Virus record (IMG/VR): IMGVR_UViG_3300022700_000082
Coordinates: 1 to 55,311 of that record
Source: a virus
Reading direction: 5' to 3' (one strand)
Length of the DNA: 55,311 nucleotides
Shown here: piece by piece, positions 1 through 55,311 of the stretch
Position numbering within the stretch: the stretch's first letter is position 1
How the letters are laid out: each line of letters opens with the position of its first letter
Notes under the pieces: generated by a model
Database searches by the model: none
What the model saw: the letters and a program-made list of their open reading frames with translations, nothing else
Told to the model about the DNA's origin: nothing
Translations under genes and position numbers: made by a program

Positions 1-99
1 CACGTCGGTGGCTTTACACCGCGATCACCCGCGCTGCGGAGAAAGTGACTGTCAGGCTATGATCATCCTCTTTGCCCTCGCCACCAGGATCCAACCTCG
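1..99. repeat. terminal overlap, identical to 55213..55311 (circular or terminally redundant contig)
   Basis: Both window ends read cacgtcggtggctttacacc...ggatccaacctcg (99 nt, no mismatch). Bases 1-62 duplicate the 3' end of the helicase CDS 54105..55274. Confidence 0.95.
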
Positions 100-120
100 G
101 ATCCATGTCTCTCCGGGAGT

Positions 121-471
121 ATGGGTTCTGGCCGTGATCTTCGATGCCTACTTGCTGGCGAAATTGGTATGAGTAGAAGCTGCCATAGGGTATGGCTCTA
201 CCGAAACGGGAGGCTGCTTGAGATGCATGATTGCCCTATTGACCACGTTCTGAACCTGCGCTACATCGCGCAGAACGATTATATGATCGACCAGCACATG
301 CTGCCAACCGGAAAGGAACTGGAGGCAGCGGCCGACTGCCTGGAGGACGTGCGGAAGTGGCGCGACGAGAACAAGACCCACCTGGAGGACAAAGGCATCC
401 TCCGGGACCTGAACCGTATCCTGGAAGATGATAAGCCACTATACACCTCAGTCTGGACATCGAGACCCTGA
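121..471 (+). CDS. hypothetical protein (116 aa; alternative start at M17, nt 169)
   Basis: ORF in the gap between the helicase and RNR genes. GC is visibly lower and third codon positions more A/T-rich than in neighbouring genes. No recognisable motif. Confidence 0.45.
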   Translation: MGSGRDLRCLLAGEIGMSRSCHRVWLYRNGRLLEMHDCPIDHVLNLRYIAQNDYMIDQHMLPTGKELEAAADCLEDVRKWRDENKTHLEDKGILRDLNRILEDDKPLYTSVWTSRP

Positions 472-527
472 GCATGTGGCCTGGAGTTCTGGTGACCAAC
501 AACCTGACCAGAAGGAGATAGAGCCGT

Positions 528-3263
528 ATGGGACCTCAGAACCCGTTTTCCGAGTCGCTGCACGCCGAGAAATACCGCGCCCCCGGCGAGTCCTTCCGCG
601 AGGCAATGAACCGCGTCGCCTCCGCCCTGAAGGAAGACGATGAACACTACCACGCATTTCGGGAAGCTCTGCTCGATATGCGCTTCCTGCCGGGTGGCCG
701 GATCCAGGCTGCGGTGGGATCAACCCGAGACGTTACCCCCTACAACTGCTTCGTCTCCCAGACGATCCAGGACTCCTTCACCGCCGGCCGGTCCTCGATC
801 ATGGAGTGTGCCACGCTCGCGGCCGAGACGATGCGACGCGGCGGCGGGATCGGATACGACTTCTCGACCCTGCGCCCCCGTGGCGCGCTGATCCGCAAGC
901 TCCAGAGCAGCAGCTCAGGACTGGTCTCTTTTATGGAGATTTTCGACGCCATCTGCCGCTGCGTCTCCAGCTCCGGCCACCGGCGCGGCGCGCAGATGGG
1001 CGTCCTCCGCGTGGACCACCCGGACATCGAGGAATTCGTCCACGCGAAGCGCCGGCTCGGGCGGCTCGAAGGTTTCAACATATCGGTCGCCGTGACCGAC
1101 GAGTTTATGCTGGCCCTGGAAAACGACGGGCTGTTTGACCTGCAGTTTGAAGGCCAGGTCTACAAGACCATCAAAGCCCGCGCGCTCTGGGAAACCATCA
1201 TGCGGTCCTGCTGGGACTGGGCCGAGCCTGGCGTCCTCTTCATCGACACGATCAACCGGATGAACAACCTGGCCTACTGCGAGACGATCGCAGCGACGAA
1301 CCCGTCGATGCCCGCTGGGACACTGGTCCATACGGACCGCGGGGTCGTTCCCATCGAGACACTAGAAGGAGACAGTTTCCGTGTGAAGTCTCTCGACGGG
1401 ACATGGGCACAGGCAGAGTGCTTCCTCTCTGGTGAGAACGAAGAGCTGCTGGAGCTAGATTTCGGCGGAGGGCGGACCGTGCAGTCCACGCCCAAGCATC
1501 GGTGGCCTGTGCTCCTGAACGGGCGGTACGTCAAGGTAGACGCCAAGGACCTGCGGCCAGGAGACCTAATCCCAGCGCCTCGGAATGAGCGCATGGGGCA
1601 TAGTGTCCGTGACGATCTAAGCTACACGGACGGCCTCGTGGCGGGACTGGCCTTCGGCGACGGCAGCTACAACGAGCGTAGGGATGACGGTCGCGCCTAC
1701 CTACACTTCCACTTGAACCAGGAAGACGATGAGCTGCACTACATTGTGGCGACCTACTTCGGCGCGAACGTGGCGGTCCAGCCGGACGAGGCCGTGGTCC
1801 ACGTCAACAAGGACACGGACGTGCGTGGCTTCATGCAGAGGGTCGGGCTCACCTTTGGCAACAAGGACCAGCTCCCGAGCGAAGTCTGGAGGTCCAACGA
1901 CGAGTTCGTTGCCGGTTTCATCGACGGGCTATTCTCGTCGGACGGCCACGTCTCCCTGGCGAACGCGAAGATGCAGTTCACCAACAGGCGCCGCGCAGTC
2001 TGCCTAGAGCTTTCGAAACTTCTCGGCTTCCACGGAGTGCTCTCGACAGTTCGTACCAGCACATCAACCTTCGACGGTCAGGTGTTCGAGCGTACCGACC
2101 TCACGGTTCCCCACAACAGCGCGAAGCGTTTCGCAACCCTCTTCAGTCTGAGCTGCCTGCGAAAGCAGAACGCCCTGTCGGACCTGTGCGAGACTGAAAC
2201 GCGCGACAACGTGCTGACGGACCACGTGAAGCTGAAGACCGTGCGGACAGCGGGATCGGCCAAGGTATGGGACATCACGGTCTATCACGACCACCACGTC
2301 TTCCCCACGACGTGGTGCTACACCGGGAACTGCGGCGAGCAGCCGCTCCCGCCCGACGGCGCCTGCCTGCTGGGTTCGTTCAACCTGGTGAAGTACCTGC
2401 GCGACGTCGTTGTCGGCCCAGGGAAAACGGCCGTCGCGTTCGACTACGACAAGCTGGTGGCGGACATCCCCCCGATCATCCGCGCGATGGACAACGTCAT
2501 CGACTGCGCGACCTATCCCCTCTACGAGCAGGAGGCAGAAGCGAGGGCGAAGCGCCGGATGGGCCTCGGCGTGACCGGCGTCGCGAACGCCATCGAGGCG
2601 ATGGGCTTCCCCTACGGCTCGCCCGAGTTCTGTACTCGCCTGGAGGCGATCCTTCGGACGATCGCAGACCGCTGCTATCACGCCTCGGTCGACATAGCGA
2701 AGGAGAAGGGACCGTTCCCGGCCTACCGTCCCGAGTACCTGGACAGCGCCTTCCTGGCCCGGCCGGAGTTCGACAAGCTGCGGAACCGGATCGAAGTCCA
2801 CGGCATCCGGAACAGCCACCTGCTCTCGATCGCACCGACCGGGACGATCAGTGTCTGCGCGGACAACATCTCCAGCGGCATCGAGCCGGTCTTTAGTTAC
2901 GCGGCCGACCGCGTCTACATCGGGCCCAACGGACCCGAGCAGGTCGAGGTCCGGGACTACGGCGTCGAGCACCTGGGCGTCCACGGGAAGCGCGCGAAGG
3001 ACGTCACGCTCGACGAGCACCTGGCGGTCCTGAAGGTCGCCTCCGCCTGGGTCGACAGCGCCGTCTCGAAGACCACGAACCTGACCGGCGACGTGCCCTG
3101 GGAAAAGTTCAAGGACCTGTACCTGAAGGCCTGGCGCGCCGGCGTCAAGGGCTGCACCGTCTACAACGTCGACGGCAAGCGGAACGCGGTCCTAACCTCG
3201 AAGGACGAGGACGGGGCCAGCTGCCGGATCGACCCAACTACCGGGAGACAGGATTGTGACTGA
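528..3263 (+). CDS. nrdJ: class II (adenosylcobalamin-type) ribonucleotide reductase, interrupted by an intein
   Basis: 911-aa ORF with an AAGGAGA SD upstream. Extein motifs: RFLPGGRI, GGGIGYDFSTLRPRG, the active-site loop TNP/CGEQPL (split by the insert), and a C-terminal Cys pair (ASCRIDPTTGRQDC). Removing residues 260-601 leaves about 569 aa. Confidence 0.85.
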   Translation: MGPQNPFSESLHAEKYRAPGESFREAMNRVASALKEDDEHYHAFREALLDMRFLPGGRIQAAVGSTRDVTPYNCFVSQTIQDSFTAGRSSIMECATLAAETMRRGGGIGYDFSTLRPRGALIRKLQSSSSGLVSFMEIFDAICRCVSSSGHRRGAQMGVLRVDHPDIEEFVHAKRRLGRLEGFNISVAVTDEFMLALENDGLFDLQFEGQVYKTIKARALWETIMRSCWDWAEPGVLFIDTINRMNNLAYCETIAATNPSMPAGTLVHTDRGVVPIETLEGDSFRVKSLDGTWAQAECFLSGENEELLELDFGGGRTVQSTPKHRWPVLLNGRYVKVDAKDLRPGDLIPAPRNERMGHSVRDDLSYTDGLVAGLAFGDGSYNERRDDGRAYLHFHLNQEDDELHYIVATYFGANVAVQPDEAVVHVNKDTDVRGFMQRVGLTFGNKDQLPSEVWRSNDEFVAGFIDGLFSSDGHVSLANAKMQFTNRRRAVCLELSKLLGFHGVLSTVRTSTSTFDGQVFERTDLTVPHNSAKRFATLFSLSCLRKQNALSDLCETETRDNVLTDHVKLKTVRTAGSAKVWDITVYHDHHVFPTTWCYTGNCGEQPLPPDGACLLGSFNLVKYLRDVVVGPGKTAVAFDYDKLVADIPPIIRAMDNVIDCATYPLYEQEAEARAKRRMGLGVTGVANAIEAMGFPYGSPEFCTRLEAILRTIADRCYHASVDIAKEKGPFPAYRPEYLDSAFLARPEFDKLRNRIEVHGIRNSHLLSIAPTGTISVCADNISSGIEPVFSYAADRVYIGPNGPEQVEVRDYGVEHLGVHGKRAKDVTLDEHLAVLKVASAWVDSAVSKTTNLTGDVPWEKFKDLYLKAWRAGVKGCTVYNVDGKRNAVLTSKDEDGASCRIDPTTGRQDCD
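1305..2330 (+). mobile_element. intein (342 aa) with LAGLIDADG homing-endonuclease domain, inserted in nrdJ between NP and CGEQ
   Basis: Block A SMPAGTLVHTDRGVVPIETL (Ser1) and TxxH block STPKHRW. Two LAGLIDADG-like motifs: LVAGLAFGDGSY and FVAGFIDGLFSSDGHV. C-terminus is ...VWDITVYHDHHVFPTTWCYTGN, followed by the +1 Cys of NPCGE. Confidence 0.8.
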
Positions 3264-3489
3264 CCCGAATGAGCGCCAGATCGACATCGAGATGCAGCGG
3301 ATCTACATGCAGAGGATCCTGCGCGACTGCCAGGCCTCCGTCCTGATCGCAGTCGACAGAGAAGGGGGACTCGTCTCCGCCTACATGAACCTGAGCCCAA
3401 TAGAGCGACGGGGTATGATAGAACTGCTGCACGACTCGGTGCCGAGATTCTTCGCGGCAGAGGACGAAGACAATGGCGACGAAGACTAA
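3256..3489 (+). CDS. hypothetical protein (77 aa)
   Basis: GTG start overlapping the nrdJ stop by 8 nt. No motif recognised. Confidence 0.5.
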   Translation: MTDPNERQIDIEMQRIYMQRILRDCQASVLIAVDREGGLVSAYMNLSPIERRGMIELLHDSVPRFFAAEDEDNGDED

Positions 3490-4279
3490 AAAGTTCTGGA
3501 CTTTCGTTGGGGAACGTGAGACAATACGCATCCGAAAAGAACGCGGCGACGATCCTCCGTTCACTGATGACCCGAGAATGCGAGACTACTACTTCCCGAA
3601 CCTGCGACGGACCGACGACCCGGCAACCGTCTGGCTCCACGGCGCCCTGCTTCGGCGGCTCGAAAGCCCCGACCAGATCGTCCTGGCGTCGGCGGCCTTC
3701 CGGCTGACCGGCGGATCCATCGCGGCCGGGGAGGCGATGGTCCCGATGTTCACCGGCCCCGGCTTCGACGCGGACATCCTGCTGGGCACCCTGGGCCCCC
3801 TGAAGGCCCCGTTCAACGGGACCGTCCACAGGCACCTGCGTATGGCGACGCTGGCCGACCTGTCCGCCGCCGCCTGCACCTTGGGCGCCGCGAACGGCTA
3901 CTGGCCCCTCCTGAAGGGCGCGTCGCTGTATGACGCCCACAGGGCCCTCAAACGGACGCCGAAAATAGGCCCCGATCTGGCCTACGAGATCGTCTGCGAC
4001 CTGCGCCGGACGGCCGTCCTCCGGGACGCCTCCGACGTGCGCACGTGGGCCCACCCCGGCTTGTCGGCCGTCCTGGCGGCCGGGGCTATCACTGACAATG
4101 ACTGGCGCCACACACGCCAGGCAGATCGCCAGGGGACGCTGCAGCTGATGCGGTTCCTACTGGCGGAAGCCCAGATGGACTACCCAGACTGGGAACTAAG
4201 CGAGATACAGCGGTCTTTGACCCTGTACCACTTCTGGGCCCGAGAGGGCAAACCCACGAGGAGATACCGATGGAAATGA
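3473..4279 (+). CDS. alpha-glutamyl/putrescinyl-thymine pyrophosphorylase (aGPT-Pplase)-like protein (tentative)
   Basis: The N-terminal block FWTFVGERETIRIRKERGDDPPFTDDPRMRDYYFPNLRRTDDPATVWL matches my recollection of that family's conserved block (W..ER..IR..K..G...P.TdDP....Y.F.N..R..D..T.W). By-eye comparison only. Confidence 0.4.
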   Translation: MATKTKKFWTFVGERETIRIRKERGDDPPFTDDPRMRDYYFPNLRRTDDPATVWLHGALLRRLESPDQIVLASAAFRLTGGSIAAGEAMVPMFTGPGFDADILLGTLGPLKAPFNGTVHRHLRMATLADLSAAACTLGAANGYWPLLKGASLYDAHRALKRTPKIGPDLAYEIVCDLRRTAVLRDASDVRTWAHPGLSAVLAAGAITDNDWRHTRQADRQGTLQLMRFLLAEAQMDYPDWELSEIQRSLTLYHFWAREGKPTRRYRWK

Positions 4280-5091
4280 TCCGCGCGCGTAGTCCGCAGG
4301 CGGCGATGCCCGCCCTGCTTCAGGCCATGTACGCCGGGGGCGACCTCGACGACGATGGCAACCTGACCCTCGACCACCCGGTCTTGTTCACCTTCGAGCA
4401 GCCCCGCGAGCGGCTGATCTTCTGGCCATGGATCCGCCGGAACCCCGCCGGGGAACTGGCCTCCGCCCTGCAGCCCCTGGCCCAGGCCGAGGAACGCATC
4501 CCCAACGCGGCCGGGACCATCGTGAAGGGAAGCGAGCACTTCATCTTATCGACGCCCAGCCTGCTGGTTCAGGTCCGGATGGATCGGGCCAGCCGGTTCA
4601 ACATGCACGCGGTCGCCTCCGACTCGAACCCGTTCCAAGGTGCCTTCGGGCAGCTGGGCCTCCAGTTGTCGATCCTCCTGGAGCTGCTCGCGGGCGCCGC
4701 GAAGAAGAACGTCGGCGAGCTGACGATCCAGCACCAGCGCCTGGTCCTGCCGAAGACCGTCGTCGCCCAGCTGCTGGGCGTCGAGATGGCGAACATCGTC
4801 GAGGATCCCTACCGGAACATCAAGCCCCGGAAGATCGACGGCCCGCTGGACATCGCGAACATCCTGGCCACGCCCGAGGAGACGATGGGCAAATCCAAGT
4901 GGGTCCGGCACGTCGCGGGTCCCCTGCTGCTCGCCGGTCGCGCGGAGACGGCGGCCGAGGGAATGGAACTCGCCAAGAAGATCAAGGCCGACGACTTCAA
5001 GCGGTCGATGATCGAGTGGTGCGAGGCCGTCCAGCAGGCCGAGGACTTCAAGGCCCAGCAGGAGGGATCTGCCGGTGGCGAAGAAGGCTAG
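4270..5091 (+). CDS. thymidylate synthase / pyrimidine hydroxymethylase fold-like protein (tentative), with no Cys at the expected nucleophile position
   Basis: Weak by-eye similarity to the TS core. FTFEQPRERLIFWPWIRRNP compares with the N-terminal R/N block. STPSLLVQVRMD...FNMHAVASDSNPFQGAFGQLGLQLSILLELLAGAAKKNVGELTIQHQRLVL compares with ThyA APCHAFFQF...[29 protein letters not shown]...GDFVWTGGDTHLY. Ser sits where the catalytic Cys is expected. Confidence 0.3.
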   Translation: MEMIRARSPQAAMPALLQAMYAGGDLDDDGNLTLDHPVLFTFEQPRERLIFWPWIRRNPAGELASALQPLAQAEERIPNAAGTIVKGSEHFILSTPSLLVQVRMDRASRFNMHAVASDSNPFQGAFGQLGLQLSILLELLAGAAKKNVGELTIQHQRLVLPKTVVAQLLGVEMANIVEDPYRNIKPRKIDGPLDIANILATPEETMGKSKWVRHVAGPLLLAGRAETAAEGMELAKKIKADDFKRSMIEWCEAVQQAEDFKAQQEGSAGGEEG

Positions 5092-7033
5092 AATCGACGC
5101 CCTGCAGATGCCGATGTTTACGAGCGCGGACTCGTCGTGGCGCCCTCCCCATCTGAGTGATCTACCCAGCTGGAAGGGAGCGCCGCGCGTCGCGATCGAC
5201 ATCGAGACCTGCGACCCTGACCTAAAGAAGACCGGGCCGGGCGTCCGGCGCGGCGGCTACATCTGCGGCGTCTCCTTCGCCCTCCAGGGCGACCGCGCCT
5301 ACTACCTCCCCATCCGGCACTTCGGTGGGGACAACATGCCCCACGACCAGATGATCTACTATCTGAAGTCGATGGCGCAGGAGTACGGCGGCGAGGTCAT
5401 CACGGCCAATGGACAATATGACCTGGACTTCCTGGCCCAGGCCGGGATCACGTTCCCGCGCGTCCGCCGGTTCCGGGACGTCCAGATCGCCGACCCCCTG
5501 CTGTACGAGCTGCACAACAGCTACTCGCTGGCAGCGATCCTGACCCGCTGGGGCTACACCGACGGAAAGGACGAGTCGCTCCTGTACCAGGCGGCGAAGG
5601 ACCACGGCGTCGACCCGAAGGGGGGGCTGTGGAAATTGCCTGCCCGCTACGTCGGCCCCTACGCCGAGGGCGACGTCGACCGGCTCTGCGAACTGATCCA
5701 GCGGCAGGAGGACGAACTCCGGCGGCAGGACCTCTGGAACGTCTACGAGCTGGAGTCCCGGCTGCAACCGATCCTCCTGAAGATGCGGCGCAGGGGTGTG
5801 AAGGTCGATCAGGACCAGCTGGCGCGCGTCGAAAAGATGGCGCTAGACGCCGAGGCCAGCGACGCGGCGGAGATCACCCGCCTGACCGGCGTCCGGATGG
5901 GCGTCGACGACTGCAACAAGAAGCAGATCACGGCGGCCGTCCTCGACTCGCGGGGGATCCCCTACGGTTCGACCGAAACTGGCCAGCCCAAGATCGACGT
6001 CGCGACGCTGGAGGCCTCGGCCGATCCCGTCGCGGCGCTGATCCTCCACGCGAAGAAGTCGAACAAGATCCGCACCACGTTCGTCGAGTCGGTCCGCGAC
6101 CACCAGGTGAACGGCCGGATCCACGCGACCTTCAACCAGCTGCGCCGGACACGCGAGACCGGCGACGAGTCAGGCGCGAAGTACGGGCGCCTGTCCTGCT
6201 CCGACCCGAACCTACAGCAGCAGCCCGCCCGCGATCCGGAATACGCGAAGCTCTGGCGCGCGATCTACGTCCCCGACGAGCCCGGAATGATCTGGGCCGC
6301 CTGCGACTACTCGCAGCAGGAGCCCCGTATGCTAGTCCACTTCGCCGAATTGGTTGGGTTGAACGGCGCGCGGGACGCGGCCGAGCGCTACCGGAACGAC
6401 CCGAAGGCGGACAACCACGATATGATGACGGTAATGATCGACCCCACCCTGGAGGCGGTCGACCGGAAGGCGAAGCAGTTTGTCCAGGCGCGGAAGGCAG
6501 CGAAGGCGATCTTCCTGGGCCTATGCTACGGGATGGGATCCGGGAAGCTGGCGGCGTCGGTCGGTCTGCCCACTGTCACCAAGACTCGCGCGGACGGATC
6601 AACCTACCTGGTCGCTGGTCCCGAGGGGCAGGCGCTGCTCGACAAGTTCGACCGGAACGTCCCCTTCGTTCGCGGGATGGCCCGGCTGGTTGAGAAGGAG
6701 GCCAAGCGCAAGGGCTACATCAAGACACTGTCGGGACGGCGCTGCCGGTTCCCTGTCGACGCGGCCGGGAACTTCGAGTGGGCCCACAAGGGTCTGAACA
6801 GACTGATCCAAGGGAGCGCGGCGGATCAGACCAAGAAGGCGATGATCGACCTGGACGAGGCCGGGCACGAGACCCAGCTGCAGGTCCACGACGAAGTATG
6901 CCAGGGCGTCCGGAGCGCGAAGGAAGCCCGCGACATTGCACACATCATGGCGACCTGCCTGAACCTTCGGGTTCCGTCGCGCGTCGACATCGAACTCGGC
7001 CCCAACTGGGGCGAGGCGGAGGAGGTTGACTGA
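5075..7033 (+). CDS. family A DNA polymerase (Pol I-like) with 3'-5' exonuclease domain
   Basis: Exo I motif VAIDIETCD. Pol motifs RLSCSDPNLQQQP, DYSQQEPRMLVHF (motif A), RKAAKAIFLGLCYGMG (motif B) and QVHDEV (motif C). GTG start; downstream in-frame ATGs are possible alternatives. Confidence 0.9.
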   Translation: MAKKARIDALQMPMFTSADSSWRPPHLSDLPSWKGAPRVAIDIETCDPDLKKTGPGVRRGGYICGVSFALQGDRAYYLPIRHFGGDNMPHDQMIYYLKSMAQEYGGEVITANGQYDLDFLAQAGITFPRVRRFRDVQIADPLLYELHNSYSLAAILTRWGYTDGKDESLLYQAAKDHGVDPKGGLWKLPARYVGPYAEGDVDRLCELIQRQEDELRRQDLWNVYELESRLQPILLKMRRRGVKVDQDQLARVEKMALDAEASDAAEITRLTGVRMGVDDCNKKQITAAVLDSRGIPYGSTETGQPKIDVATLEASADPVAALILHAKKSNKIRTTFVESVRDHQVNGRIHATFNQLRRTRETGDESGAKYGRLSCSDPNLQQQPARDPEYAKLWRAIYVPDEPGMIWAACDYSQQEPRMLVHFAELVGLNGARDAAERYRNDPKADNHDMMTVMIDPTLEAVDRKAKQFVQARKAAKAIFLGLCYGMGSGKLAASVGLPTVTKTRADGSTYLVAGPEGQALLDKFDRNVPFVRGMARLVEKEAKRKGYIKTLSGRRCRFPVDAAGNFEWAHKGLNRLIQGSAADQTKKAMIDLDEAGHETQLQVHDEVCQGVRSAKEARDIAHIMATCLNLRVPSRVDIELGPNWGEAEEVD

Positions 7034-7260
7034 TGCAGAGTGACCCGACGTACGACCTGCTGACGATGTTCAAACACCAGGACGAGCAACGGCGCTGGAA
7101 GGCCGAGCGCGAGAACGCGAGCGCCCGCCTGGAACTGGCCCAGATTAGGGAGCGCCTCGCCGAGGTCCTCTCGCAGCACGAACCCGTCGCGAGCCTGAAC
7201 ATCGACCGCGACGACCTGCGGAAGGTCATCGACTACATCCGCAGCGGGAGGAAGATCTGA
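7033..7260 (+). CDS. hypothetical protein (75 aa)
   Basis: Start and stop both overlap the neighbouring genes by 1 nt (TGATG junctions). Charged and helical, with no motif. Confidence 0.55.
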   Translation: MQSDPTYDLLTMFKHQDEQRRWKAERENASARLELAQIRERLAEVLSQHEPVASLNIDRDDLRKVIDYIRSGRKI

Positions 7261-7730
7261 TGCAGAACTATAGCTGGCACCGCCGCTTCATTCAGATGTC
7301 CGGACTCGTGGCGCAATGGTCGAAGGACCCGTCGACGAAGGTCGGCGCCATCCTGGTGAACCCCGAGACCCGGACCGTCGTCGCGACCGGCTACAACGGC
7401 CTGCCCCGCGGCGTCGAGGACCGGCGCGAGCGGATGGAGGTCCGGCCGACGAAGTACCTCTGGACCGAGCACGCCGAACGGAACGCCATCCTGAACGCGG
7501 CACGGAATGGTCACTCGACTGATGGCTGCGTCCTCTACATGAACTTCGAGCCCTGCCCCTGCGCCGACTGCGCTCGGGCCGTGATCCAGGCCGGCATCAT
7601 CGAGATCGTAGGGCCCAACCGACCGTTCGTCGGCAAGGGCACGCAATGGACCGACAACCTAGTGGTCGCGATCGAGATGCTGCTGGAGGCCGGCGTCCGG
7701 ATGACCGTCGTTGAGGACCCGAAGCCATGA
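7260..7730 (+). CDS. dCMP deaminase (cytidine/deoxycytidylate deaminase zinc-binding fold)
   Basis: HAERNAI ... PCPCADCARAVIQAGI (the H-A-E and PC-x2-C zinc motifs); 156 aa. Confidence 0.85.
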   Translation: MQNYSWHRRFIQMSGLVAQWSKDPSTKVGAILVNPETRTVVATGYNGLPRGVEDRRERMEVRPTKYLWTEHAERNAILNAARNGHSTDGCVLYMNFEPCPCADCARAVIQAGIIEIVGPNRPFVGKGTQWTDNLVVAIEMLLEAGVRMTVVEDPKP

Positions 7731-8182
7731 GCGAAGCCAGGATGCGGAAGAAGGTCGTCAAGGCCCTGAAGCCCCTGCACGCGATCGCCGTCGAGAACCC
7801 CTGCCTGCCGGGGACCCCGGACGTCAACCACACAGAGGGCTGGATTGAGCTGAAGTGGCTGCGGTCCTGGCCCAGCAAGCCGGAGACCCCCGTCCGGCTC
7901 GACCATTACACAGCCCCGCAGAAGATCTGGGCCTACCAGCGGCGCCGGGCCGGAGGCCAGTGCTGGTTCCTCCTGCAGTGCGGCCGGGAATGGCTCCTGC
8001 TTGACGGCATCGTGGCGGCCATGCACGTCAACCAGGCAACAAAGCAAGAACTCATTCAGGTGGCCACGGCTTATTACAGCAGTGGACTGTCTGGTGAGGA
8101 TCTGGTAAAATTGCTCCGGCAGCGGCAATCCGCGTTCAGGCCAACACCCGCCGAGATCGCAAGATTCAGGGAGACCACATGA
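7727..8182 (+). CDS. VRR-NUC domain nuclease (PD-(D/E)XK)
   Basis: GTPDVNHTEGWIELKW matches the VRR-NUC G-x-PD ... E-x-K core. Sits in a replication-module context. Confidence 0.7.
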   Translation: MSEARMRKKVVKALKPLHAIAVENPCLPGTPDVNHTEGWIELKWLRSWPSKPETPVRLDHYTAPQKIWAYQRRRAGGQCWFLLQCGREWLLLDGIVAAMHVNQATKQELIQVATAYYSSGLSGEDLVKLLRQRQSAFRPTPAEIARFRETT

Positions 8183-8388
8183 AAGGTCCAGCGGGGTCGG
8201 ACCTTTCGCCCGGCAGAAATGTCTGTCGGAATTGTCGCCAAGCCCAATCGGCGCCGAGGACGGAAGATGTCAAGCAGCGTAGGCGAGAGGCCTACTGCGC
8301 GAGCTGCCATCCTCCGCTCGAAGCTCTCGCAGAGCTGCGGCAGATGTGCGACGAGATCAGGATGCACAACCAGGAGTACTGGGGATGA
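8179..8388 (+). CDS. small Cys-pair (zinc-ribbon-like) protein
   Basis: CRNC ... CASC pairs; ATGA overlaps at both ends. Confidence 0.5.
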   Translation: MKGPAGSDLSPGRNVCRNCRQAQSAPRTEDVKQRRREAYCASCHPPLEALAELRQMCDEIRMHNQEYWG

Positions 8389-10694
8389 TGACACCCGTGG
8401 AATTTTTGCAGCGAGTTCACCCCGGACGACCGTGGATCCTGACTGCCATTCAGCCTAGCCAGAAGGGCATCGAGACGCGAGCCTTCCTGCCCGGCCAGGA
8501 GGCCGAGGCGGAGAAGTGGATCGCGGAAAACAACGGTAAACGGAACTTGTATTGGAGCTGCGCCGAGGTTATCAACCCCGAGGACAAGAAGGCCAGCATC
8601 GACAACGTCGCGGCTGTCCACTGGCTCCACGTCGACATCGACGCTGGGCCCGGCGACCTGCTCGCGGAACTCGACCGGATCAAGGCCCTCGTCACGACGG
8701 ACCTGCCGACCGGCGGCATCGATCCCACGGTCGTCGTCTACTCCGGTGGAGGCTACCAGGCCTTCTGGCAGCTGGAGGAACCGATCCAGGTCCTGGGGAA
8801 CGCGGACGTCGCGGCCGAGGTCGCCCGCTACAACAAGCAGCTGGAGCTGATCTTCGGCGGGGACTCCTGCCACAATGTCGACCGGATCATGCGGCTGCCG
8901 GGGACGATGAACATTCCAAACCAGAGGAAAGTCGCGAAGGGCCGGGTCCCGGTCGAGGCGGCCGTCGTCGAGTTCCGGGAGACGACCTACCCCCTCACCG
9001 CGTTCAGCCAGGCGGCCGACGTCGGCCGGACCGGCGACGCGGACGACGTACAGATCAGTGGGAACGTCCAGCGCCTCCTGTCGGTCGACGACCTCGACCA
9101 GTGGAACGTCCACGACCGGACGAAGGTCATCGTCGTCCAGGGAAACGACCCCGACGAGCCTGACCGCCATCCGTCCCGGTCGGAGTGGCTGTTCGACTGC
9201 GTCTGCAACCTGGTCCGCGCCGAGGTCCCGGACGAGACCATCTACTCCGTCCTGACTGACCCAGGCTTCAAAATCAGCGCCTCGGTCCTGGAGACCTCGA
9301 ACCCTGACCGCTACGCGAAGAAGCAGATCAAGTCCGCGAAGGAGGTCGCGGTCTCCGAGAACCTCCACATGCTGAACGCGAAGCACGCGGTCATCGGAAA
9401 CCTCGGCGGGAAGTGCCTGGTCATCGAGGAAGTCTACGACGAGATGATGCAGCGCGACCGGCTGGTCCGCCAGACCTTCTCGGCCTTCCGGGAACGCTAC
9501 ATGAACAAGTTCGAGACCGTGGCCGTCGGCGACAAGACGAAGCAGGTCGCGATCGGTGACTGGTGGCTGCGCCACCCGAAGCGCCGCGAGTACGATCGGC
9601 TGGTGTTCCAGCCTGGCCGGGACGTCCCCGGCGCCTATAACCTCTGGCGCGGCTTCGGCTGCAACGCCCTGCCTGGGTCGAACCACGAACGCTTCCTGAA
9701 GCATCTCCACGACACGGTCTGCCAGGGCGTCGAAGAGCACTACACCTACCTGGTAGGCTGGCTCGCGCGGGCGGTCCAGCATCCCGACCAGCCTGGGCAC
9801 ACCGCGATCGTCATGCGCGGACGCCAGGGCACCGGCAAGTCCTTCTTCGCGAAGCACTTCGGTCGGCTGTTCGGGCGGCACTTCCTGCACGTCTCGAACG
9901 CCAGCCACCTGGTCGGCAACTTCAACGGGCACCTGCGGGACGCGGTCGTCGTCTTCGGCGACGAGGCCTTCTATGCCGGCGACAAGCGCCACGAGTCTGT
10001 CCTGAAGACGCTGATCACCGAGGAGTCCCTGGTCATCGAGACGAAGGGCGTCGACGCCGAGGCGAGCCCAAACTACTGCCACCTGATCCTGGCATCGAAC
10101 TCGAACTGGGTCGTCCCCGTCGGGGCTGGCGATCGTCGCTACTTCGTCCTCGACGTCGGCGAGGAGTATGCTCGGAACGTCAGGCACTTCGGCGACATCG
10201 CGCGCGACCTGGAGAACGGCGGCTACGAGAACCTGCTCCACTTCCTGATGCACTACGACCTGACCGACTACAACGTCCAGGCGATCCCCGACACCGGCGC
10301 CCGCCGCGACCAGCACGAGGAGTCGCTCGCCCCGCATGAGGAGTGGTGGCTGTCCGTCCTGGAGGACGGCCTCCTGGGCGGCGTGGTCTGGGACCCCGAC
10401 CACGCGGAGATCGTCGTCCCGAACTCCCCCGTCTGGCAGTCCTATCAAACAGCGACGGAGAACACCCCCCTGGTCAGGAAGCTTTCGAATACGAAGCTGG
10501 GCAACTTCCTGAAGCGGATGCTGCCCGGCGACTACCCGAAGCGGAAGAAGATCCGCGTCGATGGACGACCGGAGAACGCGCGCGTCTTTCCGACCCTCGA
10601 CGTCGCCCGGAAGGAATGGGATCGGATCAGCGGAGCGCCTCGTCAGTGGCCCGATGTCTCCCTCATCGACCCCGACGACGACCTGCCCTTCTGA
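8385..10694 (+). CDS. primase-polymerase / SF3 (P4-D5-VirE type) helicase fusion
   Basis: N-terminal motifs HWLHVDIDAG, VVYSGGGYQAFW, DRIMRLPGTMN. Walker A GRQGTGKS and Walker B VVVFGDEA. The ORF's first ATG is 8346, but 8385 is preferred because of its ATGA overlap with the upstream stop and an AGGAG 8 nt upstream. Confidence 0.85.
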   Translation: MMTPVEFLQRVHPGRPWILTAIQPSQKGIETRAFLPGQEAEAEKWIAENNGKRNLYWSCAEVINPEDKKASIDNVAAVHWLHVDIDAGPGDLLAELDRIKALVTTDLPTGGIDPTVVVYSGGGYQAFWQLEEPIQVLGNADVAAEVARYNKQLELIFGGDSCHNVDRIMRLPGTMNIPNQRKVAKGRVPVEAAVVEFRETTYPLTAFSQAADVGRTGDADDVQISGNVQRLLSVDDLDQWNVHDRTKVIVVQGNDPDEPDRHPSRSEWLFDCVCNLVRAEVPDETIYSVLTDPGFKISASVLETSNPDRYAKKQIKSAKEVAVSENLHMLNAKHAVIGNLGGKCLVIEEVYDEMMQRDRLVRQTFSAFRERYMNKFETVAVGDKTKQVAIGDWWLRHPKRREYDRLVFQPGRDVPGAYNLWRGFGCNALPGSNHERFLKHLHDTVCQGVEEHYTYLVGWLARAVQHPDQPGHTAIVMRGRQGTGKSFFAKHFGRLFGRHFLHVSNASHLVGNFNGHLRDAVVVFGDEAFYAGDKRHESVLKTLITEESLVIETKGVDAEASPNYCHLILASNSNWVVPVGAGDRRYFVLDVGEEYARNVRHFGDIARDLENGGYENLLHFLMHYDLTDYNVQAIPDTGARRDQHEESLAPHEEWWLSVLEDGLLGGVVWDPDHAEIVVPNSPVWQSYQTATENTPLVRKLSNTKLGNFLKRMLPGDYPKRKKIRVDGRPENARVFPTLDVARKEWDRISGAPRQWPDVSLIDPDDDLPF

Positions 10695-10980
10695 TCCCGA
10701 GGTCCCAGGCGCGCCGGATTGCTGCTTTCCAGCCGCCTGGGGCCCAAAGAGTGAAATGTATATGTCGGCAGATGGAGGAAACAGAATGAAGACGACCACC
10801 TTGACACGTAAGGACGCGCGACGATGAGAGCCCTGCTGCTGATCACTTGGCCCCTTTCCGCCATCCTCGCGACGGTGGGCATCAAGGGGCCACTGACCAC
10901 CGTCCATGGGAGGATCGACAGATGAAGCTACCCGGCCGAAAGTCCGGCTACGCCTGCAAGATCGTCGTGGGCGACCGTCA

Positions 10981-11067
10981 TGGACCCGGAAGTGCATCCA
11001 GGTCGAGATCGAGGAGAAGTACTGCGAGGTGGCCGCATCCCGGCTGCTTCAGGATTACCTGTTCTAG
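10981..11067 (+). pseudogene. C-terminal remnant of a beta-class (N6A/N4C) DNA methyltransferase
   Basis: This frame reads WTRKCIQVEIEEKYCEVAASRLLQDYLF*, resembling the conserved C-terminus GR.fIGiEi..eYc.iA..Rl of such methylases. No DPPY or FxGxG motif was found upstream in any frame. Confidence 0.35.
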
Positions 11068-11079
11068 GAGGACCGACCG

Positions 11080-11802
11080 ATGAGAAAGTTCGACACCGGC
11101 GCGACGCGCGACACCGACGCGGGCAAGCTCGACTACGAGGGCTTCCTGTCGCCGGTAGTCCTGGAGCGCTTCGCCGAGTACATGCACAAGAACCGGATTC
11201 AGGCCGACGGGAAGCTGCGCGACTCCGACAACTGGCAGAAGGGGATCCCACGCGACGCCTTCATGAAGAGCGCCTGGCGCCACTTCATGGACTGGTGGAA
11301 GCAGCACCGACGCAGCGACGATCCCGGCCTGCTCCAGGACTCGATCTGCGCGCTGCTGTTCAACGCCTTGGGCTACCTGCACGAGGAGTTGAAGGCCATC
11401 GGCCCGCAGCCGACCGGCGGCGAGGACCGCCGGCTGGTGGGCGTGCCGGAGACCCCCGCAGACTATCCGGCCGAGGGCGTCTTCGTCGCCTACGCCCCGG
11501 AGGAGACCTACGGCCGCACGCCTGATGGCGAGGTCTTCCCGACCGCCGAGGCCCAGACCATCCCGACCGCCGAGCCCCAGCCCATCACCGTCGCGCAAGG
11601 TCGCGGCGAGGTTACCGCGACCTATGACGATGGCAACGTCCGCCGGTTCGTCGAGATCTTCGACGGCGAGGAGCTGGTGGACGACACCGCGAACCTTTAT
11701 GAGGCCGTCAGGAAGGCCGTTGTGTTGGCGCAGCTCTATGGCGTCGGCTTCGACCGCCTGGCAGACATCATGGAAAAAATCGCAGCAAAGGAGGGTCTGT
11801 AA
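11080..11802 (+). CDS. DUF5664 / dATP-dGTP diphosphohydrolase N-terminal-like domain protein
   Basis: RKFDTGATRDTDAGKLDYEGFLSPVVLERFAEYMHKNR...DSDNWQKGIPRDAFMKSAWRHFMDWW matches my memory of that family. A short PTAE(A/P)Q tandem repeat lies at nt ~11530-11590. AGGAGG SD upstream. Confidence 0.5.
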   Translation: MRKFDTGATRDTDAGKLDYEGFLSPVVLERFAEYMHKNRIQADGKLRDSDNWQKGIPRDAFMKSAWRHFMDWWKQHRRSDDPGLLQDSICALLFNALGYLHEELKAIGPQPTGGEDRRLVGVPETPADYPAEGVFVAYAPEETYGRTPDGEVFPTAEAQTIPTAEPQPITVAQGRGEVTATYDDGNVRRFVEIFDGEELVDDTANLYEAVRKAVVLAQLYGVGFDRLADIMEKIAAKEGL

Positions 11803-12188
11803 TGGGGTGCTCCTGCGTCTATATCCAGACAGGCGTTGGTGAAATTGCCACGTTCCATCACATCACCAACCCCATCGCGCGCGTCGAGCACACCTGCGAC
11901 GAGTGTGGTGGGACCATTAATCCCGGCGACCACTACGAGCGGTCCGTTGGAAAATGGGGCGACGACTTCAACACCTTCACGACCTGCCCCGTCTGCCTCG
12001 AAGTCCGCAATGCGTTCTTCTGTGGGGGCTACTATTACGGGATGATCTGGGAGGACCTCTGTCTGCACCTGCGCGAGCTGGATGGCACCGTTCCCGACTG
12101 CATCGCCGACATGACGCCGGCCGCTCGCGACAAGGTCTGCGAACAGATCGAAGACATCTGGGCATACACCGAGGAGGATGATTCATGA
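11802..12188 (+). CDS. Cys-rich hypothetical protein (128 aa)
   Basis: CDECGG...CPVC pairs and an acidic C-terminus. The start ATG shares 1 nt with the upstream TAA stop (TAATG). Confidence 0.6.
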   Translation: MGCSCVYIQTGVGEIATFHHITNPIARVEHTCDECGGTINPGDHYERSVGKWGDDFNTFTTCPVCLEVRNAFFCGGYYYGMIWEDLCLHLRELDGTVPDCIADMTPAARDKVCEQIEDIWAYTEEDDS

Positions 12189-12303
12189 GATACCCCAGTG
12201 AAGGCTGCCGGTCTGGGCCCAGGACTACATCGACATGCTGTAGCTCGACCGGATCACCACCGCCGCCATCCACCGGTTCAACGTCGAGGCGGGAGGTGAA
12301 GCA

Positions 12304-12714
12304 GTGAACCAGTATTGCCTAGAGTGTGGGTGTTGGCTCAAGCTGTACGACCACTATGAATGCAGGAACTGCCGGAACATCTACTCTCGGGAACATGTGA
12401 TCCAGGCCGATGATCCTATGGTGGCCCACGGAATCCGATGCGACACCTGCGAGGGAACCGGAACTGAGGAGCAAACGTTTGAGGAAGCGCACCCCTACGG
12501 AGACACCGTCGCCTACGAGATGCTGGTCGAGTTCGTCGACTGCGAGGAGTGCAGCGGGAAGGGCTACTTCCCGGACGAGAACAAGAAGGCCTGCGTGATC
12601 TGCGGCAGGGACATCCCCGACGGGACCGGCGTCCTGGTCAACGGCTGGCGCGTCCACGAGGACTTCGCGTGCTCGACCGACGAACCCCCGCACCTGGATG
12701 GCTGGGACGGATGA
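12304..12714 (+). CDS. DnaJ-type CxxCxGxG zinc-finger protein
   Basis: CDTCEGTG and CEECSGKG repeats plus additional CxxC pairs. GTG start preceded by GGGAGG. Confidence 0.6.
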   Translation: MNQYCLECGCWLKLYDHYECRNCRNIYSREHVIQADDPMVAHGIRCDTCEGTGTEEQTFEEAHPYGDTVAYEMLVEFVDCEECSGKGYFPDENKKACVICGRDIPDGTGVLVNGWRVHEDFACSTDEPPHLDGWDG

Positions 12715-12791
12715 AACTGGAACCCCTGCTCGGCATCGCGATCTGGCTCGCCATTGTCGGGACCTGGAACCTGTGGAAAAGGAGACGCTGA
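12711..12791 (+). CDS. 26-aa single-TM micropeptide (MKLEPLLGIAIWLAIVGTWNLWKRRR)
   Basis: ATGA overlap with the upstream stop, and its TGA shares 1 nt with the clpP-like ATG. Hydrophobic core with a basic tail. Confidence 0.4.
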   Translation: MKLEPLLGIAIWLAIVGTWNLWKRRR

Positions 12792-13360
12792 TGGCGACGA
12801 TCCGCCGAGACGATCATGACCGCTTCTTCGACTACGACATCCACGTCCCGAGCCGGACCCTGTTCGTCGGCGGAGAGGTCGACGCCGAACTGGCCGAGCG
12901 CCTGATCAAGGGGCTCCACCTGCTGACGGCCGCCGCGAAGGAGGGCCCGGTCCGGATCCTCCTGAACTCCCCCGGCGGCGACGTCTACGATGGGCTCGCA
13001 GCCTACGACGCGATCGCGACCTGTCCGGCCCACGTCACAGTCGTCGCCTTCGGGCACGCAATGTCGATGGGCTCCTGGATCATCCAGGCGGCCGACGAAC
13101 GGGTCCTGGCTCCGTCCTGCACGATGATGATCCACCACGGCTCCGGCGGGATCCACGACCGATACAAGTATGTCCAGGCCGAGGCGGCCGAACACGCTCG
13201 GATCGCGCGCCTGATGGAGCAGACCTACCTGCGCCGGATCAAGGAGAGGGACCCGACCTTCTCGGCCCGGCGCCTGAAGACGATGCTCGACACCGACACC
13301 TACCTGACCGCCGTCGAGGCGGTCGAGCTGGGCCTGGCCGACCGGGTCCTGGGGGACTAG
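12791..13360 (+). CDS. clpP: ClpP-like serine protease (S14 family)
   Basis: LNSPGGDVYDGLAAYD, catalytic Ser context GHAMSMGS, His context MMIHHG. Strong SD AAAGGAG before 12791. The ORF's first start at 12698 lacks an SD. Confidence 0.8.
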   Translation: MATIRRDDHDRFFDYDIHVPSRTLFVGGEVDAELAERLIKGLHLLTAAAKEGPVRILLNSPGGDVYDGLAAYDAIATCPAHVTVVAFGHAMSMGSWIIQAADERVLAPSCTMMIHHGSGGIHDRYKYVQAEAAEHARIARLMEQTYLRRIKERDPTFSARRLKTMLDTDTYLTAVEAVELGLADRVLGD

Positions 13361-13516
13361 ATGGACTGCCTGCTTGCGTACCTTCTCACCGGCGTCGCCC
13401 TCTCCTGGGCCGCCGACAGCTTCAACCCAATCCCTGTCTGGCAGCGCCTCGCGATCGTCGTGGCCTGGCTGCCAGTCGTGATCCTGATGGGAATCTTCGC
13501 GCGAAAGGAGCGATGA
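13361..13516 (+). CDS. 51-aa two-TM membrane protein (holin-like candidate)
   Basis: MDCLLAYLLTGVALSWAADSFNPIPVWQRLAIVVAWLPVVILMGIFARKER. Absent from the ORF track because it is under 60 aa. ATGA overlap with the endolysin start. Confidence 0.45.
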   Translation: MDCLLAYLLTGVALSWAADSFNPIPVWQRLAIVVAWLPVVILMGIFARKER

Positions 13517-13938
13517 TGGCAAAGGTCAGTGCCCGATCCCGCCTCAACCTCGACAGCGTCGACCCCGCCCTGGGGCAGGTCGTCCTGCAGGCCCTGCAGG
13601 CGGCGCCCCCCTGGCTGGACTTCGCGGTCATCTCCGGGCGGCGGACGCGGGAGGAGCAGCAGGCGCTCTGGCGTACAGGCCGGGACGCCTCCGGGATGAT
13701 CGTCGACACCGACGCGGTCGTCACATTCAAGGATGGGATCAATCTGCGGTCGCGGCACCAGTCCGGCCGCGCGGTCGACATCGTCGCCTACGTCGACGGC
13801 CAGATCAGCTGGGACCCCCGCGACAACGAGAAGTGCTCTGCCTACGTCATCGGCTACGCCGCCGCGCGCGGTATCAAGCTGACCGGCGGGATTGAATGGG
13901 GATGGGATCACGGTCACATCGAACTGGAGCAATCATGA
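13513..13938 (+). CDS. peptidase M15 (VanY / L-Ala-D-Glu peptidase type) endolysin
   Basis: SGRRTREEQ ... RSRHQSGRAVDI ... WDHGHIE matches the H-x6-D ... H zinc triad pattern; 141 aa. Confidence 0.8.
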   Translation: MMAKVSARSRLNLDSVDPALGQVVLQALQAAPPWLDFAVISGRRTREEQQALWRTGRDASGMIVDTDAVVTFKDGINLRSRHQSGRAVDIVAYVDGQISWDPRDNEKCSAYVIGYAAARGIKLTGGIEWGWDHGHIELEQS

Positions 13939-14330
13939 AGCAGCAGATCCTGGACTACATCTTCGACGCCCGCGACTGGGTCGACCAGCGCCGCTACTGG
14001 ATCGCAGCCGGGATCGTCCTGGTCCTCGCGCTCTCATGCCTGACCGCGATCCCGCAGGTGCCCGAGCTGGCTGTCCGGTCCCTCGGTCCGATCACCGTCG
14101 CCCAGTGGACCGACGTCCCTGGCGCCGTCGCCTACCAGCTGCAGGGCCGCGCGAACGGCGAGGACCCCTGGTGCTCCGTCGCGATCGTCTGGGATGGGCA
14201 CCAGCTCTCCTGGCCGTCGATCCCCGGCGCGATGGAGTACCGGATCCGCGCCTGGCGTGAGGACGGGCCCAGCCGCTGGTCGGCATCGGTCCTTGTCTTC
14301 CTACCCGACCGTGAAAGGCAGGACGCATGA
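13935..14330 (+). CDS. N-terminal TM anchor + fibronectin-III-like domain protein
   Basis: Start at MKQQILDY has an ATGA overlap with the endolysin stop. TM segment YWIAAGIVLVLALSCLTAI. The WTDVPGAVAYQLQGR...MEYRIRAWREDGPSRWS pattern is FN3-like. Confidence 0.5.
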   Translation: MKQQILDYIFDARDWVDQRRYWIAAGIVLVLALSCLTAIPQVPELAVRSLGPITVAQWTDVPGAVAYQLQGRANGEDPWCSVAIVWDGHQLSWPSIPGAMEYRIRAWREDGPSRWSASVLVFLPDRERQDA

Positions 14331-14557
14331 AGCTGCTCGTCGTGACGGACAACCTCGCCTACATCGGAGAGGAATCCGCGATGAATGGGACCGCGACGAC
14401 GCTGTCCCAGCCCGCGATCGTCCGGATGGTCCGGTCGGCCGATGCCATCGCATCGGTCGCCGCCCGGCGCCCGGCCGACGAGTTCCTGACGAAGATCGAC
14501 GGCCGCGTGATCATCCCCGATCGCCGCATCCGCGTCGTCGTCGAGTGCGCCTGGTAA
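14327..14557 (+). CDS. hypothetical protein (76 aa)
   Basis: ATGA-coupled ORF with no motif. Confidence 0.5.
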   Translation: MKLLVVTDNLAYIGEESAMNGTATTLSQPAIVRMVRSADAIASVAARRPADEFLTKIDGRVIIPDRRIRVVVECAW

Positions 14558-14647
14558 CAGCCCACGGCGACTGGGGACGCTCCTCTACATTTGGCTCGCG
14601 ACGCGCTGGGACATGGCCACAGAGATGTGCCGGATCTCGGGGCTGTA

Positions 14648-14821
14648 GGCACACTAATTGACACATGGCAGGATGCGCGAAATTCCGCCACTGATCGTGC
14701 ATACCACCAAGCCAGAAGGGACAACGGGGAATCCTCGGGAAGCATGCGGAGCCGTGAGGTATGGCACACGACTTGCTACTACATACATGTAAGCGCAAAC
14801 CAAACAGGAGGAACCAAGATG
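14648..14821 (+). repeat. copy A of a duplicated ~175-nt regulatory cassette (copy B at 15789..15965)
   Basis: Shared blocks: ggcacactaattgacNcatggcaggatgcgcgaaat, atcgtgcat, tggcacacNNNttgctacta, caaaccaaacNggaggNaacaagATGA. Roughly 70% identity by eye. Confidence 0.8.
14762..14777 (+). promoter_or_regulatory. sigma54 (RpoN) -24/-12 promoter
   Basis: TGGCACacgacTTGCT matches TGGCAC-N5-TTGCW with correct GG-N10-GC spacing. Intergenic, about 40 nt upstream of an SD (CAGGAGGA) and the ATG at 14819. Confidence 0.7.
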
Positions 14822-14935
14822 ACACGCAAGCAGACCCTCAGCCTCATCACCGCCGCCACAGCAGCCGCCATCGCGATGCCCTTGGTGATCAAGCTGGTCG
14901 GCCTGCTGACCGCCCTGAACACCCTGGCCAACTAA
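14819..14935 (+). CDS. 38-aa hydrophobic (membrane) peptide
   Basis: MTRKQTLSLITAATAAAIAMPLVIKLVGLLTALNTLAN. Strong SD. First ORF after the sigma54 promoter. Confidence 0.5.
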   Translation: MTRKQTLSLITAATAAAIAMPLVIKLVGLLTALNTLAN

Positions 14936-14946
14936 GGAGCACTACC

Positions 14947-15147
14947 ATGACGACCAAACAAGCACGCAAATTGGGCTACCTGATCAACCGAGGTGCTTAC
15001 TTTGGCACCACCGACGACCGTGCCGACCGCTGGTACATCGAGCGCATCGACGCAGACTGTGTTGACCGCTGCGGCCCAGGCTACAGGACACGTAGAGAGG
15101 CCCTGGACTGCATCGCGGACTTCGCCGCCCAAGAGGTACCCAAATGA
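14947..15147 (+). CDS. hypothetical protein (66 aa)
   Basis: AAGGAG SD upstream. Begins MTTKQARKLGYLINRG... Confidence 0.55.
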   Translation: MTTKQARKLGYLINRGAYFGTTDDRADRWYIERIDADCVDRCGPGYRTRREALDCIADFAAQEVPK

Positions 15148-15494
15148 GGCCAATCTCCCAGATCCGCCGCGACACAGACAACATGAAGAAAGAAGGTAGT
15201 AAGATGGGAATTGGAAAGTATTGCATCGTCCGCACGTATTGTGCTGGAGTGTTCGCTGGCGAGCTTATCAGCCGAAATGGAAAGGAGGGCGTGGTCGTCA
15301 ACGCCCGTCGGTTGTGGTTCTGGTCCGGTGCCGCGACGTTGAGCGAGCTTGCCCTGCGCGGCGTGGGGCGCCCCGAGAAATGCAAGTTCCCCGACGCGGT
15401 ACCCGAAGTCCTGCTGACGGAGATCATCGAGGTCATCGTCTGCACCGCCGATGCGCGGGCGAGTATTGAGGCGGTGCCACCATGGCGAGCATGA
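15144..15494 (+). CDS. conserved phage hypothetical protein (core starts MGIGKYCIVRTYCAGVFAGEL)
   Basis: The ATG at 15144 forms an ATGA overlap with the upstream stop. Alternative starts at 15184 or 15205. The KYCIVRT...ARRLWFWSGAATLSELA core resembles a recurrent phage family, from memory. Confidence 0.6.
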   Translation: MRPISQIRRDTDNMKKEGSKMGIGKYCIVRTYCAGVFAGELISRNGKEGVVVNARRLWFWSGAATLSELALRGVGRPEKCKFPDAVPEVLLTEIIEVIVCTADARASIEAVPPWRA

Positions 15495-15664
15495 TTGACG
15501 ACGGCGACGGCTACGGCACCGACTACGGCTCCGGCTCCGGCTCCGGCGACGGCTACGGCTACGGCTCCGGCGACGGCTCCGGCTACGGCGACGGCTACGG
15601 CTCCGGCTACGGCTCCGGCGACGGCTACGGCTCCGGCGACGGCGACGGCTCCGGCTACGGCTGA
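15482..15664 (+). CDS. (X-Gly)n low-complexity protein, X = Asp/Tyr/Ser/Thr (60 aa)
   Basis: MASMIDDGDGYGTDYGSGSGSGDGYGYGSGDGSGYGDGYGSGYGSGDGYGSGDGDGSGYG. Encoded by degenerate GGCTACGGCTCCGGCGAC tandem repeats (~15497-15661). The start overlaps the upstream gene by 13 nt. Confidence 0.45.
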   Translation: MASMIDDGDGYGTDYGSGSGSGDGYGYGSGDGSGYGDGYGSGYGSGDGYGSGDGDGSGYG

Positions 15665-15807
15665 CGAACGGGCGGGGCGGGCGTAGCGAACGGATGAACA
15701 ACCGCCAGGTGGTCGATTACTTCCTGCGCGAGGCCCGTGCCTGCGAACGGGAGCTGGAAATCCGGAAAACTGGCCGCGTGCTGACGGTGGCACACTAATT
15801 GACCCAT

Positions 15808-15850
15808 GGCAGGATGCGCGAAATCCGGCTCCCGTATCGTGCATCCTGCC
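15808..15850 (+). promoter_or_regulatory. perfect 10-bp dyad GGCAGGATGC-N23-GCATCCTGCC (candidate enhancer/UAS or RNA hairpin)
   Basis: The arms at 15808-15817 and 15841-15850 are exact reverse complements. In copy A (14667-14676 / 14699-14708), 7 of the 10 stem positions can still base-pair. Confidence 0.5.
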
Positions 15851-15859
15851 AATCCCGAA

Positions 15860-15894
15860 GGAACAATGAGGAACCCCCTGGAACAACAAGGAAC
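15860..15894 (+). promoter_or_regulatory. four GGAAC pentamers at exact 10-bp spacing, immediately upstream of the sigma54 -24 element
   Basis: GGAAC at 15860, 15870, 15880 and 15890. Copy A has degenerate GGA(C/A/G) at 14719, 14728, 14738 and 14748. The distance from the last repeat to the -24 GG is 15 nt in both copies. Confidence 0.6.
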
Positions 15895-15903
15895 CATAGG
15901 ACA

Positions 15904-15919
15904 TGGCACACCGGTTGCT
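15904..15919 (+). promoter_or_regulatory. sigma54 (RpoN) -24/-12 promoter
   Basis: TGGCACaccggTTGCT. Intergenic, about 43 nt upstream of an SD (ACGGAGG) and the ATG at 15963. Confidence 0.7.
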
Positions 15920-15962
15920 ACTATTGGGCGTACGCAGCAACAAACCAAACGGAGGCAACAAG

Positions 15963-16127
15963 ATGAAGAACCTGCTCAACGACAACAAGATCGACAACCT
16001 GCTGAACCGCATCGAGATCGCCGACGACAACGACCGCTCCTGGATGACCGACGTCGCCACCAGCGATCCATACCACAAGCCCACCGAAGACAACACCCCC
16101 AACTGGCGCATGACGCTGCACGGATAA
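15963..16127 (+). CDS. hypothetical protein (54 aa)
   Basis: Begins MKNLLNDNKIDNLLNRIEIADDNDRSW... First ORF after the second sigma54 promoter. Confidence 0.5.
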   Translation: MKNLLNDNKIDNLLNRIEIADDNDRSWMTDVATSDPYHKPTEDNTPNWRMTLHG

Positions 16128-16138
16128 GGAGAGCAACC

Positions 16139-16348
16139 ATGGAAACATTCCCCGAAATCATGCACCTGATCCTAACCCATCGCACCACGCCCATCGCCGA
16201 AGACAACGCGGGCTACCAAGGGATCGAAGGAGACGGCTTCACGTTCGGCATGGGCCACGACACGCTGGTCATCGACGTCCGATGCGACATGGCCATCATC
16301 CAACTCTTCCGCGACGACGAATACCTGACCCAATGGGAGGTCCGATAA
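16139..16348 (+). CDS. hypothetical protein (69 aa)
   Basis: AAGGAGAG SD upstream. Begins METFPEIMHLIL... Confidence 0.5.
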   Translation: METFPEIMHLILTHRTTPIAEDNAGYQGIEGDGFTFGMGHDTLVIDVRCDMAIIQLFRDDEYLTQWEVR

Positions 16349-16611
16349 TGGCTACCTGCACCTGCGGAAAGAGAATGTCCAAGTACGCGACCGAATGCCG
16401 CGCCTGCGCTAAGGCACACACCCAGCGCCTCCGCGCCGAAGGGCTCGCCATCCTCGCCAAGGGCGTCTGCCCCGACTGCGGCAGGCCGCTCAAGCGCAAC
16501 CTCGCCATCGCCGGATGGTGGCAATGTGAACAATACGGCGCAGACACGCACCGCGCCGACCCCACGCAGCCCAGCTGCAACTGGCAGATCATCATCCCCC
16601 AGGAGGACTGA
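16348..16611 (+). CDS. zinc-ribbon protein (87 aa)
   Basis: CTCG...CRAC and CPDCG...C pairs. The start ATG shares 1 nt with the upstream TAA stop (TAATG). Confidence 0.55.
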   Translation: MATCTCGKRMSKYATECRACAKAHTQRLRAEGLAILAKGVCPDCGRPLKRNLAIAGWWQCEQYGADTHRADPTQPSCNWQIIIPQED

Positions 16612-16613
16612 TC

Positions 16614-16772
16614 ATGACACGCAAAGAAGCACTCATCCGAATCGCCCAAGAGCACATGCGAAAATCAGACGAAAGCCTGTCACCTCGACAAATGGCGAAA
16701 ATCAGACGGCTCCGAGATCAGGTCCAATCCATGCTGCTGCTGCGCGAAACGAGGAGATCTAACCATGCCTGA
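16614..16772 (+). CDS. hypothetical basic helical protein (52 aa)
   Basis: AGGAGGA SD upstream. Absent from the track because it is under 60 aa. Begins MTRKEALIRIAQEHMRKSDE... Confidence 0.45.
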   Translation: MTRKEALIRIAQEHMRKSDESLSPRQMAKIRRLRDQVQSMLLLRETRRSNHA

Positions 16773-16926
16773 ACGGCGACCGCGAACAAACACTGCGTGA
16801 CCAGGTGGTCGCTGCACACAACGCCCTACGGGCCGGAAGATCCTCGGCGAGCCGCGCGGCGTATGACGCTGCATGGATACGGCATAGGCCGGATCCTGAG
16901 CGCCGTCTGCTAGGTCAAAAAAAAGC

Positions 16927-16955
16927 TTTACTTTTGGGCCCAGATAGACTACAAT
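16927..16955 (+). promoter_or_regulatory. sigma70-type promoter TTTACT-N17-TACAAT with upstream A8 tract
   Basis: -35 at 16927-16932, -10 at 16950-16955, and an A-run at ~16917-16924. Lies in a 200-nt intergenic gap. SD GGAGGA and the ATG at 16975 follow. Confidence 0.6.
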
Positions 16956-16974
16956 AAATACTGGAGGAAACCCG

Positions 16975-17193
16975 ATGAAGGAAACTCGCTCAACTATACG
17001 CCCCACCGGACAAGGACACCTGGCAATGAGAATGCTTCTACACGCCGCGCACGGCGAGATGCCCTTCGCCACCCACATAGAAGTCCAGAAGCCCGACGGA
17101 TGGGCGACCTGCTCCGGGAACTACTTCGCGACCGAGGCCGAGGCCCGCCGCGACTACGAGAAGCGCTGCAAACAGATTGGAGTCCGACCGTGA
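16975..17193 (+). CDS. hypothetical protein (72 aa)
   Basis: Good SD; no motif. Confidence 0.55.
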   Translation: MKETRSTIRPTGQGHLAMRMLLHAAHGEMPFATHIEVQKPDGWATCSGNYFATEAEARRDYEKRCKQIGVRP

Positions 17194-17393
17194 CCACCCC
17201 CTTCGAGATCCTCAACCGCGAACTGCAGGACGCCGTCCTGAAGTACGCCGAAGCCGTCGGGCCGTTCCGCGAAGCCGAGACCGAGATTGAGGTGTCCGTC
17301 CAGCATACGCCGACCGAGATCCTCATCTCCCGCGTCGAAGCCCGGACCCGCCTGAGCGAGCCGACCATCCTCCGCCTGGGAGGCCGCCGATGA
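17190..17393 (+). CDS. hypothetical protein (67 aa, GTG start)
   Basis: GTGA overlap with the upstream stop. The ORF's upstream extension to 17100 overlaps the previous gene. Confidence 0.4.
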   Translation: MTTPFEILNRELQDAVLKYAEAVGPFREAETEIEVSVQHTPTEILISRVEARTRLSEPTILRLGGRR

Positions 17394-17485
17394 AACCCTA
17401 CTACGAGGACGGCCGGGCGATTGAGCCGCCGCCGGAATGGAAACGGCAAGTCCAAGGCTCTCGGCGGCACAGCATGAGCCGATAG
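17390..17485 (+). CDS. 31-aa ORF beginning MKPYYEDG (possible N-terminal stub of a beta-class DNA methyltransferase)
   Basis: ATGA overlap with the upstream stop. MKPYYED is a very common N-terminus of phage N6A/N4C methylases, but the rest (RAIEPPPEWKRQ...) does not continue the family. Confidence 0.3.
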   Translation: MKPYYEDGRAIEPPPEWKRQVQGSRRHSMSR

Positions 17486-17504
17486 AGCCATCGAGACGTA
17501 GCCC

Positions 17505-18005
17505 GTGAACTCGTCCAACAGTTCGCTGATCCGCACCGCGCAAGAGATCTGGCGGCAGGACCTGCGCATGCTGCTGGACGAGGGCGGGAAAGCCATGGGC
17601 TATCGCGACCCGTTCTTCCGGCGCGTGGCGTTGCCGATGTGGCTGGCGCGGCGGGAATACCCTTCTGCTGCGCTGGACACATTATGGCGGACGATTGGCG
17701 CATGGCTGTCATGTATTGGATCAAAGGAGCGATGGATGTTGTCGAAAAGTAGTGCCGCGCATAACCGGCGGCTGTTTCTGCTGAAGCAGGTGCCGTTCTT
17801 CGGTGCCGTACTGGCCAAGGACCTGGAGCACATGGACAAGGTGGAACACCGTGTGGGCGATCTGGCTGCGCTTGTGTCGGGCGGAACCGTCCGCAGGTTG
17901 CGTCGCGCAGGGAAGATGCCCAGGTATTCGAAAACGTGGCGAGGTGCGTTTCGTGTGTGGCGTGAGCGGTATATGGATCCGCGCACGAATGAAGTAGGAC
18001 CATGA
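17505..18005 (+). CDS. hypothetical protein (166 aa, GTG start) in lower-GC cassette
   Basis: Longest sense ORF in this stretch. Codon usage is visibly less GC3-biased than in flanking genes. No motif. Confidence 0.4.
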   Translation: MNSSNSSLIRTAQEIWRQDLRMLLDEGGKAMGYRDPFFRRVALPMWLARREYPSAALDTLWRTIGAWLSCIGSKERWMLSKSSAAHNRRLFLLKQVPFFGAVLAKDLEHMDKVEHRVGDLAALVSGGTVRRLRRAGKMPRYSKTWRGAFRVWRERYMDPRTNEVGP

Positions 18006-18684
18006 ATGAGCTGGCTTTATTCGCGGGTGCTGGTGGAGGCATACTCGGCGGCCAACTGCTCGGATGGCGCACCGTCTGCGCTGTCGAAAACGATCCCTAC
18101 GCCGCAAGCGTACTTGTCGCCCGGCAGAATGACGGCGTTCTCCCGCCTTTCCCGATTTGGGATGACGTTCGCACCTTTGACGGACGACCTTGGCGCGGAA
18201 TGTTGATGTGGTTTCGGGCGGGTTCCCATGCCAAGCATTTAGTACGGCGGCTAGAGGGCGAAACACCGCGCATAATCTGTGGCCGCAGATGCTCCGCGTT
18301 ATCGGCGACGTATGCCCACAATTCGTGTTTGCCGAAAACGTCAGCGAAGACGCGATCTGTGAAGCACAAGCCGACCTTGCCTGTGCTGGATACACGGCGA
18401 TCCGTGGCATGGTCGCGGCGGGCGACGTGGGCGCAGACCATCCTCGGGAAAGATGGTGGTTGGCTGCCGACTCCGACCACAAAGGCAAATTGGGCGGCAG
18501 CCTCGATGCAGAAGTGGCCAAGCTCAAGGCGTGCGACAAAGGTGTTTGGTCACCCTACGCCGGAGGTCCACGAATATCTGATGGGGTGGCCCCCAGGGTG
18601 GACAGATTTAAAGCCGTTGGGAACGGGCAAATACCAGTCGTGGCTGCAATCACATGGCAAGTCCTGTCCGGAAGAAAGGATTGA
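18002..18684 (+). pseudogene. C5 cytosine DNA methyltransferase split across two reading frames (frameshift near 18185-18200)
   Basis: The frame starting at 18002 carries motif I LFAGAGGG and motif II CAVENDPYA. The frame from 18190 carries motif IV GGFPCQAFS, motif VI FAENV, motif VIII HPRERWWL and motif X AVGNGQIPVV. The junction reads ...VRTFDGRPW / ARNVDVVSGGFPCQ. Confidence 0.75.
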
Positions 18685-18687
18685 CCG

Positions 18688-19050
18688 ATGAACAAGTGCC
18701 CGGTCTGTAAAGGGCGTGGGGGTTCTCCTGGGATTGCATGCGGCGAGGACAGATGCAAGGACGACAGAGGGCTCTGGAGCAACGCGAACCGGATCCTCTG
18801 CGAACAATACCACGGCCCGCCGCCGGTCGACCCCGACGGGAAGCGGATCGTCTGCCGCCACCTGAACCACGACCTGCGGCTCGAGAACCTGGCCTGGGGG
18901 ACGGACGACTACCGCGAGATGATCCGCCTGCGGGAGACCGGGATGACCTGCCAGGTCGGCTGCTCCGTCGGATACGTCTCCGACATCTGCCGAGGCGGGG
19001 CCGCCGCCTGGGAGACCGAGGACCTGTGGGAGGAGGTCGGCGCCGACTGA
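18688..19050 (+). CDS. HNH-like endonuclease with C-terminal HTH-like segment (tentative)
   Basis: CPVC...C...C N-terminus. IVCRHLNHDLRLENLAWGTDDY resembles the H-N-(N) core of phage HNH enzymes. Starts 4 nt after the methylase stop. Confidence 0.4.
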   Translation: MNKCPVCKGRGGSPGIACGEDRCKDDRGLWSNANRILCEQYHGPPPVDPDGKRIVCRHLNHDLRLENLAWGTDDYREMIRLRETGMTCQVGCSVGYVSDICRGGAAAWETEDLWEEVGAD

Positions 19051-19150
19051 ACAGGGCCCTTCAAAGTCCGGGGCTGCCTGTGAAATTTTGGCCAGGGGAC
19101 CACCACCCCCCATCCCGGCGGGGGGGAGCCGCCCCCCTCGTCCTGGGCGC

Positions 19151-19971
19151 ATCGTTCCTCGCGTTCTGCCCGATCGCGTCGTCCCTCGTTGTTCCCCATC
19201 GTTCCTCGGCCGAGAGCATGTGACGGAGCGAACTCACAATCATTGCCGATCGTTCCCCGTAGGCCCACAGCTCGAGCGATCCTTCCCCATTGTTCCGCAT
19301 ATCACTCGCATCGTTCCTCAGCCCGAGCGATCCGTCCCCTATCGTTTCCAATCGCGAGCGTTGAGGGTCGATCGTTCCTCAGCCTGAGCGATCGTTCCCC
19401 ATAAGGCCCAATCGCGAGCGATCATTCCCCCTGGCGCCCAATCAGGGCACAAGGCAGTGCATGCTGGGCGCGTCGTTCCCGATAAGGGCCCAGCGCTCGG
19501 CGTCGTTCCCCAAAGCGCCCCGTTGTGTAAAAATGGCCACACTCCCCGTTGGTCCTTGTCGTTCCTGCCCTTTTGGCAGGTCGCAGCGTTCCCCATTGTT
19601 CCTCCCCGGATTCAGGCGCGCGCGCGCGAGCCAGAATATGTGGGCGGGGATTAGCTTGTTCCACCTTAGCCCGATTCGTTCCGGCCCTGTTCCGACCTTG
19701 GTGTCACGGTAGGAACGCCCTCAATCAGCCCAAAGCGCGCGCCCCAAGGCAATCTTTCTTCTTTTGTTCCTACCGTTCCTACCAAGAGAAGAAGTTAAGT
19801 AAAGAATGGAAAAACGCGCCCCCTACGCCCTGCGTCGTTCTGCCACGCAACTAGGGCCCCAAGGTCGGAACGGTAGGAACACTTGCATAAGTCGGTTCCG
19901 GATATACACTTGCGCCGTTCTGACCCTTGTTCCGACCTAGTCTAGGTAGGAACGCCCGAAAAGCGGGAACC
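19151..19971. repeat. non-coding array of 25 GTTCC/GGAAC pentamers (consensus ~TCGTTCC[CT]C), helically phased; candidate iteron/ori, pac or regulator-binding region
   Basis: Top-strand GTTCC at 19154, 19191, 19201, 19252, 19292, 19313, 19374, 19394, 19475, 19505, 19561, 19588, 19598, 19658, 19678, 19689, 19766, 19775, 19895 and 19929. GGAAC at 19712, 19867, 19876, 19949 and 19966. There are also about 8 one-mismatch variants. No credible ORF in the region. Confidence 0.85.
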
Positions 19972-20030
19972 CTCGGCGCCTCGGCATCGTATAAGATCCC
20001 GCTGCCCGTCACCACGGAAGGGCGCTCGGA

Positions 20031-20513
20031 ATGGTCGACAACCTGCCTATCAAGTTCGACGCCGACGCGCGCCATCGGTTCCTGCAGTACTACGCTTTGA
20101 CGGGCCAGATCCAGAAGTCGGCTCGTGAGATCGGCATCTCACCTGCGACGGTCCGGCGGGTCGCGAAGCAGGACCCGGCCTTCAAGGAGGCGATGGAGGA
20201 GGCGAAGCAGGACTTCGTCGAGGCGATGGAGCGTGAGGTTGTTCGGCGCGCGGTCATGGGCGTCGACGAGCCGGTCTTCCAGCAGGGCGAGCAGGTCGGC
20301 GAGGTCCGGAAATATTCCGACGCCCTGCTGATGATGCTGATGAAGAAGCTGGATCCGACCTACAAGGAGAAGCACCAGATCGACGTCTCGCTGGGTGGCG
20401 GGATCCTTGCGGTCCCTGCCCAGGAGGCGGAGGATGAGTGGGAGAAGCGGAACTCAATCGACGCGGACTACGCGGTCGTAGATGAGGAGGAGCCCGATGC
20501 AGAAAACGATTGA
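20031..20513 (+). CDS. terS: terminase small subunit (HTH type)
   Basis: HTH SAREIGISPATVRRVAKQDPAFKEAMEEAK followed by ...RKYSDALLMMLMKKLDPTYKEK, the typical small-terminase pattern. Acidic C-terminus. Lies upstream of terL. Confidence 0.8.
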   Translation: MVDNLPIKFDADARHRFLQYYALTGQIQKSAREIGISPATVRRVAKQDPAFKEAMEEAKQDFVEAMEREVVRRAVMGVDEPVFQQGEQVGEVRKYSDALLMMLMKKLDPTYKEKHQIDVSLGGGILAVPAQEAEDEWEKRNSIDADYAVVDEEEPDAEND

Positions 20514-20814
20514 CCTTTTCACAGCCAGCGGGGCCCGCGTTGGTCTTGTCCTGGTGCCCAGCTTCGCTGCGGCTCATGCCCTGGTCCGGCGTCTCGCTCC
20601 GGTCTACCCTGACAAAATAAGCCTGACGCGGCGCAGGCTGGAGTTCGCCGACGGTCGCGTGCTTGCCGTCGGTTCGTACCGGACCGAGAAGGACTACTGG
20701 AAGTTCCTCGGCCACCGCTACGATTTCATCATGCTGATGGACGGCGTCGAGGCCGAGCCCCTGCTGGCGCTCAATTATCGAGCGGAGGTTCACTACCATG
20801 AAAACAAGGCCTGA
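20497..20814 (+). CDS. hypothetical protein resembling the post-Walker-A to Walker-B segment of the TerL ATPase
   Basis: GAGGAGG SD before the ATG at 20497. EKDYWKFLGHRYDFIMLMD compares with TerL ESDYWKYHGHAYPFIAWEE, and FADGRVL with TerL FPDGEKL. No P-loop. Confidence 0.55.
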   Translation: MQKTIDLFTASGARVGLVLVPSFAAAHALVRRLAPVYPDKISLTRRRLEFADGRVLAVGSYRTEKDYWKFLGHRYDFIMLMDGVEAEPLLALNYRAEVHYHENKA

Positions 20815-21109
20815 GGTCGAGATCCAGTACATGCAGCGGATGGACGGTTCGAAGACGTTCTACTTCGAGGTCTGGGTCCGCAGCACGAAACACCCGGAGC
20901 GCAAGTTCGGGTCGATCGTCGACCGCAGCCACGACGAGCGTCGGAACGTCGGCATCGCGGCCGGTGCGCTGGCCGAGCACTGCGGCGAGCTGTTCAACGA
21001 GGAACGCAACCCGGATTCAGCCGCCAACGCTGCCCAGGCAGCGTATGATCGCCTAAATCAACTGAACCCGATCCCGAAGTGGGGCGATGAGAAGCCTATC
21101 AACAGTTGA
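20798..21109 (+). CDS. hypothetical protein (103 aa)
   Basis: ORF between the TerL-like fragment and terL; no motif. Confidence 0.5.
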   Translation: MKTRPEVEIQYMQRMDGSKTFYFEVWVRSTKHPERKFGSIVDRSHDERRNVGIAAGALAEHCGELFNEERNPDSAANAAQAAYDRLNQLNPIPKWGDEKPINS

Positions 21110-22589
21110 GTGGCGTGAGACGCCTGACGGGCTGATCCCGTTCGACGTCGCCACGAAGAAGGAGATCGCCTGGGCGCCGCAGGACGGCAGCCAGGTTGAG
21201 TTTCTGTCGTGCCCGATCTTCGAGTGCCTGTACGAGGGCACGCGCGGTCCTGGAAAAACCGACGCCCTGCTGATGGCCTTCTATATGGAGGTTGGCAAGG
21301 GCTGGGGCTCGGAGTGGCGCGGGATCATTTTCCGGCGGACGTTCCCTGAACTGCGGGACCTCATCGAGAAGAGCCAGAAGTGGTTCAAGAAGATGTGCCC
21401 GGCGGCGCGGTACAACGCCTCCGAACACTGCTGGACGTTCCCGGACGGCGAGAAGCTGTTCCTGGCGCACTATCTACAAGAGTCGGACTATTGGAAATAT
21501 CACGGCCACGCCTATCCGTTCATCGCCTGGGAGGAACTCTGCACCTGGCCGGACGACTCGGGCTACCGGCGGATGATGTCCTGCTGCCGGTCGTCGAAGC
21601 CTGGCATCCCCAAGCGGTATCGGGCGACGGCGAACCCTTACGGGCCTGGACACAACTGGGTGAAGGCCAGGTTCCAACTGCCGATCACCGCCCCGCAGAA
21701 CGGGAACATGGTCGGGCGGGTCATCCGGGACGAGGAGGGCAACCGCGTTGCGATCCACGGCGAGCTGCGGGAGAACAAGGTCCTGCTGTACGCCCAGCCG
21801 GATTATCCGCAGCTGCTGCGGGCGGCGGCGCGCAACGAGGCTGAACTGAAGGCTTGGTTGTATGGGGACTGGAACATCGTGGCGGGTGGGATGTTTGATG
21901 ACGTCTGGGATCAGGGCGTGAATGTGCTGCCTTCGTTCCCGGTCGAACTAGTCCCCGGCGACTGGCGCCTGAGCCGGTCCCACGACTGGGGCCAGAGCAA
22001 ACCCTTCAGCGTCGGCTGGTGGGCGGAGTCGAACGGCAACCGCTTCGAGTACAACGGCGTGATCTACGGACCAGTTCGCGGGGACCTGATCCGCATCGCA
22101 GAATGGTACGGCTGGAACGGGAAACAGAACACGGGGATCCGGATGACTGGCTGGGATGTTGGTCGCGGGATCCTGGAGCGGGAGATCGAGATGGGAATCA
22201 GCGGCCGGGTCTTGAGAGGACCTGCCGATGATTCTATCTTCGACCCCTACGACGGGCAGAAGTCGATCGCCGGTGATATGGCGGCGTCGACCGGGAACCT
22301 GATCCAATGGAACAAGGCCGGGAAGAACCCCGGCAGCAGGAAGCGCGGCTGGGATCGGATGCGGAAGATGATGCTTCATTCCCACCCGAACCCGGACGGA
22401 CCACGGGAACACCCTGGCTTCTTCATCCTGGATCGCTGCGATAACTTCTCACGGACGGTCCCGGTGTTGAGCCGGTCAAATAAGGACCTCGACGACATCG
22501 ACACCGAGACCGAGGACCACATCGCTGACGAGGCAAGGTACAAGGTAATGGAACGCAAGATGCAGATCCAGACAGGGAGCTTCAAATGA
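21087..22589 (+). CDS. terL: terminase large subunit
   Basis: Walker A-like GTRGPGKTD and Walker B FIAWEEL. Nuclease-domain motifs HDWGQSKPFSVGWW and DIDTETEDHIADEARY. 500 aa. Confidence 0.9.
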   Translation: MRSLSTVEWRETPDGLIPFDVATKKEIAWAPQDGSQVEFLSCPIFECLYEGTRGPGKTDALLMAFYMEVGKGWGSEWRGIIFRRTFPELRDLIEKSQKWFKKMCPAARYNASEHCWTFPDGEKLFLAHYLQESDYWKYHGHAYPFIAWEELCTWPDDSGYRRMMSCCRSSKPGIPKRYRATANPYGPGHNWVKARFQLPITAPQNGNMVGRVIRDEEGNRVAIHGELRENKVLLYAQPDYPQLLRAAARNEAELKAWLYGDWNIVAGGMFDDVWDQGVNVLPSFPVELVPGDWRLSRSHDWGQSKPFSVGWWAESNGNRFEYNGVIYGPVRGDLIRIAEWYGWNGKQNTGIRMTGWDVGRGILEREIEMGISGRVLRGPADDSIFDPYDGQKSIAGDMAASTGNLIQWNKAGKNPGSRKRGWDRMRKMMLHSHPNPDGPREHPGFFILDRCDNFSRTVPVLSRSNKDLDDIDTETEDHIADEARYKVMERKMQIQTGSFK

Positions 22590-24013
22590 AAAAGGACCCG
22601 AAGAGCCCGGCGACCACCTGCGACGCCTACGACCACATGCTTCCGGCCTGGGAGAAGATCCAGACGGTCCTTGATGGTACGCGGGCGATGCGGGCGGCTG
22701 GCCAGACGTACCTGCCGCAGCACGACAAGGAAAGCGACGCGGCCTACGCCGAGCGGCTAGACCGCTGCACGCTTTTCAACACGACGAAGATGACCCTGGA
22801 CTCCTGGGTCGGTCGGCCGTTCAGTAAGCCTTTGAAACTGAAAGACGACGTCCCTGTGGAGATCGTCGCCCTGGCGGAGAACATCGACACGCTTGGGTCG
22901 AACATCCAGGTGTTCGCGCGCAACTGGTTCCGCGAGGGAATGGCGAAGTCCTTCTCCCACGTCCTGGTCGACATGCCTAGGCTCGAGCCCCGCGCGGACG
23001 GACGTCCCCGATCCCTGGAGGATGATCGCCTCGACGGCGTCCGCCCCTACTGGGTCCACATCAAGCCGGAGCAGCTGTTCTTCGCCGAGGCCCAGGTGGT
23101 CGGCGGCGAGGAGGTCCTGCAGGAGATCCGGTACGTGGAACACGTGACCAAGCGGGACGGCTTCGCGATCGTGACGATCCCGCAGATCCGGCGCCTGTAT
23201 CGGGCGGACGGCGTGGTCGCTGTCGAGATCTGGGAGGAGGTCAAGGCGCGGTCGAAGAAGAAGGCCTGGCGGATCACCGACAGCTGGACGATGGAGATCG
23301 ACCGGATCCCGCTGGTGACGTTCTACGCGGACCGCGATTGCTTCCTGCTCGGGAAGTCCCCACTGGAGGATCTGGCGGACCTGAACATCGCGCACTGGCA
23401 GTCGACGTCGGACCAGCGGGCGATCCTGACCGTCGCTCGGTTCCCGATACTGGCCTGCTCGGGCGGGACGGATGAGACGAACAAGCTGGTGGTCGGTCCG
23501 AACAAGTGGCTGTACACCCCAGACCCCAGCGGGCGCTTCTACTACGTCGAGCATTCTGGGAAGGCGATCAGCGCCGGGGACGCGGACCTGGCGGAACTGG
23601 CCCGGCAGATGGGTGAGTACGGCAGCGAGTGGTTGAAGAAGCGACCGAACCGGGAGACGGCGACGGCGCGGACCCTGGACTCGGCCGAGGCGACGTCGGC
23701 CCTGCAGGACGCGACGCTACGGTTCCAGGACGCTTTGGAGAACGTGATCCGTCTGACGGCCTACTGGATGGACCTGGCCGATGGCGGCAGTGTCGAGGTG
23801 CACAACAGCTTCAGCGAGGCGCCGGTCGGACCGGACGGCCTGCGGATCCTCATCGAGGCCCGGAAGAACCGGGACATCTCTCGCGAGGTTTTCATTCATG
23901 AACTGCAGCGGGCAGGCGTGCTTGATGAGGACTTCGATGTGGATGCGGACGGAGCGCGGTTGGAGTCCGAGCTGATGGACATGTTCCCGATGCCTGGCGG
24001 ACCACCGCAGTAG
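22586..24013 (+). CDS. portal protein
   Basis: 475 aa, ATGA-coupled to terL. The N-terminal region resembles DUF4055-type portals by eye. Confidence 0.7.
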   Translation: MKKDPKSPATTCDAYDHMLPAWEKIQTVLDGTRAMRAAGQTYLPQHDKESDAAYAERLDRCTLFNTTKMTLDSWVGRPFSKPLKLKDDVPVEIVALAENIDTLGSNIQVFARNWFREGMAKSFSHVLVDMPRLEPRADGRPRSLEDDRLDGVRPYWVHIKPEQLFFAEAQVVGGEEVLQEIRYVEHVTKRDGFAIVTIPQIRRLYRADGVVAVEIWEEVKARSKKKAWRITDSWTMEIDRIPLVTFYADRDCFLLGKSPLEDLADLNIAHWQSTSDQRAILTVARFPILACSGGTDETNKLVVGPNKWLYTPDPSGRFYYVEHSGKAISAGDADLAELARQMGEYGSEWLKKRPNRETATARTLDSAEATSALQDATLRFQDALENVIRLTAYWMDLADGGSVEVHNSFSEAPVGPDGLRILIEARKNRDISREVFIHELQRAGVLDEDFDVDADGARLESELMDMFPMPGGPPQ

Positions 24014-24060
24014 CTGTGCCCCTACAACAAGCGGCGATTCTGGAAGGCGGAACGTAAAAC

Positions 24061-25248
24061 ATGGCGACGGCGAATGAAAGACTACTCGACCTGATCGTCC
24101 GCAGGCAGATCAACCTGCAGCGGATGTCTAAGACCGAGGGCGAGGCGCTGATACGACTGCTTAAGGAGAGCGATGAGGCAGTCGAGTGGTTGATCCGACA
24201 GCAGGGAGGTACGTTCTCGATTCGCCGGCTTGGAGCGGTCCAGCAAGAAATTGCTCGACTTCGGGAACCTGCGATGGCCTCGCTGGGTTCTAAACTTCAG
24301 GATCTTGCAACGGGGACCGGCTCGCAGGAGATGGCCCACACGACTTCCATACTGGGGCGACAGGTTCCCGTCGAGATCAACTTCGCCGCGCCGAATCCGG
24401 TCGCGGTCCGCGAGTTGATTCTGACGACGCCTTTCGGTGACGACACGAAAATGCTAACTCTGGGGCAATGGGTCTCGGACCTGTCGGTCGCCGACCAGAA
24501 CCGGATCATGGGGTCCATCCAGGCCGGCATGGTCCAGGGGCTGACGGTGCCCAAGCTGACGCAGAACGTGCAGCAGGCGCTGGGCGTCACGCACCGGCAG
24601 GCGGAGGCGCTGGCGCGGACGTCGGTGAACCACGCGGCGAACACGGCTCGGAACGCGACCTTCGCCGAGAACTCGGACGTCATCAAGGCGCTGATGTGGT
24701 CCGCGCAGCTGGACGGCCGGACGTCGCCGGTCTGCCGGGCCCGCGACGGGAGCTTCCGACCGCCCGACGGCGTAAACAGCTGGGCTGGCGTGCCCGAGCC
24801 GCACCTGGAGGACTTCCTCTCGCCGCCGGCCCACATCCGATGCCGCTCGACACTGGTCCCAATCCTCGATGACATGGGCGTGGCTGAACAGCTGATGGGA
24901 CATCGTCGAGCGACGGTGACCGATACCAGGACTGGCCGACAGCGGCAGATCGACTTCGAGCGCCAGGCCCGGGACCGATATGGTTCCGGCTGGCGCAGCG
25001 CACCAAGGAACATAAAGACCCGCTACCGGCAGCAGGTCCGGCAGGAGTGGGCACGGGAGAATGTTGGCCAGGTCCCAGGCCATACGAGCTACGGGGAATG
25101 GCTTCGCCGGCAGGACCGGGACTTCGTCGTGCAGGTCATGGGGCCGTCGCGGGCGAAGCTGTTCCTGGACGGCGGCCTGAAGATGGATCAGTTTGTGGAC
25201 AGGTTCGGGCAACCGCTTACGCTTGAGGAGCTGGCCCGCCTGACCTAG
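24061..25248 (+). CDS. head morphogenesis protein (Mu F / SPP1 gp7 family)
   Basis: The LDGRTSPVCRARDG motif is characteristic of the family. Positioned after the portal gene. Confidence 0.75.
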   Translation: MATANERLLDLIVRRQINLQRMSKTEGEALIRLLKESDEAVEWLIRQQGGTFSIRRLGAVQQEIARLREPAMASLGSKLQDLATGTGSQEMAHTTSILGRQVPVEINFAAPNPVAVRELILTTPFGDDTKMLTLGQWVSDLSVADQNRIMGSIQAGMVQGLTVPKLTQNVQQALGVTHRQAEALARTSVNHAANTARNATFAENSDVIKALMWSAQLDGRTSPVCRARDGSFRPPDGVNSWAGVPEPHLEDFLSPPAHIRCRSTLVPILDDMGVAEQLMGHRRATVTDTRTGRQRQIDFERQARDRYGSGWRSAPRNIKTRYRQQVRQEWARENVGQVPGHTSYGEWLRRQDRDFVVQVMGPSRAKLFLDGGLKMDQFVDRFGQPLTLEELARLT

Positions 25249-25280
25249 AAGGGCGTGACGCCCACAACCAAGGAGGCTCC

Positions 25281-26078
25281 ATGATGGAGTTTGAATTCCA
25301 GCGGAGTGTCGAGAGCATCGATAAGGTCCCCCAGGACTTCCAGGGGCTGTATGTGGAGGCCGAGGATAGCGGTGGGTTCATCCTTCGGACCGATGACCCG
25401 GCCGTGACCAGCGCTGTCGCGGCGATCACCGGCCTGAACAAGAGCCTGAAGGCGGCCCGTGGCGAGGTGAAGAACCTGAAGGGCCAGCGGGTGGACCTGT
25501 CCCCGCTGAGCGAGTATGGGGAGAGCCCCGAGGAGATCGCCGAGCGCTTCAAGGAGCAGCTCGCCGACGCGGCCAAGGGAAAGAAGACACAGGAGGACTT
25601 CCAGCGCCAGGTCGAGAAGATCAAGGCCGACCTGGGCAGCGAGTACGGGCAGAAGATCGAGGCCGAGCAGCAGCGGTCCGAGGCCCTGAAGGGCCAGCTG
25701 CATGGCATCCTGGTGACGGGCGAGGCGAAGAGCGCTCTGGCCGAGGCTGGGTCGATCGACGCCGACCTTGCACTACCCTTCCTGACGCAGCAGGTGAAGG
25801 TCGCCGAGGAGGACGGGAAGTTTCAGGTCATGGTCGTCGACCAGGCCGGGGATCCCCGCTACTCAGGAATTACCGGCGCCCCGATGTCGGTGAAGGAACT
25901 GGTCCAGGAGATGAAGGGACAGGAGAAGTTTGGGCCTCTGTTCAAGTCGGACCAGCGCAGCGGAAGCGGCGCCCCGGCGGAGGGCCGGCGGCGCACTGGA
26001 CAACCCAAGGGGGATATGTCCTCGACGGACAAGATCGCTGCCGGGCTGGCCAAGGGCCAGGCGTCGCGACGCAACTAG
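25281..26078 (+). CDS. scaffolding protein (candidate)
   Basis: E/K/A/Q-rich, predicted helical or coiled-coil, 265 aa. Lies between the MuF-like and capsid genes. Confidence 0.55.
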   Translation: MMEFEFQRSVESIDKVPQDFQGLYVEAEDSGGFILRTDDPAVTSAVAAITGLNKSLKAARGEVKNLKGQRVDLSPLSEYGESPEEIAERFKEQLADAAKGKKTQEDFQRQVEKIKADLGSEYGQKIEAEQQRSEALKGQLHGILVTGEAKSALAEAGSIDADLALPFLTQQVKVAEEDGKFQVMVVDQAGDPRYSGITGAPMSVKELVQEMKGQEKFGPLFKSDQRSGSGAPAEGRRRTGQPKGDMSSTDKIAAGLAKGQASRRN

Positions 26079-26104
26079 GGAGACGGCCTGAAAAAAAAAT
26101 GATC

Positions 26105-26140
26105 CCAGGCGGGAACTTGCGGCGTCCGCCTGGTTTCATT
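26105..26140 (+). terminator. stem-loop with T-rich tail (intrinsic terminator candidate)
   Basis: CCAGGCGG-N13-CCGCCTGG followed by TTTCATT, and preceded by an A9 run. Confidence 0.5.
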
Positions 26141-26266
26141 ATCAAATGGAACGAGCCCGCCGTGGGGTGATCCCGGTGTGGGCGCTGGATCCGGTGACCG
26201 GATCCTGGACGGGACCGTGACGGAACCGAAGCTCTGAACCGAAACTCAACCCAAGGAGGGCCAATA

Positions 26267-27229
26267 ATGGCTTCTGTGACTTTGACCGAAAGCGCCAAGC
26301 TGAGCCAGAACGAGCTGGTGGCTGGCGTCATCGAGAACATCATCACCGTCAATCAGATGTACGAGGTCCTGCCGTTCGACGGGATCGACGGCAACGCCCT
26401 GGCCTACAACCGCGAGAACGCCCTCGGCGGCGTCGGTGTGATCGGCGTGGGCGACACCATCGGCTCCAGCGATGCCAACCCCCTTAGCGGTGGTTCCGGC
26501 GAGGCCAAGGACGCCGCGACCTTCACCCAGGTGACTTCCAGCCTGACCACCATCCTCGGCGACGCCGAGGTGAACGGGCTGATCCAGTCCACTCGGTCCA
26601 ACATCAACGACCAGGCGAGCGTTCAGATCGCCAGCAAGTCCAAGCACGTCGGCCGACTGTACCAGTACATGCTGGTGAACGGCTCCGCCTCCGGCACCGA
26701 CCAGTTCGACGGCCTGCTTACCCTCTGTGCCGCTGGCCAGAAGACCAGCCCCAGCACCGACGGCGACGCGCTGACCCTCGCGCTGCTCGACGAGCTGGCC
26801 GACAAGGTCACCGCCAAGGACGGCGCCTTGGACTTCTACGCCATGCACGCGCGCGAGCGTCGGGCCTACCGGACTCTGCTCCGGGCCCTCGGCGGCGCCG
26901 CGATCATGGAAGTCGTGGAACTGCCCAGCGGCGATCAGGTCATGGCCTACAGCGGCGTTCCGGTCTTCCGGAACGACTACATCCCCATCGACCAGACCCA
27001 GGGCGGCAGCACCGACGCGACCAGCGTCATCGCCGGTGTCCTGGACGACGGCTCCCGTAGCATCGGCGTCTCGGGCCTGACTGCCTCCGAGCAGGCGGGC
27101 GTCCACGTCGTCGACGTCGGCGAGGCTGCCGCGAAGGACGAGCACATCTGGCGCGTCAAGTGGTACGCTGGGCTCGCCCTGTTCAATGAGAAGGGTCTCG
27201 CGGTCGCGCCGGGCATCGTCCCTGCCTAG
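26267..27229 (+). CDS. major capsid protein
   Basis: 320 aa with an AAGGAGG SD. Follows the scaffold gene. N-terminus is LSQNELVAGVIENIITVNQMYEVLPFDGIDGNALAYNRE, typical of a phage major-capsid family by memory. Confidence 0.75.
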   Translation: MASVTLTESAKLSQNELVAGVIENIITVNQMYEVLPFDGIDGNALAYNRENALGGVGVIGVGDTIGSSDANPLSGGSGEAKDAATFTQVTSSLTTILGDAEVNGLIQSTRSNINDQASVQIASKSKHVGRLYQYMLVNGSASGTDQFDGLLTLCAAGQKTSPSTDGDALTLALLDELADKVTAKDGALDFYAMHARERRAYRTLLRALGGAAIMEVVELPSGDQVMAYSGVPVFRNDYIPIDQTQGGSTDATSVIAGVLDDGSRSIGVSGLTASEQAGVHVVDVGEAAAKDEHIWRVKWYAGLALFNEKGLAVAPGIVPA

Positions 27230-27243
27230 ACCATGTTCCCATG

Positions 27244-27263
27244 TGAGGGGCCTTCGGGCCCCT
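27244..27263 (+). terminator. GC hairpin with TTCG tetraloop after the capsid gene (terminator/attenuator candidate, no U-tract)
   Basis: GAGGGGCC-TTCG-GGCCCCTC, with a perfect 8-bp stem. Confidence 0.45.
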
Positions 27264-27300
27264 CGCCCAGACCCCTCTCCGTTGAAAGGACGGTAGCACA

Positions 27301-27879
27301 ATGGCATTCTATCTGCTTACCAACCCCGGAGCGAAGAACTCGAAAGCGAAGGCCCTCGTCGTCCAGGCCGAGTCGGCTGCGGACGCGAAGACCGTCGCAT
27401 CCTCGTACTTCGACGGGGACTCAGGCTGGAGTGGTGCGACCTCCGTCGCCCTGACCGGCACCACGCTCGACGCGGCCTCGTGCCTCTCAGGTTGGACCTT
27501 CAAGATCATCATCCGGGGCGGCGCGGCCCAGTCCGTCGACCCCATCGTGATCAGCCACACCGCCTCCGGGACCGATGACCTCGACGCCGTCGCGGCCGAC
27601 CTGGTCACCGCCCTGAACGCGGACGCCGACATCGCGAACGCTGCCTACTCGGCCCCCGACCTGACCATTAGCTCGATCGCTGATGGCCTAGGCGACGCGG
27701 CCGTGACTTTCCACGCCTATCCCCCGGCCTCCGAGCTGGCGGCGACGGACGTGGACCTCGGCGCGCTGTTCGTGGGTGCCGGTGGTATCACGGACGAGGG
27801 CATCGCGGCTGCGGTCCTGGAGATCGCCTTGGTGGCCGACACCGAGAGCAAACCGAAGGTCTTCGGTGTCGTCTACTAG
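27301..27879 (+). CDS. hypothetical virion-module protein (possible head decoration)
   Basis: 192 aa, Ala/Asp-rich. Assigned by position after the capsid gene only. Confidence 0.5.
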   Translation: MAFYLLTNPGAKNSKAKALVVQAESAADAKTVASSYFDGDSGWSGATSVALTGTTLDAASCLSGWTFKIIIRGGAAQSVDPIVISHTASGTDDLDAVAADLVTALNADADIANAAYSAPDLTISSIADGLGDAAVTFHAYPPASELAATDVDLGALFVGAGGITDEGIAAAVLEIALVADTESKPKVFGVVY

Positions 27880-27901
27880 GCGGCAACGAGCGGAGCGACC
27901 G

Positions 27902-28462
27902 ATGGCAAACGTGACGAGAACAATCTACCTGACCGGAGGCCGAGCTGGCCAGACCTGCGACCTGAACCACGGACGGTTCCACTTCACAAATGGCAAGCTC
28001 GTCCTCCGGGGGGACGGAGCCCGCGTCGCGGCCTTGGTAAGGATCCTTGCGGATCAGTACCAGGCCTACGAAGCCGGGAGTCTGGAACTGGAGGCTGCCA
28101 ATGGCGAGCGTGATATTCCGAAGGCTGGCGAGGGGACGGAACATCTTCTCGGCGGAGTTCGACCGGCTGGGCAAGGGACTGCCGAGACGGAAGCAGTTGC
28201 TGGGGGCGGAGCAGATGGAACTGCGGACGATCCAGGAGCGGAACGAGATCACACCGAAGGGGACGGACACCCGGACCCCCGGCTGGCGCGGATCCAAGTA
28301 GCACTCGATCGCCTGGACCACGGCAAGGACGCCTACTGGACCTGTGAGGGACTGCCCAAAGTCTCGGTGATCAAGAAGCGGCTCAAGGACGAGACCCTTA
28401 CACGCGCCGACATCGACAAGGCGGCGCCGAACTTCCAACGCGAAGGATATCCACATGGCTGA
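27902..28462 (+). CDS. hypothetical protein (186 aa) with disordered acidic linker
   Basis: Start at MANVTR is preceded by GGAG. The ORF's upstream extension to 27776 overlaps the previous gene. Confidence 0.5.
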   Translation: MANVTRTIYLTGGRAGQTCDLNHGRFHFTNGKLVLRGDGARVAALVRILADQYQAYEAGSLELEAANGERDIPKAGEGTEHLLGGVRPAGQGTAETEAVAGGGADGTADDPGAERDHTEGDGHPDPRLARIQVALDRLDHGKDAYWTCEGLPKVSVIKKRLKDETLTRADIDKAAPNFQREGYPHG

Positions 28463-28721
28463 AGCATACTACCTGGTGACCCAGAGCAAGAGCGCCCGAC
28501 GGCAGGGTGTGATCGACGGGATCCACAGCGTCGTTGGCAACTACGACGACGGCTCTAGCGACGCCGAGATCATTGCTGACGCCTACGCGAAGGTGGTCGC
28601 GGCCGGTCATCCGATCCGGTCGGACTACTTCGACACCGTCGTGGCGCTGACCACGGCGGCTCCGGACGACACCGACACTATCATCTTCCTCCCAGAGACC
28701 TACGAGATCGAGGAGGCGTAG
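28455..28721 (+). CDS. hypothetical protein (88 aa)
   Basis: Overlap-coupled ORF. Confidence 0.5.
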   Translation: MAEAYYLVTQSKSARRQGVIDGIHSVVGNYDDGSSDAEIIADAYAKVVAAGHPIRSDYFDTVVALTTAAPDDTDTIIFLPETYEIEEA

Positions 28722-28724
28722 ATC

Positions 28725-29102
28725 TTGTCGAACATCAGTTTCAGGTTCAACCTAACGATCACTCAGGGGGATGACCGGGCTCTGGTGTTCGTATTCTCGG
28801 ATGATGACGGCAACCCGGTGGACATCTCGACATGGGAGATCTTCTACACGGCGAAGGCGGACTACGCAGATCCGGACGTTGAGGCTTTGATAGCGCTGGA
28901 GCCGGCCGACTTTACGGCCAGTGATAGTGGTACCGGGACAATCGACAGGGTGACTGCGAACATCCCCGCCTCCGCGACCGGAGCCATGGCCGCCGGCACC
29001 TATTACCAAGACCTCCAGGTAAAGAAGGCCGGCGGCCTGGTCTCCACGATTGGTCGCGGCCAGCTTGTGATTGATGCACAGGTCACGCAGAGGACAAGCT
29101 GA
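28725..29102 (+). CDS. hypothetical beta-rich (Ig-like?) structural protein, TTG start
   Basis: 125 aa. Pattern is ITQGDDRALVFVF.D..GNPVDIS.W.I....... Confidence 0.45.
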   Translation: MSNISFRFNLTITQGDDRALVFVFSDDDGNPVDISTWEIFYTAKADYADPDVEALIALEPADFTASDSGTGTIDRVTANIPASATGAMAAGTYYQDLQVKKAGGLVSTIGRGQLVIDAQVTQRTS

Positions 29103-31297
29103 TGCCTGAGATTGTCAACCAGATCTTCCATGTTCAGGTCTCAGGAACCACCTACCATGTTGAGGTTCAGGAAGCGGTCCAGTACAATGTCTCCTTGACA
29201 AGTGCTGGGAGTCTCGGCCTTGTCCAATCTGTGTTTGGGCGGGTCGGCGATATCGTGGCCGAGACCGGCGACTATGAACCCTCACAACTGGCCCAGCAAG
29301 GTGCCACCGACGGCCAGGTTCTGACCTGGAGCACCGTTCTGGGCTCGTGGGTTCCAGGCACTGTCGGAGGGGGCGCCGTCGATTCTGTCAACGGGCAGAC
29401 CGGCGCGGTCGTGCTTGACTCCGACGACATTGACGAGGGACTGACCAACCTCTACTTTACGGAGGCGCGGGCAAACGCGGCCAGTGCTGTTGTCGCCAAC
29501 ACATCGGCCCGTCACACACACGCCAACAAGGCCGAGCTGGACCTGGTGACGGACGGTGACCACGATGTCCGCACGGATAACCCACACGGAGTGACCGCAG
29601 CCCAGGTGGGGGCGGCAGATGCGAGCCATACACATGCCGTCGGAGACTTGACACAAAGCGGCGCCGTGTCTGGCGATCTGCTTTACTGGGATGGAGCCAA
29701 CTGGGCTCCGCTGACCCCAGACTTCGCACCGACTTCTCACGTGCATACGGCCAGCGATGTGACCGACTTCGACACTGAGGTAGGCAACCAGGCCGACGTC
29801 ACAGCGAACACTGCTGCACGCCACACACACACCAACAAGGCCGAGCTGGACCTGGTGACGGACGGTGACCACGACGTGCGAACCGACAATCCGCACGGAG
29901 TGACGGTAGCGGACCTTACGGATGTGGTCATAACGTCCCCGGCGGACAATGATGTCCTGTCTTACGACAACACTAGCGGGGACTGGATCAACCAGACGGC
30001 GGCAGAAGCTGGGCTAGCCACTGCCTCCCATGTTCACGCTGCGGCCGACGTGACTAGCGGCACGTTTGCTGATGCGCGAATCGCTGAGAGCAGTATCACA
30101 CAACACGAATCCGCAATCACCCACCAGAACGTTAGCGGCGCGGGCACGAACACTCATGCCCAGATAGATGCGCACCTGGCGTTGACCGACGAGCATATCG
30201 ACTGGACCAATGCTACAGCGGATCTTGCAACGACAGGGCTTATCCTAAGCACGTTTGATGGTCTGTCCTCTGGTAGTGCCTTCTTTGCCGACCTAGATGT
30301 GACCGCTTCGGGGAACTATACCAACGTCGTAAACGGGTTCGATCTGGACTACGATCTGGACATGGCTTCCAGTAGCATCGTCACTGGTACTGTTCGTGGT
30401 GTGCGGTTTCGTTACAGCGCAGTGGACAACGGTGCTCTGTATGCTTCGCCGGTCGTGCAGATCATTGACGGCAGGATTGATGCCGGTGGGGTCCAGGTAG
30501 CTAATGCTACTGGGTCCAACCCCATGTATTACAAGTTCGAGAATCCTGCTGCGTCCCAGCAATTCCCGAACGGCTTTATGCGGGTGGACGTTGCAGGTGG
30601 ATCTGCTACTGGGACGACTATCGCGTTCTTCTCGTCCTGTGCAGTGAGTGGCTCCCAGGACGGCGTCGGGTATCGTGGGTATGCTACGGGTTCTGGCGCT
30701 GCCACCGGTACGCTGGTCGGCACGCAGGGATATGTCTTACTAGGGGCTAGCGCAAACCAGAATGACGTGGCCGCCTTGGACGGGCGCATTGTCGGGGCGG
30801 GAGCAACTCCGGCGGATAAGATCATGGGACTGCGCTGTGTGTACCATGCTTTGGTCCGTCAAGGCTCGCTGGTTGTAACCTCTGCGAATGTGGAGACTCC
30901 AAACGCTGTTAGCTCAACCCACCTTGATTTTTTGAACGATCAGGGGGACGCCTACGTTGAAGGCAATATTGAGGTTGACGGTGAACTGTACTGTGACGGT
31001 AACGTCGCCCACAGCTTGGTGGACGTGTCCACGGCTTCCGTGGCGGCCGGCGATGAGACCTACATCATCGGCGACGCATCCTCTACCTCCATCGTAGTGG
31101 ACCTGCCGGCCGTTAGCGGCCTAAGTGGTCACCGCGAATACTGCATCAAGAAAACGGATGGGAGCGGTAACACGGTAACGGTAAGCGCAGCGGGTGGAGA
31201 TACGATCGACGGATCAGGATCGGTGGTTCTGAGCAGCCAGTACGACCACGTGCGTGTCGTGGCCGGAAACGGCACTGACTGGCACGTGGTAGGATAA
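29102..31297 (+). CDS. fibre / spike-like protein with tandem His-rich fibre repeats
   Basis: 731 aa. Repeats NT(S/A)ARHTH(A/T)NKAELDLVTDGDHDVRTDNPHGVT occur twice, and further SHTHA/SHVHT/SHVHA motifs are present. The C-terminal region is Gly/Ser/Thr-rich and beta-type. Confidence 0.65.
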   Translation: MPEIVNQIFHVQVSGTTYHVEVQEAVQYNVSLTSAGSLGLVQSVFGRVGDIVAETGDYEPSQLAQQGATDGQVLTWSTVLGSWVPGTVGGGAVDSVNGQTGAVVLDSDDIDEGLTNLYFTEARANAASAVVANTSARHTHANKAELDLVTDGDHDVRTDNPHGVTAAQVGAADASHTHAVGDLTQSGAVSGDLLYWDGANWAPLTPDFAPTSHVHTASDVTDFDTEVGNQADVTANTAARHTHTNKAELDLVTDGDHDVRTDNPHGVTVADLTDVVITSPADNDVLSYDNTSGDWINQTAAEAGLATASHVHAAADVTSGTFADARIAESSITQHESAITHQNVSGAGTNTHAQIDAHLALTDEHIDWTNATADLATTGLILSTFDGLSSGSAFFADLDVTASGNYTNVVNGFDLDYDLDMASSSIVTGTVRGVRFRYSAVDNGALYASPVVQIIDGRIDAGGVQVANATGSNPMYYKFENPAASQQFPNGFMRVDVAGGSATGTTIAFFSSCAVSGSQDGVGYRGYATGSGAATGTLVGTQGYVLLGASANQNDVAALDGRIVGAGATPADKIMGLRCVYHALVRQGSLVVTSANVETPNAVSSTHLDFLNDQGDAYVEGNIEVDGELYCDGNVAHSLVDVSTASVAAGDETYIIGDASSTSIVVDLPAVSGLSGHREYCIKKTDGSGNTVTVSAAGGDTIDGSGSVVLSSQYDHVRVVAGNGTDWHVVG
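29523..29874 (+). repeat. internal direct repeat in fibre gene: identical 43-nt cores at 29523-29565 and 29832-29874 (period 309 nt = 103 aa)
   Basis: ccaacaaggccgagctggacctggtgacggacggtgaccacga is present twice. Confidence 0.9.
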
Positions 31298-31309
31298 GGA
31301 GGCAGAGAC

Positions 31310-31915
31310 ATGGCCTTTACCCTGGAGACCGGCAGCGGCGTCGCCGGAGCCAACGCCTACATTACCGCCCAGCAGTTCAAGGACCACCACGACGACCGTG
31401 GGCAGGACTACACAACGCCTCTTGCTGATGATCCGGCGATCCAGGTGGCAATTGTCTTGGCAACCGACTACGTTGACAAGCGTTTCGGGCGCCGGTTCCG
31501 AGGCTGCCGACAGTCCTCTGTCCAAGGCCTGGAATGGCCACGGCTTGACGCCTACGATGATGACAACTTCCCTCTCCAGGGCGTCCCGTCGGCGCTGGTG
31601 AAGGCCGTGGCGGAATATGCCCTGCTGGCCGGGCAGCTGGACCGGAATCTGGCCCCCCTGAGTCCCCCCGACTTCGGCGTTCTGGACCCCGCGACGGGCG
31701 AGGTGACGAACGACTCCAGCGGCCGGATCACCGGGAAGCAGGAGAAGGTGGGGCCGATCGAGGACGAGACCAGGTATGCGGATGGGAACTCTTCGGGCCA
31801 GCCGATGGTTGGAACAGGGAACCTGATCCAGCGGATCCCGGAATATCCGCAGGCCGATCTCTGGATGGAGGAACTGATCACCTCCTACACCGACAGGGGA
31901 CTGTACCGTGGCTGA
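31310..31915 (+). CDS. head-tail adaptor / connector (gp6-like, DnaT-like family)
   Basis: ANAYITAQQFKDHH...AIVLATDYVDKRFGRRFRG...QGLEWPR matches the pattern of head-tail connector proteins. Confidence 0.55.
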   Translation: MAFTLETGSGVAGANAYITAQQFKDHHDDRGQDYTTPLADDPAIQVAIVLATDYVDKRFGRRFRGCRQSSVQGLEWPRLDAYDDDNFPLQGVPSALVKAVAEYALLAGQLDRNLAPLSPPDFGVLDPATGEVTNDSSGRITGKQEKVGPIEDETRYADGNSSGQPMVGTGNLIQRIPEYPQADLWMEELITSYTDRGLYRG

Positions 31916-32276
31916 TCTCGTCAAGCTCGCCGCGACTGCCAAGCGCCTGATCGGCGCGAACGGGCGCCAGATCAAGCTGGTGAAGTTCGGCTCGGCTGCG
32001 GCCGATGACTCGAAGCCCTGGCGCGGTCGGCGTGAGTACCACAAAGCCGAGGTGACTGGCTACGCCGTCCAGGTCCCCGAGAGCACGATGACGAACGAGG
32101 ACGGCGTCAAGAGGCTTGATGATTTCTTCCTGTTCGCGGCAAACGACGACGGCGGCCATGACCTTCGGACCTTCGACGCGATCGAGGACGGAGGCTGGGT
32201 CTGGAAGATTGTAAAAGTTCGGCTGCTGGATCCGGGCTCGACAAGGATCCTCTATGAGTTCGAGGTGGAGCGATGA
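31908..32276 (+). CDS. hypothetical head-tail joining module protein (122 aa, GTG start)
   Basis: Assigned by position only. Confidence 0.45.
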   Translation: MADLVKLAATAKRLIGANGRQIKLVKFGSAAADDSKPWRGRREYHKAEVTGYAVQVPESTMTNEDGVKRLDDFFLFAANDDGGHDLRTFDAIEDGGWVWKIVKVRLLDPGSTRILYEFEVER

Positions 32277-32704
32277 GCGCAACCATCACGCAGGCCCGGG
32301 ACGAGATCCTGGCGAAGTTCCACGCGACCTGGGACGTGACAGGGGCCAGCGCTGATGTTCCGGTTCTCTATTCCGACGTCGCCCAGGATGTGCCCGACAG
32401 GGGCTCCTGGGCTCGGATCACGGTCCGACACAACCAAGGCTATCAGGCGACGCTGAGCGGCACCATTGGGTCGCGTCGGTTTCGTCGGGAGGGCATCGTC
32501 ACGGTGCAGATTTTCACGCCGTTCGCGGACGGCGGCGTGGACAACGATGCGCTGGCGACGATCGCCCAGCAGGCGTTCGAGGGTGAGGTGACCTCACCTG
32601 GGAGGGTGATCTTCCGGCGCGTTCGGATCAACGAGGTCGGGCAGTCCGGCCAATGGTTCCAGACGAACGTACTCGCTGATTTTGAGTACGATCATATCCA
32701 CTAG
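32273..32704 (+). CDS. tail terminator / completion-like protein (DUF4128-like)
   Basis: 143 aa immediately upstream of the tail tube gene. Pattern is ARITVRHNQGYQATLSG...RREGIVTVQIFTP. Confidence 0.5.
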   Translation: MSATITQARDEILAKFHATWDVTGASADVPVLYSDVAQDVPDRGSWARITVRHNQGYQATLSGTIGSRRFRREGIVTVQIFTPFADGGVDNDALATIAQQAFEGEVTSPGRVIFRRVRINEVGQSGQWFQTNVLADFEYDHIH

Positions 32705-32727
32705 GGCTGCAGAACAAGGAGCTTACA

Positions 32728-34269
32728 ATGGCCACGATGACCAAAATTGACAGCAACGCAACCGGACTGCGCTACTGCGAAGAGGACTCCTACAAGGTCG
32801 TCTCCGGTGACGAGGTCTGGAAGCCGCTGGAGCCCAACAGCTACAGCGACTTCGGCGGGTCGGTCACGACCGTCGCCCGCAACCCCATCAACCCCTCGCG
32901 CCAGCGGAAGAAGGGCGTGGTCACCGACCTCGACGCTTCCGGCGGGTTCGAGATGGACATCACCCAGAGCAATCTGCAGGACCTGCTGCAGGGCTTCTTT
33001 TTCGCCGACCTGCGGACGAAGGTGGAGTTCGGCGGCGCGGGTGAGATCACCGGCGTCGTCACCTCGACGGACGACTTCGAGGCTGCCTCCGGGCTCGACG
33101 CCTTCGCGGCTGGCGACCTGGTCCACGCGGCCGGATTCTCCGACGCAGCGAACAACGGCCTGCACGTCGTCTCGGCGGCTGCGGCCGGTGCCCTGACGGT
33201 CACATCGAACCTGGTCGACGAGACCCCGGCGACCACCGCCACCCTGGTGAAGGTCGGCGTCCAGGCCTCGGCCGACGACATCGACGTGGACGTCTCCGGC
33301 TCCCGGCCCGCCCTGACCTCGACCACACTGGACTTCACCGACCTAGGGCTCGTCCCCGGAGAGTGGATCTACATCGGCGGTGACTCGCCCCTGCTGGGCT
33401 TCTTGAACGCGGCGAACAACGGCTTCGCCCGCGTCTTCTCGATCGCGGCCAACACCCTGACCCTGGACAAGACCGAGGACACGATGGTCGCCGAGACCAG
33501 TTCCGGCAGCCGGACGGTCCAGATCTTCATCGGCCGAGCCTTGAAGAACGAGTCGGACCCCTCCGACATCGTCCGCCGGACCTACCAGCTGGAGCGCCAG
33601 CTGGGCGCTCCAGATGACAGCTCCCCGAGCGACATCCAGGCCGAGTACATCATCGGCTGTGTCCCCTCGGAGTTCGAGTTCCAGGTCCCGACGGCCGACA
33701 AGGCGATGGCGAACCTGAGCTTCGTCGGCGCGACGAACGAGACCATCGACGGCCCGACCAGCCTGAAGGGCGGAACCCGTCCTGACCTGGTCGAAGCCGA
33801 CGCCTTCAACACGTCGAGCGACGTTCCCCGGATCAAGATGGCGGTCTACGACAGCGCGGACGCGGCGCCCACGGCCCTGTTCGCCTACGTCACCGAGCTG
33901 ACCCTCTCGATTAACAACAACGTCTCGCCGAACAAGGCGATCGGCGTCCTCGGGGCCTTCGAGGTCACCGCCGGGACGTTCGAGGTCGGCGGCAACGTCA
34001 CGGCCTACTTCGCCGACGTCGCAGTCATCGACGCTGTCAAGGACAACAGCGACGTTACCTTGGACTTCCACTTGGTGAAGGAGAACGCGGGCGTCACGAT
34101 CGACGTCCCCCTCATCTCGCTGGGCGATGGTCGTCCGAACGTTGAGCAGGACCAGGCGATCACCCTTCCGCTGGAGACCAACGCGGCCACCGGCGCGAAG
34201 ATCGACTCGGCCCTCGACCACACGCTGCTGATGGTGTTCTGGGACTACCTCCCCGACGCCGCCGAGTAG
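32728..34269 (+). CDS. major tail (tube) protein, large form
   Basis: 513 aa with a good SD. It is the only large gene between the connectors and chaperones, and no sheath gene is present, indicating a non-contractile tail. Confidence 0.6.
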   Translation: MATMTKIDSNATGLRYCEEDSYKVVSGDEVWKPLEPNSYSDFGGSVTTVARNPINPSRQRKKGVVTDLDASGGFEMDITQSNLQDLLQGFFFADLRTKVEFGGAGEITGVVTSTDDFEAASGLDAFAAGDLVHAAGFSDAANNGLHVVSAAAAGALTVTSNLVDETPATTATLVKVGVQASADDIDVDVSGSRPALTSTTLDFTDLGLVPGEWIYIGGDSPLLGFLNAANNGFARVFSIAANTLTLDKTEDTMVAETSSGSRTVQIFIGRALKNESDPSDIVRRTYQLERQLGAPDDSSPSDIQAEYIIGCVPSEFEFQVPTADKAMANLSFVGATNETIDGPTSLKGGTRPDLVEADAFNTSSDVPRIKMAVYDSADAAPTALFAYVTELTLSINNNVSPNKAIGVLGAFEVTAGTFEVGGNVTAYFADVAVIDAVKDNSDVTLDFHLVKENAGVTIDVPLISLGDGRPNVEQDQAITLPLETNAATGAKIDSALDHTLLMVFWDYLPDAAE

Positions 34270-34308
34270 CAATCACCAAGGGCCCTATCGCAGAGGAGCG
34301 ATGCAGCC

Positions 34309-34740
34309 ATGAGTATGTACGAGCAATTCGAGACGGACGCCCAGGTAGAGAAGGACGGGATCTGGCTGGACTACGGCGACTTCCAAATCCGCGTCGCGCG
34401 GGCCGGGGGATCGAACAAGGCCTTCCAGAAGGAAGTCGAACGGCTGACCCGCCCCTACCGCCGGGCGATCGCGACTGAGTCGCTGCCCCGCGAGAAGGCG
34501 GACGAGATCCTGGCGGCGGCCTACGCGAAGGCGATCGTCCGGGCCTGGCAGACGAAGGTCGACGGCGAGTGGGTCGACGGCATCGAGAACCCCGAGGGCG
34601 GCGACCTGCTGGAGCCGAGTGTGGAGAACATCCGCGCGACGTTCAAGCTGCTGCCGGAATTATACGCAGATGTCCAGGAGCAGGCTACCAGCTGGGCCCT
34701 GTTCAAGGCGTCGATACGCGATGACGCCTCGGGAAACTGA
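34309..34740 (+). CDS. tail assembly chaperone (gpG-like)
   Basis: 143 aa upstream of the tape measure gene. Ends in the slippery site GGGAAAC followed by TGA. Confidence 0.7.
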   Translation: MSMYEQFETDAQVEKDGIWLDYGDFQIRVARAGGSNKAFQKEVERLTRPYRRAIATESLPREKADEILAAAYAKAIVRAWQTKVDGEWVDGIENPEGGDLLEPSVENIRATFKLLPELYADVQEQATSWALFKASIRDDASGN

Positions 34741-35066
34741 TCGACGTCCTGCTCTATACCCTAGAGCAGGGCGAGGTCGAGCAGAGGATCATCAAGCAAT
34801 GCTTGAAAATGCGGAAGCCACTACCCAAGCGGATCCAGAACGCGCCCCAGCTGGAGATGGGCCTGGAACTGTACTGGGAGGCCTTCTGGGATCTGTCGAC
34901 CTGCCGGGCAGTCGGGATGGGCGCAGGCCCGATCCCCTGGCTGGCCATCCGGGACTATGGTCTGACCTTCGGCCTCGACGAGGACCAGCAGGAAGACCTG
35001 GTCTACCTGGTGCGGATGATGGACAACGCCTATCTGACCCACCAGTCGGAGAAGGGAAATAACTGA
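34309..35066 (+). CDS. tail assembly chaperone GT-type fusion (via -1 frameshift at 34731-34737)
   Basis: The -1 frame continues ...GKLIDVLLYTLEQGEVEQRIIKQCLKMRKPLPKRIQNAPQLEMGLELYWEAFWDL..., a DUF1799/gpT-like sequence. The frames differ by exactly -1 (34309 = 1 mod 3; 34803 = 0 mod 3). Confidence 0.65.
34731..34737 (+). promoter_or_regulatory. programmed -1 ribosomal frameshift heptamer G GGA AAC
   Basis: X XXY YYZ in the zero frame, 1 codon before the stop. The -1 frame is open from 34731 through to 35066. Confidence 0.7.
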
Positions 35067-35485
35067 TGGCAACCTCGCGCAGCTTCGATGAGTTCGGCAA
35101 GCGGATCGAGATCCTCGCCGAGAACATCGAAGGCAACGTCCTGAAGACGATCAAGCGGGCAGCGATGGCGGCCGACCAGGCGGCCGTTACACTGACCCCC
35201 GTCGACACCGGACTCGCGAAGGTGAACTGGCTGACTACCGTCGGCGCCCCGGCGACGGGGACCGTCGAGACCCCAGGCGCCGGAGAAGCGGAGGCGCAGG
35301 CACTCGAACAGGGCCGCCGGACGATCGGCGACTACCGCCTCGGACAAGGTGGGATCTTCATCACGAATAACCTGCCCTACATCGGACTGCTCGATCAGGG
35401 CTCGTCCACCCAGCGCCCCGAGGGGATGACTGACGCGGCCATCCTGGCGGCCCTTCATCGGTTCAAAAACGGAAGACTCCTGTAA
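35066..35485 (+). CDS. HK97 gp10-like tail-completion/neck family protein
   Basis: FGKRIEILAENIEGNVLKTIKRAAMAADQAAVTLTPVDTGLAK ... ITNNLPYIGLLDQGSS matches the gp10 family pattern. Confidence 0.6.
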   Translation: MATSRSFDEFGKRIEILAENIEGNVLKTIKRAAMAADQAAVTLTPVDTGLAKVNWLTTVGAPATGTVETPGAGEAEAQALEQGRRTIGDYRLGQGGIFITNNLPYIGLLDQGSSTQRPEGMTDAAILAALHRFKNGRLL

Positions 35486-37770
35486 TGGCCTCTGAGAGAA
35501 TAGTCCTTAGAGTCGACGCGAAGGGAACGCGGACGACCAAACGACAGATCGACCGTCTGGGCCAAAGTGCCCGGAACGCTGGGGGCGGCGTGAAGCTCCT
35601 CCGCGCCGCTCTCGGCGCCCTCGGCGCGGTCTCGATCGGCCTGGTCCTGCGGAACGCGACCAAGACCCTGGCGTCCTTCTCGCAGGAGATGTCGACAGTC
35701 AAGGCGATCACCGGCGAGACCGGCCAGACGTTCGACGACCTGAAGATGAAAGCGCGAGACCTTGGAGCAACCACTCGCTTTTCAGCCACGGAAGCGGCGG
35801 AGGGCATGACCTTCCTCGCCCGAGCCGGCTTCGATACAGACGCGGTTTTGAACTCGATTGGGCCTACGCTTCAGTTGGCCCAGGCGGGCGCCTTGGAGCT
35901 TGGCCGCGCGGCGGACCTGGCCTCGAACGTCCTGACCGGGTTCAACATCGCGACCACCGAGTCGCAGCGCGTGATCGACGTCATGGCCCTGGCTGCGAAC
36001 AGCGCGAACACGGACGTCGAGCAGCTCGGCCAGGCGATGAGCTACGTCGCTCCGGACTCGGCCTCGCTCGGCGTCTCGCTGGAGGAGACCACGGCCGCGA
36101 TCCAGGCCCTCTCCGACGCAGGCATCCAGTCCACGCGCGCCGGCACGAACCTGCGAATGGTAATGAAGAGGCTCCAGGCCCCGGTCGGTCAGGCGAAGTC
36201 GATCATCAGGGAACTGGGCCTTTCCCTCGACGACGTCAAGATCTCCGAGGTCGGGCTGACCACGGCGATCGAGAACCTGCGCGAGGCCGGCATCGACCAG
36301 ACGCAGATCTTCGAAATCTTTGGCCGGACCGCGTCCGCAGCGAACGTCCTCCTGACCGCTTCGACGGGCAAGATTCAGGAGTACACGAAGGCAAACGAGA
36401 ACGCGGCCGGTACGGCTGAGCGGACCGCGACGGTCATGGACGACAACCTGAACGGCGCCCTCCTGAAGGTCCGGTCGGCCTGGGAGGAACTGCAGCTGGC
36501 CTTCGGCGACCAGGGGGCAGAGTCGTTCCTGACGAAGATGTTCACCGGGCTCGCGAACCTGCTGCGGTCGATGGCGGCGAACATCACGAAGTTCACCGAC
36601 CCGATGACCCGCTTCTTCCGGTTCATGTCGGACGTCGTCGTCGCGATCTTCCAGGTCCTGAAGCCCATCGTCATCAACGTCGTCGAGGCCTTCAACCAGT
36701 GGGGCGTCAACAGCACATCCCTGAAGAAGACGCTGTACGACGTCGGCCTGGCGCTGGTCGCCCTGCTGCAGACGGCTGCCCAGGTCATCGACGGTGCCAT
36801 CTCGTCGTTCAACATCCTGGGGAAGGTCATCGCCACGGCGATCTTCGGCGGGATCGAGGACGCGAAGCACTTCTGGCAGCAGGGGATGCACTTCATGACC
36901 GAGAAGTTCAAGCGGATGCTGGCGACGCTGGTCATCGAGTTCAACAATGTCCTGGGGACCCTGGGGCTCGACGAGATTAGCATCCAGTCGCTCCTGCCCA
37001 CGGCGGCCCCGAAGACGGAGGCCTTCGACTGGGGCTTCGAGCTGGGGAACGCGGTAGCCGAGGGCTGGATCACGCCGGTCGGCAACGTCCTGGACGACAT
37101 CATCTCGAAGATCGAGGACTCCCAGCTGAAGCGCCAGGTCCAGGAACTGCGGAACAGTATCGGCGGCGGAGGCGGCGGAGGCGGAGGCGGAGGCGGCACC
37201 GGCCACGGCCCCTTCATTCCGGAGTCCCCGCTGGCGAACCAGGAACCCCTGGGCCCCTACTTCGATGACGCGACTGAGGGCGCGAGGAAGACCCAGGAGG
37301 CCCTGACGTCGGTGGAGCAGGGCGCGAAAAGAACCTTTGACACGATGACCGATTCTATGGTAGAATTCACCCAGACGGGAAAGGTTTCCGTCCGTGGGAT
37401 GGTCTCGGACATCCTCTCGCAGATGTCCCGCTTGGCTGCTCAAAGTTTCTTTGAGGGGTTGGGCGGCAGTCTGGGCCTTCCCGGCTTCGCGACCGGCGGC
37501 CAGTTCACCGTCGGCGGCGCCGGGGGAACCGACTCGCAGACCGTCGCCTTCCGGGCGACGCCCGGCGAGCAGGTGACGATCACCCCGCCGGGGAAGTCGG
37601 CGATGGGCACCAGCATCCCGGCGACGGCGGCGCCCAGCATGAGTGTGAAGGTGGTGAACGTACTGGATCCCAGCCTGGTGACCGAAGCGATGGGCAGCGA
37701 GGAGGGTGAGGAGATAATCATCAATGTGATCCAGCGGAACGGCTCCACCATCAGGCAAGCAATCGCATGA
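35485..37770 (+). CDS. tail tape measure protein
   Basis: 761 aa. TP901-type core DLGATTRFSATEAAEGMTFLARAGF, long helical regions, and an 11-Gly run (nt 37162-37194). Confidence 0.9.
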   Translation: MASERIVLRVDAKGTRTTKRQIDRLGQSARNAGGGVKLLRAALGALGAVSIGLVLRNATKTLASFSQEMSTVKAITGETGQTFDDLKMKARDLGATTRFSATEAAEGMTFLARAGFDTDAVLNSIGPTLQLAQAGALELGRAADLASNVLTGFNIATTESQRVIDVMALAANSANTDVEQLGQAMSYVAPDSASLGVSLEETTAAIQALSDAGIQSTRAGTNLRMVMKRLQAPVGQAKSIIRELGLSLDDVKISEVGLTTAIENLREAGIDQTQIFEIFGRTASAANVLLTASTGKIQEYTKANENAAGTAERTATVMDDNLNGALLKVRSAWEELQLAFGDQGAESFLTKMFTGLANLLRSMAANITKFTDPMTRFFRFMSDVVVAIFQVLKPIVINVVEAFNQWGVNSTSLKKTLYDVGLALVALLQTAAQVIDGAISSFNILGKVIATAIFGGIEDAKHFWQQGMHFMTEKFKRMLATLVIEFNNVLGTLGLDEISIQSLLPTAAPKTEAFDWGFELGNAVAEGWITPVGNVLDDIISKIEDSQLKRQVQELRNSIGGGGGGGGGGGGTGHGPFIPESPLANQEPLGPYFDDATEGARKTQEALTSVEQGAKRTFDTMTDSMVEFTQTGKVSVRGMVSDILSQMSRLAAQSFFEGLGGSLGLPGFATGGQFTVGGAGGTDSQTVAFRATPGEQVTITPPGKSAMGTSIPATAAPSMSVKVVNVLDPSLVTEAMGSEEGEEIIINVIQRNGSTIRQAIA

Positions 37771-37858
37771 TGTTCCCTGCGCCCAGGAGCTACGCTGGTG
37801 TGGTGACGGGCGGCAGCGACTCGGGCGCGGGGACATCCACTTCTGGGAGGACCGAGAG

Positions 37859-39139
37859 ATGAGCTTCTGGATCAAAGGGTCGTCTGACGACTATATCGAC
37901 TTCTCGAACGACCTCGCCGCGATCCTGGAGAACAACTCCGTCTCGGCCGCGTCGATTAACGCGGGTGGCTCCGGCTACGTCGTCGGGGACATCCTGACCG
38001 TCGCCGGCGGGACTGCTCTGGTTGCCGCGCAGATCGAGGTGACCTCCGTCTCGGGCGGCGTCATTGATGGGATCCGCATCTTCAACGCCGGCAGCTACAG
38101 TGCTGATCCAACCACCACCGCGAACGCCGTCACTGGCGGCTCTGGATCCTCAGCGACCATCGATCTGACGATGAGCGACCTAGGTTGGACCGTGGACCGG
38201 GACACGACCTGGAGCGGCAGCGAGCGCGAGGTCATTGCCCACGGGGAGGGCGGCGGCGCCGATGAGATCTACGTCGGTTGGCGGTCCTTCTCCAACGTCG
38301 GAGACGACTACTACAACTGGGAGCTGCACGGCCTGACGGGCTACAGCAGCGGCCTGGGCATGACCGAGCAGCCTGGAGTATCACCAGGGGACCACGAGGC
38401 GGGCAACCCGCAGGACTACGGCACCTATTTGATCCTCAGCCAGAATAGCTTCAACTGGTGGCTGAACATCAACAGCTACCGTATCATCATAACGGTCACC
38501 ATCGGACCCGGCTACTGGCACGCATACATGGGCCTCGGGAATCGGTTTGGGACGGCACTGGAATATCCTTATCCGATGCTGGTGTCGGCACCGTCGGAGC
38601 GCCACGACGTGAACTCCAATGTGGGGGACAAGCTCTCGTCGATAACCGATCCGTGGATTGCGACATCGCTGACCACCGATATAGGCGGGACGGTGGTCTA
38701 CATGCCCGGAGGGGGATGGGAGCTGTGCGTCAATCGGACGGGATCCTCCCCGTCCGATGAGTTCTGTGTGGTGCCAACACAACGGCCCCAGATCGCATTT
38801 ACTTCCCCCAGCGCGCCTGAGGATCGGTACATGTCCACAAATCGCCGCTTCGCGGACATCATATTCTCCACCGACTCAGGCACTGGTGGAACAACCGTTG
38901 CGAACTTGCAACCCTCCGGGGATAATGATGATCACTTGCTCTTGCCCTGCATCTACGTTCGTTCCGTGCCGACGGCAGCGGTCCTACTGGAGCCGGACGA
39001 GTGCCGCTGGTGTAACAACTTCGGGGGCGTGGCATCGGAGGACCGATTTGTTGAGGCGGACGGGTCGGTCTGGCGCGTCTTTCGCAACGGTAACCGCACC
39101 GACACATACGCATACCTGGCAATCAAGGAGGCAGGATAG
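37859..39139 (+). CDS. tail-module protein of unknown function (426 aa), distant paralogue of 39139..40125
   Basis: YRIIITVTIGPGYWHAYMGLGNRFGT compares with YIYVVVHVSSGVYRHFGFGNLRKFGT in the next gene. The C-terminal W.VF motif is shared. Confidence 0.6.
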   Translation: MSFWIKGSSDDYIDFSNDLAAILENNSVSAASINAGGSGYVVGDILTVAGGTALVAAQIEVTSVSGGVIDGIRIFNAGSYSADPTTTANAVTGGSGSSATIDLTMSDLGWTVDRDTTWSGSEREVIAHGEGGGADEIYVGWRSFSNVGDDYYNWELHGLTGYSSGLGMTEQPGVSPGDHEAGNPQDYGTYLILSQNSFNWWLNINSYRIIITVTIGPGYWHAYMGLGNRFGTALEYPYPMLVSAPSERHDVNSNVGDKLSSITDPWIATSLTTDIGGTVVYMPGGGWELCVNRTGSSPSDEFCVVPTQRPQIAFTSPSAPEDRYMSTNRRFADIIFSTDSGTGGTTVANLQPSGDNDDHLLLPCIYVRSVPTAAVLLEPDECRWCNNFGGVASEDRFVEADGSVWRVFRNGNRTDTYAYLAIKEAG

Positions 39140-40125
39140 TGGCATACGAGACTGGCACTGCCAGCGACATCGGGGACCTGGTGGACAAGCTGTTTACATT
39201 CTCCACTGGTCTTTCGACGACGCCGTGGACGGAAGATGAACTTGACATCACGACGGCTCGGCAAGGCACCCTCCACCTCGGCGACTGCTACGTCTCCTTC
39301 CGCTGGGACGGGACAGTCGAAACAGACCTGGGTCTTTACCAGTCCTTGGGCTGGACCTCCGGCACCGAGGCACATCTCATGCCGGACGATTCCGGCAACG
39401 GGGACACATCAGTGCCGATAAACAGCGGCCGGCGCGTGAATTTAGGAAGCACTGGCCCCTACCTGGCCTACCACTTTTTCGCGGGGGAAGGGGACGATCC
39501 CTACATCTACGTGGTGGTTCACGTATCGTCTGGCGTCTATCGGCACTTTGGCTTCGGCAACCTCCGCAAGTTTGGGACTTGGACGGGGGGCGAGTTTGTC
39601 TACGGCCACGTGTGGTCTACTGCAGACGCCGACAACGTCGCCTACTCGCAGCATAGCTTCCTGCTCGACGGCGTATACTCCAGCACTGCCGATTGCGCCA
39701 CAATGCACGCGGAGGGGCTGTCGAGCCAGGGCGGCAGTGAAAAGTGGGTGTGCCTGACAAGTCGAATTGCTCCTGCCGGCAGTGACCGAGCCGGTGAGGA
39801 CCGGCAGGTGTTCTGCGGCGGATCTCGGTCTGGTTTCTGGGGGGCGTACCTGGGGGCCCTGCGTTACAGCTCTCCGCAGGCATTCAAGCCGCTGATGACC
39901 ATCCCGGTAATTGAGTATGATCAGTCCGCAAGCCCGGACGTCTGGCGCTGGATGGGGGAGATGGTCGACGTCGCAATCGTCAACATGCACGCCTTTACGC
40001 CCGGCCAGGAAGTGACCGTGGGCACGGATACCTGGATGGTCTTCCCATGGGTCCGCAAGCGCTACGAGCAGGACGGTGCCGAGGAGAGTTGGAATGCGGG
40101 TGTGGCCTATAAGAAGGTAACGTAA
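39139..40125 (+). CDS. tail-module protein of unknown function (328 aa, GTG start), paralogue of 37859..39139
   Basis: See the previous feature. Confidence 0.6.
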   Translation: MAYETGTASDIGDLVDKLFTFSTGLSTTPWTEDELDITTARQGTLHLGDCYVSFRWDGTVETDLGLYQSLGWTSGTEAHLMPDDSGNGDTSVPINSGRRVNLGSTGPYLAYHFFAGEGDDPYIYVVVHVSSGVYRHFGFGNLRKFGTWTGGEFVYGHVWSTADADNVAYSQHSFLLDGVYSSTADCATMHAEGLSSQGGSEKWVCLTSRIAPAGSDRAGEDRQVFCGGSRSGFWGAYLGALRYSSPQAFKPLMTIPVIEYDQSASPDVWRWMGEMVDVAIVNMHAFTPGQEVTVGTDTWMVFPWVRKRYEQDGAEESWNAGVAYKKVT

Positions 40126-41834
40126 TGTCTGATTTTCTAGGAGGGCATGGAGCCACAATCCTGTCCGGCGCCATGCCGAACGTTGTCTCCGCAGCCACGC
40201 AGCGCGAAGGGTTCGCGAACGAGTACGAGGGGGCCTTGATCCTGGGGCAGTATGATAACGGCTACGCAGCCGTTATTTACCTAGATTCGGTTCCAGAGCC
40301 GAAGGTGGTGACTGATTTTTCTGCGGAGGCGCCGAACACCGGCATTGCACCATATTGGTTTGAGCTGTTGCATTACACCCCGGTCCGTATCGACTTGGGC
40401 AATCTGCTAACGACGGTCACACAAGAGGTCGAGGTCTACAACTCATATCGCAATCAGAGCCACACCTTTATTTCGGCCACAAACAACGCCGGCGCCGGTA
40501 TCGAGTTCGATGGTCTGCCCGCGCTGCCGACGGAGATGTCTGCCCAGTCCGGCGAGGCCTTCGATGTGGTAGTGTCAGTGGACGGCCCTCCCGCTATCCT
40601 GGGCACGCTTGATTTCGTCACCGATCCCGCCAGCTTTTCGATTCCAATCACCGGCTCCCGAGTCGTTATGTTTGCCTGGCAGCCGGAGGCTGGGATTACC
40701 GAAACACTGGAGTGGAAAACCGGCATCATTACCGCAACCGATGGCACCGAGCAGCGGATCGCCTGGAGGAAAAACCCACGGCAGCAGATCCAGATGACCG
40801 TGCGCGCCAGTGAAGGGTCGGAGCGGCGCCGCATGATGACCCTCCTAAAAGGTTGGCAAGCCCGTGTGTTTGGAGTGCCTGTTTGGTGGGAAGCCCAGGT
40901 ACTCCAGGCCTACGCCGCAGCTGGAGAAACATCCGTCTCCATCGACACCAACTACGCGGACTACCGCGAGGGTGCGCTTATGATTATCTGGTCGGATTCG
41001 GAGGTTTTCGACGCGGTCGAGATTGACACGGTGGGCGCGAACAGTCTAACTCTGACATCTCCCCTTGTCAACAGCTACGACGCGGGGGAAGCGCTTGTTA
41101 TGCCTTTGAGGCTAGCCCAGCTGCAGCAGTCTATCCCGATCCAGCGCTTCCTGAACTCGCTCCAGGACGTGAACCTAGATTGGTTGATTAGAGATAACGA
41201 CGTGGGGGACTCCTTCGCAGACACCTCCACCTATCCGACGCACAACGGAAAGGTCCTCCTGGAGGATCCCAACGTTGCCGATGGGCCTATCCCAGACGAC
41301 CAGTTCGTGCGGATCGAAGTCTTCGACGCCGATGTGGGCTCGTTTCAGCAGTTCTCGGACTGGTTGGCGCCGGTGCCAGTCACCGTGAAGGGCTTCTACG
41401 GGGGAACCCCCGAAGCGATCTGGAAGGTCAGGCGCCTGGTACACGCTTTGCGTGGTTCGCAGGTCTCGTTCTACCTGCCAACGTACTACTTCGACCTTGT
41501 GCCGACCACGGGCCTTGCCTCCGCGTCCACGGCCCTTCGAGTCGAGAACACAGGCTACGCCGACTACATGGTCGGACAGGAGCCCTTCGTCTCCATCTGG
41601 ATCGAACTAACCGATGGGACCACACTGACCCGCGAGGTGACGGATGCGGAGATTGTGGACTCTGAGGAGGAGCTGCTAACTGTGGGCGAGGCGTGGACGG
41701 AAGATGTAGACCTGGAGAACATCTCACGAATCAGCCTGCTGCGGCTGGTACGGATTGCCGATGACCGCGTGGAGTTCCTCCATGCCTATCCTGGCAACGC
41801 TCAGATCCGCGCAAACGTGAGAGGAGCACCCTGA
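40125..41834 (+). CDS. distal tail protein-like (GTA g13 / lambda gpM-type core with N-terminal extension)
   Basis: ETLEWKTGIITATDGTEQRIAWRKNPRQQIQM resembles that family's conserved block. 569 aa. Confidence 0.5.
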   Translation: MSDFLGGHGATILSGAMPNVVSAATQREGFANEYEGALILGQYDNGYAAVIYLDSVPEPKVVTDFSAEAPNTGIAPYWFELLHYTPVRIDLGNLLTTVTQEVEVYNSYRNQSHTFISATNNAGAGIEFDGLPALPTEMSAQSGEAFDVVVSVDGPPAILGTLDFVTDPASFSIPITGSRVVMFAWQPEAGITETLEWKTGIITATDGTEQRIAWRKNPRQQIQMTVRASEGSERRRMMTLLKGWQARVFGVPVWWEAQVLQAYAAAGETSVSIDTNYADYREGALMIIWSDSEVFDAVEIDTVGANSLTLTSPLVNSYDAGEALVMPLRLAQLQQSIPIQRFLNSLQDVNLDWLIRDNDVGDSFADTSTYPTHNGKVLLEDPNVADGPIPDDQFVRIEVFDADVGSFQQFSDWLAPVPVTVKGFYGGTPEAIWKVRRLVHALRGSQVSFYLPTYYFDLVPTTGLASASTALRVENTGYADYMVGQEPFVSIWIELTDGTTLTREVTDAEIVDSEEELLTVGEAWTEDVDLENISRISLLRLVRIADDRVEFLHAYPGNAQIRANVRGAP

Positions 41835-42643
41835 TGGCCTACGACGTATTCGAAACGTCCAAGGAAGCCGGCCGGCCTATAGAGCTGTTCGAGTTCACGA
41901 TTGGCACAACCACTTACAGGTACACGAGTGCCGAAGACGACGTCACCTACAGCGCAGCGATCTACACATCTGAACCAATTATGAGGACGTCTCCTACGCT
42001 TACATCCAGTGAAAACGGCCGGCAGCAGATGGAAATTGTGCTGCCGTCCAACAACCAAATTGCTCAACGCTATGTTGGCATTGTCCCGGCGGAAGCTGTG
42101 CGTCTGCGGGTCCTGCAATTCCATCGCGGTGACTCGCCCAACGGAGTCGTGCTCTGGAGCGGCCGGGTCGTGTCCGCGAAATATGAACGGCGCGGCGCCG
42201 TTTGTCGGTTGTTCTCCGTCTCATCAGAGGCCGCCCTGTCCCGCCCCTGCCCAGGGCGGAAATTCCAGTCCCTGTGCAACCACAAGCTCGGGGACAGCCT
42301 CTGTCAGGTCGATCTGGAAAGCGAGAAGTACACAGGCGTGGTCACAGATGCGGAGGCCGCCGTCATTACCGTAGCTGGCGTCTCCAGCCAGGGCCCCGAC
42401 TGGGCTGTGGGCGGGACAGTGGTGTGGGGCACAGAACGACGCCTTGTGCTGGCGCCGCAGTCTGGTGACGACCTGACGTTGCGACTGCCGTTTCCGGTCA
42501 CCCCGATTGGCCAGACCGTGGACGTCTATCCGGGGTGCGACCATCTTATTAGCACCTGCGACTCCAAGTTTAGCAACACGGTAAACTTCGGGGGCTACCC
42601 GTTCGTGCCAACCAAAAACCCTTTCGAGTCGGGGATGGACTGA
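41834..42643 (+). CDS. tail tip/hub protein, DUF2163 + BR0599-like
   Basis: The C-terminal SLCNHKLGDSLCQVDL...TGVVT resembles the BR0599 Cys-containing domain found in GTA-type tails. Confidence 0.65.
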   Translation: MAYDVFETSKEAGRPIELFEFTIGTTTYRYTSAEDDVTYSAAIYTSEPIMRTSPTLTSSENGRQQMEIVLPSNNQIAQRYVGIVPAEAVRLRVLQFHRGDSPNGVVLWSGRVVSAKYERRGAVCRLFSVSSEAALSRPCPGRKFQSLCNHKLGDSLCQVDLESEKYTGVVTDAEAAVITVAGVSSQGPDWAVGGTVVWGTERRLVLAPQSGDDLTLRLPFPVTPIGQTVDVYPGCDHLISTCDSKFSNTVNFGGYPFVPTKNPFESGMD

Positions 42644-45585
42644 TGTTTTTCGTGTCGCTGCTGGTTTGGGCTGTAACAACGGTGGCCTTCGAACTGATCC
42701 GCCCCAAGCCGAAATTCGAGGATGCCAGGCCGGCAGGACTCGGTGACTTCAACTTTCCGACTGCGACGGAGGGCAGGCCGGTTCCGCTAGTGTGGGGCCG
42801 GGTCAAGCTCAAGGGGCCGAACCTGATCTGGTACGGGAATTTTCGCAAACAGGCGGTCTCCGAAGAGATCAGCACCGGACTCTTTTCGTCGGACACCGTC
42901 ACCACGGCGCATCGTTACTACATAGGCATGCAGTTCGCTCTATGCCTTGGGCAGGTTGATGCACTGCACGGCGTATGGGTGAACGAGAAGCAGGTCTACG
43001 ACGGGGACCTACTTCACGAGGGTCAGGCATCTATTGTCGAAACCGAACTGTTCGGCGGGGAGGAGCATGGGCAGGGCGGTCTGTTTGGCACGATCACCTT
43101 CTATGACGGCCGGTCAGATCAGTCGGCCGATCCGTACATTGCCTCCCAGCAGTCTCCCTCAACGGCCTACCGAGGGACCTGCTACGCGGTCTGGGAGGTG
43201 GACCCAACTCTATCGCTATTTGCTGTACCGGGTCTGGACTGGATCCGCAACAACCTGCAATCCCCATACGCCGGTTGGCTTGGCAACTCGACAAACCTCT
43301 ACCCGTGGGCCTTTGAGGTGTCCAGGATCCCGGACGGCCTGAACATGGCAAGTGCTGATGCCGGAGCGGAAGAACCCAACCCAGGGGACGCCAATCCGAT
43401 CAACGTGCTCTATGAGATCCTGACAAATACGGACTGGGGCCTGTCGATCCCGAGTAGTGATATTGACGTGACGAACTTTCAGGAGGCGGCATCAACCCTG
43501 GCCGACGAGAGTAACGGATTCTCCATGGTACTGGACTCGGAGACGGAGATAACGGAGCTGATCAGTGAGTTGCAGCGGCAGTTCGATGGGTCCCTGTATT
43601 TTGATCGGCCGCAAGGGCAGTGGCGCATCCGACTAGCGCGGGGCGGATACGACGTCGAAACGCTGCCAGTCCTCAACGAAAACACCGTCGCGGATCTGAA
43701 GGAGTTCACGCGGCAGACGTGGGAGGAGACCACTAACCAGGTACGGGTAGCCTTTGTGGACCGTGAGGACAACTACAAGGACACCTTCGCCCTCGCCCAG
43801 GACCCGGCGAACATGGACATACAGGGACAGACCGTGCAAGCCGACGTGCGCTATCCAGGCGTAAAGTCCGCTGGCCTGGCGAACCAGCTTGCTTGGCGAG
43901 ACCTGAAGGCATTGTCATATCCTCTAGCGAAGTGTCGCCTCACCGTCAACCGAACGAGCTGGCAGCTTGCCCCAGGGTCCTTGTTCCGTCTTGACTGGGA
44001 TCGTCTCGGACTATCGAGTGTGGTCATGCGGGTTATGAAGATCAACTATGGGAACCCGAGCGAGTCTATTATCACGATCGATGCGGTGCAGGACATCTTC
44101 GCGGCGGAGACCGCAGTCTACGGGGACCCGCTCGGCACCGGCTGGGCCGAGCCAACTGTGGATCCAGAAGCACCTACTGTCGGAGAGTCCTTGATTTTCG
44201 AGGCACCGCGCCAGATGGTACAGCAGGACCCCTGGAACCCGAGCCGGCAGATTCGGATCTGGATGGGCGCGCAGGACCCCGGCGGGGGGACCATGCTGCT
44301 CCAGTCCTATATTCGAGCTGGATCCTCGCAGCCTTTGACAAACGACTATGCCGCTGATGCAATGGTGCCCGCCTTCATGCCCACAGGGACCTTGGTTAGT
44401 GGGCTGGCCGCCTACGGCTCCAGTAGTGCTCGTCCGGATACCAGCTACACGATAGACGTGAATGTGGAGTCGGGGGGGCTGGATCGTATTGTGGTAGACG
44501 GCGACAGTCAGTTGGTATCGTCGCTGGCGTCCATCGCATATATTGATGGTGAGTTTATCGGCTACGAACAGGCGGCGGATCTTGGAGGTGGCACCTATCG
44601 CCTTTCACGCCTACACAGAGGTCTCTTCAATTCGGCACCAAAAGACCACGATGCATCCACACGGGTCTGGTTCATCTCGCAGGGCGGCAATCTCTCGCGA
44701 CTGCTTATTTATTCGGATCAGGATGAGGCGGACGTACAGCTGCGAGGTGTTAGCCCAAACGGAACGGAGACTGATGAGGCTACAACACCCGAACTGGATA
44801 TCCACATCGACCGCATTTACTACGCTCCATTGGCGCCCCGGGATCCTTATCTGAACGATGTCTACGCTGACCAGACGGTCGGTCTTGACGTGCAGTACAC
44901 AGCCGAAACTGGCCTCACTGGTGAGGATGCAAGGGCGCTGAAGGTACAGGTTTCTGCGCGCGACTGGAACATTGCCGATCCGGTTGCGGACGCAGACGTA
45001 GGCGCCATCTGGGACCAGGAAAGCCCGGAGTTTGACATTCAGCTAACGCTCGATCCCGATATCGTCGTGGGCCCCTACACGATTGATGACCTGAGCGAGA
45101 CTCCGACCGCCTACGTCCTGCGGAACGATGTCATCCTGGCTGTCGGCGCGAATGCTTCGATACCGACCACTGGCCTGATTTCCGTGACCGCGCGGCATAC
45201 CTACAATGCGACGGTCTATACCTGCCCGGTGGACATGGAGCTGGACCTGACAGACATATCCTCATCGCTCCAGGGGAGCGATGACCTAACGCACGGGGCC
45301 GTGGACGATGGGACCTCGCCCAACGTGGTCGAGTATGGTGAGACCGGAAGCTACAGCTTCGATATCGGGAGTCCACTGCCCAGTTCGGGTGTCCTGGAAG
45401 GTCGAATCAACGGGGGCAGCTGGGAGACAATCATCTCAGCCGGGAACTCGACGGGGCCATTGGCGGTTAACTCCGGGGACGACGTCGAGCTGCGCTGGCA
45501 GACGGGCGCCCCACCGACCGGCGGCCAGTTCGTCGACATTACCGGACCCACGGCCGAACGCGGCTACGGCGTCCTTACCCCATAG
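42643..45585 (+). CDS. host-specificity / central tail fibre protein (lambda J / GTA-type)
   Basis: 980 aa. N-terminus is PKPKFEDARPAGLGDFNFPTATEGRPVPLVWGRVKLKGPNLIWYGNF, typical of J-like proteins. Confidence 0.75.
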   Translation: MFFVSLLVWAVTTVAFELIRPKPKFEDARPAGLGDFNFPTATEGRPVPLVWGRVKLKGPNLIWYGNFRKQAVSEEISTGLFSSDTVTTAHRYYIGMQFALCLGQVDALHGVWVNEKQVYDGDLLHEGQASIVETELFGGEEHGQGGLFGTITFYDGRSDQSADPYIASQQSPSTAYRGTCYAVWEVDPTLSLFAVPGLDWIRNNLQSPYAGWLGNSTNLYPWAFEVSRIPDGLNMASADAGAEEPNPGDANPINVLYEILTNTDWGLSIPSSDIDVTNFQEAASTLADESNGFSMVLDSETEITELISELQRQFDGSLYFDRPQGQWRIRLARGGYDVETLPVLNENTVADLKEFTRQTWEETTNQVRVAFVDREDNYKDTFALAQDPANMDIQGQTVQADVRYPGVKSAGLANQLAWRDLKALSYPLAKCRLTVNRTSWQLAPGSLFRLDWDRLGLSSVVMRVMKINYGNPSESIITIDAVQDIFAAETAVYGDPLGTGWAEPTVDPEAPTVGESLIFEAPRQMVQQDPWNPSRQIRIWMGAQDPGGGTMLLQSYIRAGSSQPLTNDYAADAMVPAFMPTGTLVSGLAAYGSSSARPDTSYTIDVNVESGGLDRIVVDGDSQLVSSLASIAYIDGEFIGYEQAADLGGGTYRLSRLHRGLFNSAPKDHDASTRVWFISQGGNLSRLLIYSDQDEADVQLRGVSPNGTETDEATTPELDIHIDRIYYAPLAPRDPYLNDVYADQTVGLDVQYTAETGLTGEDARALKVQVSARDWNIADPVADADVGAIWDQESPEFDIQLTLDPDIVVGPYTIDDLSETPTAYVLRNDVILAVGANASIPTTGLISVTARHTYNATVYTCPVDMELDLTDISSSLQGSDDLTHGAVDDGTSPNVVEYGETGSYSFDIGSPLPSSGVLEGRINGGSWETIISAGNSTGPLAVNSGDDVELRWQTGAPPTGGQFVDITGPTAERGYGVLTP

Positions 45586-45594
45586 GAGGGTACG

Positions 45595-45810
45595 ATGACC
45601 GAAGTGACCCAGAAACACAGCTGGAAGTACCGGAGGCGGTTCATGTTCGTTGTGTCGGCGTTCGCCGGCGCCCTGACCCTGCTGGCCCTGCTCGTTCGGC
45701 CTGACGCGCCTGTGGCCGGCACGTCGATCACAGGCGGCCTGGCGCTGCTGGGTTCGATCGTCGGCTGCTACGTCTTCGGCGCGACCTGGGATGATAAAGG
45801 CAGGTCGTAG
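45595..45810 (+). CDS. two-TM membrane protein (holin candidate)
   Basis: FMFVVSAFAGALTLLALLV and GGLALLGSIVGCYVFGA hydrophobic segments. Lies directly upstream of the spanin-like pair. Confidence 0.5.
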   Translation: MTEVTQKHSWKYRRRFMFVVSAFAGALTLLALLVRPDAPVAGTSITGGLALLGSIVGCYVFGATWDDKGRS

Positions 45811-45811
45811 C

Positions 45812-46342
45812 ATGTTGGCGTTCCTCACGCGGAAGCCCGTCATCATCGGCCTCGCGGCCGTCGTCCTGGCCACCTCCATCGGCCTCGGCTACCATCACTA
45901 CACTGGGCTCTTGGCCCGTGTCGAGACCCTCCAGGCGGAAACGTCCACCCTGCGTTTGGGGCTGGACACCGAGCGGGAGGCCGTGGTACAATTGCAGGAC
46001 GTGATCAAGGATTGGGAGGAGACCCAGGCCGATCTTCTCGAACGGGTCAAGGAGATGCAGGATGAAGCGAACGAAGCACGCGCGGAGACGCGGCGCCTTC
46101 GGCAGCTGTTCGCGGAGCTGGACTTTCATGCGATGGCTCCCGCTGCTATTGATTCTGTCGCTGACGCCACTACTGATCGGCTGTGGCGCCTCATACACAC
46201 CGCCACCGATCCAGGTGGATACGGTGCAGGCGGAGCGGCCGCTGGCGAAGCCTCCCCTTCCGTATCCGGAGCCGGTGGACCTTCTGCCGGTGGACTGGAC
46301 GGTGATCGAGACCCCGAACGGGCCGGCGATCGCCTTGACTGA
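45812..46342 (+). CDS. i-spanin candidate (N-terminal TM + coiled coil)
   Basis: TM segment KPVIIGLAAVVLATSIGLGY, then the heptad-like LLARVETLQAETSTLRLGLDTEREAVVQLQDVIKDWEETQADLLERVKEMQDEANEARAETRRLRQLF. Confidence 0.55.
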   Translation: MLAFLTRKPVIIGLAAVVLATSIGLGYHHYTGLLARVETLQAETSTLRLGLDTEREAVVQLQDVIKDWEETQADLLERVKEMQDEANEARAETRRLRQLFAELDFHAMAPAAIDSVADATTDRLWRLIHTATDPGGYGAGGAAAGEASPSVSGAGGPSAGGLDGDRDPERAGDRLD

Positions 46343-46436
46343 GGACCAGTTCAAGGATCTCGCCCAGAACCTGGCCGAGATCCTACGATGGATCCAGGAG
46401 GCCGCATGGAGGCTGCAATACTATGGCTCCCCGTGA
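46128..46436 (+). CDS. lipoprotein, o-spanin candidate, overlapping the i-spanin gene out of frame
   Basis: MRWLPLLLILSLTPLLIGC has a lipobox (LIGC), followed by a Pro-rich stretch. It starts inside 45812..46342 and extends beyond it. Confidence 0.5.
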   Translation: MRWLPLLLILSLTPLLIGCGASYTPPPIQVDTVQAERPLAKPPLPYPEPVDLLPVDWTVIETPNGPAIALTEDQFKDLAQNLAEILRWIQEAAWRLQYYGSP

Positions 46437-46725
46437 CGATAACCTCTACATCAACTGCCCGCTCTACGGCGAGCATCAGAAGTACCTGACCCGCGAGGAT
46501 GTGAATGTAGTCGTCCGCCAAACCGTGAGGGAGACGCTAACATCGATGGGCATCGACGCAGCGGACCCGCTAGAGATGCAGCGCGACTTCCAAACTCTCA
46601 GAGACTGGCGCCGCGCGAGCAACGCCGTCAGGTCGAAAGGTCTGCTGACCCTGATCAGCATCCTGACGGCCGGGCTGATCGGCGCCCTCTGGATCGGAGT
46701 GAGAAGTGTCATCGGCAAACCGTAG
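46423..46725 (+). CDS. hypothetical protein with C-terminal TM anchor (100 aa)
   Basis: GLLTLISILTAGLIGALWIGV lies at the C-terminus. Confidence 0.5.
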   Translation: MAPRDDNLYINCPLYGEHQKYLTREDVNVVVRQTVRETLTSMGIDAADPLEMQRDFQTLRDWRRASNAVRSKGLLTLISILTAGLIGALWIGVRSVIGKP

Positions 46726-48358
46726 CCCCGAGGAGATCGCGGCCCGCACCGAGCAGGTCCGCGAGGCTTACGAGCGCCTGCACTCCTGGAGAGCCGTCGC
46801 CCGCGAACTGGGCTGGGCCCGCTCGACCGTCTACTACTACCAGCGGAAGCTCGGCGAGACCCCGCTGCCCGTCGTCGGCGGTGAGGTCCACGCCAGGTCC
46901 GCGAAGAAGATGGCCCTGCCCAAGCGGGGCGATGTCCGCAGGTACATCCTGACCTGCGCTCAGAACAACACGCACCACCACCCGGACGCCTGGGCGAACC
47001 TGATCGCCCTCGCCGAGCACCTGAACGCCGAGATCCTGATCTCCCGCTTCGCCTACAACACGCAGGCGTGGGGCCAGGGGCGGAACGAGAAGCCGACCGT
47101 CGCCCCACGCCTGCGCGGCTCGTTCGAGCCCGAGGATCTCTGGTATGACGAGGAACTCGCGGACCACGTCTTCGACGACCGCGTAGAGCTGGCCCCCGGC
47201 CTGGTGTTCTGCGGCGAGGCGAACATCTCGCCGACCGCCGTCCGACCCCTGTCCGGGCTCGAAGGCTACACCGGCCGCTCGTCCGCGATCTTCCCTCACC
47301 CCAAGATCGCGATGGAGTCCGTCGCGTCCGGGAAGTACGAGGGCGTGAAGCTCCTGTTCACGACGGGCGCGATCACCCAGCGGAACTACATCAAGCGGAA
47401 GGCCGGGCTGAAGGCCGAGTTCCATCACTGCTACGGCGGCCTGCTGGTCGAGGTCAACGACCACGGCACCTGGTTCGTCCGGCAGCTGAACGCCTCGGCC
47501 CACGACGGGACGATCTACGACCTGGACCTCTGCGCCCAGGACGGCGAGGTCACCGGCGGCCACCGCGTGAAGGCTATCACCTTCGGCGACGTCCACGCGG
47601 CGCAGGTCGACCCCGGCGTGGCGAAGCTGGGCTGGGGCGACGGCGGGATGATCGACGTCCTCCGGCCGGAGGAAGTCCACCTTCACGACCTGCTCGACTT
47701 TCGCGCGCGGAACCACCACGACCGGGGAAACTGCCATCTGAACTTCCGGAAGTTCATCGACGGCCTGGACAACGTCCAGGAGGAGATCGAGGGCTGCGTT
47801 CGGCTGGTTGCAGATATGCAGCGCGCCGATTGCAAGGTGGTCGTCATCCAGTCGAACCACGACAACGCCCTGACCCGCTGGCTGCGCGAAAGCGACTACC
47901 GGCAGGATCCGACGAACGCCCTGATCTTCCTGAAGTGCCAGGCCCGCGTCTACGAGTCGATCGCCCGCCAGGAGAAGGGCTTCCATCTCCTGGAGTGGAT
48001 CATGCAGCAGCTGGGGACGGACCGCGAGGTCGAGTTCCTGCGGAAGGACCAGTCCTACATCCTCTGCAAGGACCGCTCCGGCGGGATCGAGTGCGGGATG
48101 CATGGGCACAACGGACCGAACGGAACGAAGGGGAGCCCCTGGGCTTTCCGGAAGATGGGACGGAAGGCGAACCTAGGCCACTCGCACTCGGCCGGGATCG
48201 TCGACGGCGTCTACGTCGCGGGAACCAGCTCGAGGCTGGACTGCGGCTACAACGTCGGGCCCAGTAGCTGGACCCACTCGCACATCGTGACCTACCCCAA
48301 CGGGAAGCGCGCGATTGTGACGATGTACGGGGATCACTGGCGGGCCGAATATGCTTGA
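46706..48358 (+). CDS. HTH domain + calcineurin-like metallophosphoesterase (Mre11/SbcD-like nuclease or phosphatase) fusion
   Basis: HTH WRAVARELGWARSTVYYYQRK. MPE motifs: FGDVH (I), HLHDLLD (II), QSNHD (III), GMHGH (IV), GHSHS (V). GTG start. Confidence 0.65.
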   Translation: MSSANRSPEEIAARTEQVREAYERLHSWRAVARELGWARSTVYYYQRKLGETPLPVVGGEVHARSAKKMALPKRGDVRRYILTCAQNNTHHHPDAWANLIALAEHLNAEILISRFAYNTQAWGQGRNEKPTVAPRLRGSFEPEDLWYDEELADHVFDDRVELAPGLVFCGEANISPTAVRPLSGLEGYTGRSSAIFPHPKIAMESVASGKYEGVKLLFTTGAITQRNYIKRKAGLKAEFHHCYGGLLVEVNDHGTWFVRQLNASAHDGTIYDLDLCAQDGEVTGGHRVKAITFGDVHAAQVDPGVAKLGWGDGGMIDVLRPEEVHLHDLLDFRARNHHDRGNCHLNFRKFIDGLDNVQEEIEGCVRLVADMQRADCKVVVIQSNHDNALTRWLRESDYRQDPTNALIFLKCQARVYESIARQEKGFHLLEWIMQQLGTDREVEFLRKDQSYILCKDRSGGIECGMHGHNGPNGTKGSPWAFRKMGRKANLGHSHSAGIVDGVYVAGTSSRLDCGYNVGPSSWTHSHIVTYPNGKRAIVTMYGDHWRAEYA

Positions 48359-48383
48359 CTACGCACCGCAGACCTGCTACAAT
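48355..48383 (+). promoter_or_regulatory. sigma70-type promoter TTGACT-N17-TACAAT
   Basis: -35 at 48355-48360 (overlapping the stop of the upstream gene) and -10 at 48378-48383. Confidence 0.6.
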
Positions 48384-48397
48384 TCTAGTGAGTCGCA

Positions 48398-48446
48398 GCG
48401 GCCCTGATCGGCCGCATGAGCCGGGGCGGATTTAGTCCCCGCCCCG
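48398..48446 (+). other. two GC hairpins in the ~80-nt leader between the promoter and the SD of 48464
   Basis: GCGGCC-ctgatc-GGCCGC (48398-48415) and CGGGGCGG-N9-CCGCCCCG (48422-48446). Confidence 0.5.
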
Positions 48447-48463
48447 TCAACCGAGGAGCAATA

Positions 48464-48694
48464 ATGATTCAGGACCCCGAAGGGCTGACCGTCCGCAGCG
48501 CGCGCGACGGAGGCTTCATTGTCGAGGACGAGGACTACGACGAGGTCTTCTGCATCGACCCGAACGTGGAACTGGCAGACCTAATCCGCCAGATCGTCGA
48601 GATCTACAACAAAGGCTACCGGCTGGGCCTGGGCCGAGGACGCTGTGACCTGAAGGACGATTTCCGGCGGCTGATGGGAGTGCCCAGGACATGA
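48464..48694 (+). CDS. hypothetical protein (76 aa)
   Basis: GAGGAG SD before the ATG at 48464. The ORF's first ATG at 48416 lies inside the hairpin leader. Confidence 0.5.
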   Translation: MIQDPEGLTVRSARDGGFIVEDEDYDEVFCIDPNVELADLIRQIVEIYNKGYRLGLGRGRCDLKDDFRRLMGVPRT

Positions 48695-51102
48695 GCTACC
48701 AGTATCGGGTGAAGCCCTTCGACCACCAGCGCCGCGTCTTCGAGGCGACCTGGGACCGCCCGGCGTTCGGGCTGTTCTGGGAGCAGGGCTGTGTCGATGC
48801 TGATACCGAGTACCTGTCACCGCGCGGGTGGCGGCGCATCGCTGATTACGATGGCGGCCTGGTTGCCCAGTGGGTCCCCGAGACCGGGCTGGCGAAGTTC
48901 GTCAAGCCTCTGGACTACGTCGTAGGGCCCTGCGAGGAGATGCTGCACTTCACCGGCCGGGGCGTGGATCAGATGCTGACCACCGGCCACCGAATGGCCA
49001 CGCTGACCAAGCATGGCAGCCAGCATGATGTGAAAACAGCGCTCGACGTGGCAGAATCCTTGTGGGCAGCACCCGCTGCGATGCAGCACCTTCCGGCGCG
49101 GTTCGTTATGAACATGCCCGGCAGTGGTATCCCTTTGACGGACATCGAGCTGCGTCTCCAAGTGGCAGTGATAGCCGACGGTCACTTCCCGGCAAACTGC
49201 CGCACGAACCGTGTCACGATTCGCCTGAAGAAGGCCCGCAAGATCGAGCGGCTGCGGCTGCTACTACAAGGGCGGGATGACGTCTACGAGCGCACCTCTG
49301 GCGACTTTGTAGTCTTCATCTTCACTGCCCCCTCGCGAGTCAAGAAGTACCCCGCCTCCTGGTGGACTGAGCTGAACAACCACCAGCGCGACGTTATCCT
49401 GGACGAGGTCTGGGAGTGGGACGGCTCATCGGTGGCGGGCCGAGAGCATCGCGTCTTCTCCCGGCATGAGTCGGATGCCGACTTGATCCAGTTTCTCCTG
49501 GGCACCACGGGCAGGATCGCAAGCAAGAGCTTCAGTAGTGGGGTCTGGTGTGTCAGGGTCCGCTGGTCTCGCACGAACGGTTACTGGTTGCGAGGACAGA
49601 ACGTGAAGCGGGTCCCGGCACCGGGAGGCAAGAAATACTGCTTCAGCGTGCCGAGCACATTCCTATTACTGCGCCGCAACGGCTATATCTTCCCGACCGG
49701 GAACACCGGGAAGACGAAGGCGATCATTGACACGGCGGCGTACCTCTACGAGCAGGGCGAGATTGACACCGTCGTGATCATCGCCCCGAAGGGCGTGCAT
49801 CGGAACTGGATCACCGATGAGATCCCGATCCACATGCCCAAGCGGCACGCGAAGTGGACGCGCCTCCTCTGCTGGGACTCGGGCCGCTCCGGGAAGTGGT
49901 GGACGAAGAAGCCGGCGGTCAGATTCTATGCGAACAAGGTCCGCGAGTTCGTCGAGCACGACGGCCTCCGGATCGTCGCGCTGAACTACGAGTCCACCTT
50001 GACCGACGCCGGCGAGCACCTGCTGAAGGAGATGTTTGTGGACCACGACGTCCTTCTGGTTTTCGATGAGTCACACTACCTGAAGACCCCACGGGCCCGG
50101 CGGACGATGCGGGCCCACGCCCTGGGGCGGCGTGCGAAATTCGTCCGCATCCTAACAGGGACCCCGATCGCGAAATCTCCCTTCGACGCCTACGCGCAGA
50201 TGAAGTGCCTGGATGAAAACTTCTGGAAGCAGCACGGCTTCCCGCGCTTCGAGCACTTTAAGACGCACTTCGGGATCTTCCAGAAGTTCGTGAACGGCGG
50301 GACCGGCCAGCAGTTCGAGACCTGCGTCGGCTACCGGCACCTCGACCAGCTCAAGGAAATGATCGACCCGGTCACCGACCGGGTTACAAAGGACGACGTT
50401 CTCGACCTTCCGCCCAAGCTATACCAGCGGCGATTCTTCGAGCTGACGACGGAGCAGCGCAGCGTATACAAGCAAGTCAAAGAGCAGTCGATGGCATTCC
50501 TCGAACGCGGCGACACCGTGACCGCGCCCCTGGCTCTCGTGCAGCTGCTACGGCTGCAACAAATCACCTGCGGATTTGTGCCGACCGACGACGGCGAGAT
50601 GGAGGAGTTCGACGGAGCAAACCCGCGACTGGACATCCTGGACGAAATCTGCAGCAGCCTCGACCACCCGGCGATTATCTGGGCCCGTTTCCGGCGGGAG
50701 ATCGACCTGATCATGAAGCGGCTCGGCGACAAGGCCGTCCGTTATGATGGCGGCAGACGCGACGACGAACGCGCCGAAGCGAAGCGCGCCTTCCAGGCGG
50801 GGGAGAAACAATTATTCGTGGGCAACCCAGCGGCGGGCGCGACTGGGCTGACACTGACTGCAGCGAAGACGGTCATCTACTGCTCGAACAGCTTTAATCT
50901 TACCGACAGACTCCAGTCGGAAGACCGGGCCCACCGTATCGGACAAGAGGGGGCACCGGGCAAGGACGGCGAAGAGAACCGCGTCCTCTACATTGACCTG
51001 ATCGCCCCTGGCACCGTCGACGAGCATATCGTCCGGGCTCTGCGAGACAAGAGGGACATTGCCAGCACCCTGACGGGCGATGAACTGAAGGAGTGGATCT
51101 GA
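48691..51102 (+). CDS. SNF2-family (SF2) helicase interrupted by an intein in the Walker A motif
   Basis: Extein motifs: FWEQG/TGKTKAI (motif I, split), VVIIAPKGVHRNW (Ia), LVFDESHYLK (II), ILTGTPIAKSPFD (III), HRIGQ (VI). 803 aa, or 498 aa without the insert. Confidence 0.85.
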   Translation: MSYQYRVKPFDHQRRVFEATWDRPAFGLFWEQGCVDADTEYLSPRGWRRIADYDGGLVAQWVPETGLAKFVKPLDYVVGPCEEMLHFTGRGVDQMLTTGHRMATLTKHGSQHDVKTALDVAESLWAAPAAMQHLPARFVMNMPGSGIPLTDIELRLQVAVIADGHFPANCRTNRVTIRLKKARKIERLRLLLQGRDDVYERTSGDFVVFIFTAPSRVKKYPASWWTELNNHQRDVILDEVWEWDGSSVAGREHRVFSRHESDADLIQFLLGTTGRIASKSFSSGVWCVRVRWSRTNGYWLRGQNVKRVPAPGGKKYCFSVPSTFLLLRRNGYIFPTGNTGKTKAIIDTAAYLYEQGEIDTVVIIAPKGVHRNWITDEIPIHMPKRHAKWTRLLCWDSGRSGKWWTKKPAVRFYANKVREFVEHDGLRIVALNYESTLTDAGEHLLKEMFVDHDVLLVFDESHYLKTPRARRTMRAHALGRRAKFVRILTGTPIAKSPFDAYAQMKCLDENFWKQHGFPRFEHFKTHFGIFQKFVNGGTGQQFETCVGYRHLDQLKEMIDPVTDRVTKDDVLDLPPKLYQRRFFELTTEQRSVYKQVKEQSMAFLERGDTVTAPLALVQLLRLQQITCGFVPTDDGEMEEFDGANPRLDILDEICSSLDHPAIIWARFRREIDLIMKRLGDKAVRYDGGRRDDERAEAKRAFQAGEKQLFVGNPAAGATGLTLTAAKTVIYCSNSFNLTDRLQSEDRAHRIGQEGAPGKDGEENRVLYIDLIAPGTVDEHIVRALRDKRDIASTLTGDELKEWI
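48790..49704 (+). mobile_element. intein (305 aa) with LAGLIDADG-like endonuclease region, inserted between EQG and TGKT of the helicase P-loop
   Basis: Block A CVDADTEYLSPRGWRRIADY (Cys1) and TxxH block LTTGHRM. LAGLIDADG-like motifs LQVAVIADGHF and VILDEVWEWDGS. C-terminus is ...KKYCFSVPSTFLLLRRNGYIFPTGN, followed by the +1 Thr. Confidence 0.75.
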
Positions 51103-51635
51103 TGCACGATTACAGCGACTACATCGACCGACCGCAGAGCGAAGACGCCCTGGCCGAGCTGGCCCGGCTGGCCGACGCCCAGCTGGAGGCCCATAAGGCC
51201 GTGGCTCGCGCCGAGGTCGAACTGACGAAGCGCGAGAGGGAGCTGCGCGACATCGCCGAGGTCGCGATCCCGGAACTGATGGAGGAGATGGGGATCGAGA
51301 CGTTCACGACGACCAGCGGCGTGAAGATCAGCGTGAAGGAACAGATCCGCGCCAACATCCTGGCCGCGAACCGGGGCGCCGCGTTCCGGTGGCTCCGGGA
51401 CAACGGTCACGCGGCCCTGATCAAGCGCGAGGTAAAGGTCGCGTTCGGGATGGGCGAGGACGAGCTGGCCCAGGAGACGATCGACAAGTTGGGTGACCTG
51501 CCGGTCGAGGACAAGAGCAGCGTTCACCCATCCACCCTGAAGAAGTTCGTTAGCGACCGTCTGGCCGACGGGAAGGACGTCCCCGAGGACGTCTTCTCGA
51601 TCCACCGCCAGCGGGTCGCTGCGATCAAGGTCTGA
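51102..51635 (+). CDS. hypothetical protein (177 aa), N-terminal coiled coil
   Basis: The ATG at 51102 shares 1 nt with the helicase stop. No motif assigned. Confidence 0.55.
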   Translation: MHDYSDYIDRPQSEDALAELARLADAQLEAHKAVARAEVELTKRERELRDIAEVAIPELMEEMGIETFTTTSGVKISVKEQIRANILAANRGAAFRWLRDNGHAALIKREVKVAFGMGEDELAQETIDKLGDLPVEDKSSVHPSTLKKFVSDRLADGKDVPEDVFSIHRQRVAAIKV

Positions 51636-51649
51636 GAGGAGAACCGCAC

Positions 51650-52327
51650 ATGAACCGACTGCACGATCACGACGGCGCCGAACTGCTGGCGCTGACCGAG
51701 GAACAGATCGAGACCCTGATCGACCTGGAGTGTGCCGTCCAGGGCGTCCCCCTGCTGCCCGAGGTCACGCCGACCCCACCGGCGGCCGTCGAGGCCGAGC
51801 CCGACCAGCTGGTCCACTCGGTCGCGGGCTACTACTTCCGGGACAAGGAGACCGCCGACGCGGTCGCCGAGTTCATCGGGAAGCAGCCCCGGCTGGAGGA
51901 CTACTACCTGAACGGTCGTTGGTCCGGGCCCAAGGGAGTCCGGCCGGACCCCGAGCCGTCCCTGACCGTCTCGGTCACGAAGTTCTGGACCGAGGCCCAC
52001 TACGACAAGCACCGGAACGCCCTCGAAGAATACAAGGGCGCGAAGGAGGCCTACGACCTGGCGCGGAAGGCGTACGAGCGCGTGGTCGAGGAGCGCAGCG
52101 CCGTCGCGGCGGAGGTCCACTCGGCCATCCGCGAGGCCCGGCACGCGCGGGATACGCGGGCCCAGATCGGCTCCGAGTTCCAGCGCTACCTGCGCCTGGC
52201 CGAGGGTGACCACGACGTCGCCCTGAAGTTCTTCCTGGACGCGACCGACTACGACCGCGAGCTGGTCGACGACGTCCTGGGCTTCAACGCGGTCGAAGAA
52301 AAGGTTGACACGCCCGCCGAGGGCTGA
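51650..52327 (+). CDS. hypothetical protein (225 aa)
   Basis: GAGGAGA SD upstream; no motif. Confidence 0.55.
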   Translation: MNRLHDHDGAELLALTEEQIETLIDLECAVQGVPLLPEVTPTPPAAVEAEPDQLVHSVAGYYFRDKETADAVAEFIGKQPRLEDYYLNGRWSGPKGVRPDPEPSLTVSVTKFWTEAHYDKHRNALEEYKGAKEAYDLARKAYERVVEERSAVAAEVHSAIREARHARDTRAQIGSEFQRYLRLAEGDHDVALKFFLDATDYDRELVDDVLGFNAVEEKVDTPAEG

Positions 52328-52400
52328 TACAATCGTCTGAACGACTGGGGAACTGTCCCCGACCACCGGCCGCGAGGCCACTGAAAAGGAGCGCCGCACG

Positions 52401-53213
52401 ATGGGTACCAAGAATAACGTCCCCGCCAAGGTGGACGAGACACAGACCCTTCCCGTCCTGGGCAGAGCCTACGAGGACTTCGCTGGCGAGGGCTACGACA
52501 ACCAGACGCAGGACGACATCGCGATCCCGTTCATCAACATCCTGCAGGGCCTGAGCCCCGAGGTCCAGGACGACGGCGTCGACGGCGCGAAGCCCGGCAG
52601 GCTGATCGACAGTGTGACCCAGGAGCTGTTCGACGAGATCGAGTTCACCCCGGCGCTGTCGAAGCACGTCTTCGTCGAGTGGATGCCCCGCGATAAGGGC
52701 GGCGGCATCGTCGCGCAGCACCATCCCAAAAGCCAGTTGGTGAAGGACGCGGATGAGGCCTCGACCCAGTTTGGCAAGTACTCGACCCCGGACGGGAACG
52801 ACCTGGTGGAGACCTTCTACCTGTTCGGCGTCGTCTCGGTCGACGGGAACCCGCGCGGCATGGCCGTCATGGCGTTCACTTCCACGAAGATCAAGTCCTA
52901 CAAGGCGGCGATGACTCGCCTGCGGACTTTCCAGATCGTCATGGAGGACGGCCGTCGCGTCACCCCGCCGATGTACGCTCACCGCCTGCTTGTCTCGACG
53001 AAGAGGCAGAAGAACTCGAAGGGCACGTTCTACGTCCCCTCGCTGGTTCCGGCCGTCGAGAACGACGTCTCGCAGTCCCTGCTGCCGAAGGATGACATCC
53101 GCTTCCAGATGGCGAAGGAGTGCTACGACCTGGTGAAGACGGGCCGCGCCGAGGCCGATACCGACGGGCAGAAGGCGAGCGCCGATGACCCGTCGGAGGA
53201 CATGCCCTTCTAG
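52401..53213 (+). CDS. putative ssDNA-binding / recombination-mediator protein with SSB-like acidic C-terminal tip
   Basis: The C-terminus ...ADDPSEDMPF resembles the acidic-tail-plus-terminal-Phe tips of bacterial SSB (DDDIPF) and T7 gp2.5 (DGDF). Replication-module context. The N-terminal block is DDIAIPFINILQGLSPEV. Confidence 0.45.
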   Translation: MGTKNNVPAKVDETQTLPVLGRAYEDFAGEGYDNQTQDDIAIPFINILQGLSPEVQDDGVDGAKPGRLIDSVTQELFDEIEFTPALSKHVFVEWMPRDKGGGIVAQHHPKSQLVKDADEASTQFGKYSTPDGNDLVETFYLFGVVSVDGNPRGMAVMAFTSTKIKSYKAAMTRLRTFQIVMEDGRRVTPPMYAHRLLVSTKRQKNSKGTFYVPSLVPAVENDVSQSLLPKDDIRFQMAKECYDLVKTGRAEADTDGQKASADDPSEDMPF

Positions 53214-53218
53214 GGCCC

Positions 53219-53275
53219 TGACCGCTCCACGCGGTCATCCGAGGGCGTCCCAGTAGGTGCGGGCTGGGGCGCCCT
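53219..53275 (+). terminator. two tandem stem-loops after the SSB-like gene (terminator candidate, no clear U-tract)
   Basis: TGACCGC-tccac-GCGGTCA (53219-53237) and AGGGCGTCCCAG-N10-CTGGGGCGCCCT (53242-53275, 1 mismatch). Confidence 0.4.
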
Positions 53276-53395
53276 ATTCCCACCGCACAAGAGATCACGA
53301 TGTACGTCTCCATCGCAGGCCGATCCCGAAGAAGATCTGCCCTTTTAGTGACTCAGCCTCCGAGCAATTGGGGGCCCTCGACCTAAGGAGCCTGT

Positions 53396-53782
53396 ATGAA
53401 GGTCCTGACGATTCTCGCACTGCTCTGGATCTGGTCCGCCCCTGAGGACGGCGGGCCAGTAGACACCTACGAAGTCCAAGTGCAACAGGCGGACACCACG
53501 CTGGTTCTGCTGTCCCCTGAGACTGCTGTGGTGACCGATGACACTTATCAACGGATACGGGTCCGTGGTTGGAACCACCAGGGCGCCGGTCCCTGGTCTC
53601 TCTGGTCCGACTGGGCTACTCCGCCCACATCGGTTGCCACCAAAGTGGATAGCGTCCTGGCGCACTACCATGTCTATTTTGTGGAGAAATACCTAAGCCG
53701 GCAGCCACTCGACATAAACGATCTGACGGCCTGGACGCAAACACGCCACGCGATCAATCGGATCCTTGAGTCGGGACGATAA
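53396..53782 (+). CDS. secreted/membrane-anchored FN3-like domain protein (128 aa)
   Basis: Signal-like N-terminus MKVLTILALLWIWSAP. VDTYEVQVQ...RIRVRGWNHQGAGPWSLWS is FN3-like. AAGGAG SD upstream. Confidence 0.55.
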   Translation: MKVLTILALLWIWSAPEDGGPVDTYEVQVQQADTTLVLLSPETAVVTDDTYQRIRVRGWNHQGAGPWSLWSDWATPPTSVATKVDSVLAHYHVYFVEKYLSRQPLDINDLTAWTQTRHAINRILESGR

Positions 53783-53784
53783 TC

Positions 53785-54108
53785 ATGCACGTCTACATTG
53801 CAGGACCATACACCAACCCTGACCCCGTATCGAACGCGAACCGCGCGATCAAAGTCGGAACAGCCCTGATGGAACTGGGCCACGTTCCCTTCGTGCCCCA
53901 TCTGAACCTGCTCTGGGATCTGGTCGACCCTGGGATCGAGTACGATTCCTGGCTGGCCTGGGATCTGAGCTGGCTGTCCCGATGCGACGCGATGCTGCGC
54001 CTTCCCGGCGACAGCCCTGGTGCGGACTTGGAAGAGGCCTTCTGCCAGGAGAACGGGATCCCCGTCTACCATTCCATCGAGGCCCTCAACGCGGCGGCGA
54101 AAAAATGA
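53785..54108 (+). CDS. nucleoside 2-deoxyribosyltransferase-like protein (DUF4406-like)
   Basis: MHVYIAGPYTNPDPVSNANRAIKVGTALMELGHVPFVPH...CDAMLRLPGDSPGADLEEAFCQENGIPVY matches the family pattern from memory. Confidence 0.55.
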   Translation: MHVYIAGPYTNPDPVSNANRAIKVGTALMELGHVPFVPHLNLLWDLVDPGIEYDSWLAWDLSWLSRCDAMLRLPGDSPGADLEEAFCQENGIPVYHSIEALNAAAKK

Positions 54109-55274
54109 AGTGGAGCCTCCAACAGGAGACGGCGCTTCGAGACGTCGACCGCTGGCTGACCGATCCCAACGCCGGGCAGGTCTTCCGCCTGTTCGGCTAC
54201 GCGGGCACCGGGAAGACGACGCTCGCGAAGCACCTTGCCCAGGACGTCGACGGCGTCCTGTTCGGCGCGTACACCGGGAAGGCCGCGCACGTCCTCCAGC
54301 AGAAGGGCTGCCCGGCCCAGACGATACACTCGATGATTTACATCCCGAAGAGGAAGTCGGCTGAACGACTGTACCGGCTGGAGAAGATTCTCCTGAAAAT
54401 GGACGAGGACGATCCCGACGCCGAGGAGGTCGTTCGGCAGATCCGCGAGGAGCAGCAGAACCTGAAGCGCCCGGCGTTCACCCTGAACACCGACTCGCCG
54501 GTTCGTGGGGCGAACCTCGTCGTCATTGATGAATGCTCGATGGTCGACGAACGGATTGGCGAGGACCTTTTGCACTTCGGTGCGAAGGTCTTGGTCCTCG
54601 GCGACCCGGCCCAGCTTCCGCCGGTCCATGGCGGTGGATACTTCACCGCGAAGGGTCCAGACGTCCTCCTGACTGAGATCCACCGGCAGGCCGCAGGGAA
54701 CCCGATCATCAAGCTGGCGACCAACGTCCGCGAGGGCCGCCCCCTCCAGGAAGGTACATACGGTGACAGTCGCGTGACCTATGATGTGGGTCCCGAGGAT
54801 GCGCTGGATGCTGACCAGATCCTGGTCGGCATGAACCGGACCCGCCGGCAGGTGAACCTCCGGATCCGCCAGCTCTGCGGCCACGAGGGCGTCGTCCCCG
54901 AGGTCGGCGAGCGACTGGTGTGCTTGCGGAACAACCACGAGCTGGGCCTTTTGAACGGCTCGATCTGGTTCGTGACCAAGGCCTACGGCGACGACGACCC
55001 CGTCGTCCTGACCGTCCGCCCCGAGGACGAGCGCTGGACCCAGGACATCCTGGCCCACCGTGCGCACTTCGCCGGGGAGGAACTCGACCACTGGACCCGG
55101 CTCGAAGCCGAGGAGTTCGCCTACGGCTACGCCCTGACCTGCCACAAGTCCCAGGGGTCGCAGTGGGACAACGTACTGGTCATTGACGAGAGCGGAGTCT
55201 TCAGACACAACTCACGTCGGTGGCTTTACACCGCGATCACCCGCGCTGCGGAGAAAGTGACTGTCAGGCTATGA
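54105..55274 (+). CDS. RecD/Dda-like SF1B DNA helicase
   Basis: Walker A GYAGTGKTT and Walker B VVIDECSMV. Also LVLGDPAQLPPV, EIHRQ and TCHKSQGSQWDNVLV. The ATG at 54105 forms an ATGA overlap with the upstream stop. The ORF's upstream extension to 53982 overlaps the previous gene. Confidence 0.85.
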   Translation: MKWSLQQETALRDVDRWLTDPNAGQVFRLFGYAGTGKTTLAKHLAQDVDGVLFGAYTGKAAHVLQQKGCPAQTIHSMIYIPKRKSAERLYRLEKILLKMDEDDPDAEEVVRQIREEQQNLKRPAFTLNTDSPVRGANLVVIDECSMVDERIGEDLLHFGAKVLVLGDPAQLPPVHGGGYFTAKGPDVLLTEIHRQAAGNPIIKLATNVREGRPLQEGTYGDSRVTYDVGPEDALDADQILVGMNRTRRQVNLRIRQLCGHEGVVPEVGERLVCLRNNHELGLLNGSIWFVTKAYGDDDPVVLTVRPEDERWTQDILAHRAHFAGEELDHWTRLEAEEFAYGYALTCHKSQGSQWDNVLVIDESGVFRHNSRRWLYTAITRAAEKVTVRL

Positions 55275-55311
55275 TCATCCTCTTTGCCCTCGCCACCAGG
55301 ATCCAACCTCG
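55213..55311. repeat. terminal overlap, identical to 1..99
   Basis: Direct comparison of the two ends of the window. Confidence 0.95.

Follow-up and report, generated by a model that had tools for sequence, protein, structure and literature searches.

The thymidine-hypermodification clusters of YuA/M6-type phages follow a known chemistry that leads from dUMP to 5-hmdUMP, 5-hmdU-DNA, 5-PmdU and finally hypermodified T, through a triad formed by an active dUMP hydroxymethylase (or a T-dioxygenase), a 5-hmdU DNA kinase (5-HMUDK) and a clade-2 transferase. In the characterised systems, both the kinases and the amino acid:DNA transferases (AADTs; PF18724, clade 2) are phage-specific (PMC8989533). 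The canonical phages also carry a clade-1 paralogue (PF18723, HMUDK_hel, formerly clade-1 aGPT-Pplase), which is widespread and occurs in nearly every thymidine-hypermodification cluster. This paralogue (M6 gp55; YuA gp14) was not needed for the reconstitution of the M6 pathway and is without an assigned activity (PMC8989533), and no function for clade 1 was found in the searchable literature. As for the thymidylate synthase (TS) fold of the hydroxymethylases, its cofactor and chemistry have been switched in the flavin-dependent 5-hydroxy-dCMP synthases, which carry a D169N change and retain Cys146 and the nucleotide-binding site (PMC13326640).

The window analysed here, a stretch of 55,311 nucleotides, is the IMG/VR record IMGVR_UViG_3300022700_000082, read as a complete circular genome of ~55.2 kb, with a 99-bp terminal repeat that closes the contig into a circle. 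Its gene order is the same as in YuA/M6-like phages, and its family-A DNA polymerase (Pol A) and RNR are 51% and 64% identical to those of YuA (gp21 in the case of Pol A), which bears out the resemblance to this group noticed in a first-pass annotation made from the sequence alone. Neither a megablast search with positions 3200-7800 nor a tblastn search with ORF2 found any match among GenBank phages, indicating a clade without a cultured representative in that collection. The same annotation had singled out two overlapping ORFs between the RNR and the polymerase, with a dCMP deaminase downstream, and both coordinates and Pfam matches agree with this arrangement:

528..3263, + strand: RNR, single large chain (Pfam Ribonuc_red_lgC, E 1.6e-103)
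3256..3489, + strand: 77-aa acidic ORF (pI 4.4), overlapping the RNR stop and the ORF1 start
3473..4279, + strand: ORF1, 268 aa, PF18723 HMUDK_hel, clade-1 aGPT-Pplase
4258..4279, + strand: ORF1/ORF2 coupling junction, Shine-Dalgarno and ORF2 ATG inside the C-terminal codons of ORF1
4270..5091, + strand: ORF2, 273 aa, TS-fold protein, derivative of a Mesyanzhinovviridae-type dUMP hydroxymethylase
5075..7033, + strand: Pol A (Pfam DNA_pol_A, E 6.5e-49), GTG start
7260..7730, + strand: dCMP deaminase (Pfam, E 3.7e-21; phrog_174)
17505..18005, + strand: ORF with a TS-like C-terminal-extension motif (residues 8-54; tblastn E 1e-8; phrog_5131 positions 253-322)
18002..18691, + strand: frameshifted C5-cytosine DNA methyltransferase, with motifs alternating between two frames

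The RNR is the first member of a string of overlapping genes and is split by an intein that contains a LAGLIDADG endonuclease (Pfam LAGLIDADG_3 and Intein_splicing), the YuA RNR aligning to it in two blocks (606-1304 and 2310-3260, tblastn). The small acidic ORF that follows shows no match in Pfam and PHROG searches, and its homologues in related contigs (L005, L006, L008, L009, L013 and L014) are 32-63% identical. In L013/L014 a tRNA array parts this ORF from the ORF1 homologue, so it would go with the RNR and not with the pair. That array also accounts for the additional 1.5 kb that precede the ORF1 homologue of L013/L014, and the idea of a hidden kinase in that segment was rejected. In the window itself, tRNA and Rfam scans found nothing.

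ORF1 belongs to PF18723, though as a divergent member, in line with what its aGPT-Pplase-like N-terminal block had suggested at first reading. The Pfam match is significant (E 1.8e-13, 50.9 bits for a cutoff of 25) and covers residues 6-58 only; a precomputed match to the same family is carried by 13/13 subfamily members, and an NCBIfam search gave nothing for either ORF1 or ORF2. Profile alignment to YuA gp14, PaMx11 gp50 and other clade-1 proteins spans the full length (hhalign 99.9%, E 2e-34, 266 columns). The protein is basic (pI 9.5), its AF2 model is all-helical (pLDDT 90.2), and a search of this model against BFVD retrieves helical-domain proteins of phiRSL1, PhiW-14 and SP10 with TMq 0.65-0.81. 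The resemblance of ORF1 to M6 gp55, YuA gp14, PaMx11 gp50, PhiW-14 C9DG43 and the C-terminal domain of SP10 gp186 includes, besides the full-length similarity and the all-helical architecture, the N-terminal block, an HhH-like block, a C-terminal 'RYxW' tail and the same genomic slot, with the RNR on one side and a TS-like gene and a polymerase on the other. In contrast to these proteins, ORF1 neither lies beside nor is fused to a 5-hmdU DNA kinase; it is also ~30-60 residues shorter and is devoid of the E-H-x-L-C-E-x-x-K and TGAY motifs, of the GPG loop and of E47.

The extent of these replacements was followed through a residue census of the 20-sequence ORF1 subfamily against 144 canonical clade-1 proteins (YuA gp14 numbering). 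In the near-invariant Cys-Glu motif of clade 1 (E296-H297-x-L-C300-E301-x-x-K304), which ORF1 lacks, C300 and E301 are each kept in 136/144 canonical proteins; in the ORF1 subfamily (n=20), the position of C300 is occupied by T in nine sequences, S in five, G in one and C in five, whereas E301 is replaced in 20/20 (L in 14, M in six). E296, H297, K304, R234 and R293 are replaced as well, together with the TGAY motif, the GPG loop and E47. The subfamily has invariant residues of its own, such as C175, R247 and W255, and an HhH-like block (E172/D176/D188/W192) is kept in its 20 sequences; D176/D188/W192 are lost in the L013/L014 homologue.

The proposed aGPT-Pplase identity of ORF1 thus stands in its historical, clade-1 sense and fails for the clade-2 transferases, for which hhalign gives a probability of 0.9%. 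With the clade-2 AADTs (M6 gp51, ViI gp247, PaMx11 gp46/PUGT, YuA gp10), ORF1 shares a distant helical, glycosylase-like likeness (BFVD TMq 0.51-0.55, E 0.04-0.4) and no significant sequence relationship, and the catalytic Cys/Glu pair of the former (C247/E243 in PUGT) is absent. A phmmer search of ORF1 against PDB sequences gave only a spurious 18.8-bit hit and no PUGT match, and PUGT is not among the best 50 Foldseek PDB hits of the model. These show a weak HhH-glycosylase resemblance (E 0.2-1), at which level ORF1 was not called a glycosylase. Moreover, hhalign finds no significant relationship between the clade-1 and clade-2 profiles themselves, so that the clade-1 Cys-Glu motif is itself a putative catalytic one, and its likeness to the clade-2 catalytic pair was taken as a motif-level resemblance at most.

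ORF2 is homologous to the Mesyanzhinovviridae/YuA-type dUMP hydroxymethylases, as judged from a profile alignment over the N-terminus, the core and the C-terminal extension (hhalign 99.6%, E 1e-23). The diverged TS alpha/beta fold predicted at first reading is confirmed by its AF2 model (pLDDT 92.7), which finds 129 TS-family matches in the PDB at E<=1e-3, the top hits being all of this family (Foldseek): MilA ranks first (5jp9_B, E 1.2e-6, TMq 0.64), AfhB appears in ranks 7-8, and ThyA structures are also retrieved. By sequence, whether as a single or a profile query, ORF2 finds nothing in the PDB, and Pfam PF00303 (Thymidylat_synt) matches neither ORF2 nor its homologues, whereas YuA gp17 and PaMx11 gp51 do match. 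The similarity of ORF2 to the hydroxymethylases of phrog_5131 (YuA gp17, PaMx11 gp51, PhiJL001 gp24, Sonora 044) comprises homology, fold and a slot upstream of Pol A, but ~75 core residues have been deleted internally, with retention of a lineage-specific N-terminus and C-terminal helical extension. In E. coli TS numbering, R21, Y94, R126, R127, C146 and H147 are absent from ORF2, R166 is replaced by S/A/T and S167 by D/E in its family, and H207 and Y209 are variable. The phosphate-binding R21, R126', R127' and R166, along with Y94 and H147, are absent or substituted in 25/25 ORF2-family sequences, whereas the catalytic set is complete in the YuA, PaMx11, Sonora and PhiJL001 homologues (4/4). 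The position of Cys146 lies within the deleted segment or is aligned to a variable residue: ORF2 has a single, non-conserved cysteine, the homologue P0010 has none, and no cysteine is conserved family-wide.

Fold similarity also connects ORF2 with the CMP hydroxymethylase MilA, the T4 dCMP hydroxymethylase and the 5-hydroxy-dCMP synthases (HY126 AfhB, RB69 gp48). An Asn occupies the E. coli D169 position in 21/25 ORF2-family sequences, as it does in the 5hodCMP synthases (PMC13326640), but all these enzymes keep Cys146 and the nucleotide-binding arginines, which ORF2 does not; judging from these residues, ORF2 would fall outside the flavin-dependent branch. As with ORF1, the ORF2 subfamily shows invariant residues of its own (E74, K185, R187 and K239, among others).

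When all plausible ORFs of the complete genome were searched with Pfam, no 5-hmdU DNA kinase (PF18748), no AADT (PF18724) and no PLP, radical-SAM, ThyA, ThyX or TET/JBP genes were found, and tblastn searches with the enzymes of the relatives gave no kinase, PLP or radical-SAM gene either. The lack of P-loop kinase, PLP and radical-SAM ORFs noted at first therefore holds over the whole closed circle, which encodes none of the three members of the hypermodification triad (0/3). No kinase was found within +/-10 kb of the pair in ten related loci, and ten long representatives of PF18723 contain no second Pfam domain that could correspond to a fused kinase. A working pyrimidine modification module of a known type is not supported, because both proteins have lost their family-defining catalytic residues. 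It could still be argued that the canonical pathway runs on a kinase, a transferase and a hydroxymethylase that come from the host or from phage proteins that cannot be recognised, given that several ORFs of the genome have no family assignment. This explanation is hardly credible: the kinases and AADTs of characterised systems are specific to phages, the genome has no TET/JBP dioxygenase, the same enzymes are missing at all ten related loci, and ORF2, the only TS-like gene, would be unable to make 5-hmdUMP, leaving any kinase without its substrate.

In spite of these catalytic losses, ORF1 and ORF2 are confirmed as real, overlapping and co-translated genes. Third-position GC is high (GC3 of 0.83 in ORF1 and 0.91 in ORF2), which gives a strong coding signal, and both start codons have a Shine-Dalgarno sequence in front of them: GAGGA for ORF1, at a distance of 8 nt from the ATG, and GAGGAG for ORF2, at 6 nt. 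The GAGGAG and the ORF2 ATG are embedded in the codons for the C-terminal 'RRYRWK' of ORF1, with an overlap of 10 nt between both genes, and this junction is the same in 8/9 genomes, the overlap being of 13 nt in L006. Between ORF2 and Pol A there is a further overlap, of 17 nt, which runs from the GTG start of Pol A to the ORF2 stop; the Shine-Dalgarno of Pol A (AGGAGGG) lies 8 nt upstream of this GTG. Intact pairs with 30-67% identity, comparable to that of other conserved accessory genes, are present in at least ten divergent metagenomic phage contigs (L005-L014), always directly upstream of Pol A in the related loci. As a conserved neighbour, the dCMP deaminase gene accompanies the pair in the majority of genomes; none was seen in the parts of L005 and L006 that were examined. 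At the deepest divergence, what is kept are the N-terminal block and the C-terminal tail of ORF1 and the N-terminus and C-terminal extension of ORF2, not the active-site regions.

The evolutionary rate of ORF1 and ORF2 is about double (~2x) that of Pol A and primase, an observation that counts against an exapted function.

The loss of catalytic residues and partner enzymes, the faster evolution relative to neighbouring enzymes and the occurrence of decayed modification genes elsewhere in the genome would fit a pair of functionless relics in the process of being lost. However, full-length frames are intact in 26 homologues of ORF2 and ~20 of ORF1 from distinct lineages, with 25-35 invariant columns at identities down to 30%, the junction and its Shine-Dalgarno sequences are conserved, and dN/dS is <1 for the pair, although this value is a rough one, with synonymous sites near saturation and constrained by GC3. 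Unconstrained genes of the same genome do acquire frameshifts, as illustrated by the C5-cytosine DNA methyltransferase, a decayed modification gene broken by at least three frameshifts, of which Pfam DNA_methylase matches only the 18190-18684 frame. Against this picture of unconstrained decay, relics are a very improbable explanation for the intact pair, and of the 'reduced or decayed pathway' initially considered, the first term applies, since the remaining pathway genes are missing, but not the second, the pair being conserved throughout a deep clade with intact frames and translational coupling.

The most plausible interpretation, to which somewhat better than even chances can be given, is that ORF1 and ORF2 are exapted pseudoenzymes with a non-catalytic, replication-linked role, adopted after the loss of the hypermodification chemistry. 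By homology, they go back to the clade-1 helical protein and to the TS-like dUMP hydroxymethylase of a thymidine-hypermodification cluster of the YuA/M6 type. The catalytic part of the pathway (5-hmdU DNA kinase, clade-2 amino-acid:DNA transferase and tailoring enzymes) would have been lost in this clade, and the surviving proteins have lost their own active-site residues, while purifying selection would have kept the translationally coupled pair in the Pol A operon. The known chemistry could presumably not run in such a phage, so that virion DNA most likely carries ordinary thymine, to judge from gene content. This thymine would come from the host thymidylate synthase (or a phage ThyX, as in the relative L008, which encodes one), using dUMP, the product of the dCMP deaminase, supplied by the phage enzyme. 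The pair would then have been retained for a non-enzymatic function already present in the ancestral enzymes, most likely with both acting in stoichiometric partnership within the machinery for replication and nucleotide supply, to which ORF1 would contribute a basic helical body with its conserved N-terminal block, and ORF2 a TS-fold scaffold with its lineage-specific N- and C-terminal extensions. The dispensability of clade 1 in the M6 reconstitution is compatible with a role outside the core chemistry, and adjacency and coupling are suggestive of physical interactions between ORF1 and ORF2 and between the pair and Pol A. A precedent, by analogy only, for a TS-family protein with a structural role at the fork besides catalysis would be the T4 dNTP-synthetase complex, where, reportedly from the work of the Mathews and Greenberg laboratories, nucleotide-synthesis enzymes such as the dCMP hydroxymethylase gp42 are physically linked to the replication apparatus; the proteins of the T4 complex are active enzymes, unlike the pseudoenzymes proposed here. 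No TS pseudoenzymes of phages were found in the searchable literature.

The invariant residues that both subfamilies have of their own, polar ones among them, count against the pseudoenzyme interpretation, as they could form a new active site, and so does the putative nature of the clade-1 Cys-Glu motif as a catalytic one. An active, kinase-independent pair with a rebuilt active site would install or process an undescribed pyrimidine modification, for instance through base flipping by ORF1 and new chemistry in the ORF2 pocket. The HhH-like block of ORF1, the precedent of the flavin-dependent synthases with their shared Asn and the presence of two typical base-replacement helpers, the dCMP deaminase and a MazZ-like dNTP diphosphohydrolase domain, would all be in line with such activity. 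However, Cys146 and the phosphate-binding arginines, which all characterised enzymes of the TS family retain (those of the flavin branch included), are all missing from ORF2, with one homologue having no cysteine at all, and the ~75-residue deletion takes out the folate/cofactor wall and the arginines of the partner subunit. Moreover, the pair persists in L013/L014 despite the loss of D176/D188/W192, no other modification enzyme is encoded, and the ThyX of L008 points to ordinary dTMP. An active pair is consequently regarded as unlikely, as is the undescribed modification contemplated in the first-pass annotation, which has nothing positive behind it; the observations of that annotation are confirmed, and its interpretation is partly supported. 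A more specific form of this idea, a kinase-independent two-protein machine of an unknown type that writes or reads a pyrimidine modification in DNA by means of a DNA-binding, base-flipping helical subunit and a rebuilt TS-fold pocket devoid of the canonical cysteine, seems rather improbable, but if true it would represent a new branch of TS-fold chemistry at the polymer level.

Catalytically dead yet conserved proteins would also fit a binding-only role in host takeover or anti-defence, with the TS-fold ORF2 acting as a decoy for, or an inhibitor of, some host protein of nucleotide metabolism or defence, and ORF1, basic and with a weakly HhH-glycosylase-like fold, shielding the DNA from host glycosylases or nucleases. 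The rate of evolution above that of the core replication genes would be the one expected from an arms-race protein, but anti-defence genes usually lie in variable early regions, not in a fixed slot of an RNR-Pol A operon and coupled to Pol A, and nothing in the analysis points to a target, which makes this a rather doubtful alternative.

Returning to the pseudoenzyme interpretation, an uncultured clade of YuA-like siphophages keeps a clade-1 protein and a disabled dUMP hydroxymethylase coupled to Pol A once the chemistry is gone, which suggests for both proteins a further, non-catalytic task that selection still maintains. As the pair survives without the chemistry, the role of clade 1 could be tested here free of the confounding modification. 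With regard to annotation, hypermodified DNA should not be predicted from a PF18723 match or a PHROG label of 'thymidylate synthase' alone, and pair-bearing genomes would count as false positives in marker-gene surveys of hypermodifying phages.

Finally, the MazZ-like domain (positions 11080-11802) has a Pfam match only at threshold and, with a PurZ-like gene absent, the possibility of a Z-genome was rejected. The clade-1 profile on its own matched 3,162 cluster representatives, and the SP10 gp186 fusion surfaced both in the BFVD search of the ORF1 model and in a 2018 paper. The ORF at 17505..18005 is either a gene remnant or a stand-alone second copy of the motif found in the C-terminal extension of canonical TS-like proteins of phages.

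ORF1 and ORF2 share ancestry with two components of the gene cluster for thymidine hypermodification and lack the conserved catalytic residues of their families; the partner enzymes are absent, yet the coupled pair next to the polymerase is maintained across a deep clade. Both overlapping ORFs lie between the RNR and the family-A polymerase at exactly the coordinates of the first-pass annotation, which had also anticipated a dCMP deaminase downstream. The features of the window considered here are:

528-3263, ribonucleotide reductase (RNR) with an intein (Pfam)
3473-4279, + strand, ORF1, 268 aa
4270-5091, + strand, ORF2, 273 aa
5075-7033, family-A polymerase (Pol A; Pfam)
7260-7730, dCMP deaminase (Pfam)
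8346-10694, primase-helicase (Pfam)
11080-11802, MazZ-type dATP/dGTP diphosphohydrolase N-terminal domain (PF18909), over the N-terminal ~100 residues, 27.0 bits, exactly at threshold
12698-13360, ClpP-like serine protease (Pfam CLP_protease, E 3e-34; PHROG head-maturation protease)
17505-18005, ORF of 166 aa, in which residues 8-54 ('GYRDPFFRRVALPMW…') match the motif found in the C-terminal extension of canonical TS-like dUMP hydroxymethylases of phages
18002-18691, decayed C5-cytosine DNA methyltransferase, at least three frameshifts needed to read it
53785-54108, nucleoside 2-deoxyribosyltransferase-like protein (phrog_355, DUF4406/DUF7768), upstream of a RecD-like helicase

The two ends of the window (1-99 and 55213-55311) are identical over 99 bp in direct orientation, which indicates that this is a complete, circularly closed genome of ~55.2 kb (about 55,212 bp). 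No close DNA relative was found among GenBank phages, but gene order and protein similarity place the phage near the Mesyanzhinovviridae (YuA, M6, PaMx11, PhiJL001, Stenotrophomonas Sonora), with 64% (RNR) and 51% (Pol A) identity to YuA, in keeping with the kinship to YuA/M6-like phages proposed earlier. The RNR is split by a ~1 kb intein with a LAGLIDADG homing-endonuclease domain, and the YuA RNR aligns only to the two flanking exteins.

In these relatives, hypermodified thymidine is made by a cluster of ~10-13 genes between RNR and Pol A, in which a clade-2 aGPT-Pplase (amino-acid:DNA transferase) is followed by tailoring enzymes (PLP and radical-SAM, or FAD and acetyltransferase); next come a 5-hmdU DNA kinase of the P-loop type, then a clade-1 aGPT-Pplase and last the TS-like dUMP hydroxymethylase (PMC8989533, PMC11472151). 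The same interval of the window holds solely a 77-aa ORF, ORF1 and ORF2. Pfam searches of every plausible window ORF, together with tblastn using the relatives' kinase, transferase, PLP, radical-SAM, HD and TS proteins, found no PF18748 kinase, PF18724 transferase, PLP or radical-SAM enzyme, ThyA or ThyX in the complete genome, and the Pfam survey of the same ORFs found no TET/JBP dioxygenase. Since the genome is complete, these absences, including those of kinase, PLP and radical-SAM genes already noticed in the first-pass annotation, hold for the whole phage. The known hypermodification pathway could presumably not operate here and, because of this, virion DNA would most likely carry ordinary thymine; completion of the pathway in trans is extremely unlikely. 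The nucleotide-metabolism genes found are those for the RNR, the dCMP deaminase, the at-threshold MazZ-like domain and the deoxyribosyltransferase-like protein. The PF18909 domain also occurs in L005 and L008, two related pair-bearing loci, and a Z-genome phage was rejected because PurZ is absent despite this domain. A ThyX gene is present in L008, a pointer to ordinary dTMP synthesis there, and in two other related loci (L009 and L010) Pol A and the dCMP deaminase are separated by a second deoxyribosyltransferase-like gene (PF05014).

With regard to ORF1, the aGPT-Pplase-like N-terminal block recognised earlier corresponds to a significant PF18723 match (E 1.8e-13), over residues 6-58 only, to a Pfam model of 281 positions; this family, formerly 'aGPT-Pplase clade 1', is now named 'HMUDK_hel, 5-hmdU DNA kinase helical domain'. 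Matches by tblastn to YuA gp14, PaMx11 gp50, PhiJL001 gp19 and Sonora 042 (22-30% identity), profile-profile comparison (99.9% probability, E 2e-34) and a confident AF2 model (pLDDT 90.2) that resembles the structures predicted for proteins of phiRSL1, PhiW-14 and SP10 (TMq 0.65-0.81) indicate that ORF1 is homologous to clade-1 proteins over its full length. The SP10 match is gp186, a natural fusion of kinase and helical domain (PMC5889632), which explains the Pfam name and ties clade 1 functionally to the kinase. In contrast, ORF1 has no sequence relationship to the validated transferase clade PF18724 (hhalign probability 0.9%) and no match to its solved member PUGT. When the clade-1 protein gp55 was omitted from the M6 lysate reconstitution, the glycinylated intermediate was still formed (PMC8989533), and the searched literature assigns gp55 no function. 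When the 20 members of the ORF1 subfamily were set against 144 canonical clade-1 proteins (YuA gp14 numbering), the subfamily proved to retain an N-terminal block (R15, F41, N43, R46, D49, W54, R77) and an HhH-like block (G199, Y204, E205, D209, T213, D221, W225), with substitutions at the near-invariant E47, TGAY motif, GPG loop, R234 and R293. The most notable one affects E296-H297-x-L-C300-E301-x-x-K304, whose Cys and Glu are each present in 136/144 canonical proteins; the former is T/S/G in 15 of the 20 members and the latter L/M in all of them. The catalytic E-x-x-L-C of clade 2 resembles this Cys-Glu motif at motif level only. L013 and L014, the most distant genomes with the pair, have an ORF1 homologue that lacks the HhH-like block as well; about 60 N-terminal residues persist, along with a C-terminal region that ends in 'P.RRYRW'.

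ORF2 gave no Pfam match. Its residues 1-63 match the PHROG that groups the TS-like proteins of Mesyanzhinovviridae, the Sonora protein aligns with ORF2 over the whole length in reverse tblastn (20.7% identity, E 2e-4), and the family profile (25 sequences) matches canonical phage dUMP hydroxymethylases (99.6%, E 1e-23). A PDB comparison with the AF2 model (pLDDT 92.7, pTM 0.90) gave 129 matches at E<=1e-3; TS-family enzymes fill all the top places, where MilA (TMq 0.64) is joined by the dCMP hydroxylase of phage HY126 and numerous structures of ThyA. Sequence and model indicate that the diverged TS fold is real; both families had been named correctly, and the profile and structure comparisons suggested in the first-pass annotation lead to PF18723 for ORF1 and to the TS fold for ORF2. 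Alignment of the ORF2 family with E. coli ThyA (whose numbering is used) and four canonical phage homologues indicates that the TS active site is not real: ~75 residues are missing across W80-C146, taking out Y94, R126, R127, C146 and H147, a gap falls at R21, R166 becomes S/A/T, S167 D/E and D169 N, with variation at H207 and Y209. All these residues are retained in the four phage homologues. The single cysteine of ORF2 is non-conserved, and its homologue P0010 has none. That the active site was rebuilt for a new chemistry seems unlikely. ORF2 shares Asn169 with flavin-dependent 5-hydroxy-dCMP synthases, whose different chemistry on the TS fold was described recently, but this fails to rescue an enzymatic reading because those enzymes, too, keep Cys146 (PMC13326640), which ORF2 has lost. 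The evidence points away from the undescribed base modification envisaged earlier. ORF2 does retain a lineage-specific N-terminus ('M.(V/M)I..RN.Q.A'), a PRER motif and the ~90-residue C-terminal helical extension ('DPY…G.KSKW.R.VA.PL…IKADDWRR.M.EW') that sets YuA-type hydroxymethylases apart from cellular TS.

Third-position GC (0.83 in ORF1, 0.91 in ORF2) is usual for genes of this 63% GC genome, and strong, suitably spaced Shine-Dalgarno sequences precede ORF1 (GAGGA, 8 nt upstream), ORF2 (GAGGAG, 6 nt upstream) and the GTG start of Pol A (AGGAGGG, 8 nt ahead). RNR, the 77-aa ORF, ORF1, ORF2 and Pol A form a string in which every gene overlaps its successor, with neither promoter-like nor terminator-like sites found between genes on the + strand. 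A large protein database holds ~13 homologues of ORF1 and, after profile search, 26 of ORF2, all metagenomic, full-length and 39-67% identical, and an IMG/VR scan yielded further genomes at ~30% identity. In all loci with enough sequence among the related L005-L014, the gene order is ORF1 homologue, ORF2 homologue, Pol A, with the first two directly adjacent, and no kinase was found near the pair. An additional 1.5 kb in L013 and L014 corresponds to arrays of 9-11 tRNA genes (7585-8707 and 7988-8804, respectively) between the 77-aa ORF and the ORF1 homologue; no tRNA genes were found in the window. Identity to the window is 39-53% for ORF1, 41-61% for ORF2, 60-74% for Pol A and 47-58% for other conserved accessory genes, and the dN/dS of the pair, roughly estimated, is <1 and ~2x the Pol A values. 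The ORF2 Shine-Dalgarno and ATG sit within the ORF1 'RRYRW' codons, with a 10-nt overlap in 8/9 genomes. The pair is conserved, not decaying. Of the reduced or decayed pathway offered in the first-pass annotation, the reduction stands, as the partner enzymes are gone, but not the decay, the pair being intact, coupled and conserved in L005-L014. Real decay in this genome of otherwise intact long ORFs is exemplified by the methyltransferase at 18002-18691, where conserved motifs switch between two frames (I-III, then IV/VI/VIII, then TRD/IX, then X), hence the frameshifts. That the pair is junk is very improbable given this contrast, the full-length homologues, the conserved junction and the dN/dS. 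The ORF at 17505-18005, whose stop overlaps the adjoining methyltransferase start, is ~51% identical to the canonical C-terminal-extension motif, nearer than ORF2's own copy; of the TS-like extension it keeps just a 45-residue piece, and it is either a gene remnant or a stand-alone domain.

What is conserved across the deepest divergence are the terminal blocks and extensions, not the active-site regions, a pattern that fits a binding or scaffolding role. The pair was probably exapted for a non-catalytic role, or had one all along, most plausibly within the replication and nucleotide-supply machinery co-translated with it, this last assignment being the weakest step of the interpretation. A binder for anti-defence or host takeover is quite unlikely. 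The families themselves are already known; what appears to be new is the clade-wide, kinase-less, doubly disabled yet conserved version of the pair, with its hint of a second, non-catalytic function for the clade-1 Pplase and the YuA-type hydroxymethylase, and the caution that PF18723 or TS-like marker genes alone do not predict hypermodified DNA. For two pseudoenzymes to be conserved as a pair and linked to a replicase is an unusual arrangement.

Elsewhere in the window, five copies of a ~42-nt non-coding repeat (core 'GAGCGATCNTTCCCC') at 19247-19511, possibly a packaging or replication-origin site, lie just upstream of the gene at 20031-20513, which opens the packaging and structural block. 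Two copies of a 41-nt element (14648-14688 and 15789-15829, 93% identical) with a TTGACA-like box occupy a gene-poor region and recall the repeated phage-specific promoters annotated in YuA. A tandem 12-nt repeat at 15477-15686 encodes a Gly/Asp/Tyr/Ser-rich peptide (GDGYGS…) in a small ORF (15482-15664). Finally, the ClpP-like protease is encoded in the early and middle gene region, at a distance from the capsid genes (~21-27 kb).

Follow-up and report, generated by a model that had tools for sequence, protein, structure and literature searches.

Two putative sigma54 promoters in a duplicated cassette ahead of small genes of a YuA-related phage

We found that two 16-nt elements, P1 and P2, in the 55,311-nt stretch of viral DNA analyzed here (IMG/VR record IMGVR_UViG_3300022700_000082; hereafter the window) are probably enhancer-dependent sigma54 promoters, which host RNA polymerase carrying sigma54 (RpoN) would read. 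The two elements are the proximal ends of two paralogous cassettes of about 175 nt at 14648-14821 and 15789-15965. An earlier note on this DNA had reported two sigma54-like sites with GG-N10-GC spacing as the only full matches in 55 kb, and our exact scan of both strands with TGGCAC-N5-TTGCT indeed returned just P1 and P2, both on the + strand, which is the coding strand, and both with the exact spacing. The claimed intergenic location could be confirmed as well: the region has no sizeable non-coding gaps other than those that hold P1 (14558-14818) and P2 (15665-15962), neither of which contains a high-GC3 ORF, and the distance to the ATG, put at about 40-45 nt, measures 42 nt from the end of P1 to ATG 14819 and 44 nt from the end of P2 to ATG 15963, each ATG being preceded by the SD sequence GGAGG. 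With the GC element placed at -13/-12 to infer the start positions, the elements and the genes behind them are as follows.

14762..14777, + strand: P1 -24/-12 element, TGGCACACGACTTGCT; exact consensus, predicted start about 14788
14819..15664, + strand: P1 gene block of four SD-led ORFs with high GC3
14819-14935, + strand: g1, 38 aa, hydrophobic
14947-15147, + strand: g2
15204-15494, + strand: g3, DUF6948 (Pfam)
15482-15664, + strand: g4, DGYGSG repeats
15904..15919, + strand: P2 -24/-12 element, TGGCACACCGGTTGCT; exact consensus, predicted start about 15930
15963..16772, + strand: P2 gene block of four genes without family hits
15963-16127, 16139-16348, 16348-16611 (Cys-rich) and 16614-16772, + strand: the four ORFs of the P2 block

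Four genes lie between P1 and P2, and another four follow P2 before the next promoter-like site is reached at 16926-16955, in agreement with the earlier estimate of about eight. The two blocks sit between the DNA-metabolism and packaging modules, with the P1/P2 sites 5-6 kb upstream of terL and before the small genes upstream of terS. To call them "host-interaction" operons, as had been done, is to apply a label only: nine of the ten small proteins searched gave no significant family match, the remaining one is the DUF6948 protein, and the repeat protein reached a family match below threshold only. A promoter travelling with the DUF6948 gene was also considered and rejected; five other phage contexts hold homologues of this gene that are 65-70% identical, and none has an upstream sigma54 motif.

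Dinucleotide shuffles of the window gave 0.01 expected exact TGGCAC-N5-TTGCT matches versus the 2 observed, while with up to two mismatches 12 sites were present versus 18 expected, so that there is no broader enrichment. The classical consensus is TGGCACG-N4-TTGCW (PMC4482717). On a core-only matrix, which scores TGGCAY/TTGCW variants nearly alike, P1 and P2 reach 18.6 and hence the top of the training range (real sites 12.8-18.7). Because an equally good core appears somewhere in 18 of 200 (9%) mononucleotide shuffles of the window with this matrix, the match alone is insufficient, and the statistical weight comes from position, orientation and the pattern of conservation between the paralogues. 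An 18-nt PSSM built on 29 ChIP-bound Salmonella sites scores P1 at 13.0 and P2 at 13.2, below all training sites (at least 16.4) and close to the median of the best scores in shuffles, because spacer and flank are GC-rich. A weaker third site, TGGCATTCTATCTGCT at 27302, overlaps a start codon and scores in the chance range. Sigma70-type promoter prediction gave nothing at P1 or P2, and a search of the window for further shared intergenic motifs found none. Reading ATGGCA(C) as a start codon is unlikely: the ORF at 14761 overlaps g1 out of frame, no SD is present, and GC3 is 0.61 over this ORF and about 0.65 (our own count) over the 20 codons by which the gene at 15963 would be extended upstream, compared with 0.89-0.93 for real genes.

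We also aligned the two cassettes pairwise. Their parts are:

14648..14821, + strand: copy 1 of the regulatory cassette, with distal block, phased GG units, -24/-12 element, leader and g1 start codon, from direct repeat families D2, D4 and D18 and alignment
14647-14662: copy-1 equivalent of the distal sigma54-like site, AGGCACACTAATTGAC
14648..14688, + strand: distal conserved block copy 1, GGCACACTAATTGACACATGGCAGGATGCGCGAAATTCCGC, candidate enhancer or operator of 41 nt with 93% identity between the copies (repeat D4)
14666..14709, + strand: weaker equivalent dyad of copy 1, with 3' arm TCGTGCATACCACCA and a loop shorter by one base (folding and alignment)
14718..14752, + strand: degenerate units GGGAC, GGAAT, GGAAG and GGAGC before P1, GG held in 10-nt phase
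15789..15965, + strand: regulatory cassette copy 2 (direct repeats and pairwise alignment)
15788..15803, + strand: distal sigma54-like site TGGCACACTAATTGAC, -12 being GA, not GC; two mismatches; its core scores 11.3, where real sites reach 12.8-18.7
15789..15829, + strand: distal conserved block copy 2 (repeat and alignment)
15807..15851, + strand: dyad or hairpin TGGCAGGATGCGCGA-N15-TCGTGCATCCTGCCA, inverted repeat I13 with arms 93% complementary and its midpoint at about -100 relative to the P2 start
15860..15894, + strand: four GGAAC at exact 10-nt spacing (15860, 15870, 15880, 15890), spanning about -70 to -36 relative to the P2 start

Similarity begins abruptly at GGCACAC and stops at AAGATGA. 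Since P1 and P2 are parts of one duplicated element, they count as one event plus retention, and it is the divergence pattern of the duplicated cassette that marks functional positions. In the 16-nt element the paralogues agree at all 11 specified positions, and all three differences fall within the five unspecified spacer positions (p about 0.02, our own Fisher calculation on these counts). The copies have diverged between the -12 element and the leader, and the -10 to +10 sequence has drifted together with the spacer, while the core is perfectly retained and leader and SD are conserved. RNA folding shows the CA-rich leaders to be unstructured. Conservation between the copies runs past the sigma54 core to ACTA, and each cassette holds the string GGCACAC-N3-TTG twice, at the start of the distal block and in the -24/-12 element, which makes four occurrences.

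The best-conserved part of the cassette is the distal block with its partial dyad, which, counted from the predicted starts, occupies a position typical of an enhancer (about -140 to -100). No additional copy was found in the window with up to three mismatches allowed. Comparison with known activator sites gave no match for NtrC, NifA or CbrB and a half-site only for FleQ (box from PMC6120874), and the IHF consensus WATCAANNNNTTR is absent from both cassettes within one mismatch. Folded as RNA, the copy-2 dyad reaches -33.2 kcal/mol (z = -4.0). In copy 1 the outer stem is broken, no compensating changes are seen and the loop length differs; a conserved structured RNA is therefore not supported, and no Rfam family or tRNA was hit either. 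An intrinsic terminator at the copy-2 hairpin is not supported either, as there is no U-tract.

We next turn to the activator. A six-frame scan of the window detected no GAFTGA motif, no Walker A (GESGxGKE) and no R-finger of a sigma54 activator, and no Sigma54_activat domain was found by Pfam among 30 window ORFs (20 of the left arm and 10 small ones), in agreement with the earlier note, which had seen no such ORF. Sigma54 promoters are silent until an ATP-driven activator opens them. At P1 and P2 the sigma54 holoenzyme would form a closed complex on the -24/-12 core, and a host AAA+ enhancer-binding protein sitting on the distal block would loop onto the polymerase and open the promoter. The GG(A/G)A units that lie in 10-nt phase between distal block and core in both cassettes could stand in for an IHF site, either by bending the DNA or by binding an architectural or regulatory protein. 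Transcripts would then begin near 14788 and 15930, and each would code for one block of four small accessory proteins. As the phage carries no recognizable activator, expression of these genes would hinge on whether a host activator is present and active, the gating that the earlier note had inferred.

A different division of labor is conceivable for the same repeats, although we consider it unlikely: the promoters would be real sigma54 promoters, and the decisive control would be phage-specific, exerted by a protein that binds GGAAC/GTTCC on the repeats at -70 to -36. This binder, perhaps a replication initiator or another phage protein that would also occupy the pentamer array at 19.05-20.03 kb, could bend the DNA and aid activation, or block the loop and silence the promoters, and would tie accessory-gene expression to the phage program and not to host physiology alone. 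The GGAAC series before P2 is the only run of three or more in the window, runs of four or more occur in 0 of 300 shuffles, and the GG phase is maintained before P1 despite sequence drift. Additionally, the array holds at least 25 pentamers over about 820 nt (19150-19970), mostly spaced at multiples of about 10 nt, and includes five of the six other 10-nt-spaced GGAAC pairs of the window; the lack of an IHF site in either cassette also fits such a protein. However, the extended array consensus TCGTTCC has no match among the four P2 units, of which two read GGTTCC and the other two follow the ATTGTTCC variant; the units before P1 are degenerate, the binding protein is hypothetical, and the pentamer is so short that phased GG/AA could act via DNA shape alone. 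The shared pentamer is a hint that a second DNA-binding input may exist, which could be phage-encoded; first candidates for the protein are the 782-aa primase-helicase (8346-10694) and TerS (20031-20513). The array adjoins terS and is likely an origin or packaging site.

Still less likely, the motifs are not used as promoters at all. The small genes would be read through from upstream, and the cores would be chance or vestigial sequences carried along by the cassette duplication, with at most non-productive holoenzyme binding. In line with this, terminator prediction gave nothing in the interval from the upstream gene (stop 14557) to P1, and both the sub-threshold scores on the full Salmonella PSSM and the equal cores in shuffles point the same way. 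Moreover, many ChIP-bound Salmonella sigma54 sites are not operon promoters (PMC3844500), and just one of the three sigma54 fragments of YuA is paired with a mapped start site (PMC10914365). Against read-through stand the correct position, strand and distance to an SD-led ATG at both P1 and P2, a core kept perfectly where spacer and -10 to +10 drifted, the high conservation of the block at enhancer position, and the fact that promoter prediction for the eight small genes found no alternative to P1 and P2. Finally, we regard it as very improbable that the ATGGCACAC-N3-TTGCTACTA block merely mimics the sigma54 consensus and is, by analogy with the YuA-specific 28-bp motif at nine mapped promoters (PMC10914365), the site of a phage-specific transcription factor or redirected polymerase: its fourfold occurrence and the conservation to ACTA would suit such a site, but both elements and their spacing match the sigma54 core exactly, nothing resembles the YuA motif, and the factor is hypothetical, with no sigma-like or polymerase gene among the ORFs scanned by Pfam.

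Judged by its sequence, this Mesyanzhinovviridae-like phage is related to YuA and is itself a near-singleton. Its TerL is about 56% identical to that of YuA and 55-58% identical to those of the cultured members of the lineage, and a DNA search against phage records gave no match to the window. We sought the orthologous locus in phage DNA records, with exact patterns in IMG/VR, with the promoter-adjacent proteins and with TerL in viral, metagenome and genome collections; none of the hits covered the region, and the closest relative, the only close one obtained (TerL 82%), is a 4.8-kb contig that ends short of the region. The pattern matches L003 and L238 were rejected as AT-rich unrelated contigs, the matches being a chance coding-region match and a palindromic AT-rich repeat that shares 15 nt by accident. 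Two distant uncultivated relatives, ENA UOWG01002170 (L125) and FRDC01001684 (L136), whose terminase is 49-52% identical, carry 5 and 4 perfect sigma54 sites versus 0.01 expected. Like the window, they have multiple perfect TGGCAY-N5-TTGCT sites in non-coding control DNA and no activator signature in the available DNA. They differ in that the sites face both ways within one divergent control region of 0.4-0.75 kb, 2-3.5 kb upstream of terL, are near-identical including the spacer, and are flanked by different dyad repeats; the clusters share no sequence similarity with the window cassette. These clusters suggest that the sigma54 strategy is wider in the lineage than the literature shows.

Accessory genes behind a sigma54 promoter would be conditional on a specific host signaling pathway. 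One may speculate further, though we hold this to be doubtful, about a two-input switch in a virulent phage, in which a private enhancer for one host activator is combined with phage-read GGAAC sites and the sigma54 strategy is lineage-wide. If true, the eight accessory genes would be conditional on the physiological state of the host, and the sigma54 promoters would be coupled to replication or packaging via the array-binding phage protein. Together with the clusters in the relatives, enhancer-dependent transcription would then be recurrent in YuA-like phages and not a YuA oddity. The practical value is modest: it lies in promoter annotation in Mesyanzhinovviridae-like phages and in a defined 175-bp fragment for reporters.

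Promoters activated by NtrC, XylR or PspF combine an upstream activator site with an IHF bend; activator sites lie about 80-150 bp upstream, and many but not all sigma54 promoters have an IHF site or intrinsic bend on the way to the core. P1 and P2 share with such classical sigma54 promoters the GG/GC core, the exact spacing and the short leader, and their conserved block with its dyad, some 100-140 bp upstream, is a candidate counterpart of the activator site. Unlike them, they lack the IHF consensus and any match to the activator sites tested, have 10-nt-phased GGAAC repeats in the looping region and a GC-rich spacer, and are carried by a virus without their activator.

Use of sigma54 promoters is a rare phage strategy that is already documented; it has been called rare with YuA as the example (PMC5053324), and the dependence of YuA on host sigma54 (PMC5053324; PMC10914365) goes back to the host sigma54 promoters of Ceyssens et al. 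2008, J Bacteriol 190:1429, as cited in both papers. The earlier note had invoked this precedent. Its sigma54 dependence stands, while the supposed location in a host-interaction region of small ORFs does not: according to the GenBank annotation, from which we took the positions, the '-24/-12' fragments of YuA at 38392-38570, 40888-41035 and 47152-47312 (38.4, 40.9 and 47.2 kb) lie in the head/tail/lysis module, before the scaffold gene, within gp57 and before gp68, and the window sites are not at an equivalent position. The window sites have no sequence similarity to these fragments, and the YuA genome has no site within one mismatch of the sigma54 consensus. Because the YuA fragments lie in the structural/lysis module and match the consensus poorly, the precedent is functional, not positional or sequence-level. 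The phage-specific YuA motif, CTTTACTTCTTCGG-N-CCACTATA, is like the window cassettes a repeated intergenic promoter element of the same lineage; it has sigma70-like -35/-10 geometry, whereas the window elements are of -24/-12 type and unrelated in sequence, and it is absent from P1 and P2, its one look-alike in the window being the promoter-like site at 16926-16955. Both phages share the all-plus-strand layout, the order of DNA-metabolism, small-ORF and packaging regions, and reliance on host sigma54 (predicted here) without a phage-encoded activator. With its perfect cores, small accessory genes behind them and a duplicated cassette that contains an enhancer-like block, the window differs from YuA and offers the cleaner case, in which the candidate enhancer could point to the host activator.

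We confirmed the two sigma54-type -24/-12 elements that the earlier note had reported, both as 16-mers on the plus strand:

14762-14777, + strand, P1, -24/-12 element, TGGCACACGACTTGCT
15904-15919, + strand, P2, -24/-12 element, TGGCACACCGGTTGCT

When both strands of the 55,311-nt window were searched for exact TGGCAC-N5-TTGCT, only P1 and P2 were found (0.01 expected from dinucleotide shuffles), so that they are indeed the only full matches in 55 kb, as had been claimed. In this genome of 63% GC, real genes are marked by high third-position GC, and neither the gap that holds P1 (14558-14818) nor the one that holds P2 (15665-15962) contains a high-GC3 ORF. The distances from the ends of P1 and P2 to ATG 14819 and ATG 15963 are 42 and 44 nt, and GGAGG precedes both start codons, in agreement with the intergenic location about 40-45 nt before SD and ATG described earlier. 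An ATG also overlaps each motif (ATGGCAC), which we rejected as a start codon on GC3, frame and missing SD: the 14761 ORF has a GC3 of 0.61 and overlaps g1, the first small gene after P1 (14819-14935, 38 aa), out of frame; over the 20-codon extension before 15963, GC3 is ~0.65 by our own count, against 0.89-0.93 for real genes; and no SD was found before either overlapping ATG. No sigma70-type promoter was predicted at P1 or P2, the sole one in 13.5-21.2 kb being 16927-16955.

The sigma54 consensus is quoted as TGGCACG-N4-TTGCW in PMC4482717. Scanning the window with an RpoN matrix, as the earlier note had proposed, gave a divided outcome. Over all 18 columns of a matrix built from Salmonella ChIP-chip data (29 bound intergenic sigma54 sites; Table 3, PMC3844500), P1 and P2 score 13.0 and 13.2, below the 16.4-26.3 of the training sites, which come from an AT-richer host, and equal to the median best score in shuffled windows. 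These scores are low because the GC-rich spacer and 3' flank are penalised; the perfect sigma54 sites of two GC-rich distant relatives, L125 (ENA UOWG01002170) and L136 (FRDC01001684), likewise have GC-rich spacers. Over the 11 core columns both elements score 18.6, at the upper end of the training range; an equally good core occurs somewhere in 55 kb in 18 of 200 mononucleotide shuffles. We found no wider enrichment of sigma54-like sites in the window (12 with at most two mismatches vs 18 expected). Taken alone, the sigma54 match thus has p ~0.01-0.09, and the case therefore rests on match, position and paralogue pattern together.

This pattern comes from a duplication. P1 and P2 form the proximal ends of paralogous cassettes at 14648-14821 and 15789-15965, as seen from direct-repeat families D2, D4 and D18 and from pairwise alignment; judged by this alignment, the two elements are not independent of each other. 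The similarity starts abruptly at GGCACACTAATTGAC and stops at the start codon, the DNA farther upstream being unrelated, and conservation between the copies is uneven along the length. A distal block of 41 nt with 93% identity spans roughly -140 to -100 relative to the predicted start and contributes the 5' arm to the dyad TGGCAGGATGCGCGA-N15-TCGTGCATCCTGCCA. The dyad is near-perfect in copy 2 (93% complementary), whereas copy 1 has a degraded outer 3' arm and a loop shorter by one base. The middle part is ~70% identical, and its GG(A/G)A units recur exactly every 10 nt in both copies: four perfect GGAAC before P2 (15860, 15870, 15880 and 15890), and GGGAC, GGAAT, GGAAG and GGAGC before P1. 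In the -24/-12 block, ATGGCACAC-NNN-TTGCTACTA, all 11 specified positions are identical, and the sole three differences fall on unspecified spacer bases (our own Fisher calculation, 11/0 vs 2/3, p ~0.02). The stretch from -10 to +10 is not conserved, while the leader CAAACCAAAC-GGAGG is, and it is predicted to be unstructured. Such a layout would be expected if selection maintained the core, the ribosome site and the enhancer position of an enhancer-dependent promoter region. P1 and P2, each at the end of one copy of the duplicated cassette, are likely to be enhancer-dependent promoters read with host sigma54, and each would drive a block of four small accessory genes. The promoter identity proposed earlier is supported by the exact core, the strand, the non-coding position, the gene distance and the paralogue differences confined to the spacer.

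The distal block was compared with the sites of candidate activators. Only a half-site of the FleQ box GTCaNTAAAtTGAC (PMC6120874) is present, with 5 mismatches; the NtrC, NifA and CbrB patterns gave no match in the block, and no IHF consensus lies between it and the core. The block opens with a degenerate promoter copy, (T/A)GGCACACTAATTGAC, whose -12 element is GA, not GC, and whose core score of 11.3 is below the training range. A bound Salmonella sigma54 site with TTGAT exists (PMC3844500), and by comparison with it this degenerate copy may bind sigma54 weakly. The exact 15-mer GGCACACTAATTGAC also occurs four times in an unrelated AT-rich viral contig (L238:1-1043, IMGVR_UViG_3300033993_000907), there as part of a nested palindrome of ~45 nt (TTACTAATCGGCACACTAATTGACAATTAGTTGCCAATTAGTAA). 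Coincidence is the probable explanation, although the repeats could mark a shared operator type.

The most unexpected feature is the phased GGAAC run before P2, which is unique in the window; a run of four was found in 0 of 300 shuffles. An array at 19050-20030, in ~1 kb of non-coding DNA directly upstream of terS, is built on GTTCC, the reverse complement of GGAAC, with at least 25 copies (background densities of GTTCC/GGAAC, 1.4 and 2.2 per kb). Extended forms are ATCGTTCC(C/T)C and ATTGTTCC, the spacings are mostly multiples of ~10 nt, and in the right part inverted pairs flank an AT-rich core at 19785-19815. Within this stretch the cumulative GC skew of the window reaches its minimum. The closest relative, L005, lacks the array. 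In form, the array resembles either an iteron-type origin or a set of TerS/pac recognition sites. The GGAAC run may be a DNA-shape element in place of IHF, or may be a site for the putative protein that binds the pre-terS array.

All genes lie on the plus strand, in the order left arm, small-ORF region, terS/terL and structural genes. In the left arm, Pfam recognises an intein-containing ribonucleotide reductase, a 5-hmdU DNA kinase-like protein (HMUDK_hel, 3473-4279), DNA polymerase A, a dCMP deaminase (7260-7730), a primase-helicase, ClpP and an M15 peptidase. The intein in the reductase large subunit (528-3263) has a LAGLIDADG homing-endonuclease domain, and the ClpP-family protease gene (12791-13360) sits within this DNA-metabolism arm, distant from the head genes. 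The kinase-like protein and the deaminase suggest hypermodified thymidine in the phage DNA. Such thymidine is reported for the YuA/M6 group. Of the small proteins, one is DUF6948 (gene 15204-15494), a 60-aa Asp/Gly/Tyr/Ser repeat protein is only sub-threshold, and the other eight scanned, including the 38-aa hydrophobic peptide and a Cys-rich protein, have no Pfam family; "host interaction" for the eight genes is a label from position, not a finding. The 60-aa protein consists nearly entirely of D/S/Y-G dipeptide repeats; its gene (15482-15664) has 27 copies of a 6-nt unit and a GC3 of 0.97, and overlaps the DUF6948 gene end by 13 nt. Between 14805-14851 and 16600-16646, which hold the SD and N-termini of g1 (MTRKQTLSLI...) and of the gene at 16614 (MTRKEALIRI...), DNA identity is 70%, which suggests more local duplication among the small genes. 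We detected no sigma54-activator signature (GAFTGA, GESGxGKE or R-finger) in any reading frame of the window and no activator domain by Pfam in 30 window ORFs, extending the earlier observation that no ORF carries GAFTGA. The activator must therefore be the host's, if the promoters work.

Other promoter-like sites were seen as well. The predicted sigma70-like promoter at 16918-16955, A8-GCTTTACTTTTGGGCCCAGATAGACTACAAT, lies directly before gene 16975 and is the only copy in the window; over its 5' half it is similar to the YuA phage-specific promoter motif CTTTACTTCTTCGG. A third sigma54-like site, TGGCATTCTATCTGCTTA (27302-27319), scores within the chance range, is identical to the bound Salmonella hydH site (PMC3844500) at 15 of 18 positions by our own count, and overlaps the ATG of gene 27301-27879. 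Immediately upstream of it are a probable capsid gene (26267-27229, named from position) and a hairpin read at ~27246-27265.

The window TerL is 55-58% identical to those of Mesyanzhinovviridae, the YuA family, from Stenotrophomonas, Bordetella and Pseudomonas. The promoter region has no nucleotide match to any phage record, and megablast of the first 25 kb matched solely ~250 nt of the 18002-18691 gene. The nearest relative by TerL (82%) is a 4.8-kb contig that ends before the promoter region, and the remaining TerL relatives in IMG/VR, metagenome records and GTDB genomes are all at most 57% identical; by these searches the phage is almost a singleton. Across 213 loci (2.4 Mb; 207 of them TerL-bearing relatives), exact TGGCAY-N5-TTGCW is at chance level except in L125, an activated-sludge contig (TerL 52%) with five exact sites, and L136 (TerL 49%) with four that are identical to one another:

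L125:3480-4240 and L136:6250-6700 (also L136:59), both strands, perfect-core clusters, cores TGGCACGCYGTTTGCT, TGGCACGCGCCTTGCT and TGGCATGGCGTTTGCT

In each contig the sites cluster within a long non-coding region and face both ways (0.01 expected). As judged by eye, each of these control regions also has dyad repeats of its own, spaced as enhancers would be, and no activator signature was seen in the stretches of L125 and L136 covered. Predicted sigma54 promoters hence recur in this broad lineage, the two clusters being independent evidence.

YuA depends on host sigma54, which is described as rare (PMC5053324), and one sigma54-like YuA promoter matched a start site mapped by ONT-cappable-seq (PMC10914365). 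The earlier interpretation is partly supported: it stands for the sigma54 promoter call and for the lack of an activator encoded by the phage, while gating by host physiology alone is a hypothesis. It did not include the cassette organisation or the second set of repeats, and it had placed the YuA sigma54 promoters in the host-interaction region. In the YuA record the three "-24/-12" fragments are instead annotated within the head/tail/lysis module (38.4, 40.9 and 47.2 kb), and none of the three contains a site within one mismatch of the sigma54 consensus. The window sites, in contrast, are perfect consensus and lie elsewhere in the genome. From the different position and the lack of a near-consensus YuA site, we conclude that the window sites are functional analogues of those of YuA, not orthologues.

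Follow-up and report, generated by a model that had tools for sequence, protein, structure and literature searches.

Two paralogous putative sigma-54 promoter regions of enhancer type, with helically phased GGAAC pentamers, in a 55-kb phage genome

Genome context and the duplicated cassettes

The window, that is, the whole stretch of 55,311 nucleotides that was analysed, is a complete 55-kb phage genome assembled as a circle, bases 1-99 being identical to bases 55213-55311. Its G+C content is 63% and every credible gene lies on the + strand. The genome encodes an intein-containing ribonucleotide reductase, a 5-hmdU DNA kinase-like protein and a family A DNA polymerase, together with a dCMP deaminase, a primase/SF3-type helicase, a ClpP-like protease and an endolysin; the terS gene is followed by terL and the structural genes. 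The DNA polymerase shares only about 52-53% identity with its counterparts in Pseudomonas siphoviruses of the Mesyanzhinovviridae (Ab18, PaMx11 and relatives), and no nucleotide-level relative was found among cultured phages by blastn.

Two stretches of the + strand, cassette A (14647-14821) and cassette B (15788-15965), each running from an upstream block through an ATG, are paralogues of one another. Cassette A leads into operon A (14819-15664, + strand), which consists of a 38-aa hydrophobic peptide (14819-14935), a 66-aa product (14947-15147), a DUF6948 protein (15144-15494) and a 60-aa peptide of D/G/Y/S repeats (15482-15664). Cassette B leads into operon B (15963-16772, + strand) with four small ORFs to which no function was assigned (15963-16127, 16139-16348, 16348-16611 and 16614-16772). 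The first product after copy B, an acidic protein of 54 aa, is unrelated to the hydrophobic peptide that follows copy A.

The original prediction had described a diverged duplicate of about 175 nt with the same order of elements in both copies, and had called for a formal alignment. All five elements were found at their places, and the paralogy was upheld by the alignment: the copies share 73.9% identity over 180 nt in blastn (E=5.6e-26) and 130 of 180 columns in MAFFT, the overall identity thus being 72-74%, while the flanks are unrelated (32-37%). The boundaries of the similarity are sharp, since it begins at the GGCACAC motif and ends just past the start codon. Because the similarity ends at the start codon and the downstream genes are unrelated, the cassettes are to be regarded as a regulatory unit and not as a gene duplicate. 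It follows from the paralogy that the two copies represent one evolutionary event kept twice, hence effectively a single observation. A profile built from both copies matched at these two places only, within the window and about 2.6 Mb of fetched loci. The cassette is really non-random and well organised as a regulatory unit; its elements, their order, their spacing and their statistical non-randomness can be read directly from the sequence.

At the 3' end of each cassette lies a leader, whose conservation had also been predicted and was confirmed, CAAACCAAAC(A)GGAGG and AAGATGA being present in both copies. Leader A (14796-14821, + strand) comprises a CA-rich stretch, AGGAGG and the ATG at 14819, and leader B (15941-15965, + strand) a CA-rich stretch, GGAGG and the ATG at 15963. 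Both CA-rich leaders (31 nt and 33 nt) are predicted to be unstructured, with z=+1.1 and +1.6 respectively. A short ORF at 15694-15798, which ends in the block of copy B, was rejected as a gene, as copy A lacks it and has an in-frame TAG.

Promoters, upstream block and phased pentamers

Each cassette has a sigma-54-type promoter on the + strand, TGGCACACGACTTGCT at 14762-14777 in copy A and TGGCACACCGGTTGCT at 15904-15919 in copy B. The criterion for such a promoter was a spacing of exactly 10 bp between GG and GC inside the extended consensus TGGCAC-N5-TTGCW. Exact matches to this consensus occur twice in the whole genome (14762 and 15904), against 0.01 expected from dinucleotide-preserving shuffles. 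The downstream element of each copy, originally read as a -24/-12 promoter, turned out to be a textbook match to the full consensus. The two promoters differ from each other at three bases, all in the unspecified spacer; invariant consensus positions with changes confined to the spacer are what would be expected under selection on the consensus. Both lie in intergenic DNA on the coding strand and, counted with the C of the GC set as -12, their predicted starts fall near 14788 (A) and near 15930 (B), 31 nt and 33 nt from the ATG, which is preceded by a strong Shine-Dalgarno sequence. It is likely that both cassettes use sigma-54, and the promoter assignment is strong for a call made from sequence only.

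Other readings of short motifs in the cassettes were tried and rejected. GGAAC is a typical -35 motif of ECF sigma factors, and in the cassettes no conserved -10 stands 16-17 nt downstream of it in both copies, a 10-bp tandem being found instead. TTGAC(A/C) in the upstream block was considered as a sigma-70 element and discarded, no acceptable -10 being present.

The upstream block spans 36 nt on the + strand, GGCACACTAATTGAC-A-CATGGCAGGATGCGCGAAAT at 14648-14683 in copy A (-140 to -105 from the predicted start) and GGCACACTAATTGAC-C-CATGGCAGGATGCGCGAAAT at 15789-15824 in copy B (-141 to -106). It is the same in both copies at 35 of 36 positions, compared with the 72-74% of the whole cassette. 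Its first 15 nt, GGCACACTAATTGAC, form a sigma-54-like site preceded by A in copy A and by T in copy B, and even with three mismatches allowed this sequence occurs in the genome only at 14648-14662 and 15789-15803. The duplicated -24/-12-like half-site that had been claimed here was recovered in both copies together with its deviation, GA instead of GC at -12, and on account of this deviation it was not counted as a promoter. The GG of this upstream site precedes the GG of the promoter by 115 bp (copy A) or 116 bp (copy B), which corresponds to about 11 helical turns, and this spacing between block and promoter has been kept despite indels elsewhere in the cassette.

A dyad overlaps the block. 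In copy B it covers 15808-15850 on the + strand with arms at 15808-15820 and 15838-15850; the perfect inverted repeat noticed earlier, GGCAGGATGC (15808-15817) and GCATCCTGCC (15841-15850) with 23 nt between them, was reproduced, and the stem proved longer than noted, with 13 pairs including one G-T, or 15 pairs in RNAfold. In copy A (14667-14708, + strand, with arms at 14667-14679 and 14696-14708) the inner part of the stem, 7-8 pairs, is all that has been preserved intact; the pairing of 7 out of 10 positions claimed for this copy was confirmed for the outer positions, where three substitutions are found, all of them uncompensated.

In NtrC-type systems, activator-binding enhancers typically take the form of a conserved protein-binding module placed some 70-150 bp or more ahead of the -24/-12 element, and the upstream module of both cassettes has just such a position and spacing. 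The enhancer-dependent reading that had been suggested stood up in part: the geometry fits, as the block lies about 105-140 nt upstream of the predicted start, its distance to the promoter is fixed at 115/116 bp and the filler is phased; the block itself is a candidate upstream activator sequence (UAS). We give about even odds to the block being an activator site. It showed no match to the activator consensuses that were checked, it has no compact palindrome of the kind bound by most activators, and the second sigma-54-like site at its start has no place in a standard UAS. Of the proposed FleQ box GTCaNTAAAtTGAC the block contains only the right half, as AATTGAC, and the box has itself been judged unreliable (PMC6120874).

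Between the block and the promoter, at -70 to -36 in both copies, four pentamers follow each other at intervals of 10 bp. In copy B (15860-15894, + strand) all four are GGAAC, exactly 10 bp apart, and in copy A (14718-14752, + strand) they read GGGAC, GGAAT, GGAAG and GGAGC, each one base off GGAAC, with starts at 14718/28/38/48 and the phase kept. Thus, both the GGAAC run at 15860/15870/15880/15890 and its degenerate counterpart exist as had been claimed. Among Markov shuffles of the genome 0 of 300 reached even three GGAAC at 10-bp spacing. The distance from the pentamers to the GG is the same in both copies, and the -24 GG, whose place had been correctly predicted, stands 15 nt downstream of the start of the last pentamer.

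A pentamer array beside terS, and related phages

The same pentamer recurs elsewhere in the genome. The main array (19154-19970, both orientations) consists of 20 GTTCC and 5 GGAAC plus degenerate copies, and is located in the non-coding region 19050-20030, between terS and an ORF with an HNH-type motif that was identified by eye. The 25 exact GTTCC/GGAAC fall within 19154-19966, whereas the genome as a whole averages 0.7-1.1 per 500 bp, an enrichment of about 20-fold. The spacings are 10, 20, 21, 30, 40, 51, 60, 61 and 81 bp, mostly multiples of about 10 bp, and the only other phased set of exact GTTCC/GGAAC in the genome is that of cassette B. Furthermore, the degenerate variants of the array (GTCCC, ATTCC, CTTCC) are variants found in copy A, and the TTGTTCC form of cassette B is covered by the flanking consensus of the array, (a)T(C/T)GTTCC(y)c. 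The array is repeated, phased, clustered and non-coding, as iterons are. At 19690-19960 inverted sets, TGTTCCTACCGTTCCTACC and GGTCGGAACGGTAGGAACA, stand on either side of an AT-rich stretch (19783-19815), and cumulative GC skew is lowest at 19-20 kb. Given the inverted sets, the skew minimum and the position between the HNH-like ORF and terS, the 19-kb region is probably a replication origin, a cos/pac region, or both.

Since the pentamer of the cassettes is also the core of this array of about 25 repeats, the cassette pentamers are likelier to be protein sites than an intrinsic bend, and we think it somewhat more likely than not that they are protein sites shared with the array. This link between the cassettes and the 19-kb region is a new result of the present analysis. 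Of the two options originally offered for the phased GGAAC, sites for a factor or protein-free curvature, the former is thereby favoured and the latter is weak. At -70 to -36 the pentamers could equally serve repression. Candidate binders can be named by position or analogy: the primase-helicase (8346-10694) and TerS (20031-20513). TerS proteins bind multiple sites and wrap DNA (PMC4669245), and primase-helicases of the P4 alpha type have a C-terminal winged helix (PMC2777425). For the C-terminus of the primase of this phage a homology search found nothing, and a single-sequence model (pLDDT 39) was too poor to show a winged helix.

Four phased GGAAC are also common in viral contigs, with more than 119 matches, mostly plain 10-mer tandem repeats, in a search made with this pentamer alone; among the matches listed none adjoins a sigma-54 site. 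Therefore the link between cassettes and array is drawn from enrichment within this genome only.

Searches of the viral, metagenome, genome and cultured-phage collections turned up no relative with the cassette. The whole cassette gave nothing relevant against cultured phages in blastn, and the pattern of block, gap and promoter had 0 matches in the pattern search. The exact 15-mer GGCACACTAATTGAC had 37 matches in viral contigs, which were dismissed as chance, inflated by redundant contigs, or, in one locus (L019), as part of an AT-rich tandem repeat. Neighbouring and distant genes were used as anchors as well. ORF 13935-14330 had no homologue in the searches, the endolysin returned no loci, and DUF6948 is widespread in unrelated phages, one locus (L039) having the gene pair without the cassette. 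A relative found through its primase (L041, 74% identical) stops short of the region and is not collinear. TerL scans of the viral, metagenome and genome collections yielded one close relative (L042/L122, 82% identical, 4.8 kb), all others being at most 57% identical and belonging to MAG bins of many phyla, which point to no single host. The close relative L042 lacks a long array, and has GGAACCCTC 17-18 nt upstream of GTATAAG, just before terS; as a small footprint this suggests that the pentamer is functional.

Among the TerL-anchored loci of related phages from the viral and metagenome collections, about 1.7 Mb in all (the genome-collection loci L202-L250 not included), only the metagenomic contig L162 (ENA activated sludge NODE-2170), whose TerL is 52% identical, showed comparable sigma-54 sites. 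Beside its terS gene, about 500 bp of non-coding DNA contain five perfect TGGCACGC-N3-TTGCT sites, of which two are in tandem and some back to back. Like the phage analysed here, L162 combines perfect sigma-54 sites in non-coding DNA with short phage-specific repeats (GAGTAGAG), but its sites stand immediately upstream of terS in both orientations, its repeat motif is another one and its sequence is not homologous to the cassette.

Pseudomonas phage YuA (Yuavirus, Mesyanzhinovviridae) belongs to a related group, with a DNA polymerase about 52% identical to that of the present phage, and has no RNA polymerase of its own. It is reported to rely on promoters of both the sigma-70 and the sigma-54 type (PMC10914365). 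Three '-24/-12' fragments are marked as active in its record; these '-24/-12 consensus' fragments showed promoter activity and one of them was recovered by cappable-seq (PMC10914365, record annotation). The YuA fragments differ from the promoters described here in that they lie in the structural gene region and that none was a full consensus match in our scan, and YuA has neither a duplicated cassette, nor the GGCACACTAATTGAC block, nor the GGAAC phasing, nor any sequence similarity to the cassette. Together, the YuA reports and the L162 sites make the use of sigma-54 in this phage group plausible, though rare.

Proposed function and alternative explanations

We propose that the cassettes are two paralogous, enhancer-type promoter regions dependent on sigma-54 (RpoN), each driving about four small accessory genes, and we assign this reading a probability of roughly 0.55. 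The sigma-54 RNA polymerase of the host would form a closed complex on the exact -24/-12 element, and this complex needs an AAA+ enhancer-binding activator to open. No GAFTGA motif or activator-type Walker A was found in the six frames of the phage genome, no activator domain in Pfam/PHROG scans of 50 ORFs (those left out being mostly structural genes and some small ORFs), and no activator ATPase in the fetched related loci. Since the phage has no recognisable activator ATPase, an activator of the host must serve the promoters if they are sigma-54-dependent. It would occupy the stretch from about -140 to -80, with the invariant 36-nt block and the dyad next to it, and would contact the polymerase through DNA looping. 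The pentamers at -70 to -36, one per helical turn, are probably bound on one face of the DNA by a sequence-specific protein, for which the primase-helicase/initiator or the small terminase may be considered; this protein would bend the DNA in the stead of IHF or would block the loop, and would couple both operons to the state of replication or packaging. The IHF consensus WATCAANNNNTTR is absent from both cassettes, on both strands and with one mismatch allowed, which is compatible with another factor doing the job of IHF. Finally, the unstructured CA-rich leader with its strong ribosome-binding site would provide efficient translation. The enhancer and architectural roles of the parts of the cassette are reasonable predictions. 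A more elaborate form of the model, which we regard as rather unlikely, would see a compound enhancer in which iterons of the phage itself stand in for IHF as architectural or gating element and the access of a host sigma-54 activator to the polymerase is gated by the iteron protein of the array of about 25 sites, so that host signalling and replication or packaging are integrated at a single promoter, with the GA-at--12 site as a non-productive dock for the polymerase.

It might be that the sigma-54 promoters are real and that the phased GGAAC act purely by intrinsic curvature, replacing IHF without a protein. The exact 10-bp phasing between block and promoter and the missing IHF consensus would suit this explanation, and the curvature prediction that had been called for came out divided: in the wedge model copy B is notable (98.9th percentile in the genome), while copy A reaches only the 91st. 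A-tracts are absent, the bend predicted by the wedge model reaches about half the value of an A-tract control, and the roughly 20-fold concentration of the pentamer in a separate non-coding array points to sequence recognition instead, hence we consider the curvature explanation unlikely. The same low likelihood is given to the possibility that the 5' block acts as RNA on read-through transcripts, as a processing, stability or antitermination (nut-like) signal heading the operons. The genes share one strand, no terminator lies between the cassettes and the upstream genes, and the hairpin of copy B (13-15 bp, z=-4.8) is preceded by a conserved single-stranded box; moreover, two diverged copies with the same order of elements are reminiscent of nutL and nutR. 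In copy A, however, the three uncompensated changes break the outer stem and the z value is -1.2, the hairpin has no trailing U-tract, and transcription initiated from the upstream sigma-54-like site would begin within the 5' arm. The window has no Rfam match at the gathering score, and the region 14500-16100 gave one chance-level match at E<=1; as for an antiterminator, one ORF has a weak Q-like match in PHROG (E=8e-4), and nothing else hints at such a protein.

The motif GGCACAC-N3-TTG, present in four copies, two per cassette, could alternatively be the operator or promoter of a phage-encoded factor that loops the DNA. The upstream site shares this motif with the promoter in perfectly conserved form, the 115/116-bp spacing of about 11 helical turns keeps the two in helical phase, and YuA has promoters that are thought to need a phage cofactor. 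This explanation appears improbable as the downstream sites agree with the sigma-54 consensus over its whole length, its invariant GC and final W among the matched positions, the copies differ in the non-consensus spacer only, the motif is asymmetric, unlike typical operators, and no sigma-like or regulator domain was seen among the scanned ORFs. The cofactor promoters of YuA are also of a different type, CTTTAC...CACTATA: the motif CTTTACTTCTTCGG-N8-CACTATA is absent from both cassettes, and the one related site in the window, CTTTAC-N17-TACAAT, stands as a single copy at 16926, downstream of operon B. Another explanation takes the promoter as secondary and the cassettes as cis-acting accessory sites of replication or packaging, with an initiator or TerS on GGAAC, similar to crr of P4, where two direct repeats with initiator iterons lie a few kb from ori. 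The cassettes are likewise two direct repeats with four iteron-like pentamers each, 3.3-4.4 kb from the main array, and the array is origin-like with its inverted sets round an AT-rich stretch and the GC-skew minimum at 19-20 kb. Additionally, the phage has a primase plus SF3-type helicase, the organisation of P4 alpha (PMC2777425). This possibility is nonetheless very improbable: it is the promoter, the leader and the 5' block that are best conserved, the pentamers are degenerate in copy A, and each cassette stops exactly at the start codon.

Taken as enhancer-type sigma-54 promoter regions, the cassettes resemble the proteobacterial promoters of this class (glnAp2/NtrC, Pu/XylR, nifH/NifA) in the exact -24/-12 element and in a conserved module about 100-140 bp upstream, and they also share the fixed helical relation of module and promoter and an intervening segment, in which many of those promoters have an architectural site. 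Unlike those promoters, the cassettes reside in a phage genome without an activator gene of its own, their module is not a compact palindrome and opens with a sigma-54-like site (GA at -12), and four 10-bp-phased pentamers stand in place of an IHF site. The 19-kb array, on the other hand, is similar to SaPI/P4-type origins and to the TerS sites of cosB/pac regions, since a short motif is repeated on one helical face in non-coding DNA next to terS, with inverted sets round an AT-rich stretch. The four copies of the cassette differ from the iterons of SaPI/P4 or cosB/pac in their place within a promoter region, between an enhancer-like block and the -24 element.

Sigma-54 promoters fire only with an ATP-driven activator, which usually answers an environmental or metabolic signal. 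If the proposed model is true, a lytic-type phage without an activator makes part of its programme conditional on host signalling. To our knowledge, sensing of the host state of this kind is barely documented in phages, YuA being the main precedent. Should the sigma-54 prediction fail, the cassettes would be an ordinary duplicated phage promoter region. The cassettes also point to an iteron-binding protein that may connect transcription with replication or packaging, and they offer a compact system in two natural variants, the pentamers and dyad being strong in one and weak in the other.

The non-coding region upstream of terS

Between an HNH-like ORF and terS the window contains a non-coding stretch of about 1 kb (19050-20030), in which approximately 25 exact GTTCC/GGAAC pentamers, together with degenerate copies, are arranged in helical phase. 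Within it, an AT-rich stretch (19783-19815) is bordered by inverted iteron sets, and the minimum of the cumulative GC-skew falls in the same 19050-20030 interval. The non-coding stretch as a whole probably serves as origin, as cos/pac region, or as both.

Directly 5' of terS, GGAACCCTC is followed after 17-18 nt by GTATAAG, both in the window (19949-20030) and in L042, the closest relative (745-830). The surrounding DNA of the two phages does not align, and the motif pair itself is conserved. The pair may constitute an activator-dependent late promoter, where the -35 position is occupied by GGAAC.

Sigma-54-type and YuA promoter-like sites

In L162 (3270-4270), a phage contig from activated sludge that is a distant relative (TerL 52% identical), the non-coding DNA 5' of terS contains five perfect TGGCACGC-N3-TTGCT sigma-54-type sites within roughly 500 bp. 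They occur in both orientations, two of them in tandem, and are interspersed with GAGTAGAG repeats. A site of another type, CTTTACTTTTGGGCCCAGATAGACTACAATA, is located in the window just 3' of operon B, the four small ORFs downstream of cassette B (site at 16926-16956); it is similar to the Pseudomonas phage YuA promoters of the form CTTTACTTCTTCGG-N8-CACTATA, which carry the annotation that a phage cofactor is needed, and it is the sole site of this YuA-cofactor type in the window.

Genes around the cassettes and nucleotide metabolism

At 15144-15664 a short ORF consisting almost entirely of D/G/Y/S repeats, built from DGYG units with a DNA period of 12 nt, comes after a DUF6948 gene and overlaps it; the same gene pair was also detected in L039 (6001-6469), an unrelated low-GC phage contig. 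A 136-aa ORF (12304-12714) has a cysteine-rich stretch and weakly matches (E=8e-4) a PHROG whose annotation is antitermination protein Q-like; it may be relevant to the handling of read-through into the cassettes.

An intein that includes a LAGLIDADG domain splits the ribonucleotide reductase large subunit (528-3263), the Pfam matches lying inside residues 303-589. Two separate ORFs, 4270-5091 and 17505-18005, gave weak matches to opposite ends of a single thymidylate synthase/hydroxymethylase PHROG (profile positions 1-66 by one, 253-322 by the other). At the nucleotide level, only 17592-17639 resembles thymidylate synthase genes of Pseudomonas phages.

Genome ends and the fibre-like ORF

A perfect 99-nt direct repeat at the termini (1-99 and 55213-55311) identifies the window as a circular or permuted assembly, and the genome itself measures about 55.2 kb. 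The 731-aa fibre-like ORF (29102-31297) has low third-position GC, and it harbours an internal 107-nt direct repeat, the two copies of which (29495-29601 and 29804-29910) are 85% identical.

Follow-up and report, generated by a model that had tools for sequence, protein, structure and literature searches.

What occupies a stretch of almost 1 kb without genes directly upstream of the small terminase gene (terS) of a 55-kb phage? We analyzed this locus within the window, that is, the whole 55,311-nucleotide stretch of viral DNA under study (IMG/VR record IMGVR_UViG_3300022700_000082). A sequence-only reading had described 25 helically phased GTTCC/GGAAC pentamers there and had listed four possible functions: a replication origin with iterons, a terS recognition (pac) region, a centromere-like site, or a master-regulator array. 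Comparison with other viral loci leads us to favor, with moderate confidence, an iteron origin that has an arm of weak sites on its left and the terS promoter at its right edge; the phage primase-helicase would bind the iterons through its winged-helix C-terminus. This would most likely be an origin of a known kind, unusual in the length of the additional weak-site arm.

Two classes of GTTCC sites upstream of terS

The gap without genes, already noted from the sequence, spans 980 bp (19051-20030) and is by far the largest of the window on a GC3-based gene map. An exact recount returned the same 25 pentamers at 19151-19971 (821 bp), 20 of them on the + strand and the remaining 5 on the - strand, and this region is the densest of the genome for GTTCC/GGAAC. 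The rate in the rest of the window predicts 2.65 pentamers in 821 bp (Poisson p ~2e-16), and dinucleotide-preserving shuffles of the region (n = 2000) gave a mean of 2.9 and a maximum of 11; the shuffled control, which had been named beforehand as one that could overturn the enrichment, did not reproduce similar counts. Scans of the array region found no Rfam family and no tRNA, and a DNA similarity search against 50,697 phage records returned no match. Neither DnaA boxes nor IHF sites were found in the array, and across 18900-20200 generic searches for sigma70 promoters and for terminators were negative. Cumulative GC skew has its minimum at 17-20 kb of the window; we gave it little weight, as it is supportive here and uninformative in phage YuA, where no origin signal was seen at the array.

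Rather than the single, uniformly phased set proposed earlier, the array comprises two classes of sites: core-only sites on the left (class A) and a 9-bp motif, GTTCC[G/T]ACC, on the right (Table 1). Class A sites have the consensus [G/C]ATCGTTCC[C/T]C, are frequently paired or tripled at 10 bp, and build units of ~30 and 61 bp. The ~60-bp higher-order unit described before corresponds to 30-nt units, 90% identical, at a spacing of 61 bp, and Tandem Repeats Finder reported a 30-bp period as well. The extended consensus TCGTTCC(C/T)C, originally given for the entire array, applies to the left part, where its seven exact copies all lie (TCGTTCCYC, 19152-19511; zero elsewhere in the 55 kb), and fails for the right part; six of the one-mismatch pentamers share its sequence context. 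Helical phasing, too, belongs to the left sub-array, with a best period of 10.15 bp for the 13 exact sites (R = 0.69, p ~0.02) and the same period when the six degenerate sites are included (R = 0.74, p ~0.0004), while periodicity over all 20 or all 25 sites together is not significant (p 0.07-0.11). GGAAC was also considered as the -35 element of an ECF-sigma promoter, a candidate that we dropped on finding no consistent -10 partner after the class A sites.

The right-hand motif, which the first reading had overlooked, has eight exact copies in the 55-kb genome, all within 19689-19953. The right part (19658-19970) runs from direct copies and a palindromic pair through a tandem doublet to a 79-bp spacer, and continues beyond it with an inverted tandem doublet and a second palindromic pair; the orientation switch near 19700, the inverted pairs and the direct doublet reported earlier were all recovered in the site map and repeat listing. 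At least two iterons stand on each side of the central region in opposite orientations (19766-19783 on the + strand, 19863-19880 on the - strand), with an A+T-rich segment between the two sets. This segment, the first 32 bp of the spacer (19784-19815), has 28% G+C compared with 63% for the genome, is joint lowest in G+C among all 32-mers of the genome, and is a candidate DNA-unwinding element. In general terms the earlier proposal stands: the locus would be a place where a sequence-specific DNA-binding protein assembles a nucleoprotein complex.

Table 1. Coordinates of the array, of its candidate initiator gene and of associated elements in the window.
Feature	Position	Strand	Description
Primase-helicase	8346-10694	+	RepB-type primase and DUF5906/VapE-like SF3 helicase; candidate initiator
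Winged-helix-like C-terminal module of the primase-helicase	~10410-10589	+	Predicted
sigma54-linked element	15860-15919	+	Four GGAAC at exact 10-bp spacing, then sigma54 -24/-12 promoter
Left arm, class A	19152-19604	+	13 exact and 6 one-mismatch sites, single orientation
Class A exact sites, first seven of 13	19154, 19191, 19201, 19252, 19292, 19313, 19374	+
Class A exact sites, last six of 13	19394, 19475, 19505, 19561, 19588, 19598	+
Class A one-mismatch sites (n = 6)	19163, 19181, 19282, 19334, 19344, 19424	+
Left iteron group	19658-19716	both	Two partial direct copies, then palindromic pair
Partial direct copies in left iteron group	19658; 19678		GTTCCACCT; GTTCCGGCC
First palindromic pair	19689-19697; 19708-19716		GTTCCGACC, 10-bp spacer, inverted GGTAGGAAC
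Tandem doublet, full 9-bp iteron	19766-19783	+	GTTCCTACC GTTCCTACC
Spacer between convergent doublets	19784-19862		79 bp
Inverted tandem doublet	19863-19880	-	GGTCGGAAC GGTAGGAAC; 95% complementary to 19765-19783
Right iteron group	19895-19953	both	Partial copy at 19895, degenerate copy at 19917 (GTTCTGACC), palindromic pair
Second palindromic pair	19929-19937; 19945-19953		GTTCCGACC, 7-bp spacer, GGTAGGAAC
terS promoter (probable)	19966-19995	+	GGAAC, 19 bp, TATAAG; 35 bp before terS start codon
terS (small terminase subunit)	20031-20513	+	phrog_4044, E = 8e-44; directly downstream of array

The 9-bp iteron recurs downstream of VapE-like primase-helicase genes

Searching IMG/VR for exact matches to the tandem doublet gave 26 loci, 15 of which were clustered, including all 13 multi-copy arrays. 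The identical 9-mer is thereby found, in the same layout, in 13 unrelated viral contigs. A VapE-like SF3 primase-helicase is the sole gene common to more than three of the 15 clustered loci; it is present in the 13 loci with multi-copy arrays (PF05272; five were scanned, with E-values from 1e-55 to 1e-81), and its N-terminal primase module varies among the 13 proteins. At every one of these reference loci (13/13) the array starts at or just after the helicase stop codon. Read in the direction of the helicase gene, the order of sites is conserved: a run of direct copies that closes with a single inverted one, two or three tandem copies every 9 bp, a spacer, and inverted tandem copies. The right part of the window matches this order, and its opening group of direct copies followed by one inverted copy is also found 3' of the helicase stop codon in the loci displayed, for example L087, L089 and L099. 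The spacer, 79 bp in the window, measures 58-86 bp in 10 of the 11 other loci measured (the outlier has 145 bp), and its lowest-GC 30-bp stretch falls below the locus average in 11 of 11 loci measured, least so in high-GC loci. The phased left arm has no counterpart in the reference 9-mer loci displayed.

The small ORFs downstream of the reference arrays are mutually non-homologous and also unlike the TerS of the window, and only three share a terS-like protein. A terminase gene lies just downstream of the array in at least 5 of the 13 loci (terS and TerL in L092 and L099, TerL-like ORFs in L094 and L096), and ORFs that are terS-like as judged by eye only follow the arrays of L101 and L102; position alone therefore cannot separate an origin from a pac or cos site there. 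The same layout occurs in APSE-1 and L106, each with a helicase/primase gene upstream of the array and with no terminase gene within ~2.4 kb and ~0.8 kb downstream, respectively, and in YeP4 and Caulobacter phage Jess A it lies 3' of a helicase or primase gene; the 9-mer of APSE-1, YeP4 and Jess A is lineage-specific. A doublet scan of the genome collection returned tandem runs in a few loci (e.g., L216 and L246) and otherwise mostly single matches, and is for that reason uninformative on the host. The array of L099 is flanked by a perfect DnaA box.

The primase-helicase of the phage is a candidate initiator

The DNA-binding protein had been left unidentified from the sequence; the primase-helicase of the phage itself, with its predicted winged-helix C-terminus, is now a concrete candidate. 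This protein matches DUF5906 (E = 3e-22), RepB_primase and, weakly, VapE, and belongs to a subfamily other than that of the VapE proteins, namely the DUF5906/RepB type of Mesyanzhinovviridae. A single-sequence AlphaFold model of its C-terminus was too poor, and we used an alignment-based model of high confidence (pLDDT 89.7), which has a helix-helix-beta-hairpin arrangement. Foldseek ranked Orc1/Cdc6 origin-binding winged helices at the top for this model, with a best E-value of 0.09 that is not significant; the P4 alpha winged helix (1KA8) was absent from the matches listed, and homology to it was not detected by Foldseek. When a profile built from the C-termini of the 13 VapE proteins was searched against the whole window, the C-terminus of the primase-helicase ranked first (hmmsearch E = 0.18); hhalign aligned it in register with those of the VapE proteins (P = 0.001, probability 22%), and it has an RFX winged-helix match in Pfam at E = 0.21. 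The predicted wing, RKKIRVDG-P, resembles that of the GTTCC-type VapE proteins (RKKLRIDGAP in L105) and is unlike that of YuA. These comparisons suggest that the C-terminus is akin to the VapE winged helix, a likeness that is not statistically secure.

A predicted iteron origin and its known counterparts

In SaPIs, the Rep protein is an SF3 helicase that uses its C-terminal winged helix to bind a set of 6-12 short iterons lying directly 3' of rep; half of these iterons are on each side of an AT-rich region, at least two per side in opposite directions (PMC9371898). Among the four functions listed earlier, the origin with iterons is favored because the 9-mer layout recurs 3' of VapE-type genes (13/13) and matches this SaPI Rep origin. 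The right 300 bp (19658-19970) would accordingly be read as an iteron origin of the type used by self-loading SF3 primase-helicases (SaPI Rep, P4 alpha, VapE-like). We infer that the winged-helix C-terminal domains of the primase-helicase bind the iterons and that replication starts at the array; two facing hexamers may load across the A+T-rich stretch and melt the DNA, after which the N-terminal primase would prime and the family-A DNA polymerase of the phage would extend. The left 460 bp (19152-19604) could be an expanded arm of ~19 weaker, core-only iterons on one helix face, oriented like the short direct-iteron group beside such origins elsewhere, which may recruit and concentrate the initiator cooperatively or, alternatively, titrate it. 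Several points stand against the origin reading. The array is not immediately 3' of the candidate initiator gene: the helicase gene stops at 10694, and the first site of the array comes 8.5 kb later, at 19152, in a position directly upstream of terS, so that the key context seen at all 13 reference loci is missing here. In addition, the helicase is of another subfamily than the VapE proteins, the phased left arm is without a counterpart in the reference loci displayed, and the closest relative (L005) lacks the array upstream of terS.

The window shares with SaPIs the opposed iterons flanking an AT-rich region, a number of sites of ~6-12 or more, and an SF3 helicase encoded in the same genome. 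It differs in the length of the iteron (9 bp, compared with penta- or hexanucleotides), in its position (8.5 kb from the helicase and next to terS, compared with directly after rep), in the additional 460-bp phased core-only arm, and in that binding is predicted. In P4 alpha and in ORF904 of pRN1, primase, SF3 helicase and C-terminal winged-helix modules are likewise united in one protein, and replication of pRN1 requires the region downstream of orf904 (PMC2777425). The primase of the window is RepB/prim-pol-like, whereas that of P4 is of the Toprim type. Type I iterons of P4 have the sequence TGTTCACC and occur in both orientations; their TGTTC-ACC resembles TGTTCC[T/G]ACC of the window. P4 also has a second iteron cluster, crr, which sits away from ori and offers a precedent for extra clusters, and since crr is distant, adjacency to the helicase gene appears typical rather than strictly required. 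The layout is shared by the putative VapE-type origins (L087-L109), with the identical 9-mer in 13 contigs, and by APSE-1, YeP4 and Jess A; the VapE-type arrays lie at the stop codon of a PF05272 helicase, whereas that of the window is detached and its helicase is of the DUF5906/RepB type. For the left arm the best analogy is provided by plasmid iteron control loci such as P1 incA, in which many phased initiator sites of the same orientation lie outside the minimal origin, but these serve copy-number control through RepA-type initiators, for which a virulent phage has no obvious need, and their iterons measure 17-22 bp compared with 5-9 bp for the core-only sites.

The terS-upstream gap in related phages

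The closest relative, L005, has a TerL 82% identical to that of the window and a clearly related TerS of 160 aa, and lacks the array upstream of terS. It keeps GGAAC-N18-TATAAG at the same place upstream of terS, and 19966-19995 is probably the terS promoter of the window. Searches with TerS found no closer relative in IMG/VR or metagenomes, those with TerL found only one close relative (a 4.8-kb contig without the array), and those with the helicase found two contigs, of 14.6 and 16.8 kb, that both stop short of the terS region. Analogous arrays with lineage-specific motifs lie upstream of terS or TerL in YuA, FP1, Ab18, PhiJL001, L062, L152 and L011; a crude screen of 42 TerL-related loci with 8-mers also picked up artefacts, among them pentapeptide repeats within coding sequence in L123.

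Packaging, regulation and other explanations

The position of the array, whose end is 60 bp from the terS start codon, also suits a pac region at which oligomeric TerS would bind the repeats, with the phased left arm wrapped around the ring of TerS subunits and the initial headful cut falling close by. Lambda cosB and SPP1 pac lie directly upstream of terS as well and form nucleoprotein complexes on repeated sites, and one-face direct repeats would suit a rotationally symmetric ring. Mesyanzhinovviridae-type phages are reported to have circularly permuted genomes packaged by the headful mechanism (PMC11946847), which implies a pac site at some point in the genome, and the ends of the window overlap, as expected of a permuted genome. 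Terminase genes downstream of at least 5 of the 13 reference arrays point the same way. We nevertheless regard a pac region as rather unlikely. The identical 9-mer precedes non-homologous ORFs, with a terS-like protein in three, whereas the VapE helicase is common to 13/13, and in APSE-1 and L106 no terminase gene was present in the downstream stretch examined (~2.4 and ~0.8 kb). The sites do not co-vary with a cognate TerS, as L005 keeps a related terS without the array, and convergent tandem sites flanking an AT-rich spacer are a published origin layout (PMC9371898). The R sites of lambda cosB and pacL/pacR of SPP1, few in number (3-4) and TerS-specific, are not known to accompany helicase genes. 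A different reading makes the array a set of operators, an enhancer or a sink in the early-to-late switch for a GGAAC-binding phage factor acting at the sigma54 and terS promoters. Four GGAAC (15860-15894), correctly described before as phased at 10 bp, abut a perfect sigma54 consensus, TGGCACACCGGTTGCT (15904-15919), with a degenerate paralogue of the element at 14710-14777; the doublet GGAACAATGAGGAAC of this element is identical at 14 of 15 positions to the reverse complement of the class A doublet at 19588-19602. The terS-upstream GGAAC-N18/19-TATAAG shared with L005 fits as well, and both TTACTT-type arrays of YuA overlap sigma70 promoters found by promoter trap, the TTACTT core lying inside the annotated YuA phage-specific promoter repeats that require a phage factor (PMC10914365). 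Against these points, no candidate regulator was found among the proteins scanned, and the 9-mer array after VapE genes at 13/13 loci with unrelated downstream genes is left unexplained. The array contains no sigma54 or sigma70 consensus promoter: a search of 19000-20030 for TGGCAC-N5-TTGCW with up to three mismatches gave no match on the + strand and two chance-level matches on the - strand. A promoter downstream in matching orientation was found at the 15860-15919 element and not at the array, whose 20 top-strand sites are oriented opposite to those of the sigma54 promoter. We consider such a regulatory array unlikely. Packaging and master regulation remain rivals to the origin reading, and they apply most to the left phased sub-array, which has no counterpart in the other loci.

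A non-coding RNA, for example a protein-sponge RNA with many GGAAC motifs made from the bottom strand, is very improbable. A bottom-strand transcript of 19151-19610 would hold ~19 motifs of the GGGGAACGA type, 10 to ~80 nt apart, and the top strand shows a slight folding advantage over shuffled sequence (z -2.25), but folding of the bottom strand is no better than that of shuffles (z -0.63), no Rfam family was matched, and the scan of 18900-20200 found no promoter or terminator consensus; neither a known family nor folding clearly above shuffles was thus seen, and inverted or palindromic sites and 10.15-bp phasing are DNA-level features. We give equally little credence to a centromere-like site that would partition the phage genome in a plasmid-like carrier state. 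Repeat arrays in two orientations resemble some parS/parC sites, and pseudolysogeny has been reported in the relative Ab18 (PMC4482731), but no ParA-, ParB- or ParM-like gene was found among the proteins scanned, the 9-mer travels with the helicase gene and not with partition genes, and beyond these general likenesses the earlier suggestion found nothing in its favor.

Reuse of the core motif and implications of the origin reading

The GTTCC core at the sigma54 promoter and the YuA iteron core over mapped promoters fit a transcription factor equally well. It is conceivable, although we judge it improbable, that origin and regulation are combined in one hub, the GGAAC core being read by the initiator winged helix as origin iterons, as ~19 phased storage or titration half-sites beside the packaging genes, and as promoter boxes at the sigma54 and terS promoters. 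If so, the extent to which the initiator occupies its sites would link replication of the genome with packaging and late transcription, and since YuA similarly reuses its TTACTT iteron core in phage-specific promoters, this would be a general feature of the family.

Returning to the favored origin reading, no replication origin of YuA/M6-like siphophages (Mesyanzhinovviridae) was found in the literature searched, and a concrete putative origin with a candidate initiator is now proposed for this lineage, in which the conserved terS-upstream gap holds arrays with lineage-specific motifs. GTTCC[G/T]ACC would represent a widespread putative origin module that accompanies VapE primase-helicases in a variety of viral contigs. 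Knowledge of such origins and of their specificity may be useful for engineering these phages, may aid the reading of satellite and defence elements that hijack such origins, and may help the annotation of large non-coding gaps of this class, which are now left blank. What is unusual is that half-sites form such a long phased arm at this locus and that sigma54 promoters carry the core again.

A two-part repeat array upstream of terS

The GC3-based gene map of the window leaves a 980-bp gap without genes to the left of terS, far larger than any other gap in this genome, in agreement with the gene-free stretch of about 1 kb described in the sequence-only reading. Within it, GTTCC occurs 20 times on the top strand and five times on the bottom strand (19151-19971). 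The excess of this pentamer claimed earlier is upheld: 2.65 copies of GTTCC/GGAAC are expected in a stretch of this size from the rate in the rest of the window (Poisson p ~2e-16), 2000 dinucleotide-preserving shuffles of the region gave a mean of 2.9 and a maximum of 11 pentamers, and no other 821-bp window of the genome approaches its density.

The array comprises two classes of sites rather than one. Its left part contains 13 exact and six one-mismatch sites, all in a single orientation, with the extended consensus [G/C]ATCGTTCC[C/T]C; TCGTTCCYC is found there seven times and nowhere in the remainder of the 55 kb. These sites are grouped as 10-bp doublets or triplets inside ~30- and 61-bp units, with a best period of 10.15 bp (exact sites, R = 0.69, p ~0.02). 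Adding the degenerate sites gives R = 0.74 and p ~0.0004, a softer figure because these sites were picked after inspection. The helical phasing originally proposed for the array thus holds for the left part, but not for all 25 sites pooled, whose periodicity is not significant. The right part carries a longer motif, GTTCC[G/T]ACC, with eight exact copies, all within 19689-19953 and none elsewhere in the genome. The initial 32 bp of its spacer have 28% G+C, tying for the genome minimum among 32-mers (genome 63%).

Two further motifs were observed in this region. The bottom-strand sequences CTGGGCGC and CCTTGGGGC resemble C(T/C)TGGGC, which recurs in the terS-upstream gaps of phages YuA, FP1, and Ab18 irrespective of iteron sequence, and which TerS or a host factor could use as a second site across the family. 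In addition, the left arm has an excess of CGATCG and GCGATC (four copies each vs. ~1 expected), and GATC occurs 493 times in the whole window, ~2.6x the expectation from base composition.

Coordinates of the array and of other features of the window
Feature	Position	Description
Shared 37 bases	62-98; 55275-55311	Both ends of the window
Thymidine-hypermodification set and ribonucleotide reductase	3473-4279, 7260-7730, 11080-11802, 528-3263	5-hmdU DNA kinase domain, dCMP deaminase, dATP/dGTP diphosphohydrolase N-domain; reductase interrupted by a LAGLIDADG-type intein
Primase-helicase gene	8346-10694	Candidate array-binding protein
GGAAC cluster	12365-12464	Five GGAAC in 100 bp, inside coding region 12304-12714
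First promoter unit	14645-14830	Exact sigma54 consensus TGGCACACGACTTGCT at 14762; boxes GGGAC, GGAAT, GGAAG, GGAGC
Repeat-peptide ORF	15482-15664	Between the two sigma54 promoter units
Second promoter unit	15786-15965	Exact sigma54 consensus TGGCACACCGGTTGCT at 15904; GGAAC x4 (sigma54 element, 15860-15919)
C-5 cytosine methylase	18002-18691	ATG ORF; Pfam match confined to ORF 18190-18684, in a different frame
Small HNH-like ORF	18688-19050	Left flank of the gap
Gene-free gap	19051-20030	
CTGGGCGC (twice) and CCTTGGGGC (twice)	19143-19150, 19464-19471, 19739-19750, 19852-19862	Bottom strand
Left part	19152-19604	Core-only sites
Right part	19658-19970	Starts with two partial copies and a full one, all direct; 10 bp on, an inverted copy; then 49 bp
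Tandem doublet	19766-19783	Followed by 79-bp spacer
Low-GC start of spacer	19784-19815	
Inverted tandem doublet	19863-19880	Then one partial and one degenerate copy
Second palindromic pair	19929/19945	7-bp spacer
Final GGAAC	19966	End of right part
terS	20031-20513	Right flank of the gap

Phage identity and gap arrays in relatives

As placed by its TerL (~56% identity) and TerS (~46%) sequences, which were compared with those of the siphophages YuA/M6, Ab18/PaMx11, Bordetella FP1, and PhiJL001, the window is a distant relative of Mesyanzhinovviridae siphophages. The same 37 bases are present at both ends of the window, which is therefore a complete genome (~55.2 kb), either circular or circularly permuted; the family is described as having circularly permuted genomes packaged by headful (PMC11946847). 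The literature searched yielded no description of an origin or of the terS-upstream gap in this family. The gap measures 927 bp in Ab18, 659 bp in YuA, 655 bp in FP1, and 365 bp in PhiJL001, and in each case holds its own ~9-bp motif in tandem direct and inverted sets around A+T-rich sequence (lineage-specific motifs ACTTGAGTT, TTACTTAGG, and ATCAGGTCN), a pattern also present in three further TerL-related contigs (L062, L152, and L011). The closest relative found (contigs L005/L112; TerL 82%) has just ~100 bp in front of terS and lacks an array. YuA (NC_010116) carries two paralogous iteron-like arrays (L192, 427-700; L193, 33040-33230), both overlapping promoter-trap-mapped sigma70 promoters (PMC10914365; genome annotation), and the TTACTT core also lies inside its five annotated "phage-specific promoter" repeat copies, CTTTACTTCTTCGG. 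A distant TerL relative, L186, has intergenic arrays of GAC-containing pentamers (2280-2620 and 3200-3440) with a 5/10-bp period (GACGCGAC, GACGGGAC ...) and a T-run after each.

The same 9-mer beside VapE-like helicase genes

A scan of IMG/VR with the exact tandem doublet GTTCCKACCGTTCCKACC gave 26 loci, and many of these have multi-copy arrays in two orientations. ORFs were clustered around the arrays of 15 loci, among them every one of the 13 whose multi-copy arrays run in both orientations (reference loci), and the sole protein family present in more than three of the 15 was a VapE-like SF3 primase-helicase, found in those 13. These helicases match PF05272 (E 1e-55 to 1e-81 in the five scanned) and differ in their N-terminal primase modules (Toprim, Prim-Pol, and PriCT-2). 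In the 13 loci the array starts at or just past the helicase stop codon and, viewed from the helicase, has a conserved layout that is also that of the window: direct copies at ~10-11 bp with one inverted copy; a tandem doublet or triplet with a 9-bp period; a spacer of 58-86 bp in 10 of 11 other loci vs. 79 bp in the window; and inverted tandem copies. In all cases, the 30-bp spacer stretch lowest in GC falls below the average of its locus. This layout also directly follows the VapE primase gene, with different 9-mers, in named phages (APSE-1, GTAACAACC; YeP4, AGACAACCT; Caulobacter Jess A, GTAACCA).

The left arm is without counterpart in the other loci compared. Its orientation is that of the short direct-iteron group 3' of the helicase in the reference loci, and the two have ~10-bp phasing in common. 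In our reading it is an enlarged arm made up of weak, core-only sites which, by analogy with plasmid iteron control loci, may serve in cooperative recruitment, DNA shaping, or titration.

A terminase gene lies just downstream of the array in at least five of the 13 reference loci (terS and TerL in L092 and L099; TerL-like ORFs in L094 and L096), and downstream ORFs of L101 and L102 are terS-like, judged by eye only; none was present in the ~2.4 kb (APSE-1) or 0.8 kb (L106) of downstream sequence examined. The L099 contig, binned to a Polyangiaceae MAG, has a perfect DnaA box (TTATCCACA, 3455-3463) located past the helicase stop codon and ahead of the first iteron in its GTTCCTACC array.

A candidate binding protein

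The primase-helicase of the window (RepB-type primase and DUF5906) is a candidate array-binding protein. Its C-terminal module is also found in ~2300 homologues, and a model of this C-terminus from an alignment of 35 homologues (pLDDT 89.7) has a strand-helix-helix-beta-hairpin fold. Foldseek gave no significant match of the model in the PDB; the best-ranked matches were archaeal Orc1/Cdc6 origin-binding winged helices and other winged-helix DNA binders (E of at least 0.09), and Pfam returned a weak RFX winged-helix match (E 0.21), the family noted for pRN1 ORF904. With a profile of 13 VapE C-termini, this C-terminus was the best ORF of the window, yet at E 0.18, and hhalign placed recognition helix and wing in register (P 0.001, probability 22%). 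The wing RKKIRVDG.P resembles those of GTTCC-type VapE proteins, such as RKKLRIDGAP of L105, unlike that of YuA, a likeness that is suggestive only.

Predicted promoters and GGAAC boxes

Upstream of terS, GGAAC-N19-TATAAG in the window corresponds to GGAAC-N18-TATAAG kept in L005/L112, and is taken as the predicted terS promoter, at the right edge of the array. The L005 promoter lies within a palindrome with 13-bp arms (745-785; ATACCGGAACCCT ... AGGGTTTCGGTAT), which could be an operator or a hairpin. Elsewhere, two paralogous ~170-bp units each carry a sigma54 promoter preceded by four boxes at 10-bp phase, degenerate in the first unit. The boxes are unusually near the -24 element for an enhancer; farther upstream are a near-sigma54 motif, TGGCACACTAATTGAC, and an inverted repeat, TGGCAGGATGC...GCATCCTGCCA. 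After the array and the sigma54 element, GGAAC is next most densely clustered in a coding region, probably as a chance effect of the coding sequence (Cys-rich small protein).

Interpretation of the array

The array is real and non-random, a two-part predicted protein-binding array. We consider it probable that it is an iteron-type origin of replication of the SF3 primase-helicase class. In favour are its unique motif, its layout, its AT-rich spacer, the fact that this module is strictly associated with helicase genes regardless of what follows it, and a precedent from experiments on SaPIs. The SaPI Rep protein, an SF3 helicase that loads itself, uses its C-terminal winged helix to recognise 6-12 short iterons lying directly 3' of rep. 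These are split equally between the two sides of an AT-rich region, at least two on either side being oppositely directed, and a pair of hexamers probably loads across the region; the window-type layout matches this origin as reported (PMC9371898). P4 alpha and pRN1 ORF904 are single proteins that contain a primase, an SF3 helicase, and a C-terminal winged helix, and replication requires the region downstream of orf904 (PMC2777425). The cumulative GC-skew minimum of the window, at 17-20 kb, fits an origin at the array; the GC skew of YuA gave no comparable origin signal. The P4 iteron, TGTTCACC, resembles TGTTCC[T/G]ACC.

Against an origin, the array is 8.5 kb away from the helicase gene and adjoins terS, the helicase is of a different subfamily with a statistically weak winged-helix link, terminase genes follow the array in several reference loci, the closest relative lacks an array, the left arm stands alone, and the core recurs at promoters (GGAAC x4 at the sigma54 promoter of the second unit, TTACTT in the YuA promoter repeats). 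That the array is a pac site is unlikely, because the same 9-mer accompanies downstream small ORFs non-homologous to one another and the closest relative, which lacks the array, retains a related terS. A transcription-factor array would account for the promoter boxes but leaves the helicase association unexplained, and we give it a slim chance; it is similarly doubtful that one core read by the initiator couples replication, late transcription, and packaging. There is little support for a centromere or for an RNA gene: the array region has no tRNA or Rfam family match, and shuffled sequences fold nearly as well as either strand (z -2.25 for plus, -0.63 for minus). The preferred origin would most likely be one that lies apart from its helicase gene and is lengthened by an unusual arm of phased half-sites, with the predicted terS promoter at its right edge.

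Other genome features

The window also encodes a 5-hmdU DNA kinase, a dCMP deaminase, an intein-containing ribonucleotide reductase, a family-A DNA polymerase, and the RepB-primase/DUF5906 primase-helicase. The T residues of the phage DNA probably carry hypermodifications, and this could influence how the GTTCC sites, which contain T, are recognised. The C-5 cytosine methylase gene is apparently split by a frameshift. Immediately left of the array, the small ORF has an HNH_3-like motif (CRHLNHD..NLAWGT), an HTH-like C-terminus, and a weak PHROG HNH match (E 0.003), and may encode a homing endonuclease or an HNH partner of the terminase. The ORF between the sigma54 units encodes a 60-residue Gly/Tyr/Asp/Ser repeat peptide (GYGSGDGYG...).
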